Source: an uncultured Candidatus Saccharibacteria bacterium (GTDB taxonomy: Bacteria > Patescibacteriota > Minisyncoccia > Phycocordibacterales > PALSA-1337). From it: DNA of 64,000 nucleotides. The position numbers and the translations under genes are program-made. The notes beneath the pieces were generated by a model. That model was not told where the DNA came from and searched no databases. It saw nothing but the letters and a program-made list of their open reading frames with translations. The stretch spans positions 39,477 through 103,476 of the forward strand of contig CAZBVQ010000001.1 of NCBI GenBank assembly GCA_964495685.1. The letters run 5' to 3'. How positions within the stretch are numbered: position 1 is the first letter of the stretch; each line of letters begins with the position of its first letter. Below, piece by piece: positions 1 to 64,000 of this stretch.

Positions 1-959
1 GACGCTTCAGTATTCGACTTCCGATTGGCGACATCGAAGTCCGTGTGTCTATATTGCCAGGTGCATACAATGAGTCTATTGTGATGCGTCTCCTCAACCC
101 CAAATCAATCGACGTTCCCCTCGAATCTCTAGGCATCAACAAGAAGCTCCTCGACATCCTACTCAAAGAAATCGATCGTCCCGACGGCATGATCCTCACC
201 ACTGGTCCGACCGGTTCTGGTAAGACAACGACACTCTACTCGTTCTTGAAAAAAATCCACGACCCGAAAATCAAAATCATCACCATCGAAGATCCGATCG
301 AGTATCACCTTCCTGGCATCATGCAGACCCAAGTCAACGACAAAGGCTACACCTTCGCCGAGGGCTTACGTGCAACCGTCCGCCAAGACCCCGACATCAT
401 CATGGTCGGTGAAATCCGCGACAATGAGACGGCCGATATCGCCATCAACTCTGCTCTGACTGGTCACCTGGTCTTCTCTACCCTACACACCAACGATGCC
501 GCCGGCACCTTCCCGCGCCTCATAGATCTCGGGGTCAACTCCAAGGTGCTCACCTCCGCCATCCGCGTAGCCATGGCACAACGTCTCGTACGCAAGCTCT
601 GTGATTCATGCAAGAAAGAAGTTGCCATTTCAGGTGCCGACCAGAAAGAGATCGAGGACGCTCTCGCTACCATCGAAGACAAGAGTATCGTACCTGTCGA
701 GCGCACCAAGATGTTCACCGCTGTCGGATGCGAAAAATGTAACAACACCGGTTTCAAGGGTCGTGTTGGTATCTATGAAGCTATTCTGTCTGACAAGAAG
801 ATCGAGGATGCTGTCGAGATGAACCCGAGCGAGCGTGAAATATGGATTGCCGCACAAGGTCAAGGAATATTGACCATGAAACAGGATGGGGTGCTCAAGA
901 TATTGGCGGGCATCACTTCCCTCGAGGAGCTCAAGCGTGTGATTTCGATTACTGATTAA
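1..959 (+). CDS. Type IV pilus/type II secretion ATPase, GspE/PilB family (5'-truncated at window edge)
   Basis: The frame is open from base 3 and the upstream translation contains DIEVRVSILPG. Walker A GPTGSGKTTT is present, along with the GspE signature and a C-terminal CxxC...CxxC zinc motif. Confidence 0.85.
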   Translation, partial: RFSIRLPIGDIEVRVSILPGAYNESIVMRLLNPKSIDVPLESLGINKKLLDILLKEIDRPDGMILTTGPTGSGKTTTLYSFLKKIHDPKIKIITIEDPIEYHLPGIMQTQVNDKGYTFAEGLRATVRQDPDIIMVGEIRDNETADIAINSALTGHLVFSTLHTNDAAGTFPRLIDLGVNSKVLTSAIRVAMAQRLVRKLCDSCKKEVAISGADQKEIEDALATIEDKSIVPVERTKMFTAVGCEKCNNTGFKGRVGIYEAILSDKKIEDAVEMNPSEREIWIAAQGQGILTMKQDGVLKILAGITSLEELKRVISITD

Positions 960-973
960 TACTTATTACTTCC

Positions 974-1297
974 ATGATCGCTCCAATGAACATTTCTGAG
1001 ACCATAAAGCACCTCCAGCAAGAATTACAGAAAGAGACCACCGAGCTACACGATGCGCAAGAAAAACTTCACCTTGCACAAGAAGATGCTCGTGCCAAGG
1101 GCATGGAAATACCCCTTCTTCAGAAGAAAATAGAGGAGGATCGACATCAAATATACGTTGACAATACTGATGCCGACAAATTGAAGCGTCACATCAACGA
1201 GGTGCAGCGAGAAAAACTACGCCATCAGGGTGAATTTACTGATTTACAAAATAAATTGCGTGCCGCCACCAAAGAACACGGCAAACTTTTTCGTTAA
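974..1297 (+). CDS. hypothetical coiled-coil protein
   Basis: 107-aa ORF, charged heptad-like sequence, immediately downstream of the pilus ATPase. Confidence 0.4.
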   Translation: MIAPMNISETIKHLQQELQKETTELHDAQEKLHLAQEDARAKGMEIPLLQKKIEEDRHQIYVDNTDADKLKRHINEVQREKLRHQGEFTDLQNKLRAATKEHGKLFR

Positions 1298-1617
1298 AAC
1301 AGAAAATAATCCCCAGCGTCAATTGCTTTTTGTACGGGGATAGCGGTAGTATGCGATCAGGAGATATATGTTCAAGCACGTAAATCTCTAAGCAATATCT
1401 CGGTGCGTGATGCACCAAGCGAGGTAGAGTCCCGAGGATAATTCCAGTACGCGACGCCGAAGCGTGGCAACCAAAATGTCCTTAGCACTATACCCAAACC
1501 TGGGAAGGCCATTGCTTAGAGGTTTGCGAGCTCGAACAATGAAAAACGCGACTCGGGAAGAGTTCGCATTCGAGTTATTGTATTGATAGACTGTACCTAT
1601 GGGCTTCCATAGGTTCG

Positions 1618-2655
1618 TTGGTATCCTATCACAACCTTATTAAAATGTCAACACCCCCACAAAACTCCCCTACCGAAGACAAAGATGTTGGTTTTCTCGA
1701 CCAAACCCTCCGTCCTGGACGGTGGGCTGAGTATATTGGGCAAAAAAACATCAAGGACAACCTGCATATTTTGCTTACGGCTGCCAAAGAACGCCAACAC
1801 CCACCTGAGCACATCCTTTTTTATGGACCCCCAGGCCTCGGCAAGACCACCTTGGCACATCTCATCGCCAAGGAAACAGGGGCTCAAATGAAGGTTACGT
1901 CTGGGCCCGCTATTCTCAAGGTGGGCGACCTGGCTTCTATTGTTACCAACTTGTCGGCTGGCGACATTCTGTTCATTGACGAAATACACCGTCTGAACAA
2001 AGCTATCGAGGAAGTACTCTATCCTGCCATGGAGTCAGGGACGCTCGATATTATCATAGGCAAAGGGCCATCGGCAAGAACTATCCAGCTCGACCTTCCC
2101 CCATTCACGCTCATAGCCGCCACGACGCGTATAGCTATGATTTCTTCACCTTTGCGTTCTCGTTTCTCTGGTGGTGTATTCAAGCTCGAGTTCTATACCA
2201 ACAAAGAGATCGCCGAGATCATCAAGCGCTCCGCCACCATTCTTGGCATCGACATACACGATGACGCTGTCACTGAGATCGCCGTACGTTCACGATTCAC
2301 CCCTCGTACCGCCAACTATCACCTCAAGAGGTGTCGAGATTATGCACAGATAAATAAGACGGTGCTTACAAAAGATATCGTCGAGAAGGCGCTCACCATG
2401 CTCGGTGTCGACGTCCTAGGTCTGACTTCTGCTGACCGTGAGATATTGAAGGTGATTATCGATAAGTTCGGTGGTGGACCTGTGGGCTTGAATACGATCG
2501 CCGCAGCTCTATCTGAAGAACAGGCGACTATTGAAGAGGTGTATGAGCCGTATTTGATTCAGCTCGGCCTCTTGGAGCGCACTCCTCGCGGTCGTATTGC
2601 CACAGACAAGGCGTATGCGCATTTGGACATGAAAGGGGTCGGAAAGCTGTTGTAA
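1618..2655 (+). CDS. ruvB: Holliday junction branch migration DNA helicase RuvB
   Basis: GPPGLGKTTLAHLIA Walker A, the RuvB-specific sensor and C-terminal winged-helix motifs. Start uses TTG at 1618 or an internal ATG about 27 nt downstream. Confidence 0.95.
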   Translation: MVSYHNLIKMSTPPQNSPTEDKDVGFLDQTLRPGRWAEYIGQKNIKDNLHILLTAAKERQHPPEHILFYGPPGLGKTTLAHLIAKETGAQMKVTSGPAILKVGDLASIVTNLSAGDILFIDEIHRLNKAIEEVLYPAMESGTLDIIIGKGPSARTIQLDLPPFTLIAATTRIAMISSPLRSRFSGGVFKLEFYTNKEIAEIIKRSATILGIDIHDDAVTEIAVRSRFTPRTANYHLKRCRDYAQINKTVLTKDIVEKALTMLGVDVLGLTSADREILKVIIDKFGGGPVGLNTIAAALSEEQATIEEVYEPYLIQLGLLERTPRGRIATDKAYAHLDMKGVGKLL

Positions 2656-2714
2656 GTGATAAATTCAAATAGAAAGTGTATAGTTAGTTTATATTTATTA
2701 ATCAAACCAATCCC

Positions 2715-3245
2715 ATGTCCGGTCACAACAAATATTCGAAAATAAAGCACGTCAAAGCGAAGAACGACGCCCAGAAGAGCAAGTCTTTCGGCAAACTCGT
2801 GCGCCTCATCACTGTTGAGGCCAAGAAAGCAAAAGGTGTCCTCACTTCGCCCGGCCTCGTCGCCGCCATCGAGAAGGCTCGTGGTGAAAATATGCCAAAT
2901 GACACCATCGATCGTGCCGTCAAGAAGGCGACCACCGACAATTCCGCCGACATGGAATCAATCATCTATGAATCATACGGCCCCGGTGGCGTAGCGATAC
3001 TCATCGAAGCCCTCACCGACAACCGCAACAAAGCGGCACAAGAGATCAAACACATTCTTTCAAAGAACGGCTTTGAGCTCGCCTCCCCTGGTAGTGCATC
3101 ATGGGCTTTCAAGAAAGAAGGTCATGCATGGAACCCCACATCGACCATGCCCCTAGAAGATGCGGATATTGAGCTGCTCTCAAAGTTGGTCGAGGAACTA
3201 GAAGAAAATGACGAGGTGCAGTCTGTGTACACGAACGCTGAATAA
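2715..3245 (+). CDS. yebC: YebC/PmpR family DNA-binding regulator (short form)
   Basis: N-terminus MSGHNKYSKIKHVKAKNDAQKSK is typical of YebC/TACO1. Classic ruvC-yebC-ruvB neighbourhood. Confidence 0.8.
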   Translation: MSGHNKYSKIKHVKAKNDAQKSKSFGKLVRLITVEAKKAKGVLTSPGLVAAIEKARGENMPNDTIDRAVKKATTDNSADMESIIYESYGPGGVAILIEALTDNRNKAAQEIKHILSKNGFELASPGSASWAFKKEGHAWNPTSTMPLEDADIELLSKLVEELEENDEVQSVYTNAE

Positions 3246-3250
3246 TATCT

Positions 3251-3559
3251 TTACTCCTCCCACCTGTCCCCGAACGGATTGATCTCCTCTCCATCCAAGC
3301 TCACCTCATCGGAGAGCTCGTCTTCTTCTGCGGAACCCAACAGGGGGTCTACTTCTGTTTTATCTTCAACTCCTACATCAGCTTCCGGCTCATCGATCTC
3401 GATCGGCTTCTTCACTTTACTAGGAATGACGTCGGTTTCCTTCTCTTCATGCTCGACCTCTTCTTCGACATGTTGCTCTTCTGTAGCCGGAGCAACCTTC
3501 TTCTTGGATTTTACTGTTTTGGGTGCAGTTTTCTTGGTGGCCGTTACCATGTTCGTCAA
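3251..3559 (-). CDS. hypothetical protein, Lys-rich N-terminus and highly acidic C-terminus
   Basis: 102-aa ORF with no recognisable domain. Compositionally biased (K-rich then E/D-rich). Confidence 0.4.
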   Translation of the reverse strand: MTNMVTATKKTAPKTVKSKKKVAPATEEQHVEEEVEHEEKETDVIPSKVKKPIEIDEPEADVGVEDKTEVDPLLGSAEEDELSDEVSLDGEEINPFGDRWEE

Positions 3560-3792
3560 TAATTAATTTCTATGCAGACAGTTGTAACAAAGATGTTGCC
3601 ATTTGGCAACAAACTTCCCCTGTGGACAACCCGCGAGCATGCGAGCGGAGCCGTCCTCGTATGAGGGCAACCCACGAGCATGTCCCCCCACAACACAATC
3701 TCCCCCTGACAAGCCGAAAATGTAGCCAGCGATCAGAGCTTTGAGGCTTGGAAGGGGTGAATTATGTTGTGGGGGTGCCTATTGATAATCCC

Positions 3793-4272
3793 CTATCGCA
3801 TACATGCGCTGTGAGTAATGGCCGCCGCAATCGCATCATACTCATCGTCGACTGTTTTCTTGATTGGCAACGACACAAGCAGTTTGACCATTTTGATCAT
3901 CCGCTCTTTGTCGCTCGTACCATCGCTTGTTATGGCGACTTTTATTTGCATCGGTGTATATTCATAGATAGCGACATTCCGCCTGATCGCTTCAGCAAGA
4001 ATGACGCCGCGTGCTTCCGCTACCCGCATAGCTGTTTTTTGGTTCTTGGTTATGAAAAGTGTCTCTATCGATAACGCCTCGGGCTTGAATTCATCCAACA
4101 CTCGACCAACCTCATTCGAAATGAGTCCGAATCGTTTGTAGATGCTATCTTTGGGCGAAGTTTGGAAACAGTTTGAATAGAGGACACACTCCTTACCTGG
4201 AGCAGTGCGCTCGATAACCGCTATACCGAGACGATCATATCCTGGGTCGATGCCGATAATACAGGTAGCCAT
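3793..4272 (-). CDS. ruvC: crossover junction endodeoxyribonuclease RuvC
   Basis: An MATCIIGIDPGYDRLGIAVIE-type N-terminus (catalytic Asp). Start trimmed to the internal ATG at 4272 to avoid overlap with the PBP1A start. Confidence 0.85.
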   Translation of the reverse strand: MATCIIGIDPGYDRLGIAVIERTAPGKECVLYSNCFQTSPKDSIYKRFGLISNEVGRVLDEFKPEALSIETLFITKNQKTAMRVAEARGVILAEAIRRNVAIYEYTPMQIKVAITSDGTSDKERMIKMVKLLVSLPIKKTVDDEYDAIAAAITHSACMR

Positions 4273-4323
4273 ATGTGCATTATATATGATATCGTCAGCC
4301 GATAATACGCTATAATAGAAGCC

Positions 4324-6852
4324 ATGTCGCACCATCGCAAAAAGCACCGACACGTCAAACGCCTCGTTGCACTCCTCTTTTCGCTCGGATTCATCTGTCT
4401 GGGTATTATTGCTTTGTGGGTCGCCACCCTCAAAATGCCCGACTTGACCTCATTCCAAAATCGCAAAGTCGTCGAATCTACCAAAATTTATGATCGTACT
4501 GGGGAAATACTTCTTTATGATACAGGCAAAGATGCCAAGCGCACCGCGGTAGCACTCGATCAGATTTCACCCCTCATACAGACGGCAACCATTGCCATAG
4601 AAGACTCTGATTTCTATACCAACATCGGCATTGAACCAAAATCAATCGCTCGCGCCATTCTTGCCAACCTTACTACAGGAGGATATGGCCAAGGTGCATC
4701 TACAATTACCCAGCAGGTAGTCAAAAACTCTCTTCTCACCACAGACAAAACCATAACCCGCAAAATCAAAGAATGGGTCATCGCCATCAAACTCACTCGC
4801 GTTATGCCCAAGAAAGACATCCTCGAGACGTATCTCAACGACACTTCATACGGCGGGACGATCTTCGGTGTCGAAGAGGCCAGTCGCGCATTCTTCGGCA
4901 AACCCGCCAAGGACGTATCTCTCGCCGAGGCGGCTTATCTCGCCGCAATCCCCCAGGCACCCACGTACTATTCACCTTACGGGACGCATCGTGAGGCACT
5001 CGACAATCGCCACAAACTGGTACTACAGCGCATGAAAGACCTGAACAAAATAACTTCATCAGAGTATGACGCCGCAGTCAAAGAAAAAGTTCAGTTCCTT
5101 TCGAAAAATGACTCTTCCATTCGTGCCCCCCATTTCGTTATGTACGTCAAAGATGCGTTGACGCAAAAATACGGTGAGGACGCCGTTTTGAGTGGTGGAT
5201 TGCGGGTTATTACCACTCTCGATTTCGGTATGCAACAAAAAGCCGAAGAGGTGATCACCACATTTGCCCCTTCACTCGAGAATAATTTCAATGCAAGTAA
5301 TACCGCCATGGTCGCCATCGACCCCAAAACTGGCGACATTCTCACCATGGTTGGTTCTCGAGATTATTTCAGCAACAAAATAGAAGGAAACTTCAATATC
5401 ACTCTCGCACGACGTCAGCCCGGCTCGACATTCAAGCCCTTCGTATATGCGACAGCATTCAAAAAAGGCTACACCCCCGAAACTGTCCTGTTTGATGTTC
5501 CCACACAGTTCTCACAATACTGTAACCCTGATGGTAAGCCGAAAAAAGAAACTGATGACCCAGAGAAGGTCTGCTACTCACCTGACGAATACGACCACGA
5601 ATTTCCTGGCCCTATGAGCATACGTGAAGCCCTAGCGCACTCCCGCAACATTCCCGCCGTCAAAACCCTATACCTGGCCGGCCTTCGAGACTCTCTGCAA
5701 ACCGCCGAAGACATGGGTATCACTGGCCTAGATGACCCAAATAGATATGGTCTCACCCTGGTTCTTGGTGGAGGTGAGGTGTCTCTTCTTGAGCTCACCA
5801 GCGCATATGGCGTCTTCGCACATGATGGTCTGCGCAATCCGTACCGATCAATCCTCCGTGTTGAAGATGGTCGTGGTACCGTTCTGGAAAGTGCCCCCCT
5901 TCCTTCCCCTGCACAAGCACTGCAACCTGAGATCGCTCGACAAATCACCAGCATTCTCTCTGACACCTCTGTGCGCATGGACAGTCTCAAGCCCATTGGC
6001 GACAGTATTGGCCGTCCCGTAGCAATCAAAACTGGTACCACCAACGATTATCGTGATGTGTGGGCAGTAGGATATACACCCAACTTAGTTGTTGGTGCTT
6101 GGGCTGGCAAGAACGACAACACCCCTATGCAGCACAATGTTGCGGGTCTTATAATCGCCCCCGTTTGGGGCGCCTTCATGTCTCAGGTCGCCCAGAGCTT
6201 CCCTCTAGAAAGTTTCCAGTCTCCTCCACCCCCACTCTCAGACAACAAACCTGTGCTTCGTGGTGTGTGGCAAGGTGGTGAATCATATTGGAAAGACAGT
6301 GTTTCTGGTAAGTTGGCGACGGAATATACCCCCGCAGAAACAAGAAAAGAGGTGGTGTTCAATAATGTTCACTCAATTCTTCACTGGGTAAACAAAGACG
6401 ACCCACGCGGTCCTGCCCCAACAGATCCGAAACGAGATTCTCAGTATGATTATTGGGAGTATGGGGTACGTACATGGTTCGACACCTACCAAAAAAACCA
6501 TTCTGAGTTCAAAGAGACATCTTCCATATCGATACCCACCCAAAGTGATGATGTACACGTACCAGGCAAGTTGCCTACTATTTCTTTTGCCTCACCTTCC
6601 GCAGGAACCAGTATAGGAACCCACGACAACTTGAACATACACCTTCAATTATCTGGTGCATATCCAGTGCAAAAAACCGAGGTGTATCTCAACGGTAAGT
6701 ATGTCCTTACCTCTGAGCGAGACCCTCTCAATATTTCATTCTTCCCTTCTGATGTCGGAGTCGTTTCAGAAAACAACACTCTGTCTGTGCGGGTATATGA
6801 CAGTGTATTCAATAAAGTAACCGCTTCGACCACATTCTCAGTGCGACAATAG
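4324..6852 (+). CDS. class A penicillin-binding protein 1A (transglycosylase + transpeptidase) with about 200-aa C-terminal extension
   Basis: N-terminal TM anchor; GT51 motifs (EDSDFY, QGASTITQQ); transpeptidase motifs SxxK (STFKPF), SxN and KTGT (KTGTTND). Confidence 0.9.
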   Translation: MSHHRKKHRHVKRLVALLFSLGFICLGIIALWVATLKMPDLTSFQNRKVVESTKIYDRTGEILLYDTGKDAKRTAVALDQISPLIQTATIAIEDSDFYTNIGIEPKSIARAILANLTTGGYGQGASTITQQVVKNSLLTTDKTITRKIKEWVIAIKLTRVMPKKDILETYLNDTSYGGTIFGVEEASRAFFGKPAKDVSLAEAAYLAAIPQAPTYYSPYGTHREALDNRHKLVLQRMKDLNKITSSEYDAAVKEKVQFLSKNDSSIRAPHFVMYVKDALTQKYGEDAVLSGGLRVITTLDFGMQQKAEEVITTFAPSLENNFNASNTAMVAIDPKTGDILTMVGSRDYFSNKIEGNFNITLARRQPGSTFKPFVYATAFKKGYTPETVLFDVPTQFSQYCNPDGKPKKETDDPEKVCYSPDEYDHEFPGPMSIREALAHSRNIPAVKTLYLAGLRDSLQTAEDMGITGLDDPNRYGLTLVLGGGEVSLLELTSAYGVFAHDGLRNPYRSILRVEDGRGTVLESAPLPSPAQALQPEIARQITSILSDTSVRMDSLKPIGDSIGRPVAIKTGTTNDYRDVWAVGYTPNLVVGAWAGKNDNTPMQHNVAGLIIAPVWGAFMSQVAQSFPLESFQSPPPPLSDNKPVLRGVWQGGESYWKDSVSGKLATEYTPAETRKEVVFNNVHSILHWVNKDDPRGPAPTDPKRDSQYDYWEYGVRTWFDTYQKNHSEFKETSSISIPTQSDDVHVPGKLPTISFASPSAGTSIGTHDNLNIHLQLSGAYPVQKTEVYLNGKYVLTSERDPLNISFFPSDVGVVSENNTLSVRVYDSVFNKVTASTTFSVRQ

Positions 6853-6978
6853 TTGTATGGGTATGTCCCTTCACACTATAATTCCTCCCTTCCAAGCCTC
6901 AAAGCGCTGATCGCTGGCTACATTTTCGGCTTGTCAGAGAGGAATTATAGTGTGAAGGGATGTGTTCTTACCACCCCA

Positions 6979-7230
6979 TCACTTAATATGTGTTATCACC
7001 ACGTTCTGTTGTTGTGTGTTAATGTCCCTCAAAATTAACGTTCTTTTGATGAATAGTTGTGACTTGAGTGCCGCTGGAACATTTCGCGTCACTATCTCTC
7101 CCGCTTTACGTTCGAACATCACTGTGGCCCCTGTGTGTTTCTCGATAACCTGTTGAATCAGTGCGTGCAAAAAGGCCTCCTGGCCGTGCTTATTTTGTAT
7201 CCGCTTGAAAAATTGTCCTATGTTGAGCAT
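6979..7230 (-). CDS. small DUF721/DciA-like protein (putative replicative helicase loader)
   Basis: 83-aa ORF 6 nt downstream of dnaN on the same strand. The pattern EKHTGATVMFERKAGEIVTRNVPAALKSQLFIKRTLILRDIN resembles the DUF721 consensus. Confidence 0.4.
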   Translation of the reverse strand: MLNIGQFFKRIQNKHGQEAFLHALIQQVIEKHTGATVMFERKAGEIVTRNVPAALKSQLFIKRTLILRDINTQQQNVVITHIK

Positions 7231-7235
7231 GGTCC

Positions 7236-8342
7236 TTACCTGTTCATTGGCATAACAAGATAGAGAAACGTCTGGTCTCCCGATACAGGCTTGATTATCA
7301 CCGGCCTATTGAGTCCGTTGAGTTGCAAACTGACACTGTCTGCGTGTATGGACTGAAACCCATCGATAAGGTATTTGTAATTGAAATTGATCTCCATTTT
7401 CTCACCAGTAAGTGCCGCATCAATATTGGTTTCATTCTCACCAATATCACTGTTTTTTGTTTGTATCTCGAACACTTTCCCTTTTGGGTCTATAGTGAGA
7501 TGAACTTGATTGAATTTGTCCGAAAAGATGTTGGATATTTTGAGCGCGTTCAGAATATCTTGCTTGAGCGCCACAACCTCAGTTGTGGCTGATTTGGGGA
7601 TGATCTGTCTATAGTCAGGAAACACTCCATCAATAACTCGGGATACGATGTACGTGTCTTCATTCTCGAACGTGATGAGGTTCTTATTTGAATTAACCGT
7701 AGCTGTATTTTGGAAGCTACCAAGTACCCGAATAATGTCTTGGGTGTTTTTGTACGGTATCAAAACGTCATGTAGTTTGTTTGTGCTTGCTGTTTTGATC
7801 TTTTTTTCTGCAAGGCGGAATGAGTCTGTGGCCACAAACGTCAGATATTCCCCGTCTTTGTATATATACACACTAGAAAGCTCTGGTTTGACGCTTGAGA
7901 TAGCGGCACTATAGAAGACCGCGGTAAGTCCCTGTATCAGGTCTTCTGGTGACATGGTGTATTTCTGACCATCTTGGATTTTTGGGATGCTTGGGAAATC
8001 TTCTGGGGGTACTGTTTTTATGACCCCTTTTGATTTTGTTGTTTTTATATGAAGATTCCCCGAAACAAGCTCAAGAATAACTGTTTGACTCTGTTCTTGC
8101 ACTTGAGACAAGAATGATGCCAGAGTTTGCGCGGGCACAGCGACAACGCCTTGAGCATCTGTTTTTGCAGGAATAGTAACCTCTACACCCACATCAAGGT
8201 TGGTCGCTTTGAGTGTAATAGTGTTTTTCCCCACTTCTATGAGGATACAAGCGAGAACTGGTAGTGTTTGGTGCTTACTCGCAACACGATCCACTAGGCC
8301 GACGGCATCTTTGAGTTTTTTGAGGTTGAGTTCGATCTTCAT
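7236..8342 (-). CDS. dnaN: DNA polymerase III beta sliding clamp
   Basis: 368 aa with a typical DnaN N-terminus (MKIELNLKKL...VLACILIEV). Adjacent to dnaA. Confidence 0.95.
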   Translation of the reverse strand: MKIELNLKKLKDAVGLVDRVASKHQTLPVLACILIEVGKNTITLKATNLDVGVEVTIPAKTDAQGVVAVPAQTLASFLSQVQEQSQTVILELVSGNLHIKTTKSKGVIKTVPPEDFPSIPKIQDGQKYTMSPEDLIQGLTAVFYSAAISSVKPELSSVYIYKDGEYLTFVATDSFRLAEKKIKTASTNKLHDVLIPYKNTQDIIRVLGSFQNTATVNSNKNLITFENEDTYIVSRVIDGVFPDYRQIIPKSATTEVVALKQDILNALKISNIFSDKFNQVHLTIDPKGKVFEIQTKNSDIGENETNIDAALTGEKMEINFNYKYLIDGFQSIHADSVSLQLNGLNRPVIIKPVSGDQTFLYLVMPMNR

Positions 8343-8572
8343 ATAAGATGTGTTTTTATTTGAATAAGCAAACCTATCATCATTAAGACTGTGGATATGT
8401 TGAAAACTTAATATATATCAACAAATCCAAAAGGTTTTATGAGAACCAACACACAGATTATATGGTAACAAGCAGGGACAACATTCTTTACTTATAACCT
8501 ATGTGTATAAAACAACAAGTTACCCACACACATATCAACGAAACCCACACGCTACCCACAGGATTATCCCCA
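8343..8572. promoter_or_regulatory. candidate oriC (dnaA-dnaN spacer), AT-rich with DnaA-box-like 9-mers
   Basis: Near-consensus boxes relative to TGTGGATAA/TTATCCACA: TGTGGATAT (8390-8398), TGTGTATAA (8502-8510), TTACCCACA (8520-8528), CTACCCACA and TTATCCCCA (8551-8573). Also AT-rich runs. Confidence 0.5.
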
Positions 8573-9940
8573 TTACAACATGGTGCGCACCTGAGCGATC
8601 TCTTGGGACAAGAGTTGATCGGTCTTCACTTCCTCTCGGACCTTCTCATACGAGTGGATAACGGTCGTATGGTCTCTACCACCCAACTTCTCCCCTATTG
8701 AAGGGAAAGATATACCGAAATCCTCCCGCAAGATATACATCACTACCTGACGAGGACGCACAACCTCCTTGCGACGGGTCTTGTTGTAAATACTGTCCTC
8801 ATCAATGTTGTAGAAGTCTGAAACAACCTTGACTACATCCTTTACGGACATCATTTTCTTTGGTTTCAGGTTGTTTTTGAGGATGTTACGGATCTCATTG
8901 AGGTTGAGCTCTCTGTTTTTGAGTTGTGTTTGGCAAGCAATAACATTGATAATACCCTCAATTTCACGGATATTGTCTTCTATAGAAGAAGCAATGTAAT
9001 CAGTCACCTCGTCCGACAAGGTGATATTGTGTGCACCACACTTGCTCCGCACGATCATAATACGAGATTCTTGGTCCGGCTCAGGTATGTCCACAATCAT
9101 ACCCATAGAGAAGCGGCCCCGGAGACGATCTTCAAGACCAGGAATGGTGTTGGGGTGCTTGTCACCAGAAAATACCAACTGACGTGAGGTGTCGTGGAAT
9201 GTATTAAAGAAGTGGAAGAGCTCCTCCTGAAACTTCTCCTTACTAGCAAAGAACTGCACATCATCCATGATAATAACGTCATATTTGCGATATTTGTCCT
9301 TGAAGGCCTGGACCCTACCCTCTTGGATAGCCGCGAAGAACTCTGAGCCGAAACGTTCAGATGTCAGATAGAACACCTTTTTGTCTGGGTGAAGCTTCTT
9401 GATTTGATTACCGACAGCTTGAATGATGTGGGTTTTGCCGCGGCCAGTTTGGCCATAGATGAAAAGGGGGTTGTATGATTGTCCGGGAGCTTTGACGACC
9501 ATCTGAGAAGCGGCATGGGCAAGTTCGTTGAAAGGGCCCACAATAAGGGTCTCGAATGTGTAGCGAGGATTGAGGTTGTCGTCTTTGTTCACATAGAAAT
9601 CTTGGAGTGGCATAGCGATTGTGGGTGCTGACACCTGTTCCTTGCGGGAGTGGCCGCCACCTTTGCCGTCTTCGCGGACAACAACGTATTCTAGAGCACG
9701 AACACGCTCATTCATCTGCCTCAAAATGCGCAAAATCGAGTTGTGGAACTTCTTCTGGAGCCATTCATGGGTGAAAGAGTTGGGCACTCCCAGATAGATG
9801 ACACCCTCATCCTCGCGGAGAATCTTGATATCTTTGAACCATGTAGAAAAGTTGGCTTGCGATACGGCACTTTCGATCTCGAGTAAAGCAGTTTGCCACA
9901 TTTTTCCGTGATCATTCATAGATAGTGAATTTAGTACCAC
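8573..9940 (-). CDS. dnaA: chromosomal replication initiator DnaA
   Basis: GQTGRGKTHIIQAVGN Walker A, the DnaA AAA+ box VII and a C-terminal DNA-binding domain. GTG start at 9940; an internal ATG is possible. Confidence 0.95.
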   Translation of the reverse strand: MVLNSLSMNDHGKMWQTALLEIESAVSQANFSTWFKDIKILREDEGVIYLGVPNSFTHEWLQKKFHNSILRILRQMNERVRALEYVVVREDGKGGGHSRKEQVSAPTIAMPLQDFYVNKDDNLNPRYTFETLIVGPFNELAHAASQMVVKAPGQSYNPLFIYGQTGRGKTHIIQAVGNQIKKLHPDKKVFYLTSERFGSEFFAAIQEGRVQAFKDKYRKYDVIIMDDVQFFASKEKFQEELFHFFNTFHDTSRQLVFSGDKHPNTIPGLEDRLRGRFSMGMIVDIPEPDQESRIMIVRSKCGAHNITLSDEVTDYIASSIEDNIREIEGIINVIACQTQLKNRELNLNEIRNILKNNLKPKKMMSVKDVVKVVSDFYNIDEDSIYNKTRRKEVVRPRQVVMYILREDFGISFPSIGEKLGGRDHTTVIHSYEKVREEVKTDQLLSQEIAQVRTML

Positions 9941-10010
9941 TAAGTATATACCTGTTTATAATTTTGCAAACTTGTGGAGGGTAAAAAAATATGTTGATAA
10001 GGTGGGGATA

Positions 10011-10126
10011 GGCCACCACAACACACAGGCACCACAATTCACCAGCAACAGAATGGTGTACGGAACATTTGTACACCACATCCTAACCTTGCTGGTGAAT
10101 TGTGGTGCCTGTGTGTTGTGGTGGCC
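10011..10126. repeat. perfect 38-bp inverted repeat (arms 10011-10048 and 10089-10126) with 40-nt spacer in the dnaA-rpmH intergenic region
   Basis: Left arm GGCCACCACAACACACAGGCACCACAATTCACCAGCAA; the right arm is its exact reverse complement. The spacer carries a nested GGTGTAC...GTACACC palindrome. It causes the mirrored ORF pair 9956..10162 / 9972..10178. Confidence 0.9.
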
Positions 10127-10183
10127 CCTAGAAAGTCGTAGGAACTTGATGAAAATCAACAAATATGTAATAGTATGATAACT

Positions 10184-10318
10184 ATGTCATTCACATACGC
10201 CCCCAAGAAACGAAAGCGAGCACGAACACATGGATTTCGTGTACGCATGAAGACGACCTCTGGTCGCAAGGCTCTTGCTCGTCGTCGTACCAAAGGACGC
10301 CGTCGCGTGGCTGTATAA
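10184..10318 (+). CDS. rpmH: 50S ribosomal protein L34
   Basis: Translates to [44 protein letters not shown]. Below the ORF-track length cutoff. Immediately upstream of rnpA. Confidence 0.9.
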
Positions 10319-10319
10319 T

Positions 10320-10655
10320 ATGTTGCCCCGTTCACAGAGACTCTCTGCTGAAGAACTCAACACAGTTATGGAAAAAGGAAGAGTTACCCACTCTTCCCTT
10401 TTTCTCATACGCTCACTTCCTGTAACAACAGGCACAAAAATAGCCGCAGTCGCCCCCCAGAAAATATTCAAAACAGCTGTTGCTCGTAGCAACACTCGTC
10501 GCCGGATATACAACAATCTTCCGAAAGGCGGTTTCGTTGGACAGAGATCGCAGCACATCGTTCTCGTTGCAAAACCAGCGATTATTGATGCTGACAGCAA
10601 AGCAATCCAAGAAGATACCAAGGCACTTTTTGTGAAAATAGGCATTCTGCGCTAG
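10320..10655 (+). CDS. rnpA: ribonuclease P protein component
   Basis: Basic 111-aa protein following rpmH in the conserved rpmH-rnpA-yidC order. Start set at the ATG at 10320, overlapping the rpmH stop. Confidence 0.85.
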   Translation: MLPRSQRLSAEELNTVMEKGRVTHSSLFLIRSLPVTTGTKIAAVAPQKIFKTAVARSNTRRRIYNNLPKGGFVGQRSQHIVLVAKPAIIDADSKAIQEDTKALFVKIGILR

Positions 10656-10658
10656 TAT

Positions 10659-11396
10659 GTGATGGTTATGTACACTACTTTTATATTCAAACCCCTTTAT
10701 AACGGTCTCGTTGGCATTCTTGATATTATTCCCTGGATCGATGTTGGTATTGCTGTCATTTTGTTTACTGTTATCGTTAAACTCATCCTCTTTCCCCTTT
10801 CGAAATCATCCCTCCTTACCCAGGTGCGCATGAAGCAGATCGAGCCAGAAGCCAACAAAATCAAAGCCGAATATGCCAATGACCGTCAGACGCAGACGCT
10901 CAAGGTTATGCAGCTCTACAAAGAGAAAGGCATCAAACCGTTCGCAGGTATACTGCTCTTGTTGATCCAGCTCCCTATTCTCCTCGCACTCATTTCAGTG
11001 TTCTATAAGATTATCCCTGCAATTCACCCAGAACTTCTCTATAGCTTTGTGTCGGTTCCTGATATATCCAACAAAATTTATTTCTTGGGATTAATAGATC
11101 TCACCAACAAAAGCATCATCCTTGCCCTTATTACTGGTGTGGCACAGTTTGTTCAATTACACTTCTCAATATCAGCTCGCCAAACGCAGGTCCCAGGAGG
11201 CCCTGGTATGGATATGGCAGCATCGATGACGAAACAGATGAAATATATCCTGCCAATCCTGGCATTCGCCTCAACCTACTGGCTTATTCCGGCGCAATTC
11301 CCCCAGGCCGCCTCGATTATCGCCATTTACTGGACAGTCAGTGCCCTATTCACTCTTGGGCAGGAGCTTTATATCCGGAAAAAATACGTAGGATAG
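10659..11396 (+). CDS. yidC: membrane protein insertase YidC (short monoderm-type)
   Basis: 245 aa, multi-TM, YidC/Oxa1 motifs. Synteny with rnpA. Confidence 0.85.
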   Translation: MMVMYTTFIFKPLYNGLVGILDIIPWIDVGIAVILFTVIVKLILFPLSKSSLLTQVRMKQIEPEANKIKAEYANDRQTQTLKVMQLYKEKGIKPFAGILLLLIQLPILLALISVFYKIIPAIHPELLYSFVSVPDISNKIYFLGLIDLTNKSIILALITGVAQFVQLHFSISARQTQVPGGPGMDMAASMTKQMKYILPILAFASTYWLIPAQFPQAASIIAIYWTVSALFTLGQELYIRKKYVG

Positions 11397-11403
11397 CTAT
11401 ATG

Positions 11404-11429
11404 AAAAAGGGGGCCACAGCCCCTTTTTG
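11404..11429. terminator. bidirectional intrinsic terminator hairpin (AAAAAGGGGGCCACAGCCCCTTTTTG)
   Basis: GC stem flanked by an A-run and a T-run between convergent yidC and the 11443..12756 gene. Confidence 0.55.
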
Positions 11430-11442
11430 TTGTTAGTACTTG

Positions 11443-12756
11443 TTACTTCAGATCATACGACCATAATGACAGGTCGTTTTTGTTCATGAAGAAGATGAAG
11501 TCGTCTCGATCATCGAGGCCGAGGTTGTAGGCGTCTATAACACGATCTGAAGCGTCTACGATCGAAGAAATCAAGTGTACCTCGTTGGTTGACGCGTTGA
11601 CCTGCCATAGTTTGTCAACGAAAGAGGTGTCGCCACGATACCAATCATCGGGATATGTTCCTGGAATAGGTTGTGATGGGACGGCACAATAGACCACGTC
11701 CTTGTAGGTATTACCCCAAGCACATTTGTCTGCAAGGGTGCGAATGACGGCATCAGTCCCCTTTCGCTTGGTCACATCATAAATACTCGAGACAACATTG
11801 TCAGAACTTCCTGCTGCCGAAATGAACACCTTCTTGGCATCAGTGCTGACTTTGGTGCTCAGTCCAGGCAAAGGTCCAAGAATTTTCTTCCACACACCGG
11901 TTTTGGTGTCAACGAAATAAAGATACCCACGTTCACTGGCGGCACCCTTGGTGGTGATGGCGATGGTCTGGTCTTCGGGCCACTCAGCATTGACTTGGGT
12001 GAGTGGTGTGACGAACAGCTGGGTCGGGGATGAACCGTCGAACTTGAATATATAGCCGACCCCCACACCTTTCTCTGATAGAAGCATAAATACACGGTCT
12101 TTTTTGGGCGATACCGCATATGTCAGGATCGTGCTCGGTAGATTCTTGCCGCGCAGTTCGTAAGGGGTCAAGGAAGTGAGCGCTACCTGGGGTGTCGAGG
12201 TGCTTGCCTTGGGCATGATACGTGCACGGAGTTCGGCCCATATGCCAGAAATGGTATTGGCATCAGATATGCCGAAGGCCATGAATGAGGTGAGGTTCTT
12301 GTTCCACAAACTCTCGTACATTTTGGGCACAACGGTATTGGATATAGTTGTAATGTCGAGCGTATTGCCGCGGGCTTCATATACATTACCGCGACCGCGG
12401 TCGAGCCAACGGACGACAGTGGTGCTACTGGCGATCGGAGTCTTGACAGTGCCTGTAGTGCTTGCGCCATATCCAGAGACTGGAGTGTTACTGAGAAGAC
12501 GCAAAGCGGGAATCTTGAGTTGGGTACCGGTGGCGGTGGATGCACGCGTTGTGGTGGCGGGCTGAGTCGATGTTGAAGTGGCGCTTGATCGTGGGCCTCC
12601 CCTATCGAAGGGCGAGAAACCTCCCTGGTCAGGCGTCTCGGTGACCGGGGTATCTATACTTGTTGTATCACGCAAGAAAAACTGCCAGTATGCCAAAGCG
12701 ACGATGATGACGATGACGATGAATGCTATGAAATAGTGGAGGGTTTTGCGAGTCAT
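11443..12756 (-). CDS. hypothetical membrane-anchored protein with Ser/Thr-rich linker (last gene of the T4SS-like operon)
   Basis: N-terminal TM helix, low-complexity STSTQPATTTRASTATGT linker, beta-rich C-terminal region. Confidence 0.5.
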   Translation of the reverse strand: MTRKTLHYFIAFIVIVIIVALAYWQFFLRDTTSIDTPVTETPDQGGFSPFDRGGPRSSATSTSTQPATTTRASTATGTQLKIPALRLLSNTPVSGYGASTTGTVKTPIASSTTVVRWLDRGRGNVYEARGNTLDITTISNTVVPKMYESLWNKNLTSFMAFGISDANTISGIWAELRARIMPKASTSTPQVALTSLTPYELRGKNLPSTILTYAVSPKKDRVFMLLSEKGVGVGYIFKFDGSSPTQLFVTPLTQVNAEWPEDQTIAITTKGAASERGYLYFVDTKTGVWKKILGPLPGLSTKVSTDAKKVFISAAGSSDNVVSSIYDVTKRKGTDAVIRTLADKCAWGNTYKDVVYCAVPSQPIPGTYPDDWYRGDTSFVDKLWQVNASTNEVHLISSIVDASDRVIDAYNLGLDDRDDFIFFMNKNDLSLWSYDLK

Positions 12757-12761
12757 TATAT

Positions 12762-14087
12762 TTACTGTATTTTCAAACTTTTTAGCTTCTGCCTAGCCTC
12801 AGTTGCTTTTTGCACTAATTGTTGGCATAGGGCAGGGTCACTAACACTGCTCGAGCAACCATTAACTACGGTATTAATTTGATTCTGTGCATACCCAACG
12901 GCCTCATTTAAAGTTCTCGCATTGCTTGACTGGTACCACCAAGCAACTGGCCCCCATAGATCTTTGTCATTAATGACCACTTGTGTTGCGTAGGCAACCT
13001 GAGTGTTTATTTGCTCGAGCTTGTTTGAGTAGTTTGTATAATCTTCCAAGGACTTTAATTGATTCGGAGCTGCTCCGATCGCTATAAGGGCAGCACGTCT
13101 TGTCTGATATTCACTATTCAAATCAGTACTTAGTTGTTCAGGGGTTTTGTTTGCTATTGATCCAGTAGAAGGGTCACTGTCCAAAACTCTTTGATTTATA
13201 GCGGCTTTTGCAACAACCAAGAGAGCATTTGCTTGCTCGTCTCTTATTGCCGCATCCTGTGCCAGTATTTGAGTGGCAATACTCCGAGCGTCCGATCCCA
13301 ACCCAGACGACCGATTTGCAAGGGCTAGGCAGGGGTCTTTATATGGGGCGCCGGAATTTTGTTGTAATAGTAAAGGATCACTGACAGATATATTCGCCGT
13401 CAACTGATCACACAAAGATTTTTTTCGTTCTTCTAGTGTTGAAACGATTTGTTGGGATTTTGCCAAATCTTGTTTGGCTGATTCAACGCTTGTATGAAAT
13501 TCCGACATTGTCTTTGTAAGTTGTCCAAAAAAAGTAGACGCCGACGATGAGACACAACGACTATCCGTTACGGATAGTTCACGATTACTCGCACAGCGTA
13601 TATCTATCGGCGTTACCAATGTGGTCGGTATTTGCACTAGTCGCGGGTCAATCGTCCGCAGTATCAAATATGAACACAGTATAAGAACGAGTCCATAAAC
13701 TGCATTCTTAAGCTTTTCGAGCCCAGCGCTCTTTTGGTTGTAAGAATCTGAACTCATATATTCGAAGCCGCCCCAGACAATCATAAACACGGCCAATACG
13801 GCCGCCAATGCAATAACCAAATTGAATGCATACTGAACATAATTCTCGAAATTAATAGACGTCATCTGGGTGTTACCTCCACAGGTGATGGCCGGAGTTA
13901 CAACTTCTCCCCTCTCGTTCTGTACGGCCGCACTTTCGATACAAGGCAGGGGTTCCAAAAGTGTATACTCAACTTGCTTCTCTTGGGCGAACACAAACGG
14001 TGTCGACATTATGAGTACACCGACGAATAATGCCGTACAGATGACACTGAGTAGCCAGATATATTTTTTATTGAAAGTGTATGTCAT
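12762..14087 (-). CDS. VirB2/TrbC-like pilin domain protein with about 300-aa C-terminal extension
   Basis: Signal peptide, then two hydrophobic helices separated by a short charged loop (YAFNLVIALAAVLAVFMIVWGGFEYMSS ... NAVYGLVLILCSYLIL), as in TrbC/VirB2 pilins. Long coiled C-terminal region. Confidence 0.4.
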   Translation of the reverse strand: MTYTFNKKYIWLLSVICTALFVGVLIMSTPFVFAQEKQVEYTLLEPLPCIESAAVQNERGEVVTPAITCGGNTQMTSINFENYVQYAFNLVIALAAVLAVFMIVWGGFEYMSSDSYNQKSAGLEKLKNAVYGLVLILCSYLILRTIDPRLVQIPTTLVTPIDIRCASNRELSVTDSRCVSSSASTFFGQLTKTMSEFHTSVESAKQDLAKSQQIVSTLEERKKSLCDQLTANISVSDPLLLQQNSGAPYKDPCLALANRSSGLGSDARSIATQILAQDAAIRDEQANALLVVAKAAINQRVLDSDPSTGSIANKTPEQLSTDLNSEYQTRRAALIAIGAAPNQLKSLEDYTNYSNKLEQINTQVAYATQVVINDKDLWGPVAWWYQSSNARTLNEAVGYAQNQINTVVNGCSSSVSDPALCQQLVQKATEARQKLKSLKIQ

Positions 14088-14089
14088 AT

Positions 14090-15100
14090 CTAAAACGTAG
14101 TTGCATTAGTTTCTTTTTGGTTTGAAAAAATAACCGAAAACCCAGAAGTTGCCCCTTGCAGTATACGTTCTGTGCTTCCGATATTCAGACGAACCTGAGA
14201 GGTTCCAGAAGATCCTTCGGGTGCACGGAGGATAACAGATTTTTTTGATGATAGAGTGTCCCTCTTGAGATTGTTTATACCCCAATTCCATTCGGTTTCA
14301 GGAGTGTCCACAGCATTAAAACCAAACGGAACACCAAAGACGGTCACCTCTTTTTGTTGACCCACGTATACAGTATTGGTGATTGAACGATTGAATAATG
14401 GACCATACGTGGCATCATCAACGTAAAATCCAATAGAAGGTGTACCACTTTGAACCGATGCATACGCTACGGCGGAGGCGCTGTTGTCGCGGGGCCAAAC
14501 AGTGACCGATATGTCGTAAGGTCGTGGGACAACGTCTCCTGCTATCAGTACATATTGTTTGCCGTACCCAGACTGATCCTCAATAACACGACCATTCTTT
14601 TTCCATTGGTATACAAGAGACGATGGATCATATTCTATCCCTGCTGAATTTGCCACGTGCGCTATAGCGGCAATTTTAATAGTGTTTTGGTATACAGGAG
14701 AGAGTTTGCCTCGGAAGAAAGGGGGCGTGTATCCATCAGTCTCAAATACTAGATCGACAAAACCAGACCCTAAGGTGAAGGAATTTTTTATGACTGTGCC
14801 GTCCGTATTGACCGCGGTGACCTCTATTGACATTTTTTTGCCTAGAATCGGAGCGATAACCTCGAGCGATGTAGCACCTGTCGCACTGCGCACCACCTTA
14901 CCATCAACAACCCAAGTAACCTTTGCGGCATTGATATCAATAGTGTAACTACGTGCGGTAATGGTGACCGTCTGTCCTGGTACAGGATTGTCTGTCGACG
15001 GGGATAGCTCGAGGCCGCCTGTCACTGATATTTGGGCGTGGGCGGACGAAAATACAAAGAAATAAGACAGGAATACAACTAGAAATAGGCGCGATTTCAT
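14090..15100 (-). CDS. hypothetical secreted beta-rich protein
   Basis: Signal peptide MKSRLFLVVFLSYFFVFSSAHAQ when started at the internal ATG at 15100. Repetitive beta-strand (Ig-like) sequence. Confidence 0.5.
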   Translation of the reverse strand: MKSRLFLVVFLSYFFVFSSAHAQISVTGGLELSPSTDNPVPGQTVTITARSYTIDINAAKVTWVVDGKVVRSATGATSLEVIAPILGKKMSIEVTAVNTDGTVIKNSFTLGSGFVDLVFETDGYTPPFFRGKLSPVYQNTIKIAAIAHVANSAGIEYDPSSLVYQWKKNGRVIEDQSGYGKQYVLIAGDVVPRPYDISVTVWPRDNSASAVAYASVQSGTPSIGFYVDDATYGPLFNRSITNTVYVGQQKEVTVFGVPFGFNAVDTPETEWNWGINNLKRDTLSSKKSVILRAPEGSSGTSQVRLNIGSTERILQGATSGFSVIFSNQKETNATTF

Positions 15101-15158
15101 TGTCCATATTTTACCACGGAGCCAGAACGTAGTCCTCGTGGTATTCGGGGATAAATAA

Positions 15159-15626
15159 CTATCCTTGAGCTGGTAGGCCCCCGTTAGGAGCGCGCACTCC
15201 CGCCCCTTCCCCACCATTCAAGGGTTCTCTGGGTCGGGGTTCTCGGCGCCCATTGAAGTTGAGCATGGTTTTTGCTGAGCCAATCTGTTTTCCTTGTGAT
15301 AGTGGCTTGATCACAGAAACACCAGCTTTGTCCTCAATTCGAGTGATGAGTATTATGGCTATTATCCCGGCAGTTACTTCGATAGGTAATTCCTGCACGA
15401 CGGGTATAAGTGATGCAACCCAAGAAATAGCCATGGCGGCCAACTTTCTACCATTGAACAGGCCCAGGCCCTTCGTCCAACCATATAGGGCGAAGAATAT
15501 CCAAAACAATGAGGCCGTAATATCCTTTGCAAAAGGGATCAATCCTATCAGGTCAGCAATAAATGCAAGGGCGATCAGTATGACTACCATTGCCGTCCCT
15601 ATTCTATATTTCGGCTTGTTCACCAT
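15159..15626 (-). CDS. hypothetical small polytopic membrane protein
   Basis: 155 aa, about 3 TM helices, Gly/Pro-rich C-terminus. Lies between the VirB4-like ATPase and the secreted protein. Confidence 0.5.
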   Translation of the reverse strand: MVNKPKYRIGTAMVVILIALAFIADLIGLIPFAKDITASLFWIFFALYGWTKGLGLFNGRKLAAMAISWVASLIPVVQELPIEVTAGIIAIILITRIEDKAGVSVIKPLSQGKQIGSAKTMLNFNGRREPRPREPLNGGEGAGVRAPNGGLPAQG

Positions 15627-15641
15627 GCCGTTAGTATACCA

Positions 15642-17456
15642 CTATCCCGCCTGTTCCAGCTGTTTCTTTGCATCCTTGATGGCCAGTACCTGTGCAGGAT
15701 TGGTGGTGATGATCTGGTCTTCTGTATATGACCCGACGACCTTGATAGCCACGTGTTTGAGCCCTACGAAGAATATGCCCTCCCCTACATCAGATTCGAG
15801 CAAGAGATACTTCTCCTCGTCGGTTAGGTTGAATGTTTTCTGGATATGGTCGATGACTGTCGGAGATTGTTTGAGCAAGATCTGGATGGATGAGTTGGTC
15901 ACGATAGGCATACCATACGGAGAATTCAAGAAGTCATCCACGTCTTGTGTGATAGTCGAGAGGCCCAAGAAATATTTGCGACCACGCTTGGCTAGGCCGA
16001 ACAAGAATGAGGCGGTGTCCTCTGACTTCATCATCCACCACGCCTCATCGATGACCAAGAGGCGACGCTTCAAATTCTTGCGAATAGCGTTCCATATATA
16101 GTGAGTGACGATATACATGGCCACTGGCTTGAGCTCATCCTCCATGTCGCGGAGGGAGAAAACCACGAATTTCTTATTGATATCGACATTCGAGGGACGA
16201 TTGATGAAGCCGGCCCAAGTACCCTTGGTATATTTGGACAGACGTTGGACCAGAGAGTCGCCGCCTTCCATTCCTGCCAATACCAGCTCGAAGTCTGAGA
16301 GCAGTGGTGGCTCTACGGTGCGGAAATCGGCCTCAGGTGTAATATCCTTGAGAGCGTATGTCTCACTGATAGCACGATCGATGATGGCGTCCTCTTCTTG
16401 GGTCAGGCCACCAAGCATGATGCGGAAGAGACCGACGAGGTTGATGATGTTGGAGCGGAGGACGTCAGCTGCAGACTCATCTTCACGGGGAATCGGTAAG
16501 TCGAACGGGTTGATATGGTGTTCGGAGTTGAGCGAGATGTTGAAGTACTTCCCTCCTGTGGCCTCAGCCATGTACTCATATTCTTTTTCGGGGTCAATGA
16601 CGATGACGTCAGTATCGAACATGAGGGTGCGTAGAATCTCGAGCTTGGTCGTATATGATTTACCAGCACCAGCAGTAGCGAAGGTGACGGAGTTGTAGTT
16701 TTCGAGGGAGAAACGATCGAACAAGACAAGTGATGAATTGTGGCGGTTGATACCGTACAGGATACCCTTGTCTGATGTAAGGTCGAATGATACGAATGGA
16801 AATAGTGATGAGAGTGGCGAGGAATTGAGCTTGGAATGGACAGTGAGCTGGTCGTCGGCAATGGGAATAACTGATTTGAAGCCTTGTTCCTGCTGGAATA
16901 GAGCCGGTTTGACGTACACGAGCTTGGATTCAAGAATGGATTTGATTTCGGATTCAAGCTTATCGAGCTCACCTTCTGAGTCGGCAAACAAAGTGATGTA
17001 CACACCTACGTCGAAGAGGTGTTCTTGTGCCTGCATCAATTGGTCACGGAGCTGTTCGAGGTCTTGGTATGCAGTATCCAGCGCTGGATCACGGACGAGG
17101 CCCTTGTCTTCCCTGCGCGAGATCTGACTCTGGACTTCAGCCACCTTCTTCTGGAAATGGCGCAGAATCTTTGCCGTATCTACTGGGTGGATGAATATTG
17201 ATATGTTAAAAATTTTGTCGAGGTTGATGATGGGGGCAAACCAGCTCTCATCAAGGAAGCGCGGGTATGAAATAACGAATAGAGTGCGCCCCACCTTCTC
17301 GCCAAGATTGAGATCCTTGGGACTTATTTTGAGAGCTGATGGTGAAATGACGTCTTTGAGCTCCAAAACACCGGCCTGATATATTTCTTCCGGCAGAATA
17401 GAAACGATCGGGGATCGCTCATCTTTCTTGCCGAATAAAGTGCTTAAGAATGACAT
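15642..17456 (-). CDS. VirB4/TrbE/CagE-family T4SS ATPase, C-terminal ATPase part
   Basis: Walker A TFATAGAGKSYTTK, Walker B LLVIDEAWWMM and VirB4 signature blocks. Starts 1 nt after the stop of the upstream ORF (TAAcATG). Confidence 0.85.
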   Translation of the reverse strand: MSFLSTLFGKKDERSPIVSILPEEIYQAGVLELKDVISPSALKISPKDLNLGEKVGRTLFVISYPRFLDESWFAPIINLDKIFNISIFIHPVDTAKILRHFQKKVAEVQSQISRREDKGLVRDPALDTAYQDLEQLRDQLMQAQEHLFDVGVYITLFADSEGELDKLESEIKSILESKLVYVKPALFQQEQGFKSVIPIADDQLTVHSKLNSSPLSSLFPFVSFDLTSDKGILYGINRHNSSLVLFDRFSLENYNSVTFATAGAGKSYTTKLEILRTLMFDTDVIVIDPEKEYEYMAEATGGKYFNISLNSEHHINPFDLPIPREDESAADVLRSNIINLVGLFRIMLGGLTQEEDAIIDRAISETYALKDITPEADFRTVEPPLLSDFELVLAGMEGGDSLVQRLSKYTKGTWAGFINRPSNVDINKKFVVFSLRDMEDELKPVAMYIVTHYIWNAIRKNLKRRLLVIDEAWWMMKSEDTASFLFGLAKRGRKYFLGLSTITQDVDDFLNSPYGMPIVTNSSIQILLKQSPTVIDHIQKTFNLTDEEKYLLLESDVGEGIFFVGLKHVAIKVVGSYTEDQIITTNPAQVLAIKDAKKQLEQAG

Positions 17457-17457
17457 G

Positions 17458-18096
17458 TTAGGTTATTTGGATGGGCTTCTCTGTCTCTCCAGGGTTGAAC
17501 AGTTTGTAGAACAATTCTACCACTTCTTCGGTGCCGAGCTCAGCGGCTCTAATGCCACAACGCACGAGACCTTGTTCGACTACTGCTACGCGCTGCTCGA
17601 GCTGGCTTCGATATTCCTGGAATTGGGCATCTGCTGTAGTATTTCCCGTCTTGGCGCTCTTGCTCGGAAGGATACTTGAGATGGGGTTTTTGCTAGCAGT
17701 TATGAGTGGCGGATCATATGGCACGACGACGAAGAAGCTCTTAGACATGATGTTGGTACTCTCGACGAATGTCTTAATGAACTCGATATATTCGCGGACC
17801 TGTATTTTCATAAGCTCAGTCGCCTGCTCTTTGTAGCGATCCTCGAGAAGTGCAATATAGGGGCGGATGTCGAGTTTCTTGGACTGTACGAATATCTGGA
17901 TCGAGAAATCGAGCGAATTCACGAAATTTTGGAACTGCATCAAGATAGAACTCTGCTCATCTTGTGATTTGAGGGCGAAGTTGAGGGATGACACGAGCAC
18001 GATGGCGCGCATACCACCATTTTTAAGGATGATGATTCCATCACGGATTTCCTGGATGGGGATGAAATCTTGGGTTGTTTTTGATGGGGCGGCCAT
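17458..18096 (-). CDS. VirB4-family N-terminal domain encoded as a separate ORF
   Basis: TQDFIPIQEIRDGIIILKNGGMRAIVLVSSLNFALKS matches the N-terminal domain of PrgJ/TcpF-type VirB4. 212 aa + 604 aa together make the usual ~800-aa VirB4. Confidence 0.6.
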   Translation of the reverse strand: MAAPSKTTQDFIPIQEIRDGIIILKNGGMRAIVLVSSLNFALKSQDEQSSILMQFQNFVNSLDFSIQIFVQSKKLDIRPYIALLEDRYKEQATELMKIQVREYIEFIKTFVESTNIMSKSFFVVVPYDPPLITASKNPISSILPSKSAKTGNTTADAQFQEYRSQLEQRVAVVEQGLVRCGIRAAELGTEEVVELFYKLFNPGETEKPIQIT

Positions 18097-18533
18097 TAGC
18101 GTTGATTTTTATTGGAATACATACTTTCCTTAATATCGAGACTCCAGCTCAGGTCTTTGAGTTTGCTGTCAGATATTTTGGGCACCATGATCGAGGCGTA
18201 GTTCCTGGCGTCCTTGACGGCAGTATCAGTGTTGCGCGGTCTGGGCTTCTCGACCTTCCTCCATATATAGAGTTTGTTGCCGAGGTAATACTTGAAAGCG
18301 GCCTCGACGGTGTTGACGAACGGTTGGCGTGGATTGATTTTGTAGAAAGCAAACGCGGCTGAAATGGCCATAATGAGGATGATGGGCACGATCGCCAAGG
18401 TGACACTGTTCAAGAATACGTAGACAATGAAAGAGAGACCTCCCCCACCGGCGAGGTAAATGAATTGTTTGAGTGTCAGCGGGCCGAATATCTTGTCTTC
18501 AACCTCAATAAATTGGGGAACTTGGAATCGCAT
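18096..18533 (-). CDS. PrgI/VirB3-like small membrane protein
   Basis: MRFQVPQFIEVEDKIFGPLTLKQFIYLAGG followed by two TM helices. Same pattern and position (just upstream of VirB4) as PrgI-family proteins. Confidence 0.55.
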   Translation of the reverse strand: MRFQVPQFIEVEDKIFGPLTLKQFIYLAGGGGLSFIVYVFLNSVTLAIVPIILIMAISAAFAFYKINPRQPFVNTVEAAFKYYLGNKLYIWRKVEKPRPRNTDTAVKDARNYASIMVPKISDSKLKDLSWSLDIKESMYSNKNQR

Positions 18534-18597
18534 CGTACTCTATTATATCCTATAGCGTCGAGTCCGGATATGTGGAAGGTGTCAGTGGGCCGTACGT

Positions 18598-19323
18598 CTA
18601 GAAGCTCTCTCTATAAGGATCTGGTGTTCCTGCGGGACGGGGTTTGGGCTGTTGGGCCGGTGTCGGACGTGTAGGAGATACGGTTTTGCTTGCTTGGCCC
18701 ACAGGATTGCTCAGCAGATAGTCCACCAGAGGTTCGACGTGACTCTCCTCTTGTTTGGGTTGGGCTGGCAACGTACGTGGCACAGGATTCGAACTATTAG
18801 TCGAGCTCGTAGGTAGATTTGCAGGAACCTGATCCGTAGGTGTAGGTGCGCTTGTCGGTGGATTCTCGAGTCCAGCCAGGATAGAGTTGCGGTCAGCTGG
18901 AGTGACCGGCTTGCGTTCTGGCTCGGTGGCGGGCTTGTCGATGGAGAAGCCGCCGACGCGTTCGAGGGAGGAGATGGCAGAGCTTGATTCTTCCTGGGTA
19001 TTTCTTATAGTTTCAGATTTGAGTAAGTTGCGGATAGGATCAAATATTACCTTGTTGATATCCTGACTGAGAGCCAACGTTATTTTCGAGGAAATACCCA
19101 GTCTTTGAGATACGTTTGTAACAAAGTCTGCAGAAGAGTGCAGATTAAGTAGAACAAGACCTATCTCATCCACGAGTTCACCTATTTGATCAATATGGAG
19201 GTTGTATTTCTCACTGAGAACTTCAATAGAATCTTGTATTTCAGGAGAGCTAATAGTAGCTTTCAGTTGTTCTGGAAGTTTGTCGAAAGCATCCTGTATT
19301 TCTTGTGCGTTATAAGGTCTCAT
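18598..19323 (-). CDS. hypothetical protein with Pro/Thr-rich C-terminal tail
   Basis: 241 aa, globular N-terminus, disordered PT-rich C-terminus. Start overlaps the stop of the VirB6-like gene. Confidence 0.45.
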   Translation of the reverse strand: MRPYNAQEIQDAFDKLPEQLKATISSPEIQDSIEVLSEKYNLHIDQIGELVDEIGLVLLNLHSSADFVTNVSQRLGISSKITLALSQDINKVIFDPIRNLLKSETIRNTQEESSSAISSLERVGGFSIDKPATEPERKPVTPADRNSILAGLENPPTSAPTPTDQVPANLPTSSTNSSNPVPRTLPAQPKQEESHVEPLVDYLLSNPVGQASKTVSPTRPTPAQQPKPRPAGTPDPYRESF

Positions 19324-21413
19324 TATTTTTTATCTTCTTTCTTTTCACCTCCACCTCCTCCGCCCACACTGTCTTTAATACCACCTACAAGCTTTTCTCG
19401 GTCTTCTTCCTTCTCCTTTTCTTTGTTTTTCTTCCTTATTTGTTCCTCTGTAGTTCTCCTATTGTCTTCATTTTGCGCACGTCGTTTTCGGAGATCTGCC
19501 ACATGTTTTTCAAGTCGATCTATATCCGCATCTGCCTGAGCTGTTGCTAGAGGGACAGAAGAAATCGTAGTTTTGGTGGCAGTGAGTTGCTTAATTTGAT
19601 CCTCGATCTCTTGAGCATATCCTGGACCTGCGATGGCGGTGTAACGACCAGACTTCTCTCTGAGTTCTCTAATTTGTTCATCTATAGTGTTTACCTGATC
19701 GTCTTTTTGTTTTTGTAGCTGTTCTGCTGTTTTTTGTGATTGCTCTTTGATCAAGCGTATTGAATTGAGCGAGACGTTGATATCGGCATCCAATTGACGT
19801 TCTCGGAACTTGGAAACGTCGACTACGGCCTTGAGGTCTTCTAAATCTTTATCCTTCTGTGCTTTATCTTTATATTTCTTTGCTACCTCGAGATTGGCAC
19901 GATCCTTCATCATTAAGGTAAAGACAGAAGACTTACCGAGGTTTTGAACCATGTTGTTCTGGTAACGCTTCCCACGCTCCTTGTCCGAATCAGTACCTAC
20001 TTGCTTGTGTAGTGCCTCTATATCCTTCTTGCGTTGCTTCAGCGTGCCGTCATAACTGCCATTCTTTTCACCAAAGCCTGACCCGCTAACTTTCGAAAGA
20101 CGTTTCGATATTGCGAGCCCCAAGTTTGGATTATTTGCATAGATTCGACGCATGGTTGCGGAATCGTTAAGTTTATTTGCCCCCGCTCCGAGCGTATTTC
20201 TTCCTGTAAAGCTACCCACCTTCTTCCATAATATATCCGCCCCCATCTTCTTGCCATCTAATAACCCACCCGTAACTGCGCCGAGTTTGATGGCGGCCAA
20301 TAAGGGGATATTGAGCATCACAATAATAAGCGCAGCATTGATGGCAAAGGAGATAAATTCGGTTGGTACGAGAGCATTTGTTTGCGCTCCTTTCCAGAGA
20401 CTTCCATAGGCCCCTGTATTGAATAAGTTGCTATTTGAAATAATACGAAGAGCGACATACATGAAGAGCAGGTATGCAGGCATAAAGATGAGCTGGTTTT
20501 TGAACACCTTCCACCACTCATCAGCATACTCTTTGAGTTGAGGAATAATGGCAGCCGCAAACCATATCGGAGAGAACGCCAGCAATATGAGTAGTAATAC
20601 GAGACGTATTACGAATGCAAGGGATGCAAACAAAAAGCTTAGTCCGGCTGTTATCATGATGACGACACCAGTGGTACCAATAAGAATTATACGGAAAGGG
20701 GTTGAAATTCCAGCTGAAGGGTCACTCATCCCTAGATTTTTTGAGTTGAAAGTTGTTTGAAGCTGGAGTGACTGCATGAATACAGCCGAAAGACCACCAT
20801 CACTAAACAGCGTGTTGACTATTTGTGGCAGGGTTCCTACCGAGGCCGCATCCCTACTATTTATTAGCTTGCCGATATCTGGTTGTCCAGGAGTTATGGC
20901 GTTATATAGCTGTAGAGAGACTATGTTTGAGGCATCGATACACAGCCCAGTTATGAAGAAACTAAAATTGATGAGCACACCAGCGACGACGATGTTCTTT
21001 ATGGTTTGGCCGAGTTTGGCATCTTTGCCCAGAATCATACGTATGGATGCATACATAAGTCCAAATATAATGAACATTCCCGAAATATCGCGGATTGCTT
21101 TCCATACGTCATATATTGCAGGGGTACTGTTGACGAAGTCTCTGATGTGCATCGTCAAGTTGATTGACACGTTCAAGAGTGTTCCGGTGAGTGCTACGAA
21201 CCATGAACTTACTGAGAGCACCACGTTCATGAATGAAGCCAAGATTTTCATCAAGAAATCCCACGCATTCGCAATTCCGAAGAGACTTTGTGCATGGGCG
21301 GAATGTGTTGTCAGTGCCAATACAGCCATCACCAATACGCCTATCGTCAGTAATTTGCCGGCGGTGCCGAATCGGTGGAGGTCTCTTATTTTTTGTATCA
21401 GTCTAGATGACAT
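19323..21413 (-). CDS. VirB6/TrbL-like polytopic membrane protein with charged coiled-coil C-terminal tail
   Basis: Signal sequence, at least 6 TM helices in the first ~400 aa, then a K/E-rich coiled coil ending in a GGGGGG-EKKEDKK tail. Size and topology fit VirB6/TrbL. Confidence 0.5.
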   Translation of the reverse strand: MSSRLIQKIRDLHRFGTAGKLLTIGVLVMAVLALTTHSAHAQSLFGIANAWDFLMKILASFMNVVLSVSSWFVALTGTLLNVSINLTMHIRDFVNSTPAIYDVWKAIRDISGMFIIFGLMYASIRMILGKDAKLGQTIKNIVVAGVLINFSFFITGLCIDASNIVSLQLYNAITPGQPDIGKLINSRDAASVGTLPQIVNTLFSDGGLSAVFMQSLQLQTTFNSKNLGMSDPSAGISTPFRIILIGTTGVVIMITAGLSFLFASLAFVIRLVLLLILLAFSPIWFAAAIIPQLKEYADEWWKVFKNQLIFMPAYLLFMYVALRIISNSNLFNTGAYGSLWKGAQTNALVPTEFISFAINAALIIVMLNIPLLAAIKLGAVTGGLLDGKKMGADILWKKVGSFTGRNTLGAGANKLNDSATMRRIYANNPNLGLAISKRLSKVSGSGFGEKNGSYDGTLKQRKKDIEALHKQVGTDSDKERGKRYQNNMVQNLGKSSVFTLMMKDRANLEVAKKYKDKAQKDKDLEDLKAVVDVSKFRERQLDADINVSLNSIRLIKEQSQKTAEQLQKQKDDQVNTIDEQIRELREKSGRYTAIAGPGYAQEIEDQIKQLTATKTTISSVPLATAQADADIDRLEKHVADLRKRRAQNEDNRRTTEEQIRKKNKEKEKEEDREKLVGGIKDSVGGGGGGEKKEDKK

Positions 21414-21419
21414 GTAGTA

Positions 21420-23192
21420 TTAGTGAATTCCTGAAAGTAACGGGTTCTGGAATCGGTGATACGGTAGTGCTCCGTCGAAGCCGATCTGATATGGCATGGC
21501 ATTACATATACCTTGGAACATATCGGCATCTTTGTTGAGCATTACGACCAAGGTGTCAGCAGTCTTCTTCCCTGCTCGCGCATCCTCTGAGCTCTCGATA
21601 CCAGCTTGTGCGCCACGGAGAGTCGCATCGATGGTCGTATCGACACGATTGAATCCTTGACTGATGTCGTTATCGGTTACGCCGCGTATCTGAGTGATAC
21701 TGGTAGATGCGGTCGCACGATACCCACCGAGTGCAGTGGCGACCGCATCTTTCTTGTACGTTGTAGATGCGATCTGGGGATCGATATTCTGCGCGAGTAC
21801 TTGATCAATGCTATAGACCAATCGTTCTGCATATGTGCGCTGGAATGAAGATATGTTGTGGTTCGCTAATATCTTGGTGGTGAAGCATGCGCGAGCGGTG
21901 GTGTATTTGGTACGAGTCGTGTTGAGTGATGCGAGCGTTTCGTCATAGGTTGTGATGTTGCTTTGTCCGAGGTTGATGATGGAGTTTGAGCTACTTAATG
22001 TTCGATCACGAGTCGATCGTGCGTCGAAGCTGTTCTGGTTGTAAGATTCTTCACTGAGTTGAGTCAGGTATGATTTCGAATTGCCGCCTGTACCAGAGCC
22101 GCGACCACTAAGTGCGGCGAGACCTTGAGTAAACATCTGGTTGACGAGCGCGCCAGTGATGGCGTCGATGCTATCACTGATTGTTTTGACCAATACGAGT
22201 TTATCAGTAGGAACATTGAGCTGGCGCTGGAGCGACCCGGCTATCATGGAGCCGGGAGTTTGTGTCTCACAGCTCTTGTAAGCTACCACCCCATTCTTTT
22301 TAACTTTCTTGATACTGGTAGCTTTGTTCAAATCAGTTTGACCCGTAACTACAGTGTGTTCACCAAACTCGTGAAGCTGCTGTTCTTGGGCGACACTTAG
22401 ACCAAGCTCACCACCATCAAACTGGCCACTTGTATAACCAGTGGTTACGTCAGTACATTTCTGCCATGACAAGAATCCTTGTCCCCTGTTGAGATCAGCA
22501 TTTACCGAGGCTTTCTTTTCGGCAATTTTACTTTGCAGGTCTAAGTCGGCCATAAGATATGCTCCAATAGGATTGTTTTGTGGTTCCGTCGAATAAGCAA
22601 CGAAGCCCCACCATCCTCCTTGTGAAAAATCACCATCTATGAAATTACCTAGAGCGACTCCGTCACGCGACCCACTCAATGTGATGCCACTATTTTGCCC
22701 CGCAGTATTTACAGCGTTACGGGTATTGTTGATGACCTTACCCAAAGTACAAGTATATCGTTTGTTATACGACGACATATCTACTTGATTTATTGCCAAG
22801 TTGAGTCGTATATCGAAACTGAACGGCGAACACAGCTGCGACAGTGCCCCAGTCTTGTCTATGAGCTCACCAGTAATTTGGTCGCCCACATCAAGGAAGA
22901 ACCCTTCGGGATTGGTTAGGAATGCTGGGCTACCCTCGAATCCTGTATTGATCCAATTGACCACACTTGCAGTCATGCGCTGGATCAACTGGTTGGCGAC
23001 CATGACGGCCAGTCTGTTGCCGACGAATTCTTTCCAGTTGTCCATGATGCAGTACACGTCGAAGAGTCCGCACGTAGTCGGAACGGCTAGTGCCTGAGCG
23101 CGCTTGGCCGGCAGGAACGAGAACGAAGATACGATCATCGTAGTGATGAGGAGGATGATCAGTGCGCCGCGTGAAAAAGTGTTCGATGTCAT
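21420..23192 (-). CDS. hypothetical large secreted protein
   Basis: Signal-anchor when started at the internal ATG at 23192 (MTSNTFSRGALIILLITTMIVSSFSF). About 590 aa, no recognisable catalytic motif. Confidence 0.5.
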   Translation of the reverse strand: MTSNTFSRGALIILLITTMIVSSFSFLPAKRAQALAVPTTCGLFDVYCIMDNWKEFVGNRLAVMVANQLIQRMTASVVNWINTGFEGSPAFLTNPEGFFLDVGDQITGELIDKTGALSQLCSPFSFDIRLNLAINQVDMSSYNKRYTCTLGKVINNTRNAVNTAGQNSGITLSGSRDGVALGNFIDGDFSQGGWWGFVAYSTEPQNNPIGAYLMADLDLQSKIAEKKASVNADLNRGQGFLSWQKCTDVTTGYTSGQFDGGELGLSVAQEQQLHEFGEHTVVTGQTDLNKATSIKKVKKNGVVAYKSCETQTPGSMIAGSLQRQLNVPTDKLVLVKTISDSIDAITGALVNQMFTQGLAALSGRGSGTGGNSKSYLTQLSEESYNQNSFDARSTRDRTLSSSNSIINLGQSNITTYDETLASLNTTRTKYTTARACFTTKILANHNISSFQRTYAERLVYSIDQVLAQNIDPQIASTTYKKDAVATALGGYRATASTSITQIRGVTDNDISQGFNRVDTTIDATLRGAQAGIESSEDARAGKKTADTLVVMLNKDADMFQGICNAMPYQIGFDGALPYHRFQNPLLSGIH

Positions 23193-23193
23193 A

Positions 23194-24072
23194 TTATTTG
23201 ACCATGCTAAAAATAATGGCAGGCTCGGTGGAACTGAACTCGAGCCCTTCTTGTGAAAATGCAAATTTCAGATCCAGCAACGCGTCTCTCATCTGGCCGA
23301 GGGATTTTTCGTAAACAGCCAATGCTGCAATGCTCTGGAGGGGGTCGCTAAAAACTTTGGTCATGCCACGTGACGCGAATGACATGGCGCTCATGCTGTT
23401 GACGAGATTGGTATGGAAGCCGGCAAGGGATTTGGGTACCTCTGTCGCAAGAGTGCTACTCAACATGCGGTCGTATGCAGCCGCGATCATCTCAACCTCT
23501 TTTATCTTGGACTGGTCCTCTTCGTCGAGCGCTTGCAATGCTACGGTAGCAGCATCGTGGGCGGGCATATTGGCAGAAAAAATAGTACCCACTGCGTTGG
23601 CGTATACCCTATCGCTCGATGCGCCACTGTTTTGGGAGATACGAATCTCGCGGACATCATATACTCGTGCTTGAGGGGCGGCATCGACAATGTTGGTTGT
23701 CGTCTGATCGACGAGAGCCTTGATTGCTTGAGGGTCTTCGTTCAAATTATTTTGTTTGAGGTACATATATTGTTCGAAGAATTTCTTGCCGAACTGGCCA
23801 GTCAGTGTCTCTGGTTCGGAGATGATGGTTTTTGCGGAAGAAGCACTGACTGCAATGGAGCTCGAACCAGTAGTGAGGAATTGTTTGCGCCAGTCACCTG
23901 ATTCAGGGACAACGGATCCACCAGAGATGACGGGAGATACGGTGCTGGTCTTTTTGGGGGTCATTCTCGAGAACAAAGAATTGCCGTACGCGGCATATCC
24001 AGCGACAGCAACTCCGACTATGCATACAATGAGGACGATGAGCGTCTGTTTGTGCCCACGGGATAGCGACAT
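23194..24072 (-). CDS. hypothetical membrane-anchored protein (first gene of operon)
   Basis: N-terminal TM helix. Stop abuts the next gene. Confidence 0.5.
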   Translation of the reverse strand: MSLSRGHKQTLIVLIVCIVGVAVAGYAAYGNSLFSRMTPKKTSTVSPVISGGSVVPESGDWRKQFLTTGSSSIAVSASSAKTIISEPETLTGQFGKKFFEQYMYLKQNNLNEDPQAIKALVDQTTTNIVDAAPQARVYDVREIRISQNSGASSDRVYANAVGTIFSANMPAHDAATVALQALDEEDQSKIKEVEMIAAAYDRMLSSTLATEVPKSLAGFHTNLVNSMSAMSFASRGMTKVFSDPLQSIAALAVYEKSLGQMRDALLDLKFAFSQEGLEFSSTEPAIIFSMVK

Positions 24073-24167
24073 ACGACATAATTATATAGTAATAACGCCG
24101 TAATTGCTGGATTTTCTGTGGACAATACGATATCGACTTGGTGCAAATCGTGATACCATAGAAGCAC

Positions 24168-24515
24168 ATGACAGAACTTCATCATATGCGTAAATATATA
24201 TTTATACTTTTTCTGTTGACATTCATATCGGCGCCCGTGGTTACTGCTCGTGCGGCGGTGCCTATCCCATTCGGAGGATTGGTGACTACGATGCAGCCAT
24301 GCGACGAAGGTTTGTTGGTCTATGTGCTCACGCCAGTAACAGGAGTCATCCCCTTCATGTGGCTCTGGGGAGAACTGCCCTTCCTCATGTACATCCCCCC
24401 GCATACAGGTCAAGAGTTGCTCGGGTATGCTGCTACGGTCCCAGTGGTCTGTACAATTGGGGGCTTCCCTTATGGAGCGGGCTTACCGATCATCATGCAC
24501 GGATCAAGTCTCTAG
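24168..24515 (+). CDS. small secreted hydrophobic protein, possible VirB2-like pilin
   Basis: Signal peptide (cleavage after ARA), then two hydrophobic segments; about 90 aa mature. Divergent from the T4SS-like operon. Confidence 0.3.
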   Translation: MTELHHMRKYIFILFLLTFISAPVVTARAAVPIPFGGLVTTMQPCDEGLLVYVLTPVTGVIPFMWLWGELPFLMYIPPHTGQELLGYAATVPVVCTIGGFPYGAGLPIIMHGSSL

Positions 24516-25309
24516 CATTCTGCGCCTATACTGAGCCATTTTTCTACAGGAATGTCCTCGGCCCGAATCTTGGAGTCGAGGGCATTTTGTGTCCAAATAT
24601 GGCTAATTTGCTGGGCGGGAAGCACTGACTCCAAGTTTCTAGCTGCAAATTTGCGTTTGTGTGCGAAGCCGGCCTTCAAAATAGTGAAAAACCTTGCAAT
24701 ATCGGCGTTTTTTGATGCGAAATGTTGACTTGATATGTTTTCTATTGCCAAAATCGCAGAATCAACAGAAGGTGGCGGGGTGAAAGCACCCGGAGGCACC
24801 GTCGATACCATTTTCGGGGTCCCGAACACCTTCACTGATACTGAAAGGACGCTTTCTTTGCCATCACGGGCCACAATACGATCAGCGACCTCTTTTTGGA
24901 CGAGGAGTACCATACGTTGTGGTCGAGGTCCGTGCTCGAGAAATTGTTCGAGAATGGCACCAGTAATGTAATACGGGATATTGGCGACGAGAAGGTAAGG
25001 ATCAAGCACCAAGAGGTTGGATGTTATGACATTCTGGTCCAATACATCTCCGGCGACAAGTTTTAGTTGTCCATTTTTGATTTCGTTGAAGAACGTCTGG
25101 TTCAACATATCGATTGCGCGAGCATCTTTTTCGATAGCGGTCACCCGTGCTCCTGTATCCAACAGTGTGCGTGTCAGAAATCCAGTGCCAGGACCAATTT
25201 CAAGCACCCGGTCCCCTTCTTGTATGTGGGCGGCCTCAATAATTTTCGCCAAGACGGTTGGTGAATTCAAGAAATGCTGGCCAAGAGATTTTTTTGCGAA
25301 TAATTTCAT
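24512..25309 (-). CDS. rsmA: 16S rRNA (adenine1518/1519-N6)-dimethyltransferase
   Basis: The LGQHFL motif and the SAM-binding motif LEIGPGTGFLT. Confidence 0.9.
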   Translation of the reverse strand: MKLFAKKSLGQHFLNSPTVLAKIIEAAHIQEGDRVLEIGPGTGFLTRTLLDTGARVTAIEKDARAIDMLNQTFFNEIKNGQLKLVAGDVLDQNVITSNLLVLDPYLLVANIPYYITGAILEQFLEHGPRPQRMVLLVQKEVADRIVARDGKESVLSVSVKVFGTPKMVSTVPPGAFTPPPSVDSAILAIENISSQHFASKNADIARFFTILKAGFAHKRKFAARNLESVLPAQQISHIWTQNALDSKIRAEDIPVEKWLSIGAEC

Positions 25310-25329
25310 GGGATAGGTATACCACGGAT

Positions 25330-27420
25330 TCAGAAATCTATGAACAGAGCTTTTGCACCCGACGGTTTTTCCGGTGGCGCTTGATCGTGTATGAGATCGG
25401 GACTGATGTCGCTCAGGAATTCCGAAGGTACATTGACTCGTTGCGCTCCGTAGACAGTGCGTATGATGGTGTGACTCAGGTGTACGTGTGTGCGTGCGCG
25501 GGTGAGTGCCACATAAAACAGGCGTCGCTCTTCTTCAGCTTCAGCAGGATCGATCCCGGCATCATCAATGTGTTTGAACGGAAACAAGTCTTGCTCCATT
25601 CCAGCGATGAACACGTGATCGAACTCGAGGCCTTTCGAGGCGTGCACGGTCATGAGCTTCACCGCGTCTTCATTTTTTTCCAAGTCATCCTGATCGCTGG
25701 CGAGCGCAGCGTTCTCGAGGAATTTTTCGATACCAGCGGTGGAGGAATCCGTCCCTTCACCCACGGTCGACTTGGCTCGTATCACGGAATCACGAGCCAA
25801 GTCGCCTTTTCTCGGCGTTGCCTCTGTTGGAAATCTGGAGTTGATGCCCCGCAACGCCTCCGAAGAGGGTTCAGAGACGGATTCCTCCACCGCTGGCACA
25901 TATTCATCATATTGTGCCGCTACAGATACGAGTTCACGCACGTTCATAAGACGCTCCTCATCTTCTGCGTCACCACTCATGAGCATGCGTTCGATACCTG
26001 TCTCTTGAATAACGAATTTGACCGCTTCAGAAGGTTTTTTTTCTGTCACTTCGGCACGAATATCGTCGAGTAATTTCCAGAAGCTATTCACTTTGGCCTG
26101 CATGGCCGCAGGCAGCAAATCTGGCCTTGCTGACATGATTTTTGCCACGGTGGCCTTGCCGATCCCACGTGCTGGAACGTTGATGATGCGCCCAATGTCA
26201 CCCCAGGAATCTTTGTTGAGAGCAGCACGAATGTAGGAGAGGATATCCTTGATTTCTTTGCGCTCGAAGAAGCGTACGCCGACAAGTTGGTACGGAATAT
26301 TTTTCTTGATGAATGCTTCTTCGATGGCTCGTGATTGGAAATTGGCACGATAGAGTACTGCGATGTTGCGAGCCGAAGTCCCCTGTTCGATCAGTGATCG
26401 TGCGGTATCGGCAATAGCGCGTGCTTCATCGAGCTCCGTATATGCCATGTTCATGTGGATTTTTTCACCATCGTGGTTGTCGGTATACAATGTCTTGTCT
26501 TTGCGCAACGTGTTCTTCTTGATGACATCATTCGCTGCAGCGAGAATAGTTTTTGTTGAACGGTAGTTTTGTTCGAGCGCGACGACAGTTGCGTCGGGAT
26601 AGTCTTTTTCGAAGTTCAAGATATTTTCGATAGTAGCACCGCGCCAGCTATAGATATTCTGGTCGGCATCACCAACAACACACAGGTTGCGATGCTTTTC
26701 GACAAGAAGTTTGGTCATTTCGTACTGGATACGATTGGTGTCCTGATACTCATCGACGTGCACGTGGCTCCATATGGTTTGGTATCGGCCGCGTACGGAT
26801 GCGTTCTGTTTGAGGAGTTGAACGGCTCTGAACAAGAGATCATCGAAGTCCAATCCTTTCTCTTGTGACAGGATTGTTTCGTATTTTTCCCACACAGCGG
26901 CGACCGTTTCTTGCATGTACTCTTGTGCTGCATCGAAATATTCCAGCCTACCGAATCCGTCACCTTTGGCGCGAGATATCATATTAAGGATAGTGCCAGG
27001 ATCGAATCGTTTGGGGTCGACCGAACATGACTCCATGGCCTGTTTGATCGCTCTCCTAGAATCAGATCGGTCAAATATAGTGAAATGTCGACTGAGTCCG
27101 AGTAACGAGGCATTTTCTCGGATAATATGGACACCAAGTGCATGAAAGGTGCTGACGAACGGTCGTTCATGCATCGAAATGGGTCGATTGATCGCTGCAT
27201 CCCCCGACAGAAGTGTCTCGACTCGTTCACGCATCTCTTTTGCCGCCTTGTTGGTGAATGTTATAGCTAGAATACGGTGAGGAGCTACACCTTTGTGGAT
27301 AAGGTTGAGGATGCGGTGTGTTATGACGCGGGTTTTGCCTGCGCCAGCGCCAGCGATGATGAGCAAAGGTCCTTCGGTGGTGTCGACAGCACGTTGTTGG
27401 GCGGGATTGAGTCCGGACAT
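25330..27420 (-). CDS. pcrA: ATP-dependent DNA helicase PcrA/UvrD
   Basis: LNPAQQRAV...IIAGAGAGKTRVITHRI Walker A and UvrD motifs throughout. 696 aa. Confidence 0.9.
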   Translation of the reverse strand: MSGLNPAQQRAVDTTEGPLLIIAGAGAGKTRVITHRILNLIHKGVAPHRILAITFTNKAAKEMRERVETLLSGDAAINRPISMHERPFVSTFHALGVHIIRENASLLGLSRHFTIFDRSDSRRAIKQAMESCSVDPKRFDPGTILNMISRAKGDGFGRLEYFDAAQEYMQETVAAVWEKYETILSQEKGLDFDDLLFRAVQLLKQNASVRGRYQTIWSHVHVDEYQDTNRIQYEMTKLLVEKHRNLCVVGDADQNIYSWRGATIENILNFEKDYPDATVVALEQNYRSTKTILAAANDVIKKNTLRKDKTLYTDNHDGEKIHMNMAYTELDEARAIADTARSLIEQGTSARNIAVLYRANFQSRAIEEAFIKKNIPYQLVGVRFFERKEIKDILSYIRAALNKDSWGDIGRIINVPARGIGKATVAKIMSARPDLLPAAMQAKVNSFWKLLDDIRAEVTEKKPSEAVKFVIQETGIERMLMSGDAEDEERLMNVRELVSVAAQYDEYVPAVEESVSEPSSEALRGINSRFPTEATPRKGDLARDSVIRAKSTVGEGTDSSTAGIEKFLENAALASDQDDLEKNEDAVKLMTVHASKGLEFDHVFIAGMEQDLFPFKHIDDAGIDPAEAEEERRLFYVALTRARTHVHLSHTIIRTVYGAQRVNVPSEFLSDISPDLIHDQAPPEKPSGAKALFIDF

Positions 27421-27665
27421 GAGAGGTAGTGTACCAGATTCCGGGCTTTGAAGATAATATTTTGCAACAAAAGTTGACAGACAGTCTATGTTTGTAGTTA
27501 TTCACATTATCGATTGACAATAGATTTTGAGCTGATACCCTTGGTAGGTACTCTGATTTAGGGGTACCTAGATGTGGCTTTGTTAAGCCATTTATTTATT
27601 GATAGACTCGACACAGAGCGATGGCGGGGATACTACGGATGAATTGCCAGATAGTAAAAAATGTT

Positions 27666-28751
27666 ATGCAGTTTTTCACGTCACACAGTCATACACCAAT
27701 GTCTTCGACCAAGCGCCTCATGACTTGGGCGGTTGCTTTCATTGTATTCATCGGACTCATATTTGCATACTCTGGGACCGCTCACGCCGGTCTTATTTCG
27801 TATATATTCGGCAGTAATGTCTCGGCTCAGACAAGTGCTGAGACGAATCGTGAAGCGCGTCGTGCCAATTCCCAGAATCTCGCATTACTCCAGGCGGCAA
27901 GCAATTTCGATCCCAATCCTGAGAAGGCCTCAGGGGTTTCCCCTATTGTCGGCAATGTTCTAGTTGCGGATATGGTTCTTTCTGAAGGTGCTGCGGATAC
28001 GACTAGTACGCAGATCAGTACATACGTTGTACGTGAGGGTGATACCATATCAGGCATTGCCAAAATGTTCAAAGTCTCGGTCAATACTATCCTGTGGGCG
28101 AATGATATCGGCAGGGCTTCGGCTTTGCGTCCAGGACAGACGCTGGTCATTTTGCCAGTGACGGGTATTAGTTACACAGTCAAGAAAGGCGATACGATCA
28201 AGAGTATTGCTCTCAAGTACAAAGCGGATGTTGATGAGATATTCCAATACAATGACTTGGATGCTAATGCGACTCTTGTGACAGGTCAGACAGTCATTAT
28301 TCCAGACGCTGAATTACGTGTGTCTGTACCTACCAAAGTGGTATTCAAAAATAATCCTGCACATGACACCAATGGCCCAGATTACAGTGGCTATTATGCT
28401 CAACCAGTCAGTACATACTTCTGCAGCCAGAATCTTCATGGCTACAATGGTGTCGATATGGCAGGTCCCCGCGGTACTCCTATCTATGCTGCGGCCGCAG
28501 GAACCGTGCTCGTGAGCGCAAGCAGTGGCTGGAATGGCGGATACGGAAACCTGATTATCATTTCTCATGACAATGGCACACAGACCGTATACGGCCATCT
28601 CTCCAAGAATACGGTGTCTGTCGGTCAACGTGTCGGACAAGGTCAGTCTATTGGTCTCATGGGCGCTACTGGCAAGGCTACAGGGTCGCATCTTCATTTC
28701 GAAATTCGTGGTGCACGCAATCCGTTCGTCACAGGATGCCCACGTTCATAG
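27666..28751 (+). CDS. LysM-domain M23 family metallopeptidase
   Basis: Two LysM-like repeats (DTISGIAK..., DTIKSIALKY...) and an M23 catalytic core (GVDMAG, SHDNGTQTVYGHL, GATGKATGSHLHFEIR). Start codon uncertain (27621-27699). Confidence 0.85.
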   Translation: MQFFTSHSHTPMSSTKRLMTWAVAFIVFIGLIFAYSGTAHAGLISYIFGSNVSAQTSAETNREARRANSQNLALLQAASNFDPNPEKASGVSPIVGNVLVADMVLSEGAADTTSTQISTYVVREGDTISGIAKMFKVSVNTILWANDIGRASALRPGQTLVILPVTGISYTVKKGDTIKSIALKYKADVDEIFQYNDLDANATLVTGQTVIIPDAELRVSVPTKVVFKNNPAHDTNGPDYSGYYAQPVSTYFCSQNLHGYNGVDMAGPRGTPIYAAAAGTVLVSASSGWNGGYGNLIIISHDNGTQTVYGHLSKNTVSVGQRVGQGQSIGLMGATGKATGSHLHFEIRGARNPFVTGCPRS

Positions 28752-30275
28752 GTCATAGAGGGATGAACGGTATTGGATAGCTTCTAGGATATCATCACTA
28801 TCAATGTGTTCTCTGCCGCACAGGTCAGTGATTGTTTGTGCCACTTTGATGATTCGATGGAAGGCCCGGCCTGATAGGCCGAGACGTTCTGCGGATGATC
28901 TCAATGTCGAGCGTGCACGGTCTGACATGTTAATACAGACATCTAGGTCACGTGCCCCCAGTTCACTATTGCAGGATCTTGATATGCCATGGGCCGCACA
29001 TCGTTGCGCTTGGCGCCGTCGAGCTTCGTGTACCCGTTCGCGTATTGCAGCTGACGTCTCGCTCACGTGGGTGATACTAGACAGTCGTGCATAATCTATC
29101 TTGGTTACGGGTATCCATATATCGATACGATCCATGATGGGCTGTGATAGGCGACGGCGATAATTCCTGATGATGTGTTCTGGGCAGGTACAGCCCGCGT
29201 CGCGCCCTAGGCCGCAGGGACAAGGATTCATCGAGCCGATGAGAATACACTGTGCAGGGAAGGTGACACTGCTATGCGCTCGTGAAATAGTGATCTCTCG
29301 ATCTTCGAGAGGTTGGCGCATGGCCTCGATGACATGGTGATCGAACTCGGGGAATTCATCCATGAACAAGACGCCTCGATGAGCGAGTGTTATTTCTCCT
29401 GGCCGTGGTGTATTGCCTCCACCTACAATCGAGGCATACGATGCAGTATGGTGTGGTGAACGGAGAGGTGGACGGCGAGCCAGTCCGTGTATGGGCATGT
29501 GTGCCGCTGAATGGATACTAGTCACCTCGATTGAGTGCTCATATGACAGATCAGGAAGTAGCGAGTGGAAACTTCGGGCAAGCATGGTTTTGCCAGTGCC
29601 TGGTGGTCCATACAAAATGCTGTTGTGGCCTCCGGCGGCGGCGATTTCCAAGCCACGTTTGGCGGTTTCGTTGCCACGTATGTGCGCGATGTCATGTTCT
29701 GTGGTCGGAGGAGGTGGCGTTTCATGTATATCGAGTCGGGCAGGTGTCAGGTGTGTCTGTCGCTGGAGATGGCTGATTATTTCACGGAGTGATGATATGC
29801 CGTACACAGTGATATCTCGCGCAAGGACGGCCTCGGCAATATTTTCTTGAGGTACGAATAATGCGGTGAACCCTTGTCGGGCGGCTTGGCATGCGATAGG
29901 TACCACGCCATTGATCTTGCGTATATGTCCGTCTAGGGAAAGTTCTCCGAGAAAGAGAGACCTCTCTGATTCGAAATCAATATCGCCACTTGCCTGTAGA
30001 TAGGCCAATGCCATGGCGACATCGAACGCGCTCCCCTCTTTGCGTACGTGGGCGGGCGCCAGTGAAATAACAACTTTCTGATTCTTCTGTTTCGGAGACG
30101 TATAGCCACTATTTTTTATTGCTGCTGATATACGATCTTTGGCTTCATCGACCGATCTGTCCCCGAGACCTACGATAGAAAATGCATGTAGTCCATGAGA
30201 TATGTCGACCTCGATGATGACTGGTTGCGAATGCAATCCAACAAGCTGGGCACTATATGTTTTTGCGATATTCAT
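28746..30275 (-). CDS. comM: YifB/ComM family Mg-chelatase-like AAA+ ATPase
   Basis: N-terminal Lon-like domain, Walker A GPPGTGKTMLA and a Mg-chelatase C-terminal domain. Start trimmed to the ATG at 30275. Confidence 0.85.
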   Translation of the reverse strand: MNIAKTYSAQLVGLHSQPVIIEVDISHGLHAFSIVGLGDRSVDEAKDRISAAIKNSGYTSPKQKNQKVVISLAPAHVRKEGSAFDVAMALAYLQASGDIDFESERSLFLGELSLDGHIRKINGVVPIACQAARQGFTALFVPQENIAEAVLARDITVYGISSLREIISHLQRQTHLTPARLDIHETPPPPTTEHDIAHIRGNETAKRGLEIAAAGGHNSILYGPPGTGKTMLARSFHSLLPDLSYEHSIEVTSIHSAAHMPIHGLARRPPLRSPHHTASYASIVGGGNTPRPGEITLAHRGVLFMDEFPEFDHHVIEAMRQPLEDREITISRAHSSVTFPAQCILIGSMNPCPCGLGRDAGCTCPEHIIRNYRRRLSQPIMDRIDIWIPVTKIDYARLSSITHVSETSAAIRERVHEARRRQAQRCAAHGISRSCNSELGARDLDVCINMSDRARSTLRSSAERLGLSGRAFHRIIKVAQTITDLCGREHIDSDDILEAIQYRSSLYDL

Positions 30276-30414
30276 GGAGGGCACTGTATCAGGGTCGTAT
30301 GAAGAAATAATGAAGAATCGATGAACATTCGCTGAAGATGTGTTCGCGTGGTCTAGTAATACACACAACCGCCTCGAGTGAGGCGGTTGTGTGTGCGGAT
30401 GAAATACGGTCGGG

Positions 30415-30777
30415 TTAGTGGGTATGTTTGATGGATGTGCGTGCCGAAGGGTTGGCCATCAGACGGTCTTCTTCGATGGGTGTGCCACATTTCTCGCAGA
30501 TGCCATATGTTCCTTTGGCTATACGATCAAGTGCAGCATTGACTTCGGATAACTGGGTGTCGAGCTGACTCACAATGCCAGTATTGTCCTCGAGTTCCTC
30601 GAGTTTGTCGGCTACCTCATTCTCGTCAGCCGAATCGATGTCCATGTCGCCACTGGTCGCTTCCCATGAACCTGGTGCCTCAGGATTGGGTCGGCCGATG
30701 CCAGCGAGCTGATGTTCGAGGTCAGTCTTTTCTGCCAGTAATTTGTTCTTGAATTGTTCGATGGTCTTCTTGTTCAT
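30415..30777 (-). CDS. DksA/TraR-family zinc-finger protein (single CxxC)
   Basis: Coiled-coil N-terminus plus a C-terminal CEKCGTPIEEDRL finger. Confidence 0.7.
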   Translation of the reverse strand: MNKKTIEQFKNKLLAEKTDLEHQLAGIGRPNPEAPGSWEATSGDMDIDSADENEVADKLEELEDNTGIVSQLDTQLSEVNAALDRIAKGTYGICEKCGTPIEEDRLMANPSARTSIKHTH

Positions 30778-30786
30778 GCCTCTATC

Positions 30787-32244
30787 TTATCGCACGAAGA
30801 CACGCTTTTCAAGTCTTGTTATGAGTTCTGAGAGAGTTGATTCGGTGCCAGTGATGACGAGGTGGGTGCTATCGACGAATGAATACACGAAAGCGACAGA
30901 TCCATCTTGAGTACGGAAGACGCGCACGTCCTTGTTCTTGATGATTCTGTCCTCGAATGAGCCACGGCGAGTGTTGTTCGAGGGCATAGCATATTCGGTC
31001 GATGTGGCGATGGTGGTCTGGGTACGCGTGCTTGTGGCGACGATTGTCGAGGTTGCCACAGTGGTCGATCCCGTAGGTGGTAGTACGTTGTTAATGTTGG
31101 CCAGCGGGTCGATCGATGTTGCTGATGCTGGCTCATTAGATACACCGGCCACAGGAGTGGTATAGAGGTAATACTTGAGATCATCGGCCATGACCCGCTC
31201 CCATTGCAGCATGCCTGCGAAGGTGTTCTGGAAGAAATCTGTCGTCAGCACCACGAACACATCTTTATTACCAGAAGCATCAGTATATATACCGAGCATC
31301 CATGGTAGCGCCAATGAACGCGTCAGTATATTGGGCACATTCAGGTCCAGACTTGTCAGTGCTTGAGGGCCACCGATCCGAGTTGCACTAGTATCAGTGG
31401 TGCGCATCATGAGTACAATATCGCGTATGGTGTTTGGCTCCTGGGGCCGATTGAGTTCGGCAGATACTATCGTATGCAAAGTGGCCGGATTCGGTTGTGC
31501 TAGTACGATCGTTCGCTGATCATCTGATGGGACGATGCTCGGTAGGGACGCCTGCTGGGGTGGGGGCGGGGTTACTGGTGCTAGAGCGCTCTGGCTGTAC
31601 AAATAATATGCACCGTATGCTCCTCCACCGAGCAGGAGCAACGAAACGAGAAGCAGGAGTATTTTTTTGAGTGCCGAATGATCGGTGACAGGGGTATTGC
31701 TGATAGTTGGACCAGAATTTTGGGGCGATTGTTTGGCCTGCTCTGCTAGGGCCATTGATGTTGAGGACACATGTCGATGGCTCATGGCTTCGGCGACATC
31801 CCCCTCGTATGTCCTGATGGGCTTGATTAGACTATTCGGCGTCGGGGATGGTTGAGCGGGTGTCGTAATCGTTGGATTAACTACGGGTGCTGGTGGAGTG
31901 GAGACTCGCGCGGCCTGAAGAGGCGATGAATACTGGATTCGATCGAGTGTCCCTCCTACTGCGCGTCCGATTTCTTCTTGCAATGAGAGCTTCGCCGGTC
32001 GTTCAGTGACTGATGGTGACGGAGGGGTCGGGGGTGCGATAACTGGCGTCGCTTCTGATGACGGTGCCATTTTTTGCACGGGGGTATCTACTGGCCGAGT
32101 GGGGGGTGCGACCGGAGGTCGAGTGGACGTGAATGGAGACGACTCGAATGAGCCGATGTTCTTGTCGAGGAGTTCATCAGGTATCGGTGGACGAGATGCT
32201 GCTGGGGTCGGAGGTTGAGGTGTTGTGAGATCTTCAGAATCCAT
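30787..32244 (-). CDS. hypothetical bitopic membrane protein with Pro-rich N-terminal region
   Basis: PPTP-rich N-terminal 200 aa, a single TM (ILLLLVSLLLLGGGAYGAYYLY), structured C-terminal domain. Confidence 0.5.
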   Translation of the reverse strand: MDSEDLTTPQPPTPAASRPPIPDELLDKNIGSFESSPFTSTRPPVAPPTRPVDTPVQKMAPSSEATPVIAPPTPPSPSVTERPAKLSLQEEIGRAVGGTLDRIQYSSPLQAARVSTPPAPVVNPTITTPAQPSPTPNSLIKPIRTYEGDVAEAMSHRHVSSTSMALAEQAKQSPQNSGPTISNTPVTDHSALKKILLLLVSLLLLGGGAYGAYYLYSQSALAPVTPPPPQQASLPSIVPSDDQRTIVLAQPNPATLHTIVSAELNRPQEPNTIRDIVLMMRTTDTSATRIGGPQALTSLDLNVPNILTRSLALPWMLGIYTDASGNKDVFVVLTTDFFQNTFAGMLQWERVMADDLKYYLYTTPVAGVSNEPASATSIDPLANINNVLPPTGSTTVATSTIVATSTRTQTTIATSTEYAMPSNNTRRGSFEDRIIKNKDVRVFRTQDGSVAFVYSFVDSTHLVITGTESTLSELITRLEKRVFVR

Positions 32245-32413
32245 TGCTCACATTATATCCTACTGTGCCCATTCGACAAAAAGGGTGCCGTAAAACACCC
32301 GTACCTACACATGCGCACGCGCTTCGATGAACAGATCTTGGCACTCACTTGGCGTACCACAACGTCACCTTCATTGAGGCACGTGCGCAGGTGTGGGTAC
32401 GGGTGTTTCCCTT

Positions 32414-34570
32414 CTAGTACCTCTTCTTGAATTCTTTGCGGTGGCCTGTGTGACCAGCCGGCTTGGGCATCTCCTCCTTCTTGGTGAAGAAGTCAGGGTT
32501 TGCTTGCTTGATCGAGAGGTTGATGCGGCCTTTGTCATCGATTTCTTTTACAACGACAGGCACCTTGTCGCCTTCTTTGATGTAGGTTTCGACTCGTTCG
32601 ACACGGAATGGTGCAATTTCTGAGACATGCACAAGACCTTCTGCATTTGGACCTATCTTCACAAAGGCGCCAAAGTCCATCATGCGCACCACTTCCCCAT
32701 CAAACTTTTCGCCGGGCATATATTCGCGGGTCATATTGAAGATGATTTCTTTTGCCTTGAGTGCCGTTTCATTTTTTCCTGTGATGAATATCGATCCATC
32801 ATCCTCGATAGTAATATCATCGACATGTGTTACATCGCGGATTTCGTTGATTGTTTTGCCGCCAGTACCGATGACGAGACCGATCTGGTCAGGTTTGATT
32901 TTCATGACAATAATCTCAGGGGCGTTCGGTGAAATCTTTGGTCGAGGTGCAGCAATCTCTTTTTGGATTACGTCGAGAATCTTGAAGCGTGCTGCTTTTG
33001 CTTTTTCAAATGCTTCAGCAAGTATCTTGAGTGGAATACCTCCGACTTTAACGTCCATTTGGACTGCAGTAATACCATCGCGCGTACCAGCTACCTTGAA
33101 GTCCATGTCACCATGGTGATCTTCTGGTCCTTGAATGTCGGTGAGCACCTTGTATTCCTTCTCATTTTTCATCATGAGACCTGAGGCGATGCCGGCGACA
33201 GGGGCCTTGATTGGAACTCCACCATCCATGAGCGCAAGTGTAGAGCCACACACTGATCCCATCGATGTTGAACCATTTGATGCCATAGCTTCTGAGACGA
33301 GACGGATAGTATAAGGAAATGCGTCCTTTGCAGGAATCACTGGAAGCAATGCTTTTTCTGCGAGTGCGCCGTGACCGATCATGCGGCGGTTGGTATTGCC
33401 CACACGTCCTGTCTCACCTGTCGAGAATGGAGGAAAGTTGTAGTGGTGCATGAAGCGTTTATTTTCTTGGACAATGAGTCCATCGACGACCTGTGCATCA
33501 CCGGGGCTTCCCAGCGTAAGGGCTGAGAGAATATGCGTACCTCCGCGATAGAAGATACCGGTACCATGAATGATTGGAGACACTCCGCCAGCTTTGGCGA
33601 AGAGAGGACGGACTTCGTCCATGCCGCGACCGTCTGCACGCTTGCCATTTTTGATAGCTTCTTCGTGAAGGAGTTCGTTGGTGGCCTCCTCGAATGCTTC
33701 CTGAGCCATTGCGGCGTTTCCTTCAGGGAATTTCTCAGCGAACAAGGTGGTCCAGATGCCATTGATCTCACTTATTCCCTCGTGGCCAGGCTTGCCGCTC
33801 ATGACATACTGAGCGAGCTTTGGAGCAATCTCAGCGTCGAAGAGCTCTTGTGTTCCTGGTGTCGCCTGAGGCAATGTGACCTCAGCCTTTTTCTTGCCGA
33901 TTTCTTTGATGATTTTCTCTTGCCAAGCTTGTACCTTTTCAATTTCAGCAGAAGCACGTGTGAGTGCTTCGTTGACGATGTCCTCGCCGACCTCCTTGCT
34001 GCCGACTTCGATCATGTTGATCATGCCATCCTTACCACAAGCGACCATTTCGAGCACGACGCCAGCTTCTTCGCGAGCAGCGAAATCAGGATTGATGAGC
34101 CAATTGCCATCTTTGCCAATACGTACCGCTGACACAGGTCCATTCCAAGGTATGTCTGATACTCCGAGTGCCAATGATGCAGCAATGACTGAAACTACAT
34201 CAGGATCATCTTGGTCGATTGAGAGCGTGGTGATAATAACTTGCACTTCGTTGCGAATCTTCTGGTTGAAGAGCGGTCTGATAGTGCGGTCGACGATGCG
34301 CCCTGAGAGGATAGCCTCTGTGGACGGACGTCCTTCCCTGCGCACGAATCGTGAGCCGAGGATCTTGCCTGTGGCATAGAAGCGCTCCTCGTAATCGACG
34401 GTGAGCGGGAAGAAATCCCCGTCCTTGAGTCCGCCCATAACAGCAGTGGCGAGTACTGTTGTATTTCCGTAACGCAACATGACTGAGCCATTTGCGTTCT
34501 CTGCGAGATCGTTGAATTCGGCGGTCAATGTTTTACCACCAAGCTCGATCGAGTATTCTTTTTTGTTCAT
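32414..34570 (-). CDS. pnp: polyribonucleotide nucleotidyltransferase (PNPase)
   Basis: Two RNase PH domains, then KH and S1 domains. 718 aa. Confidence 0.95.
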   Translation of the reverse strand: MNKKEYSIELGGKTLTAEFNDLAENANGSVMLRYGNTTVLATAVMGGLKDGDFFPLTVDYEERFYATGKILGSRFVRREGRPSTEAILSGRIVDRTIRPLFNQKIRNEVQVIITTLSIDQDDPDVVSVIAASLALGVSDIPWNGPVSAVRIGKDGNWLINPDFAAREEAGVVLEMVACGKDGMINMIEVGSKEVGEDIVNEALTRASAEIEKVQAWQEKIIKEIGKKKAEVTLPQATPGTQELFDAEIAPKLAQYVMSGKPGHEGISEINGIWTTLFAEKFPEGNAAMAQEAFEEATNELLHEEAIKNGKRADGRGMDEVRPLFAKAGGVSPIIHGTGIFYRGGTHILSALTLGSPGDAQVVDGLIVQENKRFMHHYNFPPFSTGETGRVGNTNRRMIGHGALAEKALLPVIPAKDAFPYTIRLVSEAMASNGSTSMGSVCGSTLALMDGGVPIKAPVAGIASGLMMKNEKEYKVLTDIQGPEDHHGDMDFKVAGTRDGITAVQMDVKVGGIPLKILAEAFEKAKAARFKILDVIQKEIAAPRPKISPNAPEIIVMKIKPDQIGLVIGTGGKTINEIRDVTHVDDITIEDDGSIFITGKNETALKAKEIIFNMTREYMPGEKFDGEVVRMMDFGAFVKIGPNAEGLVHVSEIAPFRVERVETYIKEGDKVPVVVKEIDDKGRINLSIKQANPDFFTKKEEMPKPAGHTGHRKEFKKRY

Positions 34571-34751
34571 AGTTCGTATTCGTCCCCAGATTTCAGCCTT
34601 GAATGAATCTTGTGATTCAAGCCTGCCTATCTAGGGACGTAATTAATGGGTAATAAGGAACTGATATGCAATGTAACACGAAGGATATTGATTTGACAAA
34701 TACATTAATACAGTGTACTATTAACTCGAACCCCGAACCCTGAAAGGACAT

Positions 34752-35261
34752 ATGTTAAACAAAGTCGAAATGGAACAATTGTTCCAGCGTCTGAGAAAAG
34801 AGGACCATGACCTGAGGACTGAAATAGATCCTGGGCGTGATATTGCTGAGGATGATGAGATAGAGCGCCAGGCACAGATCCAGCTTGGTAGGAAAATTGC
34901 CAGCGACTACGCCAGCCGTGATCAGCTCGACATTATTGCGGCCAGATATGATTTGGATCCGGATTTGTTCGCTCGTGCTGATATCATGGACTTTTTTCTG
35001 CTTGAGCAAGGGTGGATGCTGACTGCGAGTATGCGTGACTTGGAGGAGTATGAAGCGGCACAGAATCGGTCGTTCGATGAGATGGTCAGAGATGAGGAGT
35101 ACAAATTACAGAATGAGCGTCATCAGCAGCGTTTTGCCGAACTCATGGCCATCCACAAAAATGTGAGAAAAGTACTTGAGATTCTTGGGGAAGAAAGGGA
35201 AAGTCGTCGGCAACAGATGGCAAAGCCGGCACAAACAATACAACTGACCCAACCAAGGTAA
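34752..35261 (+). CDS. hypothetical acidic coiled-coil protein
   Basis: 169-aa ORF followed by a terminator hairpin; no recognisable domain. Confidence 0.45.
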   Translation: MLNKVEMEQLFQRLRKEDHDLRTEIDPGRDIAEDDEIERQAQIQLGRKIASDYASRDQLDIIAARYDLDPDLFARADIMDFFLLEQGWMLTASMRDLEEYEAAQNRSFDEMVRDEEYKLQNERHQQRFAELMAIHKNVRKVLEILGEERESRRQQMAKPAQTIQLTQPR

Positions 35262-35278
35262 GTTGATGATCATCACTG

Positions 35279-35310
35279 ACGGCCGAGGAGTCACCTTGGC
35301 CGTTTTTTTA
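35279..35310 (+). terminator. intrinsic terminator (GGCCGAGGAGTCACCTTGGCC + T7)
   Basis: GC-rich hairpin followed by a T-run, right after the 34752..35261 stop. Confidence 0.5.
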
Positions 35311-35311
35311 T

Positions 35312-35833
35312 TTACCTCTTCCCTGCACCTCGTAGAAGGTACTTGTTTGGAGCTGTATCAAGATCTGTAAAATGATCCGCAGCTTCAATAAGCTTCGCTG
35401 ATGTGGATTTGCCGAATGAAACAACCTCAACTTGGCAGCCTTGGTTCATCTGGAGATATTCGACGAGTGGACAGAAGTCCCCATCCCCTGTTACGAGGAC
35501 GACAGTGTCGAGTTTTGGTGCCATTTTGACAGCATCGATTGCCATACCCACGTCCCAGTCAGCCTTCTTTGCTCCCGAACTGAATACTTGGAGGTCTTTG
35601 ACCTTGGTTTCAATACCGACCTTAGTAAGTGCGTCGAAAAACCCTGTTTCTTCACCAGATTCGGTGGCGATAACATAGGCTACGGCGCGTACGAGCTTGC
35701 GGTCCTCGAGTGCTTCTTTGACGATTGCGCCAAAATTGACCTTCGAATGGTACAGGTTGCGGCCGCTATGATAGAGATTTTGCGCATCGATGAAAATACC
35801 GACGCGTTGTTCTTTGTGTTTTATGATAGACAT
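35312..35833 (-). CDS. NYN-domain (LabA-like) protein
   Basis: The VGIFIDAQNLY motif near the N-terminus and a TGDGDF motif typical of the NYN/LabA fold. Confidence 0.7.
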   Translation of the reverse strand: MSIIKHKEQRVGIFIDAQNLYHSGRNLYHSKVNFGAIVKEALEDRKLVRAVAYVIATESGEETGFFDALTKVGIETKVKDLQVFSSGAKKADWDVGMAIDAVKMAPKLDTVVLVTGDGDFCPLVEYLQMNQGCQVEVVSFGKSTSAKLIEAADHFTDLDTAPNKYLLRGAGKR

Positions 35834-35839
35834 ATGTAA

Positions 35840-36139
35840 TTAAAAGTACTTAACGATTCCGAGTTGAATAATGTATGAAAGTAGCTCTATAACAATCAGA
35901 AACAGAAAGGAACCTAATATTGAGTATTTCTGTATTTTTATAAGAGTTATAAATGCGATGATGATACCCGCAACGTATCCCGGTATCCCATAGAATGGTG
36001 TAAATGATACCAATCCAAGAAGTATTGAAACAAGTATTGTTCGACCAAACCAACCCTCTTCATTTTGATGAAGAAGTGCGAAAATTATAAACGTAGTTGC
36101 ACAAACGATGAGTGCCGGTTCAATTACATCCAAAGTCAT
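35840..36139 (-). CDS. small hypothetical membrane protein
   Basis: 99 aa, 3 predicted TM helices, AT-rich codon usage. Confidence 0.4.
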   Translation of the reverse strand: MTLDVIEPALIVCATTFIIFALLHQNEEGWFGRTILVSILLGLVSFTPFYGIPGYVAGIIIAFITLIKIQKYSILGSFLFLIVIELLSYIIQLGIVKYF

Positions 36140-36158
36140 GGATGTCTATAAGTATACC

Positions 36159-36434
36159 TTATTTCTTGAGATCCAACTTCTTGATGATAGTTGAATAACG
36201 GCGAGGATGGTTCTTCTTGAGGTACGAGAGATGGTTCTGACGATCTGCGACCATACCGAGGAGACCACGACGTGAGTGGTTGTCTTTCTTGTGTTTCTTG
36301 AGGTGGTCGGTCAATTCGGTAATCCTCTTGGAGAGCAATGCAACCTGAACCTCGGCAGAACCGGTGTCCTTGTCGTGGACTGCTGTTTCCTTGATGATTT
36401 TGGTCTTTTGTCGTGTGGTTAACATGATTGGCAT
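36159..36434 (-). CDS. rpsO: 30S ribosomal protein S15
   Basis: TGSAEVQVALLSKRITELTDHLKKHKKDNHSRRGLL is the S15 signature. Confidence 0.9.
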   Translation of the reverse strand: MPIMLTTRQKTKIIKETAVHDKDTGSAEVQVALLSKRITELTDHLKKHKKDNHSRRGLLGMVADRQNHLSYLKKNHPRRYSTIIKKLDLKK

Positions 36435-36501
36435 ATCATAGCATGAATAAGGACGGGGCGCAAGACTCTCAAAAACACCTCAAAGACGTTATACTTTACG
36501 C

Positions 36502-37458
36502 ATGTCGCACAATATTCGTGACCTCAAACAGCAATTTCTAGAATACGTCGAGATCGAGAAGGGTCGTTCGGTCAAGACGGTACGCAACTACGACTTTTTT
36601 ATCAGCAAATTCCTCACGTATGGCAAAATAAAGACCGCCGAAGACATTACAGCGGGTGTCGTCCGAGAATTTCGTCTCTGGCTCAATCGTCAGCCAGGAT
36701 GGAAAAGCAAGAATGAGGCTCGTACACTCAAGAAAAACACCCAAAATTACCACCTGATTGCCCTACGCTCATTCCTCAAGTTCCTTGCCAAACGCGGCAT
36801 CAAGTCTCTCTCCCCTGACATGATCGAGCTCGCCAAAGTCGGCCATAGACAGATTGATGTTATCACCCACGACGAGCTTCGACGCCTCATGAATGCCCCT
36901 GATGACGGTTCGCTCACTGCCTTGCGAGACAAAGCCATTCTTGAGCTACTCTTCTCCACTGGTCTACGTGTTGCCGAGCTCTGTTCCCTTTCGCGAGACA
37001 TTGACCTCACTGCCGAAGAATTCACGGTCCGTGGCAAGGGCGACAAAGTGCGTCTGGTATTCCTGTCCCCCGAGGCGCGAACGGCTGTGAAGAGATATCT
37101 TGATGCCAGGAAAGACATGGGAGATGCCCTATTCGTGGAAATAAGTGAGCGTGCCCTCAAGGCCAGCTCTTCTGGCAAGAAAAAAGACGGCAAAGACGCA
37201 GGCGATACTCCCCTGACGACCAGGTCTGTACAGCGGATCATCAAGAAATACGCAATCAAAGCCGGTATTCCCAAGCGTGTCACTCCTCATATGATCAGAC
37301 ACTGCTTCGCTACCGATCTTCTCAGTAATGGTGCAGATATACGCTCGGTGCAGATGTTGCTTGGTCATGCAGATATTAGTACTACTCAGATATATACTCA
37401 CGTGACCGATTCCCAGCTCAAGCAGGTGTACAAACAATTTCACGGGAAGAAGAGATAG
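36502..37458 (+). CDS. tyrosine site-specific recombinase, XerC/XerD family
   Basis: N-terminal SAM-like core-binding domain. C-terminal catalytic motifs (R...HxxR...Y: HMIRHCFATDLL, LLGHADISTTQIYTHV). Confidence 0.85.
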   Translation: MSHNIRDLKQQFLEYVEIEKGRSVKTVRNYDFFISKFLTYGKIKTAEDITAGVVREFRLWLNRQPGWKSKNEARTLKKNTQNYHLIALRSFLKFLAKRGIKSLSPDMIELAKVGHRQIDVITHDELRRLMNAPDDGSLTALRDKAILELLFSTGLRVAELCSLSRDIDLTAEEFTVRGKGDKVRLVFLSPEARTAVKRYLDARKDMGDALFVEISERALKASSSGKKKDGKDAGDTPLTTRSVQRIIKKYAIKAGIPKRVTPHMIRHCFATDLLSNGADIRSVQMLLGHADISTTQIYTHVTDSQLKQVYKQFHGKKR

Positions 37459-37473
37459 TGCTACACTTTCCGC

Positions 37474-38265
37474 ATGCGGATTATTTCTTGGAATGTAAAT
37501 GGCATTCGTGCGGTCCTCAAGAAGGACAATTTTCTGCCTTTCATTGAGAAATACGATCCAGACATTCTCTGTCTCCAAGAAACAAAGGCTCAGCAAGGCC
37601 AGGCGGAGGTTGATTTGCCTGAATATGAAGAATATTGGAACTCGGCCGTCAAAAAAGGGTATTCTGGTACTGCTATTTTCACCAAAGTGAAGCCGATTTC
37701 GGTCATAAACGGTATTCCTGATTCGATTTGTGAAAAATTTGGCCTTGTCGCTGATGAATATGGCGATCCTCGTACAGAGGGGCGCGTTATTGCGGCGGAA
37801 TTCGATACTTTTTATGTGGTAACCGTTTATACACCCAATGCCAAGGAAGATTTGAGCCGTATTCCCCTTCGACACAAGCAGTGGGACCCAGCGTTCCTCG
37901 CTTATTGCAAAGAGCTCGAGAAGAACAAGCCAGTCATATTCTGTGGCGACTTGAATGTCGCGCACACTCCTGACGATCTGGCTCGTCCCAAGGAAAATGA
38001 GGGCCTCAAAGGGTTCACCAAGGAAGAACGTGAAGGTTTTGATAATATGCTTGCCGGCGGCTTCCTTGATTCATTCAGACTTTTCCATAAGGGCAACGGT
38101 TTTTATACCTGGTGGTCACACTGGGCCAATGCACGTGAACGCAATGTTGGCTGGAGAATTGACTACGTTCTTGTCTCGAAAATATTGAAAAGTAAGGTCA
38201 AAAAGGCCGCAATTCTCGATGAGGTCATGGGATCAGACCACTGTCCGGTGATGATTGAGATATAG
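37474..38265 (+). CDS. xth: exodeoxyribonuclease III
   Basis: MRIISWNVNGIRA N-terminus, then CLQETK and a C-terminal SDHCPV motif (EEP fold). Confidence 0.9.
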   Translation: MRIISWNVNGIRAVLKKDNFLPFIEKYDPDILCLQETKAQQGQAEVDLPEYEEYWNSAVKKGYSGTAIFTKVKPISVINGIPDSICEKFGLVADEYGDPRTEGRVIAAEFDTFYVVTVYTPNAKEDLSRIPLRHKQWDPAFLAYCKELEKNKPVIFCGDLNVAHTPDDLARPKENEGLKGFTKEEREGFDNMLAGGFLDSFRLFHKGNGFYTWWSHWANARERNVGWRIDYVLVSKILKSKVKKAAILDEVMGSDHCPVMIEI

Positions 38266-38289
38266 TCTAGGCCCGGCCTAGACTCGACA

Positions 38290-38316
38290 TTACCCAAAAT
38301 TGTTGGGTAATTTTAC
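38290..38316 (+). terminator. intrinsic terminator (TTACCCAAAATTGTTGGGTAA + TTTT)
   Basis: Perfect 8-bp stem followed by a T-run just after xth. It is preceded by a second GC-rich palindrome, GTCTAGGCCCGGCCTAGAC. Confidence 0.45.
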
Positions 38317-38399
38317 TATGGTGTTGAGCTCTATAAATACAAAAAAGTTGAATTTGGGCAAAACCCACCTTCGCTCCCTCCTCTGCTGAAGCTACGGCG

Positions 38400-38890
38400 G
38401 GCAAGAAAGATTCGGCAGGCAAAAGAAAAGCCGCATCGTTGCGACCTCTAGAAAGGTGAAATCGCATTGATGCGGCACGAACTAGAGGAGCGACGAAGAG
38501 AAAGAGCTTGTGGGTCTAACTGACCCGTTCAGACCTTATCGGTCTGGTGCGTCCAAATGGTTCCTAAGTTAACGGTGTGCACTGTGATCTAAAAGATGAG
38601 TGCTTTCCCGAAGGAAGCGTAGTTGTGTTTGAGAACAAGTACACCGCCATATGACTTAGCAGCTAAAGGTCGCAGAAAAGTTCTTCGTACTCCTATGAGT
38701 GTGAAGCCTACCCTGCTTTTTGAAAGAACCAACTGTTTGTTTGGATCGCAGAAAAATAGTACCGAACCGCGAGCACTATCTCATATATCAAGATTGTGCA
38801 ATTATTTTTTTCCGTACTATTTTTCTGCGATCACCTCGGACAACAAACTGAATCTGGAGTTATTATATGTCCTTTAAAAATGTCTGTAAA
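38400..38890. other. long structured noncoding region, candidate unassigned ncRNA
   Basis: No credible ORF. Many local hairpins (CCTCTAG...CTAGAGG enclosing CGCAT..ATGCG; GGGTC..GACCC; CAGACC..GGTCTG; GCTTTCC-CGAA-GGAAGC). Adjacent to cca and tRNAs. Confidence 0.25.
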
Positions 38891-38904
38891 GGACATCGCT
38901 GTGG

Positions 38905-38983
38905 ATAACCCGCGAACGAAGTGAGCGGAGCAATACCCTCCAATGGGTATAACCCGCGAACGAAGTGAGCGGAGCAATACCCT
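38905..38983. repeat. tandem direct repeat, 2 x 35 nt (ATAACCCGCGAACGAAGTGAGCGGAGCAATACCCT), period 44 nt
   Basis: Exact copies at 38905-38939 and 38949-38983. The first is preceded by a perfect DnaA-box TGTGGATAA (38900-38908). Related copy at 3621-3651. Confidence 0.9.
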
Positions 38984-39026
38984 GTATAGGTATAGCTAAA
39001 AGACATTTCAAAATCTCCTCGAGAAA

Positions 39027-40520
39027 TTACGAAACGTGATGTCTTTTTCGTATCTCGGTGAGATTTTTTTCTTCGGCCTCGTGTTTTTTCTCTTTGCCTT
39101 TTTCTGCGAGCGCTTTCAGTTCTTTTTCTGGTAGAGAAATTAATTCGAGAGTACGTTTCTCCAGATATTCAGAAGTGTTGAGCTTCGGATCCTCAAGGAC
39201 TTCTTCCATAAGCGCGTTCAATACAAGCCCGACCTTGGGTCCAGCGGGTACACTCGCGATATCCATGATCTTCTTACCATCAATATTGAGCATGGTCACG
39301 GAAACAGGATCACGAAGCGCTTCCTCAACCATTGATTTGTATTTACGAAGACGATAAGGGTCTGCCTTCGGCCTCCCTGTACCTATACGGTCACAGATGC
39401 GGACATTCATGAGGTCCCAAATGTTATCTTTGCCTACATTAACAATCATCCTCCTTACGGCTGACAGGGTTATCGTGCCTGTATCTGAGAAAAACATGTG
39501 CCAACGTACCAATTTGGTTACTTTGTCGATTGTTGCACGTGAAAACTTCAATCTCTCCAGTATCTTACGTGTTTCACGTGAACCAATTACCTCGTGACCA
39601 TAGAATGTCGGCTGCCCTGTTTCACGTGAAAGACGCTTAGTTTGGGGCTTGGAAATATCATGAAACAGTGCAGACAGCCTTATTTCTAGGCCCCATTTCT
39701 GGTCTGCGGCATGTTGCAGACTCCTCAGGAGGTGTTCCCAGACCGTGAAAGCGTGAGCCTGATTCTGGGCGACGTCTATTCCCTGCTCAAGTTCTGGTAT
39801 GAAATGTTGCAGTAGAGCCGTTTCATGGAGAAGTTCGATACCTTTCATAGGATCAGGTGACATTAGTATCTTCGAGAATTCGTCACGAATTCTTTCATGT
39901 GAAACATCCTTTATCGCCGAATTAAGAGTTTTGATAGCTCCCAGAGTCCCCTGCTCTATGGTGAAACCAAGTTCTACGGCAAAACGAACAGCGCGGATCA
40001 TACGTAGAGCATCTTCATTGAAGCGATCCTGAGGATTTCCAACTGTCCGTATAGTTTTGTCCTTTATATCGACAAAACCGCCGTAAAGGTCGATTATGTC
40101 CTTTATGGCCCCTTTCGAAAGGGACACGGCAATAGCGTTCACGGTGAAATCGCGACGCTTGAGATCGTCCTCTATCTTGCTGCTGAATTGAACTTTGTCC
40201 GGGTGGCGGCGATCGGAGTACCCTGTTTCGAGTCGGTACGGAGTCACCTCAACATTCCTGAGAGAAATGTCCTCGGTAGTCTCATCTATCACAACCACAG
40301 TGCCATATACATTTTCGTATACCGTCTTGGAAAATAGTTCCTGAATGTCTTCAGGGTGCGCATTGGTGGTCACGTCCCAATCCTTCGGAATGCGTCCGAG
40401 GAATAGATCCCTGACACAACCGCCTACCAAATACGCCTCAAAACCGCCCTTTTCTAGGGTTTCGACGATGCGGATTATTTCCGCCGGAATAGGACTACTT
40501 TTTACGGCTTTCGTGGTCAT
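39027..40520 (-). CDS. cca: CCA-adding tRNA nucleotidyltransferase / poly(A) polymerase family with HD domain
   Basis: GGCVRDLFLGRIPKDWD head-domain motif and an HD phosphohydrolase region. 497 aa. Confidence 0.85.
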   Translation of the reverse strand: MTTKAVKSSPIPAEIIRIVETLEKGGFEAYLVGGCVRDLFLGRIPKDWDVTTNAHPEDIQELFSKTVYENVYGTVVVIDETTEDISLRNVEVTPYRLETGYSDRRHPDKVQFSSKIEDDLKRRDFTVNAIAVSLSKGAIKDIIDLYGGFVDIKDKTIRTVGNPQDRFNEDALRMIRAVRFAVELGFTIEQGTLGAIKTLNSAIKDVSHERIRDEFSKILMSPDPMKGIELLHETALLQHFIPELEQGIDVAQNQAHAFTVWEHLLRSLQHAADQKWGLEIRLSALFHDISKPQTKRLSRETGQPTFYGHEVIGSRETRKILERLKFSRATIDKVTKLVRWHMFFSDTGTITLSAVRRMIVNVGKDNIWDLMNVRICDRIGTGRPKADPYRLRKYKSMVEEALRDPVSVTMLNIDGKKIMDIASVPAGPKVGLVLNALMEEVLEDPKLNTSEYLEKRTLELISLPEKELKALAEKGKEKKHEAEEKNLTEIRKRHHVS

Positions 40521-40581
40521 TATGTGGCTTATTCTAGTACAATTTGGGCTTTTTTACTATCTGCGTTAGTATGTAACCAAT

Positions 40582-40655
40582 GCGCCCGTGGTGAAATGGA
40601 TATCATACCGGTCTTCGGAACCGTTGTTGGGGGTTCGAATCCCTCCGGGCGCACC
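40582..40655 (+). tRNA. tRNA-Arg (anticodon UCG; anticodon assignment tentative), CCA encoded
   Basis: 7-bp acceptor stem GCGCCCG/CGGGCGC, T-arm GGGGG-TTCGAAT-CCCTC, anticodon loop CTTCGGA, 3' CCA present. Confidence 0.75.
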
Positions 40656-40829
40656 ACTTCGCGATTCTTCGAATCGCTTCGTAGTGCGGAGCACCAAACT
40701 TTTGCATTTTATTAAATTTGCGCTATACTTCTTTCACGTAATTGCGCCGAATTGGTGGGCTTGCCCGCCAAAACTCGGGGCGAAGCGTAGAGCGAAGGTC
40801 CTCCTTCGCCAGAGGTTACAGAGGGCAAC

Positions 40830-40900
40830 GCGGGTATAGTTTAGTGGTAGAATGCGTCCTTGCCAAGGACGAGATGGGAGTTCGATTCTCCCTACCCGCA
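40830..40900 (+). tRNA. tRNA-Gly (anticodon GCC), CCA not encoded
   Basis: Acceptor GCGGGTA/TACCCGC, anticodon stem-loop CGTCC-TTGCCAA-GGACG, T-arm GGGAG-TTCGATT-CTCCC. Confidence 0.85.
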
Positions 40901-41221
40901 CAGAAATTCCCCTTCATAAAAATAAATAGTCGCCGAATAGGCGTATTTGTGCTACGTGCACCTGAAATAACTGTCTTATTAACACTTTTCCCCTGTCTTT
41001 TTATCCAAAAACATAAAATATGGCTTAAAACCGTAGAGCTAACAGACAAACTGTGGATAAGTCTGTGAGTAACGGGCATAAAAGACACAAAAAATGGCTT
41101 ATTTTCGTAGAAATGGCCTAAAATCATGTTCTTTTGGGGTTACCGATCCGATAAAGCTATATTTGTAGCCATATATTAACGCACTGGTTTTAAAAGTCAG
41201 GACAAATATGTTGTCATAATT

Positions 41222-41243
41222 AAATGTTTCACAAGAAACATTT
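41222..41243. promoter_or_regulatory. palindromic operator-like site AAATGTTTC-ACAA-GAAACATTT upstream of the yraN-like gene
   Basis: Perfect 9-bp inverted repeat 23 nt upstream of the start at 41266, followed by a CACGTG palindrome. Confidence 0.35.
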
Positions 41244-41265
41244 CACGTGAAGCATTCTATAAACC

Positions 41266-41643
41266 ATGAATACTAAGTACTTAGGTAATGTGGGAGAAGA
41301 TATCGCCTGCAAGTTTCTTGAGAGGCGCGGTTTTGTCGTAGTTGCCCGTAATTATCAACGTAAATGGGGTGAAATAGATATTATTGCTCGGGAAGGGCAG
41401 GTCTTTCACTTCTGTGAGGTCAAATCAATGAAGGCGTCGCACGCCTCTCGTGATAGGGGACATCGTCCGGAAGATAATGTTCACAGGCATAAGACACAGA
41501 GAATACGACGAATGATCGAAACGTATTTGTCTGATATCGGACAGGGGATAGACGCACCATTTGAGTTTCATGTGCTCTCAGTCTACATAAATATGCAGAC
41601 ACGCTGCTCGCAAGTGTACTGGCTTAGAAACATCATTATCTGA
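41266..41643 (+). CDS. YraN/UPF0102 family endonuclease-like protein
   Basis: GEDIACKFLERRGFVVVARNYQRKWGEIDIIAREGQVFHFCEVKS matches the YraN N-terminal pattern. Confidence 0.7.
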   Translation: MNTKYLGNVGEDIACKFLERRGFVVVARNYQRKWGEIDIIAREGQVFHFCEVKSMKASHASRDRGHRPEDNVHRHKTQRIRRMIETYLSDIGQGIDAPFEFHVLSVYINMQTRCSQVYWLRNIII

Positions 41644-41692
41644 TAGGTGAGGTAGACCTTTCTGGTATACACGTGCTAGTATGAGCCAATCG

Positions 41693-41765
41693 CGGAGCGT
41701 GGTGTAACGGCTAACATGCCTGTTTTGGGAACAGGTGACTCCGGGTTCGAATCCCGGCGCTCCGA
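41693..41765 (+). tRNA. tRNA-Pro (anticodon UGG)
   Basis: C1:G72 first pair characteristic of bacterial tRNA-Pro; anticodon stem-loop CCTGT-TTTGGGA-ACAGG; T-arm CCGGG-TTCGAAT-CCCGG. Confidence 0.8.
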
Positions 41766-41854
41766 CTGACATTATATAACCACTAGCAATGTGCTCGCAG
41801 GTAGCGAGTTTTGAGTCGCGGGCGAATCCCGACGGCATGCTATAATTTACCGCA

Positions 41855-42298
41855 ATGATAAAAAGAATTTTTGTATTTTTCGATAAACTTGAAGATCGTA
41901 TCCGAGGTCATTTGAGTCGTTTTCCTATTCTCTACACGATCATCGGCGGTATTGCCATTGTATTGTTTTGGCGTGGCGTGTGGCACACGGCAGACATATT
42001 GCAGGCGAAGGGAGGTTGGCTGGGATTTATTTTTTATGAGCCAGTGAATCTGCTTTTGGTTTTGGCTGTCTTGCTCGCTACTGGTCTGTTCGTTTCATAT
42101 TTTATTGGCGATACGATTCTTATTAGTGGTTTGCGTAAAGAGAAAAAAATACACGAAAAGACTGAACGTGAGATCAGGGATGAAGAGGCAACGCTCAACG
42201 ATATAAAGAAGGTCGTGAAGGAGCTCAAAAATGAAGTTGATGAAATCCGTGATACGGTCAAAGAAGATCACAAGATTCATCACGGAGAGGGGAAGTAA
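41855..42298 (+). CDS. hypothetical membrane protein with charged coiled-coil C-terminus
   Basis: Two or three TM helices, then a K/E-rich helix. Confidence 0.45.
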   Translation: MIKRIFVFFDKLEDRIRGHLSRFPILYTIIGGIAIVLFWRGVWHTADILQAKGGWLGFIFYEPVNLLLVLAVLLATGLFVSYFIGDTILISGLRKEKKIHEKTEREIRDEEATLNDIKKVVKELKNEVDEIRDTVKEDHKIHHGEGK

Positions 42299-42317
42299 GT
42301 TTCTGGACATACTATAG

Positions 42318-43016
42318 TTGAACAGATATACTTTGTTCGATATGTATTCTAGGAATTATAAAAATAAAGCCATATCGCTTCGCGAACAGGGGTACTCTCT
42401 TGGATATATTGCCGAGAAGCTTGATGTTGCAAAAAGTACGCTAAGTGTATGGCTAAAGAGCGTTACATTTTTTCCGAATGAAATAACAAGGAACTCCGTA
42501 GCTCATGGTCAAAAACAGGCAGTTGCGACAAAACGTTCTGACAAAGCCATTTCTCTTGCCCGCGCGTATAAATACGCACAAGAATCAGTTGGCGTCTTGT
42601 CAAAAAGAGATAGGTTTCTCGTTGGAATTGGGATTTATATCGGGGAAGGTGGTAGGGCCTTTAATAGTACTAGAATAGCAAATTCTGATCCGCGTACCAT
42701 TGGGTTTTGCCTGTCGTGGCTCAAAGAATGTTTTGGTTTGATGAATAAAAATATTCGTATTAGAGTTCATATATACCCTGACAATAATGAGAAAAGAGTC
42801 TTAACATATTGGATGAAAGAACTTGGTTTGGGGAAGAAATCATTTTATCCCTGTTTTATTGATAGGAGAGTCGGTAAGAGATCGAAAAAAGTGAATGTAT
42901 TACCGTACGGGACTGCCCATATGAGTGTGGTCAGCAATGGTAACAAAGATTTTGGTGTCTTGTTACATCGTAAAATCCTTGCTACGATTGACCGTATTCT
43001 CACTATGCGGGGTTAG
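42318..43016 (+). CDS. HTH-domain protein with possible LAGLIDADG-like endonuclease fold
   Basis: N-terminal HTH (GYSLGYIAEKLDVAKSTLSVWLK). Central FLVGIGIYIGEGG weakly resembles a LAGLIDADG motif. The last 10 nt overlap the 5' end of tRNA-Gly(UCC). Confidence 0.4.
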   Translation: MNRYTLFDMYSRNYKNKAISLREQGYSLGYIAEKLDVAKSTLSVWLKSVTFFPNEITRNSVAHGQKQAVATKRSDKAISLARAYKYAQESVGVLSKRDRFLVGIGIYIGEGGRAFNSTRIANSDPRTIGFCLSWLKECFGLMNKNIRIRVHIYPDNNEKRVLTYWMKELGLGKKSFYPCFIDRRVGKRSKKVNVLPYGTAHMSVVSNGNKDFGVLLHRKILATIDRILTMRG

Positions 43017-43077
43017 TTTAACGGTAAAATTTCTGTTTTCCAAACAGAAGTCGCGGGTTCGACTCCCGCACCCCGCA
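43007..43077 (+). tRNA. tRNA-Gly (anticodon UCC), CCA not encoded
   Basis: Acceptor GCGGGGT/ACCCCGC, anticodon stem-loop TCTGT-TTTCCAA-ACAGA, T-arm GCGGG-TTCGACT-CCCGC. Confidence 0.8.
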
Positions 43078-43145
43078 CAACCAAGGCCGATGCGGATGGC
43101 TCAACAAGCGCGCTATTTCAGTCCGACACTCGGATCCGTCAAAAA

Positions 43146-43670
43146 ATGAAAAAAGAAGTATATAAAGATAGAAAATACGAGATCGTTTCATACGACCCTG
43201 AGTGGCCGAGACGATTTGAATTGTACGCTGACAAAGTCAGGAAAATCTTTGGTCCTGAAGTTCAAATAGAACACATTGGCAGCACTTCTGTGCCCGGCAT
43301 GTCTGGAAAACCATGTATTGATGTTCTCGTTGTGGTTGATATGAAAATCGTTGAGTCTCACACTCAAGAACTCTTAGCTGCTGGATTCGTTGATGCTGGT
43401 GAGTTTGTAATGAAAGGATCACACCTCTTTCGAGTTATGAATGGTCATGAGCCTATTGTTAACATTCATTTCTTTCCTCCTGGTCACTCGCATGTAGTTC
43501 AAATGATTGCAGTTAGGGACTTTCTTCGCTCGCATCCAGAGGAAGTCACTACGTACTCAAAAATTAAGGATGAATTATTCGTGAAATTTGCAGATGATTA
43601 TTCGGCTTATAGAGAAAATAAGGATAAGTATATGCATGAGCTTATTAAAAGGGCACTAGCTAAATCCTGA
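43146..43670 (+). CDS. GrpB/UPF0157 family nucleotidyltransferase-fold protein
   Basis: IEHIGSTSVPGMSGKPCIDVLVVV matches the GrpB signature. Confidence 0.7.
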   Translation: MKKEVYKDRKYEIVSYDPEWPRRFELYADKVRKIFGPEVQIEHIGSTSVPGMSGKPCIDVLVVVDMKIVESHTQELLAAGFVDAGEFVMKGSHLFRVMNGHEPIVNIHFFPPGHSHVVQMIAVRDFLRSHPEEVTTYSKIKDELFVKFADDYSAYRENKDKYMHELIKRALAKS

Positions 43671-43680
43671 TATAAAAAGA

Positions 43681-43900
43681 AACACCCCGAAGCCGAAGCT
43701 AAGGGGTGGAGCACTTTAATAACGTCATTGCTCGGGACCTGTCTACTGACGCAATGGAACCATGTGGTTCCGCCAACCGGTGAACAATGCATCGGGTGGT
43801 ACCTATCCCGATGGGACTGGAGTCATCATTCCCTTTGGCCAATCCGTCCTTGGGGAACTATCGCTGTCAAACAGTTAGGGTGCCGCGAACCGCAATCCCC
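43681..43900. other. GC-rich structured noncoding segment (candidate ncRNA or recombinase attachment region)
   Basis: GC content well above neighbours. No ORF. Terminal GGGG...CCCC complementarity. Internal hairpins GGAACC-ATGT-GGTTCC and CATCGGG-N10-CCCGATG. Sits between grpB and the 3' end of the serine recombinase. Confidence 0.25.
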
Positions 43901-44030
43901 AACCAAATCAATGTACTTTATTACTATACAAGTATAGCATGCCCATAAAATTTGTCAAGCAAAATTTCATTTTGTCCAGTATTATATAAATAATATGGCT
44001 CTGTTAGGCCATAAATGATAAGAATTAATA

Positions 44031-45386
44031 TTAATTGGTAATCGTGGATTTTTCTGAACATACATTTTCTAGTAGATTCAGTTTTTTATCCTTTAGAATT
44101 AGCCTACTCTTGATACACGACAACACCTCTCGTTTCTCTGTGAGCGTCCCATGCTGAAGTATGTACTTCGCAAAGGTCTTTATGTTGATGTCGTGTTGGT
44201 TCTTGATCTGGGGCAACTTTTTTTTGAGCACTCCAGTTTGGAATAGGGCATAGCGTGCCACTTCTTTCTCGAGTTTTTGCCTCAGTTCACTTTTGTCGAG
44301 GCTCATGCTGTCTATTATCTTCAGTGTCTCATCGATCAGTATCTGTTCGCTCACTTGATCATTATTACAATCGAGGTTTCGCAATTTTGTACATCGATAG
44401 AATACGTACGCTTTTACGCTTCCGTCTTTCAGTTCTTTAACCTTTTCTTCAGCTGTCACACCGGATTTGCAATAACCGCATTCAAGCATCCGAGTAAAGG
44501 CGAATTCTCGACCGTAAGCCTTTTTCTTTTCACCTAGAATTTTATCTTGCACGATATCGAATAGATCCTTCGTAATAATTGGTTCATGCTTACCTTGATA
44601 CCATTCTCCGCTTCCTCTTGGGTATTCAAATACGCCGTAATAGAAAGGCATTCTCAAAAGCCGGTAGATATTTCCGAGAGCTAAAGCCTTTCCGGTTCTC
44701 GTTGTGAAGCCGGAATCTTTGAGCCATCTGTAAATTTGTCTGCCAGACTGATTTTCATTCGCCACTTTCTCAAACATCTTCTTAATAATTGGTGCTCGAA
44801 TCGGATCTACGATGACTTGGCACTTTTCGTCCTTGTTTTTACTGTTCAGATAGCCAGTTAAGGCTAAGGAAGGTTTCAATCCCATCGCAGCCCTGGCTCT
44901 CAAGCCACGTCTTACGTTGATTACCTTGTTGTCGTTCTCGAGTTTTGCCTGACTTCCTAGGATCATCAGCAAGAACTTCTCATTTGGATTGTTCGTGAAT
45001 TTTTGACCGCCATAGGTTCTGATTTCTTTGAGCAACCCTTGATCCATGAGATCAACTATTTTGCCTAAGTCACCAGCATTTCGACTTATTCGATCCGGTG
45101 CCCATGTCAGAATGCCATCGAATCTACTTTTCTTTATATCCTCGATTATTTCGTTGAAGACCGGACGTTGCCCAGCTTCTTTGGCTGAATGAGACTCGCG
45201 TTTTGTAATAACGATCTCAAGATTTTCGGTAACCGCCATTTTTTGCATTTCAACTATCTGGGAATCGATAGAGAGCACCTGCCGATCCTCCTGCTCGGTG
45301 CTTTTACGAGCATACAAGCAGTATCTAACCTTTACTGGGCTTGATGGTTTGGCCGGAAGCCCGACTGGCCTTTGGGTAGTTTCCAT
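44031..45386 (-). CDS. large serine recombinase (resolvase/integrase family)
   Basis: N-terminal resolvase catalytic domain (YCLYARKSTEQEDRQVLSIDSQ with the nucleophile Ser), recombinase domain, Cys-containing zinc-ribbon region (CGYC...C..C) and coiled-coil C-terminus. 451 aa. Confidence 0.85.
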   Translation of the reverse strand: METTQRPVGLPAKPSSPVKVRYCLYARKSTEQEDRQVLSIDSQIVEMQKMAVTENLEIVITKRESHSAKEAGQRPVFNEIIEDIKKSRFDGILTWAPDRISRNAGDLGKIVDLMDQGLLKEIRTYGGQKFTNNPNEKFLLMILGSQAKLENDNKVINVRRGLRARAAMGLKPSLALTGYLNSKNKDEKCQVIVDPIRAPIIKKMFEKVANENQSGRQIYRWLKDSGFTTRTGKALALGNIYRLLRMPFYYGVFEYPRGSGEWYQGKHEPIITKDLFDIVQDKILGEKKKAYGREFAFTRMLECGYCKSGVTAEEKVKELKDGSVKAYVFYRCTKLRNLDCNNDQVSEQILIDETLKIIDSMSLDKSELRQKLEKEVARYALFQTGVLKKKLPQIKNQHDINIKTFAKYILQHGTLTEKREVLSCIKSRLILKDKKLNLLENVCSEKSTITN

Positions 45387-45535
45387 ACCTCAAGGAATGA
45401 CAGAACCCATCCGATGAGTCTAGGATCCGTCGGAGTTGATAAATTGTAGGTAACTCTCCTCGAGAATTATGCAGAAATGATGAAATATGCTTATACTTAT
45501 AGTATTAATCGTCAAAAATTAATCTTTTTAATAAC

Positions 45536-46648
45536 ATGAAGAAAACAATCTGGTGGATAGTCGGCATCGTTGTTGCAATCCTTATAATTATTGCCATTTC
45601 TCGTGGGTCATCGACTACAAGTTCAGGTCCCATTAAGATAGGTTTTATTGGACCTTTGACTGGCGATACTTCTTCGCTCGGCCAAGCTAGCAAGTCGGCT
45701 GTTGAGATTGCGATTGATGAGCTAAATCAATCAGGTGGGGTTAATGGTCGCCAGCTTCAGGTTATTTATGAAGACGGCAAATGTTTGGCAGCTTCTGGTT
45801 TAAGTGCAGGACAAAAACTCATCAGTTATGACAAGGTAACTGCTATTATTGGCGGGCTTTGCACTTCGGAGACAGCCTCTTTTGTAAAAATTGCTAGTGA
45901 TGCAAAAGTCCCTGTGATCTCATATTGTTCGTCTGCACCGTCTTTGAGCCAATCAGGTCCATATTTCTTTAGGACTTATCCTTCAGATTCATACCAAGGC
46001 AAATTTGCAGCAGAGTACGCATACAACACTCTTGGCGCGAGAAATGTTGCCGTTCTTTACCATATATCTGACTGGGGAACTGGCATCAAAGATGTGTTCA
46101 CAAAAAGATTCACCGAACTCGGTGGGAAAATTGTTGATGTGGAGGGAACCCTTCAGGAATCGCGTGACTATAAAACTCAGCTAACGAAAGTAAAGGCTGC
46201 CAATCCTGATTATATCTACATGCCAATGTATATTGAGGGTTCATTGATTGCAGTACAACAGGCGCAGGATCTTGGAATAAAGACAAAACTTCTCGGTACG
46301 GATACATGGAGTGATCCTAAGTTTGTTAGCGCAGTGAATAAAAATGCGGATATCTTATATGCTGGTTCCACGGGAAATTCTGATGAAGCGTTCCAAAATA
46401 AGTATATAGCCAAGACCGGTGAGAAACAGGTTCCTATATGTGCTCCTCAGGCTTATGATGCTGTGACGGCGTTAGCTTCTGCAATGAAAGAGGTTGGTAC
46501 CGATGCTACTAAGCTTCCTGATGCGATTCGCAGCCAGAATTTCCAAGGTGTAACAGGTCAAGTATCTTTTGATGCTAATGGAGACATCACTCATGTTGGT
46601 TATGTAGTGAAAAGAGTTAAGGATGGGCAAGTAATTCAGATACAGTAG
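45536..46648 (+). CDS. ABC transporter substrate-binding protein, LivJ/Peripla_BP_6 family, paralog 1 (N-terminal TM anchor)
   Basis: TM helix, then IKIGFIGPLTGDTSSLGQ and a type I periplasmic-binding fold. Confidence 0.8.
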   Translation: MKKTIWWIVGIVVAILIIIAISRGSSTTSSGPIKIGFIGPLTGDTSSLGQASKSAVEIAIDELNQSGGVNGRQLQVIYEDGKCLAASGLSAGQKLISYDKVTAIIGGLCTSETASFVKIASDAKVPVISYCSSAPSLSQSGPYFFRTYPSDSYQGKFAAEYAYNTLGARNVAVLYHISDWGTGIKDVFTKRFTELGGKIVDVEGTLQESRDYKTQLTKVKAANPDYIYMPMYIEGSLIAVQQAQDLGIKTKLLGTDTWSDPKFVSAVNKNADILYAGSTGNSDEAFQNKYIAKTGEKQVPICAPQAYDAVTALASAMKEVGTDATKLPDAIRSQNFQGVTGQVSFDANGDITHVGYVVKRVKDGQVIQIQ

Positions 46649-46651
46649 CAA

Positions 46652-47443
46652 TTACACCTTCGCCTGCTTCCAGGCAATCTCAAAAATCATCCTCATCATT
46701 CCGTGAATAGTGTCGTCCTCGATGATGATACCGATGACATTGTCTTTGGTTAGTTTTGTTATGGAGACTTTGTTTTGTCCGTAAATGGTCAGTTCTGCTT
46801 CATAAGGGAAGTCTTCTTTGGGCACAAAGCGCATAATTGGCCATAGATCTTTGCGGATCCCCGAAAAAACATCCTTGTCGTATACTCTATCTTCTGCCGT
46901 ATCAGGAAGAATCCCGCGGGTCGTGATACCCAGCCGTTCTTTACCTTTGATAAAATCGCGAAGATCGCGCTTTGGCATATAATCCTTGAATAATTTTGCA
47001 TTAGAAAATGCAAGCATCTCATATTTCTTTGGCTCGGATATCATATCGACACAAATTTTCTTGACAGCATCTGGACCTTCGAAAAATCGTATCTTTGGCG
47101 CTTTGTCGAAAGCAGAAAATATTTTGCGCAATTCAGGCACGATCTTTTCTATGTTTTCGAGTTGGTCTTCGGCCATACGTATTCTAGTCTTGCCGTAGTG
47201 AACGAGTTTCTCAGGGCTCTCGGGTTGGTAGAAGACTTTATTTCTCTTCTTAATCTCATTAGCCAGTCCTTTAACTGAAAGCTCAAGAAGTATCCTATAG
47301 GTCGTGCTTCTTTTGATTCTTGCATGATCAGCTATTTTGGATGGAAAGCCTCCACCAAGTTCCAAGAGGGCACTGTATACGGCGGCCTCCTTGTCGGTTA
47401 ATCCGCTCCTACCCAATACCGTACTTAAAGTTGTGTTGTTCAT
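46652..47443 (-). CDS. TrmB-family transcriptional regulator, paralog 1
   Basis: N-terminal wHTH (LGRSGLTDKEAAVYSALLELGGGFPSKIADHARIKRSTTYRILLELSVKGL). About 264 aa from the internal ATG at 47443. Confidence 0.7.
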   Translation of the reverse strand: MNNTTLSTVLGRSGLTDKEAAVYSALLELGGGFPSKIADHARIKRSTTYRILLELSVKGLANEIKKRNKVFYQPESPEKLVHYGKTRIRMAEDQLENIEKIVPELRKIFSAFDKAPKIRFFEGPDAVKKICVDMISEPKKYEMLAFSNAKLFKDYMPKRDLRDFIKGKERLGITTRGILPDTAEDRVYDKDVFSGIRKDLWPIMRFVPKEDFPYEAELTIYGQNKVSITKLTKDNVIGIIIEDDTIHGMMRMIFEIAWKQAKV

Positions 47444-47611
47444 GCGTTTAGCATACAGGAAACAGTGAAATTTGTCCATCCGAACGGACAGAATTGAATG
47501 AGTGATAAATACGTGCCTATATTTAGCCATTTTCCAAGATACCACATTTACAACGCGACACAAGCATTGCGTAATATACTATAATTTTGGCATTAGTAAT
47601 TAATAAAAATT

Positions 47612-48709
47612 ATGAACAAAAAATTAATTTGGATCATTGTCGGGGTCATAGTGTTAGTTGCAGTAGTCTTGGGCGTCACATTATCTGGTGGCTCCAAGCA
47701 ACCGGCAGAGAGGCAGACTGTTAAGATCGGCCTTGCATTGCCTCTAACAGGAGGTGCTGCGTTCCTTGGGGAATCGGCTAGAAACGCTGCGCAAATGGCG
47801 CTAGCTGACGCTGGTCAGACTAAGTACGATTATTCATTGGACATCGAAGACGATGCTTTCAATCCAGCAAAGACTGCGACTGTTGTAAGCAAATTCGTGA
47901 ACATAGATAAAGTGTCCGCAATTGTCACGTTTGGATCAGCGACAAGTAATGCCGCCGCTCCTATAAACGAAAATGCCGAAGTACCTAGATTTGGACTTGC
48001 TTCAGATCCCACGTCCGCTGTTGGTGATTACAACTTTATTCACTGGACGCCTCCTTTCAAAGAGGGACAGTTATCAGTTGAAGAGATGGTAAAGAGAGGA
48101 TACAAAACGATTTCTATCGTTGATACCAATCACTCTGGGACGCTCGCAGTCACAAAACCGGTTAGGGAAGCATTGGCAAATACAAATATAAAGATATTAT
48201 CGGATGATCTTACCAATGTTGGTGATAAGGATTTCAGAACGATAGTCACGAAAATCAAAGCCTTAAAGCCCGATATCGTTCTCGTGGAAATGTTTTCGCC
48301 TGAGATCGAGATCTTCGCAAAACAAATGAAAGAGCTTGGTGTGAAAACGCCGATGACTAGCGTCGAGACATTCGAATGGAGTAACGATCCGTCGTTATTC
48401 GAAGGAATGTGGTTTATTTCCGACGTTAGGGTTGATCAGAGTTTCTCTGACAAATATAAGGCAAGATTTGGTGATACTCCGAAGCCTGGAGCAACTTATG
48501 TCTACGATCTTGTATCTCTATTCATTCGAACTCAGGAACAATCAAATAGTAAACTGACTCCCACAGAGATGAGGGATGCGATCATAAAGACCGGGTATGA
48601 TGATTCACCAATCTTCGGAAAAATCGCGATTGATAAAGATGGATTCTTCATTACTGAGGCCTCTGTAAAGATGATAAAGGACGGCAAGGCGGTGCTGATT
48701 CCAAACTAA
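47612..48709 (+). CDS. ABC transporter substrate-binding protein, LivJ/Peripla_BP_6 family, paralog 2
   Basis: TM anchor plus VKIGLALPLTGGAAFLGE. 365 aa. Confidence 0.8.
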   Translation: MNKKLIWIIVGVIVLVAVVLGVTLSGGSKQPAERQTVKIGLALPLTGGAAFLGESARNAAQMALADAGQTKYDYSLDIEDDAFNPAKTATVVSKFVNIDKVSAIVTFGSATSNAAAPINENAEVPRFGLASDPTSAVGDYNFIHWTPPFKEGQLSVEEMVKRGYKTISIVDTNHSGTLAVTKPVREALANTNIKILSDDLTNVGDKDFRTIVTKIKALKPDIVLVEMFSPEIEIFAKQMKELGVKTPMTSVETFEWSNDPSLFEGMWFISDVRVDQSFSDKYKARFGDTPKPGATYVYDLVSLFIRTQEQSNSKLTPTEMRDAIIKTGYDDSPIFGKIAIDKDGFFITEASVKMIKDGKAVLIPN

Positions 48710-48726
48710 ATCGTTACTTACTTCAA

Positions 48727-48758
48727 ACAAAAATCGCTCTACAGAGAGCGATTTTTGT
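48727..48758 (+). terminator. intrinsic terminator (AAAAATCGCTCT-ACAG-AGAGCGATTTTTGTTG)
   Basis: Perfect stem with a flanking T-run after SBP paralog 2. Confidence 0.55.
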
Positions 48759-48773
48759 TGTAAACTGATACTC

Positions 48774-49640
48774 GTGGATATACTTCCTCAACTCATTCTG
48801 AATAGCATTATTGCCGGAGCGATCTACGCCATGATCGCTCTTGGTTTTAATCTCATTTATGGCACAGCGAAATTCTTTGACCTTGGCTACGGTGCTCTCA
48901 CAGCTGTTGGGGGATACTCAGTGTTCTACTTCTACAAGACGCTCGGCTTGAATATTTACGTATCGATCATTCTCGGCATGCTCATTGCTGGCATTGTCGG
49001 CTTTCTAGTCTATCGTCTGGTGTACTCGCCGCTTCGAGCCAAGAAATCTTCTGGCATGGTCCTCTTGGTCGCAGCTCTCGGAGTTCTAACTGCCATTCAA
49101 GCTATCATCGCTATTCTTTTCACGAGCCAATTTCAGACCCTTTCACAAAGCGCAGGTTCGGAGAGCGTATTCAATGTATTCGGGGGAGTGATTACGCAAA
49201 CTCAACTGATTACTCTGATTCTCGGTCTCCTCATTATGGTGGGCATAGGTCTTGTTTTCCGTTTCACATTATTCGGTAAGGCCATCAAAGCAATCGGCGA
49301 TGACGAAGAGGTTTCACAGATCGTTGGTATCAATACAAACAAGATAATTGGCTGGGTTTTCTTCATTGGTTCAGCCATTGGAGGACTGGCCGGCATTCTG
49401 ATTGGCTTTGATACGGGCATCGAGCCGACGATGGGGCTATCACTGCTTCTCAAAGGAGTCATCGCTTCGATCATCGGTGGGATCGGTAATGTTTATGGAG
49501 GAGTAATAGGGGCGTTCTTACTCGCATTCATCGAAAACTTCGGGATCTGGCAGATTTCAGGGGAATGGAAGGATGCTATCGCCTTCGCTGTGCTGATTTT
49601 ATTCTTGTTGTTCAGACCACAAGGTATTTTAAGAAGATAA
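48774..49640 (+). CDS. livH: branched-chain amino acid ABC transporter permease, LivH type
   Basis: 288 aa, 8-9 TM helices, BPD_transp_2 family pattern. Confidence 0.8.
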   Translation: MDILPQLILNSIIAGAIYAMIALGFNLIYGTAKFFDLGYGALTAVGGYSVFYFYKTLGLNIYVSIILGMLIAGIVGFLVYRLVYSPLRAKKSSGMVLLVAALGVLTAIQAIIAILFTSQFQTLSQSAGSESVFNVFGGVITQTQLITLILGLLIMVGIGLVFRFTLFGKAIKAIGDDEEVSQIVGINTNKIIGWVFFIGSAIGGLAGILIGFDTGIEPTMGLSLLLKGVIASIIGGIGNVYGGVIGAFLLAFIENFGIWQISGEWKDAIAFAVLILFLLFRPQGILRR

Positions 49641-49641
49641 T

Positions 49642-50508
49642 ATGGAATATTTAATTCACTTAGCAATTCTAATTTCAATCTATGCCATCCTAGGTCTCTC
49701 TTTGAACTTGGTTGTGGGTTTCACTGGATTACTTTCAGTAACACAAGCTGCGTTTTACGGCATTGGCGCATATGTCACAGCGATATTGCTAACAAGCTTG
49801 GGAATGAATTTCTTCCTAGCTTTAATAATTGGAATGGCAATAACTGGTGTTTGCAGTCTTTTGATCGGCTTTGTTCTTTCTAAATTTAAAGATGACTACT
49901 ACGCACTTGGCTCATTCGGCTTTAACGTAATTATTTATAGTATTTTCCTAAATTGGCAATCACTTACACGTGGTCCGCTCGGTATTCCCGGCATTTCAAG
50001 ACCTTCACTATTTGGATTCACTTTCTCTGATAACTTATCTTTTCTAATTTTATCAGTAGTCTTCTTGCTGTTGGTTTTCGGAGTCTGCCATTTCATTGCC
50101 AAGTCTTCATTCGGCCGAGTTTTGAAAGCGATTAGAGAGGATGAAGAAGCGATTTCTGTATTTGGATACCACACACTATGGTACAAGCTTGCGATTTTTG
50201 TGATTGGGGCGATGTTGGCCTCGATTGCAGGATCACTATTTGCTTCATATATAACTTTCATTGACCCATCCAGCTTCAGTCTCACGGAATCAATCTTTAT
50301 TTTGGCCATAATAATTCTCGGTGGTCTTGCTAGTAACAAGGGTTCAGTCTGGGGAGCAGTGTTTCTAATCCTCCTGCCGGAAATTTTACGCTTCGTTGGT
50401 TTTCCAGATGATATTGCAGCGCAAATGAGGCAGGTGGTTTATGGAGTGATACTAATTCTACTTATGCTTTACCGCCCTCAAGGCCTCGTCGGGGAGTACA
50501 GATTGTAA
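49642..50508 (+). CDS. livM: branched-chain amino acid ABC transporter permease, LivM type
   Basis: 288 aa polytopic; immediately follows livH. Confidence 0.8.
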   Translation: MEYLIHLAILISIYAILGLSLNLVVGFTGLLSVTQAAFYGIGAYVTAILLTSLGMNFFLALIIGMAITGVCSLLIGFVLSKFKDDYYALGSFGFNVIIYSIFLNWQSLTRGPLGIPGISRPSLFGFTFSDNLSFLILSVVFLLLVFGVCHFIAKSSFGRVLKAIREDEEAISVFGYHTLWYKLAIFVIGAMLASIAGSLFASYITFIDPSSFSLTESIFILAIIILGGLASNKGSVWGAVFLILLPEILRFVGFPDDIAAQMRQVVYGVILILLMLYRPQGLVGEYRL

Positions 50509-50518
50509 AGTCTGCGGA

Positions 50519-51607
50519 TTAGATTTTGAAGTCTCCGTTTTCATACGTAGCCATCTTCCACTCAGGAACACGGAGACCCATTCCAAGCTCGTCAAAAGCT
50601 ATTGGTCCAGTTGCGCCATCTCCCTTGAACTTCTCGATATTATTTAACCAACGACTCTTGTCTGGGTTATATGTTTCAGCCATGACCAAATATGCATCGT
50701 AACCATAACCTGCAAGCTCGCTTGGGTCAGAATTGAAGCGCTTTTTATATTTGTTTGTAAAATCAGCTGATACTTCAGAGGCTGAATACATGGCAGTACT
50801 GCCGTTCAGTATGCGGTTCATAGAAGAGCCAAGGGTGGTTTGGTAATCTGTGAAGGAAAACTGAAGGTTTAAGTCGAAGTACAAATGAGGCGCATGGTAT
50901 CCGAGCTGGTCCATTCGCGTGAGAATCTGTCCTCCAACTTTTCCATCTACAAACATAACAAGTCCCTGCGAGTTTAGCTCTTTGATTTTCAGGGCTACCG
51001 GATTGAAATCTCGCTCTGTCATCGGCACGCGCACGATGGATACCGTCCCGTTAAATTTCTTTTCAAAATCTGAAAGGAACTTCTCGTAGGCTTTTATCTG
51101 TTGCATCACGACCGTCACAGTCTTAACGCCCTGCGTATTAGCAGAATCACCAAGCATGCCTACTGCGGTCTGATCGGGGAAGATCTGCACAATATTGTCC
51201 TTATCTATTTCACTTTCAGCCCCGAGTTGTAGAACTGGAATATCTTTTTTCTGAACATCCGACTTGATAACGTCGATTGTTGGAGACGAAAGATTTATCA
51301 AAGCGTCAATTTTATCGATAGACACTTCCTTTTGATATGCCGATAATCCTTTCTTAGAATCATAACCGTCATCTTCCGCTATCAGATCCATTTTTGGAGC
51401 AGAAGGATTTTTTGATTCGAATTCTTCTTTTGCAAGGATGGCACCATTCAAGAACCCCTGACCAAGGTTATCATTTCCGACTGTTAATCCAGTTAACGGT
51501 GAAATCAAACCAATACGTACGTTCTGGTGTGAAATCCTATTTTCATAAACGATAAAGATAATAACAAGCGCAATGATTGCTAAAACAGCGTACAATATTT
51601 TTTGCAT
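50519..51607 (-). CDS. ABC transporter substrate-binding protein, LivJ/Peripla_BP_6 family, paralog 3
   Basis: When started at the ATG at 51607: TM anchor MQKILYAVLAIIALVIIFIVY, then VRIGLISPLTGL. The longer upstream reading frame is probably not translated. Confidence 0.7.
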   Translation of the reverse strand: MQKILYAVLAIIALVIIFIVYENRISHQNVRIGLISPLTGLTVGNDNLGQGFLNGAILAKEEFESKNPSAPKMDLIAEDDGYDSKKGLSAYQKEVSIDKIDALINLSSPTIDVIKSDVQKKDIPVLQLGAESEIDKDNIVQIFPDQTAVGMLGDSANTQGVKTVTVVMQQIKAYEKFLSDFEKKFNGTVSIVRVPMTERDFNPVALKIKELNSQGLVMFVDGKVGGQILTRMDQLGYHAPHLYFDLNLQFSFTDYQTTLGSSMNRILNGSTAMYSASEVSADFTNKYKKRFNSDPSELAGYGYDAYLVMAETYNPDKSRWLNNIEKFKGDGATGPIAFDELGMGLRVPEWKMATYENGDFKI

Positions 51608-51757
51608 AATATGATCATAATACTGCGCGGTCACAAATGTGTCAAATAAATGAACAATCCTTGCAATAATATAACCCGACGCTAAGCCAGATTTAAGGTA
51701 ATTTGTACAATTTGTCAGAATTATTGACAAAAGCCCTATCTCTGATATGTTTGTGAC

Positions 51758-52498
51758 ATGGATCAAATCAGTAGCTCTCTGAATAATATTGGGCTTTCGG
51801 ACAAGGAGTCCAAGATATATGTCACACTTCTCAAGCTGGGGGAAGCTACTGTGGCAGAAATTTCCACGGAAGCTGGTATAAAGAGGCCAACAGCTTACAT
51901 AATTCTTGATGAATTGAGGAAAAAGGGGATAGCGCTGAAAATACCTCATCCTAAAAAGATTGTATATCAGGCAAAACCGCCTAACGAGCTTTTTGAACGC
52001 GCTAAGGAAAACTTAAACGAATTTCAGCGATTATTGCCGAAAATTAATGCCATTTCTGTCCAAAAAAAATCTATTAAGACCCTATATTTTGAAGGCTTTC
52101 AGGGTGTAAAAGATGCATTATTTTACAGAATGAACGAATTGAAAGGTGAAACTGTCTCGGGTTTTTGGGCAAAAAACAGTGGCATTGAGAAGGATGTATT
52201 TGGTCTTCTTGATAAATGGGGAAAGCAATATTTGAAAAATAATATAACTATCGCGGGTATAACTCCTGATCACGAATCAATTCGTGATCTACGATTAAAG
52301 TATCCGGAGGAATATAAGAAAATTGTGCCCGTCTCAGAAGCAGAATATTCCTCAGATATTTCCATTGATGTGGTTAAGGATTTTGTGAGGATAATTGATC
52401 CACATAGTTTGAAAGCTATAATCATAGAAAACGATCGTGTTGCGCGTGCATTAAAACAGATATTTACAATTGTTGAGAAGAAATACGGTATCTCATGA
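51758..52498 (+). CDS. TrmB-family transcriptional regulator, paralog 2
   Basis: wHTH: IGLSDKESKIYVTLLKLGEATVAEISTEAGIKRPTAYIILDELRKKGIA. Confidence 0.7.
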   Translation: MDQISSSLNNIGLSDKESKIYVTLLKLGEATVAEISTEAGIKRPTAYIILDELRKKGIALKIPHPKKIVYQAKPPNELFERAKENLNEFQRLLPKINAISVQKKSIKTLYFEGFQGVKDALFYRMNELKGETVSGFWAKNSGIEKDVFGLLDKWGKQYLKNNITIAGITPDHESIRDLRLKYPEEYKKIVPVSEAEYSSDISIDVVKDFVRIIDPHSLKAIIIENDRVARALKQIFTIVEKKYGIS

Positions 52499-52562
52499 GT
52501 ATTTTCAGTACCATTTACTTATAGTTTACTTTGATGCTAGGCTATTTTCGGCTGAAAGGATT

Positions 52563-52796
52563 ATGAATATGAGTGAAACTGATTATAAAGCTCTATATGA
52601 GCAGGAGAAACATCTCCGAGAGGAGGCTGAACGTAAGTTCAACGAATTAAAGGAGCGCGTTAGGCCTTTAATCGAGTCGATCGATAAGATGTCAGAACCG
52701 GCTCGCCGGATCGAGGAAGTGATGCAAGAATTCGCTAAGCTTCAAAAAGCCGAATCCCAGTATCATTCCGGTCCGGAGGATCCGGCCGGTGACTAG
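52563..52796 (+). CDS. small hypothetical coiled-coil protein
   Basis: 77-aa charged helical ORF from the internal ATG. Ends at the shared terminator element. Confidence 0.25.
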   Translation: MNMSETDYKALYEQEKHLREEAERKFNELKERVRPLIESIDKMSEPARRIEEVMQEFAKLQKAESQYHSGPEDPAGD

Positions 52797-52815
52797 GCTC
52801 TGATAAGTAGAATTC

Positions 52816-52850
52816 AAAAGGCTCGGTTCAATCCCGGGCCTTTGTCATTT
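52816..52850. terminator. 35-nt bidirectional terminator element, copy 1 (AAAAGGCTCGGTTCAATCCCGGGCCTTTGTCATTT)
   Basis: 10-bp GC-rich stem with an A-run and a T-run. Overlaps the 3' end of TrmB paralog 3. Identical copy at 55299-55333. Confidence 0.6.
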
Positions 52851-53619
52851 TTGAAATACTAGATAACTGGTGTGCCAAGTCTTTGTTCTTCCACATAAAG
52901 TTAAATATTTCTCGAATGGTCTTTGCCAGATCGGCGTTCTCGATAATCACCATCTGATTGTTTCGGTTAAGAACAAGACGGACAATATTTGAGAAAGTGT
53001 CGATTGAAACAGCTGACGAATATATCGAATATGGAAGAATGTGAGTTATTCGCTTCTGAGACGTATCCGTTTTTCTGAAACTCACAAGAGATGGATGGTC
53101 GGGCACAAAAGCTCTAAGTGTTATGTTGTTATTTGCGGTAAATTCATTATATTCCTCACAAATTTGAAGCAGTTTCGCTGACATATCTTTCGCTTCTGCA
53201 TAAAAACCGACTATTTCCTTTCCAAATGCTTCCTCGATTCGATAATGCAAGGCCTCTTTGAATGCTTTTAAGCCTTCGAAATGCATCACATTCATTTTCT
53301 CAGGCGTTTTTATACTCCCGATGGATTTGAGTGACGGCAGAAGCTTCTTCGCTTCATCCATGCGATGCTCGGCATCCTGAAAAAGTATCTCTGGGGCAAC
53401 TGGTTTGTATATCCGTTTTGAAGCACGAGGAATTCTGTGCGCTGCACCTTTCTCGATGAGCTCGTCCAAGATCACATATGTCGTCGGTTTCTTCAGTCCA
53501 GATTGCTCAGATATGGCATAAGCTGAACCCTTTCCTAGTTTTAGGAGCGCTAAATACACTTGTGCCTGCTTGTCAGTGAATCCTATGTTGGTTAGCCCAG
53601 AAACTAATGTTGTATCCAT
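52828..53619 (-). CDS. TrmB-family transcriptional regulator, paralog 3
   Basis: wHTH: IGFTDKQAQVYLALLKLGKGSAYAISEQSGLKKPTTYVILDELIEKGA. Confidence 0.7.
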   Translation of the reverse strand: MDTTLVSGLTNIGFTDKQAQVYLALLKLGKGSAYAISEQSGLKKPTTYVILDELIEKGAAHRIPRASKRIYKPVAPEILFQDAEHRMDEAKKLLPSLKSIGSIKTPEKMNVMHFEGLKAFKEALHYRIEEAFGKEIVGFYAEAKDMSAKLLQICEEYNEFTANNNITLRAFVPDHPSLVSFRKTDTSQKRITHILPYSIYSSAVSIDTFSNIVRLVLNRNNQMVIIENADLAKTIREIFNFMWKNKDLAHQLSSISKMTKARD

Positions 53620-53820
53620 GCTTGCATACTACGCGGCAGTCCAAATATAGTCAATAATTTTGATGACATTAAATGGACAAAATCATTTGTACATTGAAAA
53701 ACATAGGTATATTAACGAATTTTAATGTTCAAAATTTATAATACAGATTTGCCGTTCGTAAAAAATCAAGTTATGCTTATTACCATTACTTTTTATAGAG
53801 TCCCAAAAGGGATCATTATT

Positions 53821-54909
53821 ATGAATAAAAAATATACATGGGCAATAATCATCGTGGTCATTATTGCAATAATCGGTGTCTACTTGCTTGGCACCAAGAA
53901 TCACACACAGACTAAAGGTTTCAATGTGGGGCTTATTAGCATTCTTTCGGGCGAATATGCCGCTGTCGGCGAAAACTTTAGAAATGGCGCGGTACTCGCG
54001 GAAGAACAATACAACGCCGCCCATCCGGACGCGCCTATCAAAATGACTATTGAAGATGATGGTTTTTCTGGTGGAAAAGCAGTGAGCGCGTACCAGAAAT
54101 TAGTTAACGTCGATAAGATCGATGCTCTCATTAATGTTTCAACCGCTTCAATCGATGCTATATATGATTCTGTGACGAAACTCGGGATTCCTGTCGCTCA
54201 AGGCGGTGAACAAGGCCGTGTGCCCACTGATGATAATGTCTTTGGAATATATCCTGACAGTATCGCTTCAGAAAGAGACTACGGAGTCTATATGCGTAAC
54301 AAAGGAATAACTCAAATGACTTTGGTCTATACGAAAATAGATGCCATGATCCGTTTTGTGGATGCATTTAAGGAAGGATTTCAGGGCAAGACGACTGATA
54401 TCGTCATAGATTCTGCCGAAACTGATTTTCGAACCCATGCTCTTAAGGCCACATCAGGCAATCCGAACGCTATTGGCATATTTATGTTTCCACAACAAGG
54501 TGCTCAGTTCATGAAAGAGTATCTTAGGCTCGCTAAAAACAAGCCGACGATCTTCTTCGATACGAATTTTGTCTCCGGTTATACAGACTATCAGCGAATC
54601 ATGGGAGATCTTACGGTTCTTGATGGCAGTATTGTTGGCGGAATGAAGCTTGAAGATACACAGGCTTTCAAGGATGCTTACAAGGCACGGTATGGCACGG
54701 ATGCCCCATTCTTGTCAGATATTGGTTACGATTCGTTCAATCTTCTCGTGAAGACATATTCACCAGATAAGGCGACGTGGGTTGCTAACATGAAGAATGC
54801 TGATTTTCAGGGGGTTAGTGGTGAAATAAAGTTTGGCCCTACGGGAAATCGATTGCCCGAAACTAAGATGATGATCATTCAGGGAGGGAGGATGGTGGAT
54901 TTGAAGTAA
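53821..54909 (+). CDS. ABC transporter substrate-binding protein, LivJ/Peripla_BP_6 family, paralog 4
   Basis: From the ATG at 53821: TM anchor MNKKYTWAIIIVVIIAIIGVYLL, then FNVGLISILSGEYAAVGE. Confidence 0.75.
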   Translation: MNKKYTWAIIIVVIIAIIGVYLLGTKNHTQTKGFNVGLISILSGEYAAVGENFRNGAVLAEEQYNAAHPDAPIKMTIEDDGFSGGKAVSAYQKLVNVDKIDALINVSTASIDAIYDSVTKLGIPVAQGGEQGRVPTDDNVFGIYPDSIASERDYGVYMRNKGITQMTLVYTKIDAMIRFVDAFKEGFQGKTTDIVIDSAETDFRTHALKATSGNPNAIGIFMFPQQGAQFMKEYLRLAKNKPTIFFDTNFVSGYTDYQRIMGDLTVLDGSIVGGMKLEDTQAFKDAYKARYGTDAPFLSDIGYDSFNLLVKTYSPDKATWVANMKNADFQGVSGEIKFGPTGNRLPETKMMIIQGGRMVDLK

Positions 54910-54972
54910 TCAAATTACGACACAACTACTTGACTTTAGCAAGTAGAGCTGCTATACTACTGGCAGCTCTTT

Positions 54973-55296
54973 ATGAATACAACCATGCTCCTTTGGCTCA
55001 TTGTAGCCGTTCTTATCATGTGGGGTGGCCGCTGGGTCTGGATCGCTTTCAGACTTTGGTGGATTACGTCCAAAGGCGGAGAAATGCAGTATAGGTTCAA
55101 GCTGACGCGGATTCACTATGTGATCGCGTTTCAGTCTTGGCTCTATATCAGGCGTCTCCGATTTGGTTCCTTCTGCCACAAGATTCGACTGTGGTGGTGG
55201 GAGTACTGGATCACTCGTGGATTCAAGGTGAAATACCCCTCGTACAATCCGCCAGCCAGTCCGCACGCCAAGCACCTCGAGAAGGATATTCGCTAA
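54973..55296 (+). CDS. possible small Trp-rich membrane protein (GC-rich ORF)
   Basis: One clear TM helix. Conflicts with the antisense ORF 54952..55314; local GC content is higher than the flanks. Confidence 0.2.
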   Translation: MNTTMLLWLIVAVLIMWGGRWVWIAFRLWWITSKGGEMQYRFKLTRIHYVIAFQSWLYIRRLRFGSFCHKIRLWWWEYWITRGFKVKYPSYNPPASPHAKHLEKDIR

Positions 55297-55298
55297 CA

Positions 55299-55333
55299 AA
55301 AAGGCTCGGTTCAATCCCGGGCCTTTGTCATTT
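55299..55333. terminator. 35-nt bidirectional terminator element, copy 2
   Basis: Identical to 52816-52850. Overlaps the 3' end of TrmB paralog 4 in a different reading frame. Confidence 0.6.
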
Positions 55334-56164
55334 CTTGAGATTTACTTTTTCAATCAGATTTCTCATCATAAGGTTGTGGTCGATCTTTTTGCTTCCTTGC
55401 TTTACGTATTCAAACATCTCGCGTAAGAGATCAGTCGTTCGTTTGTTTGTAATCTCTATTGCAATCTTCTCGTACCAGTTAATGATCATGCTTGTTTTCT
55501 TGAAGATCCAAATTTCCGCACTCATGTCGAAGCGATTATCAGGAAAAACAGAATAGTCTGACATTCTACCCTCGAGACTTTTGACCTGTTCGAGGTGATT
55601 CTTCGGATCCGTGATTATTTCCTTGTAGTAGGAATCATAGGCTCCTTCGTTCAATATTCCATCAATGATTATCTTGTTTTTGATCACCGCCTGGTTAAAT
55701 TCAATGAGTTGTTTCTTGGTGGTCACGCGGAGCAGTTCATTAAATGATTCGTGGTGTTGGATTGCTTTTACACGATCTCCCCTTACCTCTGTTGCAATGC
55801 GACTGAAAGCGGGGATGATTTCTTTTGGCCCCACATGGATGATGAACTCATCCTCTTTGGATGTTTTTACGCGAACACCTTTTCTTTCAAGATTTTCGAG
55901 TTGTAGGCGGTCGATTATTCTTTGCAGATTCTTTGAGAGTTCCGTTGTGGATATAGCTCTGTATATAAAGCGCTTTCCAACTCGTTCTTGTTGCACAAGT
56001 CCACGTTTAACAAGATTCTTAAGATTATAGGAAACACTTGTCCTTAAAATCTTTGAATCAGCCGCTATATTCTGAAGACTCTTAGGTGATTCAAGCGTAA
56101 AAAGGATCGTTTTTTCAATGGGGCTTAACCCTAAGAGGCTGGCCGAATTAAGGCTCAAATTCAT
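55328..56164 (-). CDS. TrmB-family transcriptional regulator, paralog 4
   Basis: wHTH: LGLSPIEKTILFTLESPKSLQNIAADSKILRTSVSYNLKNLVKRGLV. Confidence 0.65.
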   Translation of the reverse strand: MNLSLNSASLLGLSPIEKTILFTLESPKSLQNIAADSKILRTSVSYNLKNLVKRGLVQQERVGKRFIYRAISTTELSKNLQRIIDRLQLENLERKGVRVKTSKEDEFIIHVGPKEIIPAFSRIATEVRGDRVKAIQHHESFNELLRVTTKKQLIEFNQAVIKNKIIIDGILNEGAYDSYYKEIITDPKNHLEQVKSLEGRMSDYSVFPDNRFDMSAEIWIFKKTSMIINWYEKIAIEITNKRTTDLLREMFEYVKQGSKKIDHNLMMRNLIEKVNLKK

Positions 56165-56316
56165 GCATCAAGTATAAATTGGACAAAAAATTTGTCAATT
56201 AGTTTTGTATTTTACGTTGTGAATCAAAGGCAAATAGGGAACACACTATTTTTCTATGCACTCTGTTGACATATTGATATAATGCATGGGTAATTATTAT
56301 TAATTTTATATTTACC

Positions 56317-57423
56317 ATGAATAAGAAAACAATATGGCTCATAGGAAGCGCAATTGTCATTATCGTCGCGATCGTGCTAGTACGCGGTTTTAGCGGAAAT
56401 GATTCAAGTTCCATTAAATTGGGACTCATGCTGCCTTTAACTGGCGACTACGCTGCAGCTGGCCAAAATATGCAAAAAGGCATGACTGTAGCTCTTGAAC
56501 AGTATGAAAAGGATCATCCGAATGTGCATGTCACCACAGTCGTCGAGGATGATGCATATGATGCTACAAAGGGTGTAACTGCTTATAAAAAGTTAGTCGA
56601 TCTGGACAAAGTCGATGCAATTCTTATGTTATCGACACCGGTCATTGATGCAATCCATGAAGACGTCGTGAAAAGGGGCATTCCGGTCATTCAGCTCGGC
56701 GTTCAAACAGTCGGTGTTGGGGATGATAATATCATCCAGTTCAGTCCGGCGGCTGACGCGCCAATTGGATTTCTAGCGAAGTATTTGGCGAACTCATCAG
56801 GATTTTATTCCAAGAAAGTGGCAGTGATCTACGATAATTCCGCAGCGCAATTGAGCTTCTACAAGATCTTCGAGCAGAATTATACACACGAATTCACGCC
56901 TCTAATTGTGAACGGAAAGGATGTGTTTCGAAGTTATGCCACCAAGATTGCTAACGAAGGCTACGGTGCCGTCGTGGTTATCGAATCGCCACAGAACGGT
57001 GCGCTGTTCACAAAAGAATTACTAACGGTGGACAAGACCTTGCCGACGATTGCCTACGATGCACAGCTTCAAACTGGATTTGCAGACTATGGCCGCATAC
57101 TTGGTGATACTAACAAGATAAACGGAGCAATATCTATGTGGTTCAAGTCAGGAAAGATGGACGAGCTCACCAAATTGTATCAAGCCAAATACGGAGAAAC
57201 TCCCGGCTTTTTGGTAGACTTCTCGTACGACATGATTAATACAGCATTGGCTACCTATGACAAAGACCAGGCAAAGTGGGTAAGTAACCTCAAGAAGTAT
57301 CAAGATCCAAATGGCGCTTCCGGATCAATATCATTTGATAGCAATGGCGTGCGATTACAGCCCATGGTGATCACGCAAGTGCAGAGTGGAAAGCTTGTAC
57401 CAGTAGATGATGTGAAACTGTAA
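56317..57423 (+). CDS. ABC transporter substrate-binding protein, LivJ/Peripla_BP_6 family, paralog 5
   Basis: TM anchor plus IKLGLMLPLTGDYAAAGQ. Confidence 0.8.
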   Translation: MNKKTIWLIGSAIVIIVAIVLVRGFSGNDSSSIKLGLMLPLTGDYAAAGQNMQKGMTVALEQYEKDHPNVHVTTVVEDDAYDATKGVTAYKKLVDLDKVDAILMLSTPVIDAIHEDVVKRGIPVIQLGVQTVGVGDDNIIQFSPAADAPIGFLAKYLANSSGFYSKKVAVIYDNSAAQLSFYKIFEQNYTHEFTPLIVNGKDVFRSYATKIANEGYGAVVVIESPQNGALFTKELLTVDKTLPTIAYDAQLQTGFADYGRILGDTNKINGAISMWFKSGKMDELTKLYQAKYGETPGFLVDFSYDMINTALATYDKDQAKWVSNLKKYQDPNGASGSISFDSNGVRLQPMVITQVQSGKLVPVDDVKL

Positions 57424-57540
57424 TTCGGATTTGATTCTCAAGAAAATACCGTGCCTTGTGGGTACGGTATTTTCATTGTAAGATGAATATCATAATGGTG
57501 TAACACTGGGTTAAATTAACAATTTCTTAAATATAACTTC

Positions 57541-58614
57541 ATGAATTCATCTACAAAATGGTATTGGATAGTAGGAATATTAGTAGTAATTATTGCCATA
57601 CTCGCAATTGTTATCCCGAAAAATAAAACAACAAGCGAGTCTTCAAATTATGTTGTTGGAGCTATTTTGCCCATGACTGGTCCAGCCGCTCTATGGGGAG
57701 AGACTTTTAAAAATGGTATGGAATTAGCATTAAGAAATCATCCTGAATTGCAGGTTATTTTTCAGGATAGTAAATCGACGGCACAAGATGGCATCTCCGC
57801 ATTTAATGTCTTAAAAGATAGAGATGTTAATCTGATGGTATCTGAATTGTCTCTTGTCTCGGTCCCACTAGCCAAGGTAGCTCTGGATCAAAAGGTTCCA
57901 CTATTTGTTTCTCTTGTGGCTACGAATCATCAGAATATTGTGAATGATTTTACAACAAGATACTACACCGATCCGACCAATTATGCTCTACCTGCATTTA
58001 CAGATCCAATTTCTCCTCTAATAAGCGCAAAGAAAATAGCTTTGCTGTACAGGAATGATGAATTAGGAGTATCAGTCAAAGACAAGATCAATGAACTCAG
58101 TAAGAATAATGATAAACAAATCGTTGCTCAGGAATCGTTTATGCCTAATGAAAAGGACTACAGAACTGTTTTGACGAAAATAAAGAATTCAGATTTACAG
58201 GTGTTCATCTTTGTGGTTGCGAATCCGATTGAAGCTACTGGTATTGTCAAAACAGCGAGCGAATTGGGTTTGAAAATACCCATGATAGAATCGTCTGCAG
58301 TTTTTGCTGACCTCGATACCCGCAAGCAGGTTCAAGGAATACCGTTTTATTCTTCCTCATACGACTTTTCCTTGCCTGATAAGGCGATTGAGTTCAAAAA
58401 GCAATATTCTGAGAAATTTGGTAAGGAGCCAAACTTTAGTTCAGCCTTTGGTTACGATATCGTGAATCTTATTGGAGCATGTGTAAAAAAGAACGTAGAC
58501 ATAAAAGCATGTTTATCAACAGTTAACGAATTTGATGGTGTAGCGGGAGTTGCTACACAAACTGCACCAAGTGATTTTGTCGTAAAACTGCATCTGGAAA
58601 AAGTAAATTTTTGA
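57541..58614 (+). CDS. ABC transporter substrate-binding protein, LivJ/Peripla_BP_6 family, paralog 6 (most divergent)
   Basis: TM anchor plus YVVGAILPMTGPAALWGE. Lower-GC, AT-rich codon usage. Confidence 0.7.
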   Translation: MNSSTKWYWIVGILVVIIAILAIVIPKNKTTSESSNYVVGAILPMTGPAALWGETFKNGMELALRNHPELQVIFQDSKSTAQDGISAFNVLKDRDVNLMVSELSLVSVPLAKVALDQKVPLFVSLVATNHQNIVNDFTTRYYTDPTNYALPAFTDPISPLISAKKIALLYRNDELGVSVKDKINELSKNNDKQIVAQESFMPNEKDYRTVLTKIKNSDLQVFIFVVANPIEATGIVKTASELGLKIPMIESSAVFADLDTRKQVQGIPFYSSSYDFSLPDKAIEFKKQYSEKFGKEPNFSSAFGYDIVNLIGACVKKNVDIKACLSTVNEFDGVAGVATQTAPSDFVVKLHLEKVNF

Positions 58615-58681
58615 ATTCAGTATAAACTCATTACAAAAGCAGCCGCCAGATTTATCTGACGGCTGTTTGCGTAAGATTGCC

Positions 58682-59449
58682 CTAGCTCGAAGTCGTATTG
58701 GGTACGACCCCGATTAGATGAAGTGCTGCCGCTAACTTTACTGATCGGTCGCTATCGCTGCGGCAGCCCATGAGACTAAAGAACTTTTCGGGGTCGATGC
58801 CTTTCTGTGCCAACCCCTTTTCGAGGGGGCGTGTTTTTCTTTCGAAATACGCTTGGTGCATCGCATTCTCTCCCGAGAAACTGATCAGCTTTTCGACGAT
58901 ACGAATGTCCTGATCATTGCCCAGCTGCTTATACAGCTTCTGAAGATGTGACTTCAGCGAAGGGAGTCGTGTCTGTACCATCTTGAGTACATAGTAATTT
59001 GTGATGGCTTCATTCAAGATCTCGCGATCTACGAATCTGCCAACGACATTACCGTTCTCGAGTCTGGCAGCCGCTGTTGCGATGCCAGTCTCGATAATCA
59101 AGATGCCGTTTTTGCCATCGTCAGGTTCCTTGATGACCTTCGTATGAGAGATGGCATGTGTGACTTCGTGAGCGAGTGTCCAGAGTGTTGCCATAAAAGA
59201 GTCACCTGGTTTATGGAACTGTTCCGCGATCAGGGAGATGACGCCTGCGAAACGGGGAGTGAGGAGGATGCAGCGATTCAATGGGTCGTAAGCTGCCTCG
59301 AGCTCGCCTTCCTGTTCTGAGGCAGTCAGTGCATACTCTACCGTCTTTGCACCAATGGAATGAATCCTATGGGCATAGTCGGAGAACGCTTCCTTCACAT
59401 GCAGAATTACTTCCCGCATGAAAGTGCTGATTTTTTCTTGGTCTGTCAT
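58682..59449 (-). CDS. hypothetical HExxH-motif protein (putative zinc metallopeptidase)
   Basis: HEVTH motif inside a predicted helical region. GC content clearly higher than neighbours. Confidence 0.45.
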   Translation of the reverse strand: MTDQEKISTFMREVILHVKEAFSDYAHRIHSIGAKTVEYALTASEQEGELEAAYDPLNRCILLTPRFAGVISLIAEQFHKPGDSFMATLWTLAHEVTHAISHTKVIKEPDDGKNGILIIETGIATAAARLENGNVVGRFVDREILNEAITNYYVLKMVQTRLPSLKSHLQKLYKQLGNDQDIRIVEKLISFSGENAMHQAYFERKTRPLEKGLAQKGIDPEKFFSLMGCRSDSDRSVKLAAALHLIGVVPNTTSS

Positions 59450-59556
59450 AAGTCGGTATTTGGTTGATCGAATTTCAAAGTACTACCTATATTATATCAC
59501 AAATCCTTGACAAATACAAGGGTAGATGCTAAAATATGGCTAAAGCACATTGATTT

Positions 59557-60357
59557 ATGAACATTAACGTTTACGCTCACAAATCGGGGCCATTGAGCAG
59601 GGCCTTTTTACAGGTTGTCGGCCTTACCGACCACAAGCTGGTTGAAGTTGCCGATCAAAAGGCGGCTGACGTCATCTTGCTCACGGGGTCGGAAGATCTC
59701 CGCGCCCTCTACAACGACAAACAACTGTTCTGTGTTCTTCAGACGGAGCGGCGTCCGCTCACGGCGAAGCAACCCGAGAACGTTTGCCTGTTGGACACAC
59801 TGAAGCTCATGGAGGGTGACAGTGGTATCCCGAAGCTTCTTGAGATGATCGACAAGCGCATCGCAGATCAGGCCAAGAAGCCGGCGACTGAAGAGGCACT
59901 TCCGACATTTTCGGATCTTGTCAAATTCAAGAGCCACTACTCGGTTTTGGTCATCGACGATACGGAGAGAAATCTCCGAATCGCCGAGGCTGTCCTCAAG
60001 GGACACTCGGTTACGATCGCAAGTGGTCTGCAGGAGGCGATGAAAGCTGTGGGTCAGAAGCATTTCGACGTGGTCCTTACGGACATGGAGATGCGACCGG
60101 ACAAACAGTACTCAGCGCTGAACCTCGATCACTACGGTGTCACTGAAACCGTGCCACTCGGGTTCGCAGTCGTCCTCGAGATGACTGAACGTGGCATGCC
60201 GGTAGCCGTCGTTACAGATGGCAACCATCACGCCGGGTGGGTGTCGGCAATGTTCGATCACATCCAACGAGCCAATGTTAACGGGCAGAAAGTTCTGTTC
60301 TTTAATAACATCGGCAAGCGGTGGGATACGGCGCTCAAGAGCCTGATGGAGCCTTAG
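59557..60357 (+). CDS. receiver (REC) domain protein with unknown N-terminal domain
   Basis: The C-terminal half has a CheY-like pattern: VLVIDD...DVVLTDMEMRP (phospho-acceptor Asp) ...K. GC-rich relative to flanks. Confidence 0.55.
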   Translation: MNINVYAHKSGPLSRAFLQVVGLTDHKLVEVADQKAADVILLTGSEDLRALYNDKQLFCVLQTERRPLTAKQPENVCLLDTLKLMEGDSGIPKLLEMIDKRIADQAKKPATEEALPTFSDLVKFKSHYSVLVIDDTERNLRIAEAVLKGHSVTIASGLQEAMKAVGQKHFDVVLTDMEMRPDKQYSALNLDHYGVTETVPLGFAVVLEMTERGMPVAVVTDGNHHAGWVSAMFDHIQRANVNGQKVLFFNNIGKRWDTALKSLMEP

Positions 60358-60415
60358 CTCCTCAATTTCTTGAGACACGCACGCAGTTTGCTTCGGCTAG
60401 CTGCGTGTTTTTGCT

Positions 60416-61537
60416 TTATATTTGTGAAGCCTTTCCGCTCTGAATGACGAACAATGAGTATCGGGCATTTGTTCGATCATTTTTCTGATCGAAGCTGATG
60501 TTGCCACTTACACCATCGTAGTTGGCTTGAGCGAGGTAGTTTTTTACTCCCGAAGCTGTTTGATTTGTCTTAAGAGCATTAGCTAACAACTGGATGGCAT
60601 CGTATTCGGCTGCACAGATGTTTATCTGAGGGCAATCTGTTCCATATTTCGATTTGTATTCAGCGAGTATCTTATTGAACTCTGGAGTTGCTTGGAATAC
60701 GTAGTCGCCTCCCACAGCACCTTCAAGTAAGGCCGAGTGCTTTGTGAGTAGCGCTGAAGCCTTGAGAATATTGTCATTTATGAACATATGCTTCGGTTTG
60801 AACCCGAGTTGTTCCATTTGGGTAAGAACTGTTTCACCACTCGGCACAGTTTGAACGCTTACAAAAACGACATCGGGATTTGTGGCTTGCAGTTTGGTGA
60901 GTTGAGTTCTGACATCTGTAGCTCCGGAAGCGAATGATTCGCTTGTGACGGTTATATCTGTATTAGCGAGATCTTTTGTGAGAGAGATTTGAAGTCCTTT
61001 TGCATAATCCGTTTCTTCATAGATCACTGCAATCTTTTTGTATCCTTGTGCAATTGCGCGATCAGCCAAAAGTTTCGCCTCTTGTCCGTCTGATGCCCAG
61101 TTTCTGAAGAAGTTGGGTGAAATTGCTGTGAGTTTGTCAGCGCTTGTCACTGTTCCGAGCAAGACTGCATCGTTCTGAGCTAAGTTAGGTGCCATAGCGG
61201 CGACTGTTCCGCTGCATGCAACAGTTGTAAGTACATGGATTCCATCAGTACTGACCAATTTTTGGAAAGCTGATGCGGCTGTCTTTGGATCACATTTATG
61301 ATCTTCAGATACCAGCTCGAGTTTCTTGCCGTTAATTCCGCCTGCAGCATTTATATCGTCGACGGCGATAATAGCAGTATTATGAGCAGGCTCGCCATAG
61401 GAAGCGAGGCCTCCAGTAAGAGGGTACATGCCACCGATCTTGATCGTGTCGCTCTGCTTCGAGAATTGAGCAGCTACTATTACAAGAACTATTACTACGA
61501 TTACTAAAATGGCCCCGAGGGTGTATTTATTTTTCAT
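60416..61537 (-). CDS. ABC transporter substrate-binding protein, LivJ/Peripla_BP_6 family, paralog 7
   Basis: TM anchor plus IKIGGMYPLTGGLASYGE. Confidence 0.8.
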   Translation of the reverse strand: MKNKYTLGAILVIVVIVLVIVAAQFSKQSDTIKIGGMYPLTGGLASYGEPAHNTAIIAVDDINAAGGINGKKLELVSEDHKCDPKTAASAFQKLVSTDGIHVLTTVACSGTVAAMAPNLAQNDAVLLGTVTSADKLTAISPNFFRNWASDGQEAKLLADRAIAQGYKKIAVIYEETDYAKGLQISLTKDLANTDITVTSESFASGATDVRTQLTKLQATNPDVVFVSVQTVPSGETVLTQMEQLGFKPKHMFINDNILKASALLTKHSALLEGAVGGDYVFQATPEFNKILAEYKSKYGTDCPQINICAAEYDAIQLLANALKTNQTASGVKNYLAQANYDGVSGNISFDQKNDRTNARYSLFVIQSGKASQI

Positions 61538-61676
61538 GTTATTAATGAATTAATTCTATACCATATATTTTACGCTCATTCAATAGTTTGTCAAATGTGT
61601 TGACGAATGTTAAGAAAAGAACTATAATAGCTATATAAATTGGCATAATATTGTTGTCGAGAAATAGGACAAAATC

Positions 61677-62420
61677 ATGAAAACAGTCGAATTTGCAGAA
61701 ATATTGAAGGATTTCGGGCTCGATATTAACGAGTCGAAAGTCTATATTGCCATGCTTTCTCTTGGTCCGTCCAAGGTTTTACGTATTGCCAAAGAAGCAG
61801 AAATCAAAAGAACTAGTGTTTATGCCGTGATCGAAGGTCTTCGACAGAAAGGTCTTGTAGAAATTCAGGTGAAAGGACTGAAAAAACTATATGCAGCAGC
61901 TAGTCCCGAGCAACTTGAAAGCATGATAGAACTCAAAAGACAGAAGTTCCGTGATATTTTACCGGAACTAAAAGCATTGGATACATTTAAAGGAAAAGAG
62001 AGCTTTATTAAATATTATGAGGGGCTCAATGGTGTTAAATCTGTTTACGATAGAATTCTGGACGATTTGAAACCAGGCGATGATTACATGATTGTTTCCA
62101 ATATGGAGCAATTCCTTGATATGGATCGAGAATATTTTGCGGATTTCATAAAACGCCGTGCCGCATACAACTTGAAGGTGAGGACTCTCATTCTTGATTC
62201 ACCTAGTGCGCGTCACTATAAGGAGCATGAGAAGAGTACAAATCAATCGATTAAATTTTTACCAAGTGACACGAAATTGAGCGCCAATTTAGTGATAACA
62301 ACGCACCGTGTGGTCATTACTCAGACTGTTAAGCCGATCATGTCCATTGTGATAGAGAATAAAAATATAGTTGAGATCCAAAAGGAGCAATTTGATATAG
62401 TGTGGGACTCGATAAAGTAA
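61677..62420 (+). CDS. TrmB-family transcriptional regulator, paralog 5
   Basis: wHTH: FGLDINESKVYIAMLSLGPSKVLRIAKEAEIKRTSVYAVIEGLRQKGLVE. Confidence 0.7.
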   Translation: MKTVEFAEILKDFGLDINESKVYIAMLSLGPSKVLRIAKEAEIKRTSVYAVIEGLRQKGLVEIQVKGLKKLYAAASPEQLESMIELKRQKFRDILPELKALDTFKGKESFIKYYEGLNGVKSVYDRILDDLKPGDDYMIVSNMEQFLDMDREYFADFIKRRAAYNLKVRTLILDSPSARHYKEHEKSTNQSIKFLPSDTKLSANLVITTHRVVITQTVKPIMSIVIENKNIVEIQKEQFDIVWDSIK

Positions 62421-62439
62421 GCTTTCTTAAACGGCGAAA

Positions 62440-63207
62440 TTGAGGCATAATTTACTTATGCTTCAGCTTTCGACTAAATCCATTGTTAAACACTTCGATG
62501 GTGTTTATGCTGTCAATAAGCTCTCGCTCAATTTTGAGTCTGGAAAAATAACTGGAATCATCGGTCCAAACGGATCAGGCAAATCCACGCTCGTAAATTT
62601 GCTCACCGGCCTCATTCCGTTCGACAAAGGTGAGGTTTTAGTAAGTGGCGAGACTTTAACCAAAGTTCATCCTCACCAAGTACCGTTTTATGGCGTTACG
62701 CGCACGTTTCAGGATGTGAGATTATTCGAGCAGATGCCCGTTATCGATAATATTCTTGTCGTTCTAACACAACGAAGCATTTGGTCATCTTTGTTTGAAA
62801 GACACAATAAGTTTCACATAGAAAAAGCGGAAGCAGTGCTCAAAAAAGTGGGTCTATGGGAAAAACGTAACGAACTTGCCAAGAACTTGTCTTACGGTCA
62901 ACGCAAACTATTAGAAATCGCTCGCGTCTGTGCCATGAGTCATAGTGGAACAGCTGATTTGGAAGTTATTTTATTCGATGAACCTTTCGCTGGTCTATTT
63001 CCAGAAATGATCAAGATAGTTTCATCCGTAATGCAGGAATTACGATCGCAAGGTAAGGCAGTTATCCTCATAGAACATAATATGGAGCTGATCCGAGGCC
63101 TTTCTGATTATCTCTATGTTCTGGATTCGGGGGAACTTTTGGCTGAAGGGAAGCCTGACGAGGTATTAGCTAGAAAAGATGTAATTGAAGCGTATTTGGG
63201 AGAATAA
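62440..63207 (+). CDS. livG: branched-chain amino acid ABC transporter ATP-binding protein, LivG type
   Basis: Walker A GPNGSGKST, ABC signature LSYGQRKLLEIAR, Walker B ILFDEP. Confidence 0.85.
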   Translation: MRHNLLMLQLSTKSIVKHFDGVYAVNKLSLNFESGKITGIIGPNGSGKSTLVNLLTGLIPFDKGEVLVSGETLTKVHPHQVPFYGVTRTFQDVRLFEQMPVIDNILVVLTQRSIWSSLFERHNKFHIEKAEAVLKKVGLWEKRNELAKNLSYGQRKLLEIARVCAMSHSGTADLEVILFDEPFAGLFPEMIKIVSSVMQELRSQGKAVILIEHNMELIRGLSDYLYVLDSGELLAEGKPDEVLARKDVIEAYLGE

Positions 63208-63208
63208 T

Positions 63209-63928
63209 ATGAAGGAAATTTTATTAAAACTTGAGGACATTCATGTTCACTACGGAGGAGTGAAAGCTCTTGATGGTGCTTCTGTGGCCGTAGATGAAGG
63301 AGAGATTGTCGCTCTCATGGGTCCTAACGGTGCTGGTAAATCGACGATTCTCAAAACGATATTTGGCCTAGCGGCCTTCGAATCTGGCAAGGTCTATTGG
63401 GAAGGACAGGCGTTTACTCCTGTTTCCCACGAAGTAGTGAAGCGAGGTATTTCATTTGTGCCACAAGGACGCAGGGTTTTTAGGCATCTAACCGTCTTGG
63501 AAAATCTTGAGATTGGAGGATTCGGTCTGTCACGAAATGAACGAGAGGAAAGGATAAACAACGTACTCGAGCTATTTCCTGCGTTAAAAGGCAAATTAAA
63601 GGCAAAATCAGGCACGTTATCGGGTGGTCAGCAGCAGATGTTAGCTATTGCCAGAGGCCTCATGACTGATCCGAAGGTTCTACTTTTGGATGAACCGTCA
63701 CTAGGCTTGGCTCCTAAGATCGTTAAGGAAGTTTTTGCCAAGATTAAAGAAATAAATGAGCGACGCAGGACGGCAGTTATAGTTGTTGAGCATAATATAA
63801 AATCACTGGTTGAGATCTCGAATCGAGTGTACGTACTTGATAAGGGGAAGATAGTTGCGCATGGCGATCCTAAGACCTTGATTTCCTCTGAAATCATGGA
63901 AAAAGTATTTCTAGGTAAGCTCTCTTAG
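63209..63928 (+). CDS. livF: branched-chain amino acid ABC transporter ATP-binding protein, LivF type
   Basis: Walker A GPNGAGKST, signature LSGGQQQMLAIAR, Walker B LLLDEP. Start set at the ATG at 63209 right after the livG stop. Confidence 0.85.
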   Translation: MKEILLKLEDIHVHYGGVKALDGASVAVDEGEIVALMGPNGAGKSTILKTIFGLAAFESGKVYWEGQAFTPVSHEVVKRGISFVPQGRRVFRHLTVLENLEIGGFGLSRNEREERINNVLELFPALKGKLKAKSGTLSGGQQQMLAIARGLMTDPKVLLLDEPSLGLAPKIVKEVFAKIKEINERRRTAVIVVEHNIKSLVEISNRVYVLDKGKIVAHGDPKTLISSEIMEKVFLGKLS

Positions 63929-64000
63929 CTGTTGGTAACTCTACTTTGCAATATCTCCGATTCAAGCTAAGGTACCGACCAGAGCTCATTTTTGTGTTAA

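What the first reader, a model, noticed from the sequence alone, without database searches (positions are those of the whole stretch)
10011..10126. Perfect 38-bp inverted repeat (116-bp cruciform-capable element) between dnaA and rpmH
Two exactly complementary 38-nt arms flank a 40-nt spacer that itself holds a nested palindrome (GGTGTAC/GTACACC). The element sits in the divergent promoter region of dnaA (start 9940) and rpmH (start 10184), a classical oriC/regulatory location.

Perfect repeats of this length are rare and unlikely by chance. Possible roles: a replication-origin unwinding or hairpin element, a transcriptional insulator or attenuator between the two divergent genes, or a MITE-like insertion (no obvious target-site duplication was seen).
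Basis: seen in the sequence. Interest (0 to 1): 0.55.

Follow-up and report, generated by a model that had tools for sequence, protein, structure and literature searches.

The report
Mobile-type perfect hairpin insertion beside dnaA
The perfect 116-bp hairpin between dnaA and rpmH is real, but it is not a conserved origin part: it is a lineage-specific, MITE-like palindromic insertion, one of a class in this group of tiny-genome bacteria whose arms stay perfectly complementary while their sequence changes fast.

Summary
Arms 10011-10048 and 10089-10126 are 38 nt and 100% complementary, with a 40-nt loop holding a nested 8-bp hairpin. k=31 contigs from five other samples break exactly 30 nt inside each arm, so it is not an assembly artefact.

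It is not a conserved origin or regulatory element. Among 128 related Ca. Taylorbacteria/Paceibacterota loci with the same divergent dnaA/rpmH layout, most spacers are 95-165 bp and lack any hairpin, including close relatives. Eighteen loci carry a perfect long inverted repeat in the same slot, between a conserved DnaA-box pair and the rpmH promoter, but with unrelated arm sequences. Similar hairpins sit at operon ends.

Cores (loops) recur between sites and species while arms differ. Arm differences are always mirrored in the partner arm. One family shows strain-level insertion polymorphism with 8-bp target duplications. The outer arm motif CCACCACAACACAC of this element is shared with a three-copy hairpin family in the same genome.

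Best reading: a MITE-like palindromic insertion in a permissive slot, with arms kept perfect by DNA-level copying, most plausibly replication template switching. No target duplication or second copy was found for this element in 81.5 kb. Its function is probably nil or incidental.

The parts
10011..10048 (+). Left arm of the perfect inverted repeat (38 nt). It contains an internal 16-nt imperfect tandem: CACCACAACACACAGG / CACCACAATTCACCAG.
10049..10088 (+). 40-nt loop (core). It starts with CAG and holds a nested 8-bp hairpin, TGGTGTAC (10054-10061) with GTACACCA (10071-10078). It resembles the loop of an element at a different site in relative L007.
10089..10126 (+). Right arm, the exact reverse complement of the left arm.
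10013..10026 (+). Terminal motif CCACCACAACACAC, mirrored at 10111-10124. It is shared 13/14 with the outer arms of copies 2 and 3 of the three-copy hairpin family of this genome. CC[AC]CCACAACA occurs five times in 81.5 kb, only at hairpin termini (my estimate of the chance expectation is about 0.08).
9992..10000 (-). DnaA box (TTATCAACA, one mismatch). It is the first of a box pair conserved in relatives. In minimal 95-bp spacers it overlaps the rpmH -35.
10003..10011 (-). Second, degenerate DnaA-box-like site (TGGGGATAG on the + strand). The hairpin begins at its last base. The same box is followed directly by the rpmH -10 region in the empty site of L005.
9943..9970 (-). Promoter-like site for dnaA (TTTGCA, 16 nt, TATACT), conserved in relatives. 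The hairpin lies upstream of it.
10146..10174 (+). Inferred rpmH core promoter (TTGATG, 17 nt, AATAGT), about 10 nt before the ATG. It is conserved as CTTGATR-N17-WATAGT in relatives. The hairpin lies 20 bp upstream of its -35.
   Evidence: Sequence reading plus the alignment of spacers. It falls below the threshold of the scan.
8573..9919 (-). dnaA coding sequence (448 aa).
10184..10318 (+). rpmH (ribosomal protein L34, 44 aa).
8343..8572 (.). dnaA-dnaN spacer: four DnaA boxes with at most one mismatch, plus 77-80% A+T stretches. This is the more likely seat of oriC. Context only, not part of the element.
6866..6960 (.). Sister hairpin element, copy 1 of a three-copy family. The other copies are at window 3685-3775 and at L183 8167-8266, just outside the window start. 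The ~70-nt core is near-invariant and the outer arms differ between copies in a mirrored way.
32293..32408 (.). Another hairpin of identical overall size (116 bp; 39-nt arms 87% complementary; 38-nt loop starting CAG) in an intergenic gap. Possibly a decayed member of the same class.

Best explanation
The 116-bp element is a non-coding, palindromic, MITE-like insertion specific to this species lineage. It occupies a permissive slot between the conserved DnaA-box pair upstream of dnaA and the core promoter of rpmH.

The slot and the presence of perfect hairpins recur across the clade (Ca. Taylorbacteria / Paceibacterota, Patescibacteria), but the sequences differ. The elements turn over: cores (loops) move or persist, while arms are rebuilt. 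Arms are kept perfectly Watson-Crick complementary by a DNA-level copying process, most plausibly replication template switching within or between the arms. This process homogenises and extends arms and can invert the loop.

Shown:
- The element is real.
- It is an insertion relative to close relatives.
- The clade-wide class exists.
- Arm differences are mirrored in the partner arm.
- Cores are shared between sites.
- One family makes 8-bp target duplications.
- This element shares its terminal motif with a multi-copy family in the same genome.

Inferred:
- This particular element arrived by transposition.
- Template switching is what keeps its arms perfect.
- It has no essential function. 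At most it distances the rpmH promoter from the DnaA boxes, or forms hairpins on single-stranded DNA during replication.
For: **Insertion, not a conserved part.**
- Spacers in 128 non-redundant related loci peak at 95 bp. Only 18 loci carry a perfect IR of at least 20 nt there.
- L005 (92% DnaA identity) has the empty site ...GGTGGGGATAG|TCTGCTATAGT, and L013 (92%) has an unrelated hairpin after the same box.

**Class behaviour.**
- Perfect IRs with arms of at least 26 nt occur at 0.76/kb in these spacers, 0.195/kb in other intergenic DNA, and almost never in genes.
- A second slot after yidC is occupied in 12 of 102 loci.
- 28 of 44 long IRs in the first set of loci are perfect.

**Cores shared, arms different.**
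- The two elements of L013 share their loops at 88-91% identity.
- The same holds for L012 post-yidC versus the L081/L143/L155 spacers.
- L081 versus L143: loop 56/56 identical, arms 65% identical with every change mirrored, dnaA only 86.6% identical.
- The window's own three-copy family behaves the same way.

**Mobility.**
- L012 and L092 are 98.2% identical, yet carry a 139-bp hairpin at points 49 bp apart.
- Each strain shows the other's empty site, and the 8-bp duplications are GATAATTC and AACATTTC.

**Link of this element to a multi-copy family.** The terminal motif is shared 13/14; 9-36 of 1000 shuffles reach the score. The motif is found only at hairpin termini in 81.5 kb.

**Loop similarity.** The loop resembles that of an element at another site in L007; 0 of 200 shuffles reach the score. 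The two also share a mid-arm ACACAKGC motif and the same geometry.

**Mechanism.** There are no G-T-type mismatches in hundreds of arm base pairs, although the inner hairpins of the family C cores (relatives, not this window's loop) tolerate G-U. Template switching is documented to create, perfect and maintain hairpin stems (PMC8794818, PMC5941160).
Against: - No target-site duplication flanks this element; only 2 of 52 hairpins have one.
- No second copy of the whole element was found in 81.5 kb of the same genome, about 12% of the longest contig of 700,686 bp.
- There is no exact arm 20-mer in 185,579 reference genomes, and no exact arm 20-mer or 23-nt loop segment in viral contigs.
- No transposase appears among the genes called in the fetched flanks.
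- Similarity to the L007 element is limited to the loop and one short arm motif.
- Four spacer hairpins (window, L009, L010, L030) start with a similar ACACA..AGG stretch right after the DnaA boxes. This could mean vertical descent or local origin rather than independent insertion.
- The roughly four-fold enrichment in this slot over other intergenic DNA could reflect selection for a hairpin here.
Confidence: 0.6

Rival explanations
1. The palindrome arose locally and is not mobile. A small seed hairpin next to the DnaA boxes was extended outwards by successive replication template switches that copied one flank onto the other. The element arose in place, and similar events happened independently in relatives.
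For: - There is no target duplication and no second copy.
- The outer left arms of the window, L009, L010, L091 and L030 hairpins share ACACA..AGG or CACCACA at the same position. Some empty sites also have ACACA there.
- The two tandem hairpins of L030 share the inner arm and loop but have different outer arms.
- Template switching can make a perfect stem in one event (PMC8794818).
Against: - The terminal motif is shared with a dispersed three-copy family in the same genome.
- Cores are shared between different sites and species.
- A sister family shows clear transposition with 8-bp duplications.
- About 134 bp is new relative to L008 and L005, far more than one arm.
Confidence: 0.15
2. The hairpin is a selected DNA-level regulatory or topological element. 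It could be a cruciform or hairpin that absorbs the negative supercoils made by the two divergent promoters. It could also be an array of weak DnaA sites (five CACCACA motifs) next to the strong boxes, tuning dnaA/rpmH expression or initiation.
For: - The slot is enriched about four-fold over other intergenic DNA.
- Seven spacer hairpins begin within 0-5 nt of the last DnaA box.
- Perfect pairing persists through extensive divergence.
- The arm termini contain CCACAAC, as does the clade's extended DnaA box.
Against: - The hairpin is absent from 110 of 128 relatives, and its sequences are unrelated where present.
- The same kind of hairpin occurs at operon ends, where this role makes no sense.
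- By established knowledge, a 40-nt spacer makes cruciform extrusion from duplex DNA kinetically unfavourable.
- Most relatives' arms lack any CCACA motif.
Confidence: 0.12
3. The element is a structured RNA: a small RNA, or a long 5' leader of dnaA from a distal promoter. The conserved loop would be functional and the stem would only need to pair.
For: - In a sister family, the loop core has 9 of 18 pairs with compensatory changes and tolerates G-U on one strand.
- A weak promoter-like site on the minus strand at 10190-10162 points into the hairpin.
- The loop hairpin differs from that of L007 by two double changes that keep pairing (my reading of the alignment).
Against: - No Rfam family reaches its threshold; only generic hairpin models match, far below gathering score.
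- The arms never use G-U, which argues for DNA-level rather than RNA-level maintenance.
- The element lies upstream of both conserved core promoters.
- The promoter-like match is no more than shuffles give.
- No expression data are available.
Confidence: 0.06
4. The hairpin is part of oriC, acting as an unwinding or initiation element.
For: It lies next to dnaA and to two DnaA boxes, and the cumulative GC-skew minimum falls at roughly 10-12 kb.
Against: - It is not conserved, even among close relatives.
- It is richer in G+C than its surroundings.
- Minimal spacers of 95 bp leave no room for an unwinding element.
- The denser box cluster and the AT-rich DNA are in the dnaA-dnaN spacer.
Confidence: 0.03
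5. The repeat is an assembly artefact, a palindromic misjoin.
For: None beyond the general suspicion that attaches to perfect palindromes in metagenome assemblies.
Against: - It is flanked on both sides by conserved unique sequence.
- It is identical in an independent assembly.
- k=31 contigs from five other samples break exactly where a true inverted repeat forces them to.
- Analogous hairpins appear in assemblies from many groups and assemblers.
Confidence: 0.01

Closest known systems
Bacterial MITEs and palindromic intergenic elements (Correia/NEMIS of Neisseria, ERIC, RUP, Rickettsia palindromic elements). The comparison rests on my own knowledge of these families.
   Same: - It is about 100-150 bp, non-coding, and folds into a long hairpin.
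- It sits in intergenic DNA near promoters or operon ends.
- It is present or absent between close relatives.
- It shares a terminal inverted-repeat motif with other copies in the genome.
- A sister family makes fixed-length (8-bp) target duplications.
   Different: - Arms are perfectly complementary along their whole length and differ almost completely between family members, whereas the loop is the conserved part. This is the reverse of typical MITEs and REPINs.
- Copy number is low.
- There is no target duplication at this copy, and no cognate transposase has been identified.
Quasipalindrome correction and template-switch mutation (PMC8794818, PMC5941160, PMC7202029)
   Same: Arms are perfect Watson-Crick pairs. 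Multi-base differences between orthologous or paralogous copies are mirrored in the other arm. Loop inversion and arm extension are seen.
   Different: The documented cases concern short stems (a few to about 10-20 bp) in genes and RNA genes. Here 26-45-nt arms stay perfect across species that differ by about 13-15% in dnaA nucleotide sequence.
REP / REPIN elements mobilised by RAYT transposases (my own knowledge)
   Same: Hairpin-forming intergenic doublets of about 100 bp, often at operon ends.
   Different: REPINs have conserved arms (with a GTAG motif) and variable spacers, and occur in tens to hundreds of copies with a RAYT gene. None of this is seen here.
T-shaped terminal hairpins of parvoviruses (flip/flop ITRs; my own knowledge). 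A resemblance in form only.
   Same: In the sister 'family C', a long perfect stem is capped by two small hairpins, and the loop orientation can be flipped relative to the stem ends. Stem perfection is expected if one arm templates the other.
   Different: These elements are chromosomal and internal, not termini of a linear replicon. No Rep/HUH gene is seen. The window's own element has a single nested hairpin, not two.

Membership tests
MITE (non-autonomous DNA transposon) | Short (<~300 bp) and non-coding | tested here: met
   116 bp. Only spurious ORFs cross it.
MITE (non-autonomous DNA transposon) | Terminal inverted repeats | tested here: met
   38-nt perfect arms. The outer 14 nt are shared with another hairpin family of the genome.
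MITE (non-autonomous DNA transposon) | Target-site duplication flanking the element | tested here: not met
   No direct repeat of at least 6 nt lies within 6 nt of the arms. The feature is met for a sister family in L012/L092, with 8-bp duplications verified against empty sites.
MITE (non-autonomous DNA transposon) | Multiple copies in the genome | tested here: inconclusive
   It is single-copy in the 81.5 kb read. The related three-copy family shares its terminal motif.
MITE (non-autonomous DNA transposon) | Presence/absence polymorphism with intact empty sites in relatives | tested here: met
   Empty sites exist in L005, L008, L006, L011 and L007. No strain of the same species without it was seen in the five Logan samples whose contigs reach the repeat.
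MITE (non-autonomous DNA transposon) | A cognate autonomous element or transposase with the same termini | not tested
   No transposase domain appears among the genes called in the fetched flanks. The full genome was not searched.
oriC component (unwinding element or DnaA-box array) | Conserved in position and kind among relatives | tested here: not met
   Absent in 110 of 128 loci, and unrelated in sequence where present.
oriC component (unwinding element or DnaA-box array) | AT-rich unwinding region adjacent to clustered DnaA boxes | tested here: not met
   Arms are 55% G+C and the loop 45%, against about 44-46% locally. The box cluster plus 77-80% A+T DNA is in the dnaA-dnaN spacer.
Intrinsic terminator | Short GC-rich stem with a small loop, followed by a T-run | tested here: not met
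   No terminator-like site lies in 9800-10350. The genome does use ordinary terminators, for example at 11397-11442.
Known structured RNA family (Rfam 15) | Match at or above the family's gathering score | tested here: not met
   Only tRNAs are found in the window. Generic miRNA-precursor models score 19-46 bits against thresholds of 59-245. There are no hits in 13 related loci.
REP/REPIN | Conserved arm sequence across many copies, plus a RAYT gene | tested here: not met
   Arms are unrelated between elements and copy number is low. RAYT was not seen but was not searched for exhaustively.
Template-switch-maintained inverted repeat | Differences between related copies are mirrored in both arms, with no G-T intermediates | tested here: met
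   L012/L092 show 4 mirrored substitutions. L081/L143 and L009/L010/L091 arms are 53-66% identical and all perfect. The window's three-copy family behaves the same way. For the finding's element itself, only invariance in two divergent strains could be seen.

The most novel reading that the evidence does not exclude
These hairpins may be an undescribed kind of small mobile element of Patescibacteria. In this reading a conserved structured core (in one family a T-shaped junction with covarying hairpins) is the heritable, mobile unit. The long stem is regenerated or extended from one arm at each replication or transposition, by fold-back or template-switch copying. That would explain perfect, fast-evolving, mirrored arms, flip/flop loops, and the usual lack of target duplications. 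The slot next to the dnaA DnaA boxes would be a preferred landing or retention site.
Probability: 0.2. Interest if true: 0.7.

Novelty: new variant of a known kind. Interest (0 to 1): 0.45.

Why it matters
For genome annotation, a perfect palindrome beside dnaA should not be read as an origin feature without comparative evidence. Here it is dispensable and lineage-specific.

More broadly, these tiny, streamlined CPR genomes tolerate and keep renewing long perfect palindromes at a few permissive intergenic slots. These include the promoter region of the replication initiator gene.

The pattern of conserved cores with perfectly complementary but rapidly changing arms, insertion polymorphism between near-identical strains, and loop inversions offers a natural system for studying how template switching or hairpin-templated copying shapes DNA. 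It also hints at an uncharacterised mobile-element biology in a phylum where I found no description of such elements in the searchable literature.

Tried and rejected
**Searches that found nothing**
- An exact arm 20-mer search in 185,579 reference genomes gave no hit.
- The arm 20-mer and a 23-nt loop segment gave no hit in viral contigs.
- Rfam at gathering threshold found only tRNAs. At a permissive threshold only generic hairpin (miRNA precursor) models matched, far below their cut-offs. It found nothing in 13 related loci.
- Exact look-ups of rpmH (44 aa and 47 aa versions) are not on record.
- Extending the genome by 17.5 kb beyond the window ends gave no further copy of the element.

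**Searches that gave less than hoped**
- The DnaA 90% cluster has no strain-level relative. All members are 8-12% diverged, so I could not see microevolution of this exact element.
- The metagenome scan with DnaA gave no same-species contig.
- The covariance model of the sister 'family C' core found only its seeds plus a weak L014 hit, and none in the window. Nine viral hits to its GC hairpin scored 22 bits or less and are chance.
- A global alignment of the window's element with L007, L009 and the second window hairpin showed similarity only in the loop and short motifs.

**Tests that were negative or inconclusive**
- The TSD scan was negative for 50 of 52 hairpins, including this one.
- I tried to test whether arms derive from the local flank at the post-yidC junction. 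The junction sequences are too diverged to tell.

**Ideas considered and rejected**
- Terminator: no T-run, and the element lies between divergent genes.
- Invertible promoter switch: the 40-nt spacer is too short.
- attC, REP/REPIN and CRISPR-like readings: the anatomy does not fit.

Full report
**1. Observation**

The region 10011-10126 contains two 38-nt arms that are 100% complementary, separated by 40 nt. The arm sequence occurs nowhere else in the 64-kb window at up to 3 mismatches, and no shuffle produces a match. As single-stranded DNA the element folds into one long hairpin of -57.3 kcal/mol, z = -12.4. The loop holds a nested hairpin, TGGTGTAC with GTACACCA. Each arm contains an imperfect 16-nt tandem.

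Pfam confirms the neighbours. dnaA (8573-9919) and dnaN lie on the minus strand. rpmH (10184-10318), rnpA and yidC lie on the plus strand. The exact 448-aa DnaA starting at the ATG at 9919 is in public collections, on a longest contig of 700,686 bp.

**2. The repeat is not an artefact**

An independent ENA metagenome assembly is identical across the element. Logan assemblies use 31-mers. One Logan contig, from a strain with 6 differences in 3.1 kb, ends at 10040. Four contigs from four other samples start at 10097, and one of them differs at 24 of 4300 positions. Both break points lie exactly 30 nt inside an arm. That is the point where the first 31-mer wholly inside the arm becomes shared with its reverse-complement copy. 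The inverted repeat therefore exists in the reads of at least five other samples. No contig spanning an empty site was seen.

**3. Organism and comparative set**

Protein-guided scans returned dnaA loci from Ca. Taylorbacteria / Paceibacterota MAGs (Patescibacteria), with DnaA identity of 53-92%. After removing duplicates, 128 loci have the same divergent dnaA/rpmH arrangement.

The spacer from start codon to start codon is 95 bp in the largest group. It is mostly 95-200 bp, and a minority reach 245-1236 bp. In the window it is 264 bp, that is 148 + 116.

The minimal spacer reads as two back-to-back promoters. A conserved pair of DnaA boxes (TGTTGATAA and GTGGATAA-like) overlaps the rpmH -35.

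**4. The key result**

Close relatives have no hairpin. L005 (92% DnaA identity) reads ...TGTTGATAAGGTGGGGATAG|TCTGCTATAGT..ATG. L008, L006, L007 and L011 also lack one. L013 (92%) has a different perfect hairpin after the same box (26-nt arms, 57-nt loop).

In all, 18 of the 128 loci carry a perfect inverted repeat of at least 20 nt in this spacer. Arms run to 45 nt and loops from 1 to 110 nt. The sequences are unrelated except within small subclades, and L030 has two in tandem.

The window's hairpin starts at the last base of the second DnaA-box-like site. It ends 20 bp before the inferred rpmH -35 (TTGATG-N17-AATAGT, conserved in relatives). It therefore lies upstream of both core promoters.

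**5. The slot is not unique**

Perfect IRs with arms of at least 26 nt occur at the following densities:
- 0.76/kb in the dnaA-rpmH spacers;
- 0.195/kb in other intergenic DNA;
- almost never inside genes.

A second slot, the convergent junction after yidC, is occupied in 12 of 102 loci. In the window that junction holds an ordinary GC-stem/T-run terminator, so the long hairpins are not the clade's normal terminators. A third slot follows dnaN. In the first set of loci, 28 of 44 long IRs (arms of at least 20 nt, at least 82% paired) are perfect.

**6. Anatomy of the class: conserved cores, variable mirrored arms**

Loops are shared between elements whose arms differ.
- The spacer and post-yidC elements of L013 share their loops at 88-91% identity.
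- The post-yidC element of L012 shares its loop with the spacer elements of L081, L143 and L155 and others.
- The two L030 elements share inner arm and loop, with the loop inverted.

The contrasts between related genomes are the strongest evidence.
- L081 and L143 are 86.6% identical in dnaA. Their loops are 56/56 identical. Their arms are 65% identical with indels, and both hairpins are perfect.
- L009, L010 and L091 have near-identical flanks. Their arms are 36, 41 and 45 nt, 53-66% identical, and all perfect.

One core, 'family C', forms two small hairpins on top of the long stem. Nine of its 18 predicted pairs show compensatory changes, and it tolerates G-U on one strand. The long arms never show a G-T-type mismatch. 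This points to DNA-level rather than RNA-level maintenance of the arms.

**7. Mobility**

L012 and L092 are 98.2% identical over 10.9 kb. They carry a 139-bp hairpin at positions 49 bp apart, and each strain provides the other's empty site. The inserts are flanked by 8-bp duplications: GATAATTC, and AACATTTC where the empty site reads AACATTGC. The two copies differ at four arm positions, all mirrored. This is classical transposition. Only these two of 52 hairpins show such duplications, against a control mean of 0.75.

**8. Placing the window's element**

- **No TSD, no second copy.** It has no target duplication and no second copy in the window or in 17.5 kb beyond its ends.
- **Loop.** Its loop resembles that of an element at the post-yidC site of L007. 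Zero of 200 shuffles reach the score. Both loops start CAGAAYGGT, and the nested stem differs by two double changes that preserve pairing. Both elements carry ACACAKGC at the same distance from the loop and have similar geometry, 38/40 versus 36/36.
- **Terminal motif.** Its outer arm CCACCACAACACAC matches CCCCCACAACACAC at the outer arms of copies 2 and 3 of another hairpin family of the same genome (9-36 of 1000 shuffles reach the score). That family has copies at window 3685-3775, 6866-6960 and L183 8167-8266.
- **Motif specificity.** CC[AC]CCACAACA occurs five times in 81.5 kb, only at these hairpin termini. My own estimate of the chance expectation is about 0.08.
- **Sister family behaviour.** That family again has a near-invariant ~70-nt core and mirrored differences in its outer arms.

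**9. The origin question**

DnaA boxes with at most one mismatch cluster in the dnaA-dnaN spacer. There are four in 8343-8572, together with 77-80% A+T stretches. Across 119 loci this spacer averages 2.76 boxes, against 1.66 upstream of dnaA. The hairpin is richer in G+C than its surroundings. The GC-skew minimum is nearby, but at a resolution of several kb. Nothing ties the hairpin itself to initiation.

**10. Mechanism**

The data fit a two-part model.
- **(a) Arrival.** Small hairpin elements insert into, or persist in, the few intergenic slots these compact genomes can spare.
- **(b) Maintenance.** Their arms are homogenised, extended and sometimes flipped by replication template switching. 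This mechanism is documented to create perfect stems in one event, to repair stems, and to favour perfect over imperfect repeats (PMC8794818, PMC5941160).

Outward extension of the arms would also erase target duplications. For this element, part (a) rests on the shared terminal motif, the loop similarity and the behaviour of sister families. Part (b) rests on relatives. Both are inferences for this particular copy.

A cruciform in duplex DNA is unlikely with a 40-nt spacer (established knowledge). Hairpins on single-stranded DNA are plausible.

**11. Known families**

No Rfam family matches. A full-text search found no description of MITE-like elements in Patescibacteria. The closest known kinds are bacterial MITEs and palindromic intergenic repeats, and template-switch-maintained quasipalindromes. 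This class differs in three ways: the loop is the conserved part, the arms are long and perfect yet fast-changing, and copy number is low.

**12. Verdict**

The feature is real and non-random, but it is not an origin or attenuator element. It is best read as a lineage-specific MITE-like hairpin insertion in a recurrently used slot (confidence about 0.6). The element itself is of modest interest. The clade-wide pattern deserves follow-up.

Noticed in passing
window 32293-32408: A second hairpin of exactly the same overall size (116 bp). It has 39-nt arms that are 87% complementary and a 38-nt loop that also starts CAG. It lies in the gap between two minus-strand genes. It may be a decayed relative of the finding's element, but loop similarity to the finding is not significant.
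   Followed up: partly
window 6866-6960, window 3685-3775, and L183 8167-8266 (about 0.8 kb before the window start): A three-copy hairpin family, all within about 8 kb on the dnaN side of dnaA. It has a near-invariant ~70-nt core containing GCGCTGATCGCTGGC, and outer arms that differ between copies in a mirrored way. Related cores occur in L023, L025, L033, L020 and L106.
   Followed up: partly
L012 10859-11017 versus L092 10859-11062: Insertion polymorphism of a 139-bp perfect-arm hairpin between strains that are 98.2% identical. The 8-bp target duplications are GATAATTC and AACATTTC. The loop orientation is flipped relative to the asymmetric 3-4-nt ends (AACA..CTCC versus GGAA..TGTT).
   Followed up: yes
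L081 4396-4511, L143 4770-4879, L155 4809-4916, L012/L092 3360-3489, L163 3537-3651, L011 2099-2237 (weak: L014 4760-4887): The 'family C' core is a T-shaped junction: a long perfect stem capped by a 4-bp GC hairpin with a tetraloop and a 9-10-bp AT-rich hairpin with a conserved AGCAG loop. Nine of 18 pairs show compensatory changes, and G-U is tolerated on one strand. It has no Rfam match and is absent from the window.
   Followed up: partly
window 9920-10183 and the 95-bp spacers of e.g. L049, L052, L059, L066: The minimal dnaA-rpmH spacer looks like two back-to-back promoters with very short leaders. A DnaA box forms the rpmH -35 (TTGATA-N17-TATACT), which implies DnaA could co-regulate rpmH. 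In the window, a diverged duplicate of the core (9969-9994 versus 10143-10168, 73% identical) supplies a separate rpmH promoter.
   Followed up: partly
L029 4871-4927 (= L047), L105 4863-4920, L010 7937-7982, L041 3521-3564: Perfect palindromes with almost no loop (arms 21-28 nt, loops 0-2 nt) sit in the same slots as the looped hairpins. The L029/L047 palindrome and the rpmH-proximal ~150 bp of the spacer are identical, although dnaA differs by 8%.
   Followed up: no
window 11397-11442: An ordinary bidirectional intrinsic terminator (AAAAAGGGGC-TGTG-GCCCCCTTTTT) lies between yidC and the convergent 437-aa gene.
   Followed up: no
window 25733-25896: An inverted repeat (30-nt arms 90% complementary; 21 nt perfect; 104-122 nt between) lies inside a 696-aa ORF on the minus strand. 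It also contains a strong internal hairpin.
   Followed up: no
window 38744-38832: An inverted repeat with 23-nt arms (96% complementary) and a 43-nt spacer lies between convergent genes. Weaker complementarity continues into the flanks.
   Followed up: no
window 11443-21413 (L085 genes at 1-8477): A cluster of type IV secretion-like genes (T4SS pilin, TraG/VirB4-like ATPase, TraC-like, PrgI-like) lies immediately beyond yidC. Four tRNA genes lie at 40582-43077.
   Followed up: no

What the first reader, a model, noticed from the sequence alone, without database searches (positions are those of the whole stretch)
11443..24515. Twelve-kb single-strand operon resembling a monoderm-type type IV secretion system, mostly made of uncharacterised proteins
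Eleven co-directional, tightly packed genes encode:
- a PrgI/VirB3-like protein
- a VirB4 ATPase
- a VirB6/TrbL-like polytopic protein with an unusual K/E-rich tail ending in GGGGGG
- a VirB2/TrbC-like pilin fused to a ~300-aa extension
- six secreted or membrane proteins with no recognisable domains, several with Pro/Thr-rich linkers.

No relaxase, coupling protein (VirD4) or VirB1 lytic transglycosylase is seen in the window. A standalone PilB ATPase lies elsewhere (1-959). The architecture suggests a contact-dependent secretion or uptake machine rather than a conjugative element, as has been proposed for episymbiotic small-genome bacteria. Most components here are unassigned.
Basis: partly seen in the sequence, partly recalled or inferred. 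Interest (0 to 1): 0.7.

Follow-up and report, generated by a model that had tools for sequence, protein, structure and literature searches.

The report
Patescibacterial chromosomal type IV secretion locus
This is the chromosomal type IV secretion gene cluster that ultra-small, host-dependent Patescibacteria (CPR) carry next to their replication origin; it was described in 2023-2025 papers, so the finding is real and correctly read but not new.

Summary
Eleven tightly packed minus-strand genes (24072 down to 11443) encode a monoderm-type type IV secretion system (T4SS). Recognisable parts:
- PrgI/VirB3.
- A VirB4 ATPase split into a TrsD-like N-terminal protein and a 604-aa ATPase with intact Walker motifs.
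- One VirB2-like pilin with a ~280-aa extension.

Six further proteins remain unassigned.

No relaxase or VirD4 was found in the window. The flanks are housekeeping genes (PcrA, RsmA; YidC, DnaA, DnaN). The whole arrangement is syntenic in about 40 Paceibacteria species genomes, so it is vertically inherited and not a mobile element.

Exactly this system is already published for Patescibacteria (PMC12102498). That paper reports the MPF-FATA-like VirB4, TrsD, PrgI, VirB6 and VirB2-like pilin, the lack of a relaxase, and the position near dnaA. The Saccharibacteria counterpart is essential for epibiotic growth (PMC10633639).

- The cytoplasmic engine evolves more slowly than DnaA, while the envelope parts evolve far faster than housekeeping genes.
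- The long, hypervariable pilin is the rule in this clade.
- The 590-aa secreted protein upstream of VirB6 represents a very large family with no Pfam model.

The function remains inferred.

The parts
23194..24072 (-). g03: 292-aa protein with one N-terminal TM anchor and an ectodomain. Function unassigned. First gene of the cluster.
   Evidence: One TM-like segment at aa 10-28. No Pfam or NCBIfam hit. 9 of 39 orthologues carry bacterial TSP3 (extracellular Ca-binding) repeats. hhalign gives no similarity to the VirB8-like PrgL or PrgD. Only 32% identical in a genome whose VirB4 is 96% identical. TATAAT at 24081-24086 lies 8 nt before the ATG.
21420..23192 (-). g04: 590-aa Sec-signal protein directly upstream of VirB6. 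It has a conserved Cys-containing N-terminal region, a small beta domain and a long C-terminal three-helix bundle. Unassigned; a candidate stalk/tip partner of VirB6 by position only.
   Evidence: AF2 model: mean pLDDT 67. Beta domain 243-311 and helices 389-565 are confident; aa 40-240 are conserved but low confidence. Foldseek against PDB returns only generic helical bundles. hhalign to TrwJ/VirB5 is negative. The DUF4141 hit covers only the signal region and is below cutoff. The family has 5439 clusters at 50% identity with E<=1e-3, 4535 of them with E<=1e-10. All named homologues are 'hypothetical' or misnamed.
19323..21413 (-). g05: extended VirB6-like polytopic channel subunit (aa 1-420) with a variable charged coiled-coil tail (aa 421-696).
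18598..19323 (-). g06: 241-aa protein with no TM segment or signal peptide. It has an N-terminal helical domain, a Pro-rich linker and a conserved C-terminal DPYRE motif. Unassigned; possibly an adaptor or a substrate.
   Evidence: No hydrophobic segment. D235, Y237, R238 and E239 are invariant or nearly so across 42 orthologues. No Pfam or PDB-profile hits.
18096..18533 (-). g07: PrgI/VirB3-like membrane protein.
   Evidence: Pfam PF12666 PrgI, E 3.9e-12, 47 bits against a cutoff of 27. Two TM segments. Present in all 80 related loci. A -10-like box ending 4-11 nt before the start codon is found in 57 of 73 loci, an exact TATAAT in many; in the window it is at 18542-18547.
17458..18096 (-). 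g08: TrsD/TraD-like protein, which is the N-terminal domain of VirB4 encoded as a separate gene.
   Evidence: NCBIfam: VirB4_plasma positions 101-233 (E 4.7e-12), CD1110 positions 1-114, TrsD/TraD NF041427 (E 2e-6). Precomputed PF26593 TraC-like. Separate from g09 in every related locus where both genes were found, never fused, with variable spacing.
15642..17456 (-). g09: VirB4 ATPase (CD1110/MPF-FATA-like family), the motor of the system.
   Evidence: NF045971: 371.6 bits against a cutoff of 325, covering model positions 185-732. Pfam P-loop_TraG, E 1.3e-26. 24% identity to pCF10 PrgJ, E 4e-40. P-loop at nt 16656-16679 and Walker B at nt 16041-16061. 78-96% identical across the 80 best species-level relatives and more conserved than DnaA in every genome compared.
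15159..15626 (-). g10: 155-aa small polytopic membrane protein with a basic Gly/Pro-rich tail. Unassigned.
   Evidence: Conserved motifs ADL..LIPFVG, IP.VQELP and R.EDKTG. A small ORF with at least two TM segments occupies this position in at least 46 of 61 loci. hhalign finds no similarity to PrgF or to the pilin core.
14090..15100 (-). g11: 336-aa Sec-signal protein, probably made of Ig-like beta-sandwich domains. Unassigned surface component.
   Evidence: Signal peptide ending AHA-Q. Weak Ig-type hits in orthologues: Ig_3, BiPBP_C, TIG, Big_2, MG4. Weak PDB-profile hits to Ig-fold proteins. tblastn hits in 76 of 80 loci.
12762..14087 (-). g12: VirB2-like T4SS pilin. Signal peptide, conserved two-TM core (aa 81-158) and a hypervariable C-terminal extension of about 280 aa containing Cys residues.
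   Evidence: PF18895 T4SS_pilin: 38.2 bits against a cutoff of 26.6. NF045849 mycoplasma ICE pilin-like: 23 bits, below its cutoff of 40. Core conserved, extension not. It is the only pilin-core ORF in the window. Relatives usually have one, with a median stop-to-stop ORF of 349 aa, range 130-640. Database homologues are 269-580 aa and carry only PF18895; the closest non-identical one aligns over 46% of the query.
11443..12756 (-). g13: 437-aa protein with an N-terminal TM anchor, a Ser/Thr-rich linker and a probable beta-propeller ectodomain. Unassigned. Last gene of the cluster.
   Evidence: TM at aa 10-28. Weak profile hits to the TolB propeller, E 0.003, and to DPPIV_N in 2 orthologues. 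Conserved Cys/Trp motifs. A hairpin terminator at 11405-11428 is shared with the convergent yidC.

Best explanation
This is the chromosomal, vertically inherited type IV secretion system of a Paceibacteria-class patescibacterium. It is a derivative of the monoderm (MPF-FATA) mating-pair-formation machinery that has lost, or never had locally, the DNA-processing module.

**Shown here**
- A split VirB4 motor (TrsD-like N-domain plus the ATPase), a PrgI/VirB3 membrane partner, an extended VirB6 channel subunit and a single long VirB2-like pilin are co-transcribed with six lineage-specific proteins. Five of the six are membrane-anchored or carry a Sec signal.
- The locus sits between rsmA/pcrA and yidC/dnaA in every related genome examined.

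**Inferred**
- VirB4, docked by VirB3 and the TrsD-like protein to a VirB6 platform, drives extraction and polymerisation of the pilin into a filament or conduit across the single membrane and wall.
- The secreted g04, the Ig-like g11, the propeller g13 and g03 form or decorate the extracellular part and contact the host cell.
- The machine mediates a contact-dependent exchange with the host that the episymbiont needs: protein export, or uptake of host material. It does not mediate conjugation.
For: **Component identities:**

**Split VirB4:** separate genes in every related locus where both were found, never fused. There is a TrsD precedent in pGO1-type systems (PMC12102498).

**Host lineage and breadth:** more than 572 species-level relatives, all from Patescibacteria MAGs.

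**Synteny:** the order PcrA-RsmA-g03..g13-YidC-DnaA is conserved in about 40 loci with 10-kb flanks. There is no GC anomaly and no adjacent integrase.

**No DNA-processing module:** no relaxase or VirD4 in the window.

**Two-tier evolution.** Against locus L003:
- Engine: VirB4 96%, TrsD-like 88%, PrgI 79%.
- Housekeeping: DnaA 89%, YidC 73%, PcrA 72%, RsmA 64%.
- Envelope and accessory parts: g03 32%, g04 35%, pilin 35%, g06 39%.

This is the pattern expected of an essential motor coupled to a host-facing surface.

**Literature:** the same architecture and origin-proximal location are reported for Patescibacteria (PMC12102498). The T4SS genes SEML1_0006-0019 are essential for epibiotic growth of Southlakia, whereas comEC is not (PMC10633639; PMC12857230).
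Against: - No substrate, effector or direction of transport can be read from the sequence.
- No VirB8-like or VirB1-like component was found inside the cluster.
- g04's role as a VirB5/IcmX-like partner rests only on gene position. Sequence and fold comparisons were negative.
- A pilin carrying a ~280-aa extension may not polymerise at all and could be only a membrane anchor.
- VirD4 or a relaxase could be encoded elsewhere in the ~700-kb genome, which I could not scan. T4CP homologues far from virB4 are common in Patescibacteria (PMC12102498).
- Essentiality is shown only for Saccharibacteria, a different class.
Confidence: 0.8

Rival explanations
1. DNA-uptake machine. The T4SS imports environmental or host DNA, as ComB does in Helicobacter or Ced in Sulfolobales, to feed a nucleotide-auxotrophic cell or for transformation.
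For: No relaxase or T4CP is needed for uptake, and none is present. The ATPase gives weak CedB/CedD hits (31.9 and 16 bits). A ComM-like Mg-chelatase-family ATPase (28746-30368), PcrA and RuvB lie nearby. In class ABY1 the T4SS loci co-localise with comF, recG and radA (PMC12102498).
Against: The CedB score is far below its cutoff of 700. The neighbouring DNA-metabolism genes are ordinary origin-region housekeeping genes conserved in synteny. In Southlakia, competence needs ComEC and comEC is dispensable, while the T4SS is essential (PMC10633639, PMC12857230).
Confidence: 0.1
2. Functional conjugation system whose relaxase, oriT and coupling protein are encoded elsewhere in the genome.
For: VirB4 belongs to a family defined on conjugative elements (CD1110). 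T4CP genes are often distant from virB4, and 5,713 VirD4 homologues exist in Patescibacteria genomes (PMC12102498).
Against: Relaxases were found in only 103 of 3,035 Patescibacteria genomes (PMC12102498). The locus is fixed next to dnaA, with housekeeping flanks, in all relatives examined and shows no mobile-element hallmarks. The T4CP homologue in Southlakia is not essential, whereas the T4SS is (PMC12102498).
Confidence: 0.06
3. Adhesion or pilus-only apparatus. The VirB4/VirB3/VirB6 core only assembles a decorated VirB2-type filament used to bind the host, with no substrate translocation.
For: The single pilin has a hypervariable extension that is probably surface-exposed, as expected of an adhesin. 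The accessory proteins look like surface-binding modules: Ig-like, propeller, and TSP3 repeats in orthologues. There is no T4CP to recruit substrates.
Against: Type IV pili already provide adhesion in Patescibacteria (PMC10633639, PMC11623550), and a PilB gene is in this window. The VirB6-type channel subunit is retained and conserved in its TM core. T4CP-less T4SSs that secrete proteins exist, such as Ptl and Brucella VirB (PMC12102498).
Confidence: 0.1
4. Decaying remnant of an integrated conjugative element, with VirB4 broken by a frameshift.
For: VirB4 is in two ORFs in different frames, 1 nt apart.
Against: The split is present in every related locus where both genes were found, with variable spacing, and corresponds to the known TrsD arrangement (PMC12102498). 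The ATPase motifs are intact. VirB4 is more conserved than DnaA. All 11 ORFs are intact and syntenic.
Confidence: 0.01

Closest known systems
Patescibacteria-clade T4SS (Quinonero-Coronel et al. 2025, PMC12102498; Southlakia epibionticum SEML1_0006-0019, Wang et al. 2023, PMC10633639)
   Same: An MPF-FATA-like VirB4 with a separate TrsD-like gene, PrgI/VirB3, VirB6 and a VirB2-like pilin next to virB4. No relaxase. Chromosomal location beside dnaA, dnaN and ksgA (rsmA), as reported for Paceibacteria. Patescibacterial host.
   Different: This locus has one long pilin rather than the array of 2-11 short, divergent pilins typical of Saccharimonadia and Microgenomatia. It has no peptidase or lysozyme directly downstream of virB4. 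Six conserved accessory genes (g03, g04, g06, g10, g11, g13) are not assigned in those papers. Essentiality has not been tested in this class.
Gram-positive conjugative T4SS, MPF-FATA: pCF10 Prg/Pcf and pGO1/pSK41 Trs
   Same: VirB4 of the CD1110 family (24% identity to PrgJ). PrgI. A VirB6-type polytopic protein. The TrsD-plus-ATPase split as in pGO1. No outer-membrane core components. A VirB2-like pilin is now also claimed for pCF10, as PrgF (bioRxiv 10.64898/2025.12.18.695078).
   Different: No PcfC/VirD4, PcfG relaxase, PrgK hydrolase or VirB8-like PrgL/PrgD was detectable. The locus is not on a plasmid or ICE. The pilin is about 440 aa against 75 aa for PrgF and shows no significant similarity to it.
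R388 Trw / Agrobacterium VirB T4SS (MPF-T) stalk, and the Legionella DotA-IcmX protochannel
   Different: No VirB7, VirB9, VirB10 or VirB11. g04 shows no detectable similarity to TrwJ/VirB5. g05 carries a ~280-aa charged tail (an 'extended VirB6').
T4SS-related DNA-uptake systems (H. pylori ComB; archaeal Ced)
   Same: They work without a relaxase or coupling protein, are chromosomal, and are driven by a VirB4/HerA-type ATPase.
   Different: CedB and CedD profile scores are far below cutoff. ComB-type VirB7-10 are absent. The genetic evidence in Saccharibacteria separates competence from the T4SS (PMC10633639).

Membership tests
Type IV secretion system (superfamily) | VirB4-family ATPase with intact nucleotide-binding motifs | tested here: met
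   NF045971: 371.6 bits against a cutoff of 325. P-loop ATAGAGKS and Walker B LLVIDEA are present.
Type IV secretion system (superfamily) | VirB3-like membrane partner next to VirB4 | tested here: met
   PF12666 PrgI: 47 bits against a cutoff of 27. The gene lies immediately upstream of the TrsD-like and VirB4 genes.
Type IV secretion system (superfamily) | VirB6-like polytopic channel subunit | tested here: met
Monoderm (MPF-FATA) T4SS | VirB8-like (NTF2-fold) bitopic protein such as PrgL, PrgD or TraM | tested here: inconclusive
   hhalign of the g03 profile against PrgL and PrgD is negative, and no Pfam hits were found. No structure was predicted for g03, g11 or g13, so a fold-level VirB8 analogue is not excluded. 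VirB8 is rarely detectable in Patescibacteria (PMC12102498).
Monoderm (MPF-FATA) T4SS | VirB1-like cell-wall hydrolase in the cluster | tested here: not met
   None of the 11 proteins has a hydrolase domain, and tblastn with PrgK is negative. An M23/LysM peptidase lies 3.5 kb upstream at 27621-28751. It may substitute, but it is not shown to be linked.
Conjugative T4SS / ICE | Relaxase (MOB family) with oriT | tested here: not met
   No relaxase domain in any scanned ORF of the 64-kb window. tblastn with PcfG is negative. The rest of the genome is not available.
Conjugative T4SS / ICE | VirD4/TcpA-type coupling protein | tested here: not met
   No T4CP domain in the window's ORFs of 250 aa or more. 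tblastn with PcfC is negative. The rest of the genome was not tested.
Conjugative T4SS / ICE | Location on a mobile element (integrase at the border, variable insertion site, atypical composition) | tested here: not met
   The housekeeping flanks are identical in about 40 species. GC of 0.46-0.49 matches the neighbours. The nearest recombinases are 12 and 20 kb away.
Patescibacteria-clade T4SS (PMC12102498) | Separate TrsD-like gene associated with an MPF-FATA-like VirB4 | tested here: met
   g08 matches TrsD/TraD and the VirB4 N-terminal region. It is separate from the ATPase gene in every related locus where both were found. No VirB4 phylogeny was built here.
Patescibacteria-clade T4SS (PMC12102498) | VirB2-like pilin encoded near virB4 | tested here: met
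   PF18895 above cutoff in g12, 1.5 kb downstream of virB4. Homologues are named 'pilin' by NCBI.
Patescibacteria-clade T4SS (PMC12102498) | Patescibacterial genome, with the locus near dnaA, dnaN and ksgA (Paceibacteria pattern) | tested here: met
   All 80 best loci are Patescibacteria, Parcubacteria or Paceibacterota MAGs. DnaA, DnaN and YidC are identified by Pfam. The rsmA/ksgA and pcrA assignments rest on reading the translations and on conserved synteny.
Ced / ComB DNA-import systems | CedB-type or ComB-type component set | tested here: not met
   CedB scores 31.9 bits against a cutoff of 700, and CedD 16 bits against 600. No VirB7-10 homologues were found.

The most novel reading that the evidence does not exclude
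The machine may work as an uptake or exchange conduit built around a decorated pilus.

- The sole pilin would have a flagellin-like design: a conserved two-helix polymerisation core plus a hypervariable surface extension. Whole pilin ORFs in related loci range from about 130 to 640 aa. The extension would determine host specificity.
- The very large unannotated g04 family would form the VirB5/IcmX-like stalk on the VirB6 platform.
- The system would draw host-derived macromolecules or metabolites into the auxotrophic episymbiont, rather than exporting effectors.

The evidence neither supports nor excludes the direction of transport. The role proposed for g04 rests on gene position only.
Probability: 0.12. 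Interest if true: 0.85.

Novelty: already known. Interest (0 to 1): 0.3.

Why it matters
Patescibacteria make up a large share of bacterial diversity, and most appear to live on other cells. Their T4SS is one of the few machines shown to be essential for that lifestyle, in Saccharibacteria. Its substrate, its direction of transport and most of its structural parts are unknown.

This locus adds no new kind of system. It is a clean Paceibacteria example in which the conserved engine and the fast-evolving envelope parts, probably host-facing, can be told apart. It also names concrete candidates for the missing extracellular components: g04, g11, g13, g03, the long pilin, and the cytoplasmic g06 with its DPYRE tail. 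If cultivated Paceibacteria-host pairs become tractable, these are the genes to delete, tag or image.

Tried and rejected
**Profile searches of the unassigned genes against PDB sequences.** Ortholog profiles of g03, g04, g05, g06, g11 and g13 gave nothing significant. g13 gave only weak TolB propeller hits and g11 weak Ig-fold hits.

**g04**
- The AF2 model was only partly confident.
- Foldseek against PDB returned generic helical bundles.
- The VirB5 hypothesis has no support from hhalign against TrwJ.
- The DUF4141 hit in orthologues covers only the signal-peptide region and is below cutoff, so I rejected it as an annotation.

**g03 as a VirB8 analogue.** hhalign against PrgL and PrgD was negative.

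**g10 as PrgF or a second pilin.** hhalign was negative.

**g12 against TrwL/VirB2 and PrgF.** No significant similarity by hhalign. The pilin call rests on Pfam PF18895.

- The afdb50 fold library was unavailable.

**PF19590.** This accession is precomputed on several g05 homologues. It is absent from the current Pfam copy, so I could not name it here.

**The GGGGGG tail as a feature.** Rejected, because it is present in only 5 of 46 orthologues.

**The + strand ORF 24168-24515 as part of the system.** Rejected, because it is found in 2 of 80 loci and lies in a junction that varies from 11 nt to 1.7 kb.

**Frameshifted or pseudogenised VirB4.** Rejected.

Full report
**What is in the sequence**

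Between 24072 and 11443 the minus strand carries eleven ORFs separated by -1 to 64 nt. The cluster ends at a hairpin terminator (11405-11428) shared with the convergent yidC gene.

Public gene calls on contigs with identical proteins give the same boundaries for the seven genes covered: 292, 590, 696, 241, 145, 212 and 604 aa.

That ORF is found in only 2 of 80 related loci. The spacer lies in a junction that varies from 11 nt to 1.7 kb between genomes. It is not part of the conserved cluster.

**Recognisable components**

- **g07 (18096-18533)** is a PrgI/VirB3 protein. Pfam PF12666 scores 47 bits against a cutoff of 27.
- **g09 (15642-17456)** is a VirB4 ATPase.
  - NCBIfam NF045971 (CD1110 family) scores 371.6 bits against a cutoff of 325, covering model positions 185-732.
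  - It is 24% identical to pCF10 PrgJ.
  - The P-loop and Walker B motifs are intact.
- **g08 (17458-18096)** supplies the missing N-terminal 180 residues of VirB4.
  - It matches the N-terminal regions of the VirB4 models and the TrsD/TraD family.
  - The two genes are in different frames, 1 nt apart.
  - The split is present in every related locus where both genes were found, never fused, with variable spacing.
  - It is therefore the known pGO1-type TrsD arrangement, not a frameshift.
- **g12 (12762-14087)** carries a T4SS_pilin domain, PF18895, 38.2 bits against a cutoff of 26.6, at aa 87-144.
- **g05 (19323-21413)** has no direct Pfam hit but is well supported as VirB6-like.
  - It has eight TM-like segments.
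  - TrbL/VirB6 hits appear in 7 of 46 orthologues and lie close to the curated cutoff in one homologue.
  - An AF2 model of aa 1-420 reaches pLDDT 80.6.
  - Its top Foldseek matches are TrwI/VirB6 chains.
- Its C-terminal ~280 residues are a variable charged coiled coil. g05 is an 'extended VirB6' in the sense of PMC12857230.

**Unassigned components**

- **g04** (590 aa, Sec signal)
  - The N-terminal region is strongly conserved and contains Cys residues, but AF2 models it poorly.
  - A small beta domain and an 80-A-class three-helix bundle are modelled confidently.
  - Fold and profile searches gave nothing specific.
  - The family is very large, with 4535 clusters at 50% identity at E<=1e-10, and is unannotated.
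- **g03** is membrane-anchored. Some orthologues carry extracellular TSP3 repeats. It shows no similarity to VirB8-like PrgL or PrgD.
- **g11** looks like a secreted chain of Ig-like domains.
- **g13** looks like a membrane-anchored beta-propeller.
- **g10** is a small polytopic protein. Its position is conserved in at least 46 of 61 loci, though its sequence diverges quickly.
- **g06** has no TM segment or signal peptide. After a Pro-rich linker it ends in a nearly invariant DPYRE motif.

**Context**

The flanks are housekeeping genes:
- On one side, PcrA and RsmA (read from the translations).
- On the other, YidC, DnaA, DnaN and a class A PBP.

The cluster therefore sits beside the replication origin. 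The remaining large ORFs of the window contain no relaxase, VirD4 or integrase next to the cluster. The GC content matches the neighbours.

A scan of one genome per species found more than 572 relatives of the VirB4, and the best 80 are all patescibacterial MAGs. In the roughly 40 loci with full 10-kb flanks, the order PcrA-RsmA-g03...g13-YidC-DnaA is the same. This is a vertically inherited chromosomal locus, not a mobile element.

**Rates of evolution**

| Compared with L003 | Identity |
|---|---|
| VirB4 | 96% |
| TrsD-like | 88% |
| PrgI | 79% |
| DnaA | 89% |
| YidC | 73% |
| PcrA | 72% |
| RsmA | 64% |
| g03 | 32% |
| g04 | 35% |
| Pilin | 35% |
| g06 | 39% |

VirB4 is more conserved than DnaA in every genome compared. 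The pilin splits into a conserved core (aa 81-158) and an extension that cannot be aligned between close relatives. It is the only pilin-core ORF in the window. Relatives usually carry just one, and it is usually long, with a median stop-to-stop ORF of 349 aa.

A strongly constrained motor coupled to fast-evolving envelope and accessory parts fits an essential machine whose outer face meets a variable partner.

**Mechanism**

- **Shown:** the component set and its conservation.
- **Inferred:**
  - VirB4, with its separate N-domain and VirB3, docks on a VirB6 platform.
  - It drives assembly of a VirB2-type filament or conduit through the monoderm envelope.
  - g04, g11, g13 and g03 build or decorate the extracellular part.
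  - The system mediates a contact-dependent exchange with the host rather than conjugation.

Direction of transport and cargo are unknown.

**Rival readings**
- DNA uptake of the ComB or Ced type.
- Conjugation with distant relaxase and T4CP genes.
- A pilus-only adhesin.
- A decayed ICE.

None of the first three is fully excluded, but each is less likely; the reasons are given with each rival. The decayed-ICE reading is refuted by conservation.

**Comparison with what is known**

The system is already described. PMC12102498 reports, for 2,407 patescibacterial assemblies:
- A monophyletic VirB4 clade nested in MPF-FATA.
- TrsD, PrgI/VirB3, VirB6 and VirB2-like pilins next to virB4.
- Near-absence of relaxases, with T4CP genes far from virB4.
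- In Paceibacteria, a location next to dnaA, dnaN and ksgA.

PMC10633639 showed that the Saccharibacteria locus SEML1_0006-0019 is essential for epibiotic growth, and PMC12857230 reviews it. A 2025 preprint (10.64898/2025.12.18.695078) argues that Gram-positive T4SSs also have VirB2-like pilins. If so, the pilin here may be ancestral rather than co-opted.

Four points were not found in those papers:
- The two-tier evolutionary pattern.
- The long hypervariable pilin as the sole pilin in this clade.
- The size of the unannotated g04 family.
- The conserved accessory set.

**Verdict**

This is a real, correctly interpreted and already known system. Interest is modest (0.3). It lies in the unassigned accessory proteins and the open question of function, not in the existence of the locus.

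Noticed in passing
window 24081-24086, 18542-18547, 15633-15638, 15108-15113 (minus strand): -10-like boxes (TATAAT, TATAAT, TGgTATACT, TGgTAAAAT) end 6-8 nt before the start codons of g03, g07, g10 and g11. Three of these four genes are the only ones in the cluster preceded by a gap of 15 nt or more; g03 is the first gene. This suggests leaderless sub-operons g03-06, g07-09, g10 and g11-13. For the PrgI gene, a -10-like box ending 4-11 nt before the start codon is present in 57 of 73 related loci.
   Followed up: partly
window 42000-64000: GC drops from about 0.47-0.51 to about 0.39-0.46. After tRNA-Gly(tcc) at 43007-43078 comes a large serine recombinase (44031-45386). The region also holds an unusual build-up of eight Peripla_BP_6 solute-binding proteins, two branched-chain-type ABC permeases and three TrmB-family regulators. 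It may be an integrated island or a lineage-specific transporter expansion in a small genome.
   Followed up: no
window 27621-28751 (+): A secreted LysM plus M23 peptidase lies 3.5 kb upstream of the cluster. PMC12102498 notes that VirB1-type hits in Patescibacteria often carry M23 and LysM domains, so it is a candidate wall-remodelling partner. Its synteny with the cluster was not checked, because it lies beyond the fetched flanks.
   Followed up: no
window 24073-24511: The rsmA-g03 junction is a variable spot. In relatives it ranges from 11-90 nt with no gene to 1-1.7 kb with an inserted ORF of 260-540 aa on either strand. The window has a 115-aa + strand ORF (24168-24515) with a signal-peptide-like N-terminus and no family hit.
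   Followed up: partly
window 18601-18621 (C-terminus of ORF 18598-19323): A nearly invariant C-terminal DPYRE(S/P)(F/I) motif follows a poorly conserved Pro-rich linker, in a protein with no TM segment or signal peptide, in the middle of the T4SS operon. It looks like a short docking or secretion-signal peptide. Its partner is unknown.
   Followed up: partly
window 28746-30368 (-), 25330-27420 (-), 1618-2655 (+): A Mg-chelatase/ComM-like AAA+ protein, a PcrA/UvrD-type helicase (read from the translation) and RuvB lie near the cluster. They are probably ordinary origin-region housekeeping genes. They are worth noting because ABY1-class T4SS loci co-localise with competence and recombination genes (PMC12102498).
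   Followed up: no
window 30787-32244 (-): A 485-aa ORF with no Pfam hit at E<=0.001. It was not examined further.
   Followed up: no
L003-L080, orthologues of g03: 9 of 39 orthologues of the first cluster gene carry bacterial thrombospondin type 3 (Ca-binding) repeats. The window copy lacks them. This fits a variable extracellular stalk.
   Followed up: no
window 12762-14087 versus NCBIfam NF045849 and NF045975: The pilin and the TrsD-like protein g08 give their best NCBIfam matches to mycoplasma ICE families: the Mbov_0395 pilin-like protein (below cutoff) and the Mbov_0397 VirB4. The ATPase g09 gives its second-best match, after CD1110, to Mbov_0397. This hints that a VirB2-like pilin is shared with Tenericutes MPF-FATA systems rather than borrowed from diderm systems.
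   Followed up: no

What the first reader, a model, noticed from the sequence alone, without database searches (positions are those of the whole stretch)
17440..17475. VirB4 encoded as two abutting ORFs (N-terminal domain, then TAAcATG, then ATPase domain)
The 212-aa ORF (17458-18096) matches the N-terminal domain of Gram-positive VirB4 (PrgJ/TcpF-type). The 604-aa ORF (15642-17456) carries the ATPase core. They are separated by a stop codon, one nucleotide and an ATG, in different frames, and both frames are closed around the junction.

This is either a genuine split of VirB4 into two translationally coupled polypeptides or a frameshift (sequencing error or pseudogenisation). A natural split would be functionally interesting, because the VirB4 N-terminal domain mediates membrane and VirB3 contacts.
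Basis: seen in the sequence. Interest (0 to 1): 0.55.

Follow-up and report, generated by a model that had tools for sequence, protein, structure and literature searches.

The report
Conserved two-gene VirB4 (TrsD-like plus ATPase)
The two abutting genes are a real, ancient and strongly conserved two-piece form of the VirB4 secretion ATPase, normal for this group of ultra-small bacteria (Patescibacteria) and for some Gram-positive plasmids; it is not a frameshift, and it has already been described in the literature.

Summary
On the minus strand a 212-aa ORF (17458-18096) ends in TAA, one C follows, and a 604-aa ORF (15642-17456) starts at ATG.

It is not an error or a pseudogene:
- The same TAAcATG junction occurs in independent assemblies, including 98%-identical strain variants.
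- All 78 orthologous loci from other species that hold both ORFs keep them separate, with spacers from -4 to +194 nt, all three stop codons and all three relative frames.
- Synonymous sites are saturated (pS about 0.8), but amino-acid change is small (pN 0.12 and 0.07).

The two ORFs map side by side, without overlap, onto full-length VirB4. The break lies in a variable linker inside the N-terminal domain, about 250 residues before Walker A, not at the border with the ATPase domain.

The same arrangement (VirB3-like gene, N-piece, ATPase) with the same break point occurs in staphylococcal pSK41 (TrsC/TrsD/TrsE) and in Bacillota megaplasmids. A Colwellbacteria-like lineage has the fused 775-807-aa form.

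Quinonero-Coronel et al. 2025 already report TrsD as the most abundant T4SS component in Patescibacteria, usually associated with virB4, near dnaA, and essential in one cultured strain.

Verdict: genuine, ordinary for the lineage, already known.

The parts
18096..18533 (-). PrgI family (VirB3-like) membrane protein, 145 aa, first gene of the prgI / N-piece / ATPase unit. Its TAA stop overlaps the ATG of the next gene by one base (TAATG).
   Evidence: Pfam PF12666 PrgI, E 3.9e-12. Two hydrophobic segments. The junction reads CGCTAATGGCC. A TATAAT hexamer ends 8 nt before its ATG.
17458..18096 (-). TrsD-like (Pfam PF26593 'TraC-like') protein, 212 aa, soluble. It corresponds to the first ~215 residues of a full-length VirB4.
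   Evidence: NCBIfam hits only to N-terminal parts of VirB4 models and to TrsD/TraD. 41% identity to residues 1-214 of the fused 797-aa VirB4 P0191. For the AlphaFold model (pLDDT 65), the top 14 Foldseek PDB hits are all TrwK/VirB4 chains of R388. More than 7900 homologues were found, and the best 120 are all 209-230 aa. No TM segment.
17454..17465 (-). The junction: TAA (stop in the ATPase frame), CC, TAA (stop of the 212-aa ORF), C, ATG (start of the 604-aa ORF).
   Evidence: The same sequence is present in six independently assembled contigs.
15642..17456 (-). VirB4 ATPase body, 604 aa: the second half of the VirB4 N-terminal domain plus the P-loop (RecA-like) C-terminal domain. Walker A is GAGKS at residues 263-267.
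   Evidence: conju_CD1110 positions 185-732, E 8e-111, above cut-off. PF19044 P-loop_TraG, E 1.3e-26. PDB 4AG5 VirB4 C-terminal domain, E 1.9e-39, at residues 229-584. 56% identity to residues 225-796 of the fused P0191.
11443..23264 (-). Surrounding chromosomal T4SS-like gene cluster. It includes a 696-aa polytopic membrane protein (19323-21413, about 9 hydrophobic segments, VirB6-like by architecture only) and a 441-aa protein with a T4SS pilin domain (12762-14087). The other ORFs have no family assignment.
   Evidence: PF18895 T4SS_pilin, E 1.5e-9. Hydrophobic segments. The cluster lies beside yidC, dnaA and dnaN. A terminator-like hairpin at 11410-11423 follows the last gene.

Best explanation
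The locus encodes VirB4 as two separate, functional polypeptides. The first is a 212-aa TrsD-like protein, equivalent to the first ~215 residues of full-length VirB4. The second is a 604-aa protein carrying the rest of the N-terminal domain and the ATPase domain.

Shown here:
- The split is fixed, ancient and under strong purifying selection in Paceibacteria-type Patescibacteria.
- The break lies in a variable linker.
- The break is at the same position as in the TrsD/TrsE pair of staphylococcal pSK41 and as in Bacillota megaplasmids.

Inferred:
- The three genes prgI (VirB3-like), the N-piece and the ATPase are transcribed from a promoter at prgI.
- The two internal cistrons have neither a Shine-Dalgarno sequence nor their own -10 box. 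They are probably translated by termination-reinitiation across TAATG and TAAcATG, which would give roughly equal amounts.
- The N-piece then docks in trans on the ATPase body to rebuild the VirB4 N-terminal domain, the part that in R388 contacts VirB3 and the membrane complex.
- The machine belongs to the chromosomal, origin-proximal T4SS of Patescibacteria. That system lacks a relaxase in most of these clusters and is thought to serve the epibiotic lifestyle rather than conjugation.
For: 1. Not an error. The identical 212-aa protein occurs on 13 contigs from independent runs and assemblies. Six were inspected and all carry TAAcATG, including two strain variants at 98% nucleotide identity with a synonymous change 10 nt upstream of the stop.

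2. Conserved split. 78 of 78 species-representative loci that hold both ORFs keep them separate. Measured spacers (77 loci): -4 nt (14), +1 nt (12), 3-13 nt (31), 17-194 nt (20). Stops: TAA 38, TGA 25, TAG 14. Relative frames: 20/32/25. ATPase ORF length is 602-614 codons in 69 of 70 complete cases.

3. Selection. Against the window, median pS is 0.82 and pN 0.12 for the N-piece, and pS 0.81 and pN 0.07 for the ATPase. dN/dS is 0.005-0.045 where it can be calculated. The last 25 codons of the N-piece, up to its stop, have pS 0.80 and pN 0.018.

4. Collinear, non-overlapping mapping onto full-length VirB4. NCBIfam model positions are 1-114 versus 185-732. On the fused P0191 they are 1-214 versus 225-796. 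The fused model aligns end to end with TrwK/VirB4 (Foldseek E 2e-25, about 800 columns). The fused family's least conserved stretch (residues 215-230) is where the break lies.

5. Same gene order and break point elsewhere. pSK41 has trsC, trsD (227 aa) and trsE (672 aa). Window ATPase residue 8 aligns with TrsE residue 5. In Pontibacillus, Bt407 and C. botulinum plasmids, N-pieces of 257-328 aa precede ATPases of 620-661 aa, and the ATPase N-termini align (24/22, 27/34, 38/37).

6. Literature. [quoted passage not shown] It is the most abundant T4SS component in Patescibacteria, with 1,664 of 2,272 homologues associated with VirB4, and it is essential in Ca. Southlakia epibionticum ML1. The T4SS often lies near dnaA (PMC12102498).

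7. Expression context. No Shine-Dalgarno sequence precedes either internal cistron, and such sequences are rare in the whole window. A -10-like hexamer next to the start codon is present at prgI and at the 155-aa ORF downstream, but not at the two VirB4 pieces.
Against: - Nothing speaks against the split being genuine.
- The mechanistic steps are untested here. No direct evidence shows that the two polypeptides bind each other, that they are made in equal amounts, or that reinitiation is the route of translation.
- A quarter of the orthologues have long spacers, some holding inserted palindromic repeats, so tight coupling is not required.
- The N-piece model is of only moderate confidence (pLDDT 65), and its TM-score to TrwK is about 0.4.
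- Pairwise similarity to pSK41 TrsD is weak (BLASTP E 0.009; hhalign not significant). The NCBIfam TrsD/TraD score (27.8 bits) is far below the curated cut-off of 200.
Confidence: 0.9

Rival explanations
1. A sequencing or assembly error (1-nt indel) has artificially broken a single VirB4 gene in this window.
For: A single-base spacer between a stop and a start in different frames is what an indel could produce. A false split does occur in a relative: P0289, '600 aa', is caused by a 100-N scaffold gap.
Against: The same junction appears in six independently assembled contigs from different runs, including 98%-identical variants. Only two bases lie between the stops of the two frames. All 78 orthologous loci are split, with different junction geometries.
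Confidence: 0.01
2. The locus is a decaying VirB4 pseudogene: a real frameshift mutation in a gene that is fused in functional relatives.
For: Fused 775-807-aa VirB4 proteins exist in another Patescibacteria lineage.
Against: Both ORFs are intact and their lengths are conserved. pN is far below pS (0.12 and 0.07 against about 0.8), and the last 25 codons of the upstream ORF are its most constrained part. The split persists across lineages whose synonymous sites are saturated. The homologue is listed as essential in Ca. S. epibionticum (PMC12102498).
Confidence: 0.01
3. Programmed recoding (a +1 frameshift at ACC-TAA-C, or stop read-through) produces a fused full-length VirB4 from the two ORFs, at least in part.
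For: A +1 slip at the stop codon in this window would read ...PIQIT-N-MSFLS..., joining the frames. Stop-adjacent +1 shifts are known from prfB (general knowledge).
Against: Orthologues place the ATPase ORF in all three relative frames (20/32/25). Spacers reach 194 nt and contain stops and inserted repeats. No conserved slippery motif is present. The ATG and the N-terminal MS(F/I/L) of the ATPase ORF are conserved as a true start.
Confidence: 0.03
4. The 212-aa protein is an independent paralogue (a duplicated VirB4 N-domain with its own job), and the 604-aa ATPase is a complete, self-sufficient VirB4.
For: In other Patescibacteria the stand-alone N-piece carries long P/Q/T-rich tails, which suggests extra roles. 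In Gracilibacteria, TrsD homologues are mostly not associated with VirB4 (PMC12102498).
Against: The two ORFs cover adjacent, non-overlapping parts of VirB4 models and of the fused homologue: 1-114 versus 185-732, and 1-214 versus 225-796. The 604-aa ORF therefore lacks the segment that the 212-aa ORF supplies. The fused proteins carry one copy of PF26593, not two. The two genes are adjacent and in the same order in 78/78 loci.
Confidence: 0.05

Closest known systems
TrsD + VirB4 of the Patescibacteria T4SS (Quinonero-Coronel et al. 2025, Microb Genom, PMC12102498; essential genes of Ca. Southlakia epibionticum ML1, Wang et al. 2023, PMC10633639)
   Same: Same lineage and same proteins: more than 7900 stand-alone homologues, with the named ones from Taylorbacteria, Paceibacteria and Parcubacteria. 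Same neighbours (PrgI/VirB3, VirB2-like pilin, polytopic membrane protein). Same chromosomal position next to dnaA.
   Different: Nothing substantive. The paper calls TrsD a remote homologue of the VirB4 N-terminus with no assigned function. It does not spell out the collinear fission, the shared break point or the fused Colwellbacteria-type form, which are shown here.
TrsC / TrsD / TrsE (also called TraC / TraD / TraE) of staphylococcal conjugative plasmids pGO1 and pSK41, the pGO1 subclass of MPF_FATA
   Same: Gene order is VirB3-like, then a ~227-aa soluble protein, then a ~672-aa VirB4 ATPase. The ATPase N-terminus aligns with that of the window ORF (residue 8 with residue 5). The NCBIfam TrsD/TraD model hits the 212-aa ORF at E 2e-6.
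   Different: It sits on a conjugative plasmid with a relaxase and a coupling protein. Sequence similarity of the N-pieces is marginal, and the score is far below the family cut-off. The plasmid has a 14-nt spacer with a GGGAG Shine-Dalgarno sequence, whereas this genome lacks such sequences.
Two-gene VirB4 of Bacillota megaplasmids (Pontibacillus sp. ALD_SL1, B. thuringiensis Bt407 BTB_502p, C. botulinum pCBG)
   Same: The N-piece gene follows a PrgI-family gene (Bt407, pCBG) or an unannotated small ORF (Pontibacillus). An N-piece of 257-328 aa (25-30% identical over about 190 residues) precedes an ATPase of 620-661 aa. The break point is the same.
   Different: The ORFs overlap by 11-14 nt instead of having a 1-nt spacer. 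The location is a plasmid. The N-pieces carry an extra ~40-60 N-terminal residues.
Full-length single-chain VirB4 (TrwK of R388, PDB 7O41/8RTD; CD1110 family; the fused 775-807-aa VirB4 of Colwellbacteria-like Patescibacteria)
   Same: The two window ORFs together reproduce the whole chain collinearly. The fused Patescibacteria model superposes on TrwK over about 800 columns. The fused gene also sits after prgI and next to dnaA.
   Different: One polypeptide instead of two. In the fused form a ~10-15-residue variable linker replaces the last 5 residues of the N-piece and the first 27 of the ATPase ORF.
VirB3-VirB4 fusion proteins of some conjugative systems
   Same: Another rearrangement of the same VirB3/VirB4 module, showing that it tolerates changes in chain connectivity (mentioned in PMC12102498).
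   Different: It goes the opposite way (fusion rather than fission), and that paper found none in its Patescibacteria dataset.

Membership tests
VirB4 family T4SS ATPase (CD1110-type, MPF_FATA) | P-loop ATPase domain with Walker A and homology to the VirB4 C-terminal domain | tested here: met
   PF19044, E 1.3e-26. NF045971 conju_CD1110, 371.6 bits against a cut-off of 325. PDB 4AG5, E 1.9e-39. GAGKS at residues 263-267.
VirB4 family T4SS ATPase (CD1110-type, MPF_FATA) | A complete VirB4 N-terminal domain in the same polypeptide | tested here: not met
   The 604-aa ORF starts at model position 185 of 752. Positions 1-114 are supplied by the separate 212-aa ORF. Collinear mapping on the fused P0191 is 1-214 and 225-796. 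The domain is complete only across the two chains.
VirB4 family T4SS ATPase (CD1110-type, MPF_FATA) | Encoded next to a VirB3/PrgI-type membrane protein and other T4SS components | tested here: met
   PrgI (PF12666) lies immediately upstream, and a T4SS_pilin domain protein lies downstream.
TrsD/TraD family (NCBIfam NF041427, prototype pGO1/pSK41) | Score above the curated family cut-off (200 bits) | tested here: not met
   27.8 bits, E 2e-6, model positions 13-142 of 201. Pairwise BLASTP to pSK41 TrsD gives E 0.009. It is a remote homologue, not a member of the narrow subfamily.
TrsD/TraD family (NCBIfam NF041427, prototype pGO1/pSK41) | A ~200-230-aa soluble protein encoded between the VirB3-like gene and the VirB4 ATPase gene | tested here: met
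   The window order is prgI, 212-aa ORF, ATPase. There is no hydrophobic segment. pSK41 has trsC, trsD (227 aa) and trsE.
Pfam PF26593 'TraC-like' (the N-terminal module shared by stand-alone TrsD-like proteins and fused VirB4) | A match to the Pfam model | tested here: inconclusive
   Precomputed annotation assigns PF26593 to the identical protein and to all 120 best homologues, and to the N-terminus of the fused VirB4 proteins. My own scan of the local Pfam copy returned no family, apparently because that model is not in the copy.
Chromosomal T4SS of Patescibacteria (PMC12102498) | The components VirB4, TrsD, PrgI/VirB3 and a VirB2-like pilin clustered together | tested here: met
   VirB6 is inferred only from a 696-aa protein with about 9 hydrophobic segments and no family hit.
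Chromosomal T4SS of Patescibacteria (PMC12102498) | Chromosomal location close to dnaA and the replication origin | tested here: met
   dnaA at 8573-9940, dnaN at 7236-8342 and yidC at 10659-11396. The cumulative GC-skew minimum is at about 10-12 kb. The cluster starts at 11443.
Chromosomal T4SS of Patescibacteria (PMC12102498) | No relaxase or coupling protein in the cluster (system not used for conjugation) | tested here: inconclusive
   No relaxase or VirD4 family hit was found among the 20 ORFs scanned between 4324 and 30368. Several cluster ORFs have no assignment, and the rest of the genome was not examined.

The most novel reading that the evidence does not exclude
The fission is a single ancient event, a rare genomic change shared by pGO1-type plasmids, Bacillota megaplasmids and Patescibacteria, which the Colwellbacteria-like lineage later reversed by re-fusion.

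On this reading the split persists because it lets the N-piece act as a separately dosed adaptor between PrgI/VirB3 and the ATPase. For example, it might occupy only the membrane-proximal VirB4 copies. Its invariant C-terminal tail (NPGETEKPIQIT, pN 0.018) would serve as the docking peptide, and in some lineages the N-piece has added long disordered tails for further partners.
Probability: 0.25. Interest if true: 0.4.

Novelty: already known. Interest (0 to 1): 0.2.

Why it matters
- Annotation: this junction should not be flagged as a frameshift or pseudogene, and the 212-aa "hypothetical protein" should be named as the N-terminal piece of VirB4 (TrsD-like).
- Structural work: the Patescibacteria T4SS is essential for epibiotic growth in the one strain tested, and any model of its VirB4 motor must include this second chain.
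- Evolution: the shared break point is a useful marker linking the Patescibacteria system to the pGO1-like branch of Gram-positive conjugation machines.
- None of this overturns current understanding.

Tried and rejected
- A sequence search of the 212-aa ORF against PDB chains found nothing, even at E 10. Only the fold comparison recovered TrwK/VirB4.
- The local Pfam scan gave no family for the 212-aa ORF, although precomputed tables list PF26593.
- Profile comparison of the shallow alignment A1 (Neff 1.4) with pSK41 TrsD was not significant. The link to TrsD rests on the NCBIfam HMM hit, the shared gene order and the shared break point.
- The sigma-70 promoter scan of 11000-24500 found no more sites than shuffled sequence (21 against 20.1), so it says nothing about operon structure. 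A targeted count of -10-like hexamers next to start codons was informative instead.
- An apparent close split relative of the fused family (P0289, 600 aa, 88% identical) looked like evidence of recent fission. It is an artefact of a 100-N scaffold gap inside a fused gene.
- The palindromic repeat seen in some orthologous spacers is absent from the window.
Full report
**1. The observation**

On the minus strand the sequence reads ...CCC ATC CAA ATA ACC TAA c ATG TCA TTC.... The 212-aa ORF (17458-18096) stops at 17460-17458. One C follows. The 604-aa ORF (15642-17456) starts at 17456.

The ATPase frame carries a TAA at 17465-17463, two codons before its ATG. Only two bases therefore separate the stops of the two frames.

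**2. What the two ORFs are**

The 604-aa ORF is a VirB4-type ATPase:
- PF19044 P-loop_TraG (E 1.3e-26).
- NCBIfam conju_CD1110 (E 8e-111, 371.6 bits, cut-off 325), but only over model positions 185-732 of 752.
- The crystal structure of the VirB4 C-terminal domain, 4AG5 (E 1.9e-39), over residues 229-584.

The 212-aa ORF has no hit in the local Pfam copy. It does hit the N-terminal parts of several VirB4 models and the TrsD/TraD model:
- VirB4_plasma positions 101-233, E 4.7e-12.
- CD1110 positions 1-114, E 1.9e-6.
- TIGR00929 positions 7-169.
- TrsD/TraD, E 2e-6.

Precomputed tables place it in PF26593 'TraC-like'.

An AlphaFold model of the 212-aa ORF (pLDDT 65) found only TrwK/VirB4 chains of the R388 system as its 14 best PDB matches (Foldseek probability 0.98-1.00, TM about 0.4). 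A plain sequence search of PDB found nothing.

**3. The two ORFs are complementary pieces, not paralogues**

A fused 797-aa homologue (P0191) aligns with the 212-aa ORF over its residues 1-214 (41% identity). It aligns with residues 28-598 of the 604-aa ORF over its residues 225-796 (56% identity).

A model of the fused protein, built from 67 fused sequences (pLDDT 72), superposes on TrwK/VirB4 over about 800 columns (E 2e-25).

In the alignment of fused proteins, residues 215-230 are the least conserved stretch around the break point (residues 121-300 examined) apart from an internal loop of the N-piece at 131-165. That stretch is exactly where the window's break falls.

The break is about 250 residues upstream of Walker A (GAGKS, residues 263-267). 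Extrapolating from the alignment of ORF residues 255-551 with TrwK 446-735, it falls at about TrwK residue 190-200.

**4. Error, pseudogene, or a conserved state?**

The identical 212-aa protein is recorded on 13 contigs from independent runs and assemblies. Six were read, and all show TAAcATG (and TAATG at the prgI junction). Two of them are strain variants at 98% nucleotide identity with a synonymous change 10 nt upstream of the stop.

A scan of one genome per species returned 363 relatives, of which the best 80 loci were kept. Of those, 78 hold both ORFs; the other two are cut by a contig end. All 78 are split.

The junctions differ between loci:
- An ATGA overlap in 14.
- A 1-nt spacer, as here, in 12.
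- Spacers of 3-13 nt in 31.
- Spacers of 17-194 nt in 20.

All three stop codons and all three relative frames occur (20/32/25). ATPase ORF length is 602-614 codons in 69 of 70 complete cases.

Against the window, synonymous sites are saturated (median pS 0.82 and 0.81). Non-synonymous change is low (pN 0.12 and 0.07). dN/dS is 0.005-0.045 where it can be calculated. The last 25 codons of the upstream ORF are the most constrained part (pN 0.018).

Sequencing error, recent frameshift, pseudogenisation and conserved programmed recoding are therefore all excluded or very unlikely.

**5. Distribution**

More than 7900 homologues of the 212-aa ORF were scored. The best 120 are all 209-230 aa long and 81-100% identical. 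The named ones come from Taylorbacteria, Paceibacteria and Parcubacteria.

Among the best 150 representatives of 50%-identity clusters, 149 are stand-alone. The nine longer ones (322-443 aa) that were read all carry P/Q/T/A-rich tails rather than an ATPase.

The one fused representative belongs to a family in which 118 of the best 120 clusters are 775-807 aa. The named ones are mostly Colwellbacteria. One of the two ~600-aa exceptions, P0289, was checked and is an artefact of a 100-N scaffold gap; the other, P0385, was not examined.

Outside Patescibacteria the same arrangement and break point occur in:
- Bacillota megaplasmids of Pontibacillus, B. thuringiensis Bt407 and C. botulinum.
- Staphylococcal pSK41, with trsC (VirB3-like), trsD (227 aa) and trsE (672 aa). 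Window ATPase residue 8 aligns with TrsE residue 5.

**6. Context and likely mechanism**

The cluster at 11443-23264 (minus strand) contains:
- A PrgI/VirB3-like protein.
- A polytopic membrane protein with about 9 hydrophobic segments.
- A T4SS-pilin-domain protein.
- Several unassigned ORFs.

It lies directly beside yidC, dnaA and dnaN, at the cumulative GC-skew minimum.

The window hardly uses Shine-Dalgarno sequences. However, 12 of 53 genes have a -10-like hexamer ending 4-10 nt before the start codon, against 1.7 ± 1.3 at random positions. That points to leaderless mRNAs.

prgI has such a hexamer, and so does the 155-aa ORF after the ATPase. The two VirB4 pieces do not.

From this I infer the following. 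None of it is shown directly.
- There is a prgI / N-piece / ATPase transcript.
- Its internal cistrons are translated by termination-reinitiation across TAATG and TAAcATG.
- The N-piece then docks in trans on the ATPase body to complete the VirB4 N-terminal domain next to PrgI/VirB3.

Long spacers in a quarter of the orthologues show that tight coupling is not obligatory.

**7. What is already known**

Quinonero-Coronel et al. 2025 (PMC12102498) report the following:
- TrsD is a remote homologue of the N-terminal portion of VirB4.
- TrsD is otherwise found only in the pGO1 subclass of MPF_FATA.
- It is the most abundant T4SS component in Patescibacteria, with 2,272 homologues, 1,664 of them associated with VirB4.
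- It is essential in Ca. Southlakia epibionticum ML1.
- These T4SS clusters often lie near dnaA, and most lack a relaxase.

Guglielmini et al. 2014 identify TrsC of pGO1 as a VirB3 homologue. Wang et al. 2023 describe the essential, pilin-rich T4SS that lacks recognizable coupling and relaxase proteins.

The window is thus a typical member of an already described arrangement. The details added here are incremental:
- The collinear fission in a variable linker.
- A break point shared with the Firmicutes plasmids.
- A stable fused lineage.
- The lack of conservation of the junction geometry.

**8. Verdict**

The feature is genuine, ordinary for the lineage and already known. Interest 0.2.

Noticed in passing
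window 7236-11396: The replication-origin region: dnaN (7236-8342, minus), dnaA (8573-9940, minus) and yidC (10659-11396, plus), with the cumulative GC-skew minimum at about 10-12 kb. The T4SS-like cluster starts right next to it and is encoded against the inferred direction of replication.
   Followed up: partly
window, whole (e.g. upstream of 18533, 15626, 24072, 32244, 6852/4324, 41855): Shine-Dalgarno sequences are almost absent. 12 of 53 genes have a TATAAT/TATACT-like hexamer ending 4-10 nt before the start codon (random expectation 1.7 ± 1.3), which suggests widespread leaderless mRNAs in this genome.
   Followed up: partly
L009:4640-4750, L039:4640-4740, L048:4700-4830, L066:4660-4760, L074:4625-4660 (also L039:6598-6624, L066:3886-3912, L070:7166-7192): A palindromic repeat (GTCATTCCCGCGAAAGCGGGAATCCAG ... 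inverted copy), MITE/REP-like, is inserted in the spacer between the two VirB4 pieces in several related genomes and recurs at other sites in them. It is absent from the window.
   Followed up: partly
proteins P0167-P0199, P0249: In other Patescibacteria lineages the stand-alone N-piece carries a 100-230-residue low-complexity tail rich in P, Q, T and A. This suggests added interaction or spacer functions.
   Followed up: no
L086:544-2937 and the family: A Colwellbacteria-like lineage encodes the fused single-chain VirB4 (775-807 aa), also directly after prgI and a few genes from dnaA. Fused and split states are therefore each stable within a lineage.
   Followed up: yes
L085:1545-1647: A 100-N scaffold gap inside a fused virB4 gene makes gene callers report a 600-aa 'split' ATPase (P0289). 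This is an example of a false split in public data.
   Followed up: yes
one of the loci L001-L080 (ATPase ORF of 824 codons): One orthologous ATPase ORF runs for 824 codons instead of 602-614. It may be fused to the downstream gene or have lost its stop. I did not identify or examine the locus.
   Followed up: no
window 15642-17456 and 17458-18096 versus L001-L080: Amino-acid conservation is unusually high (ATPase 84-98%, N-piece 75-92% identity) across species whose synonymous sites are saturated. These are among the most constrained proteins of these fast-evolving genomes.
   Followed up: partly
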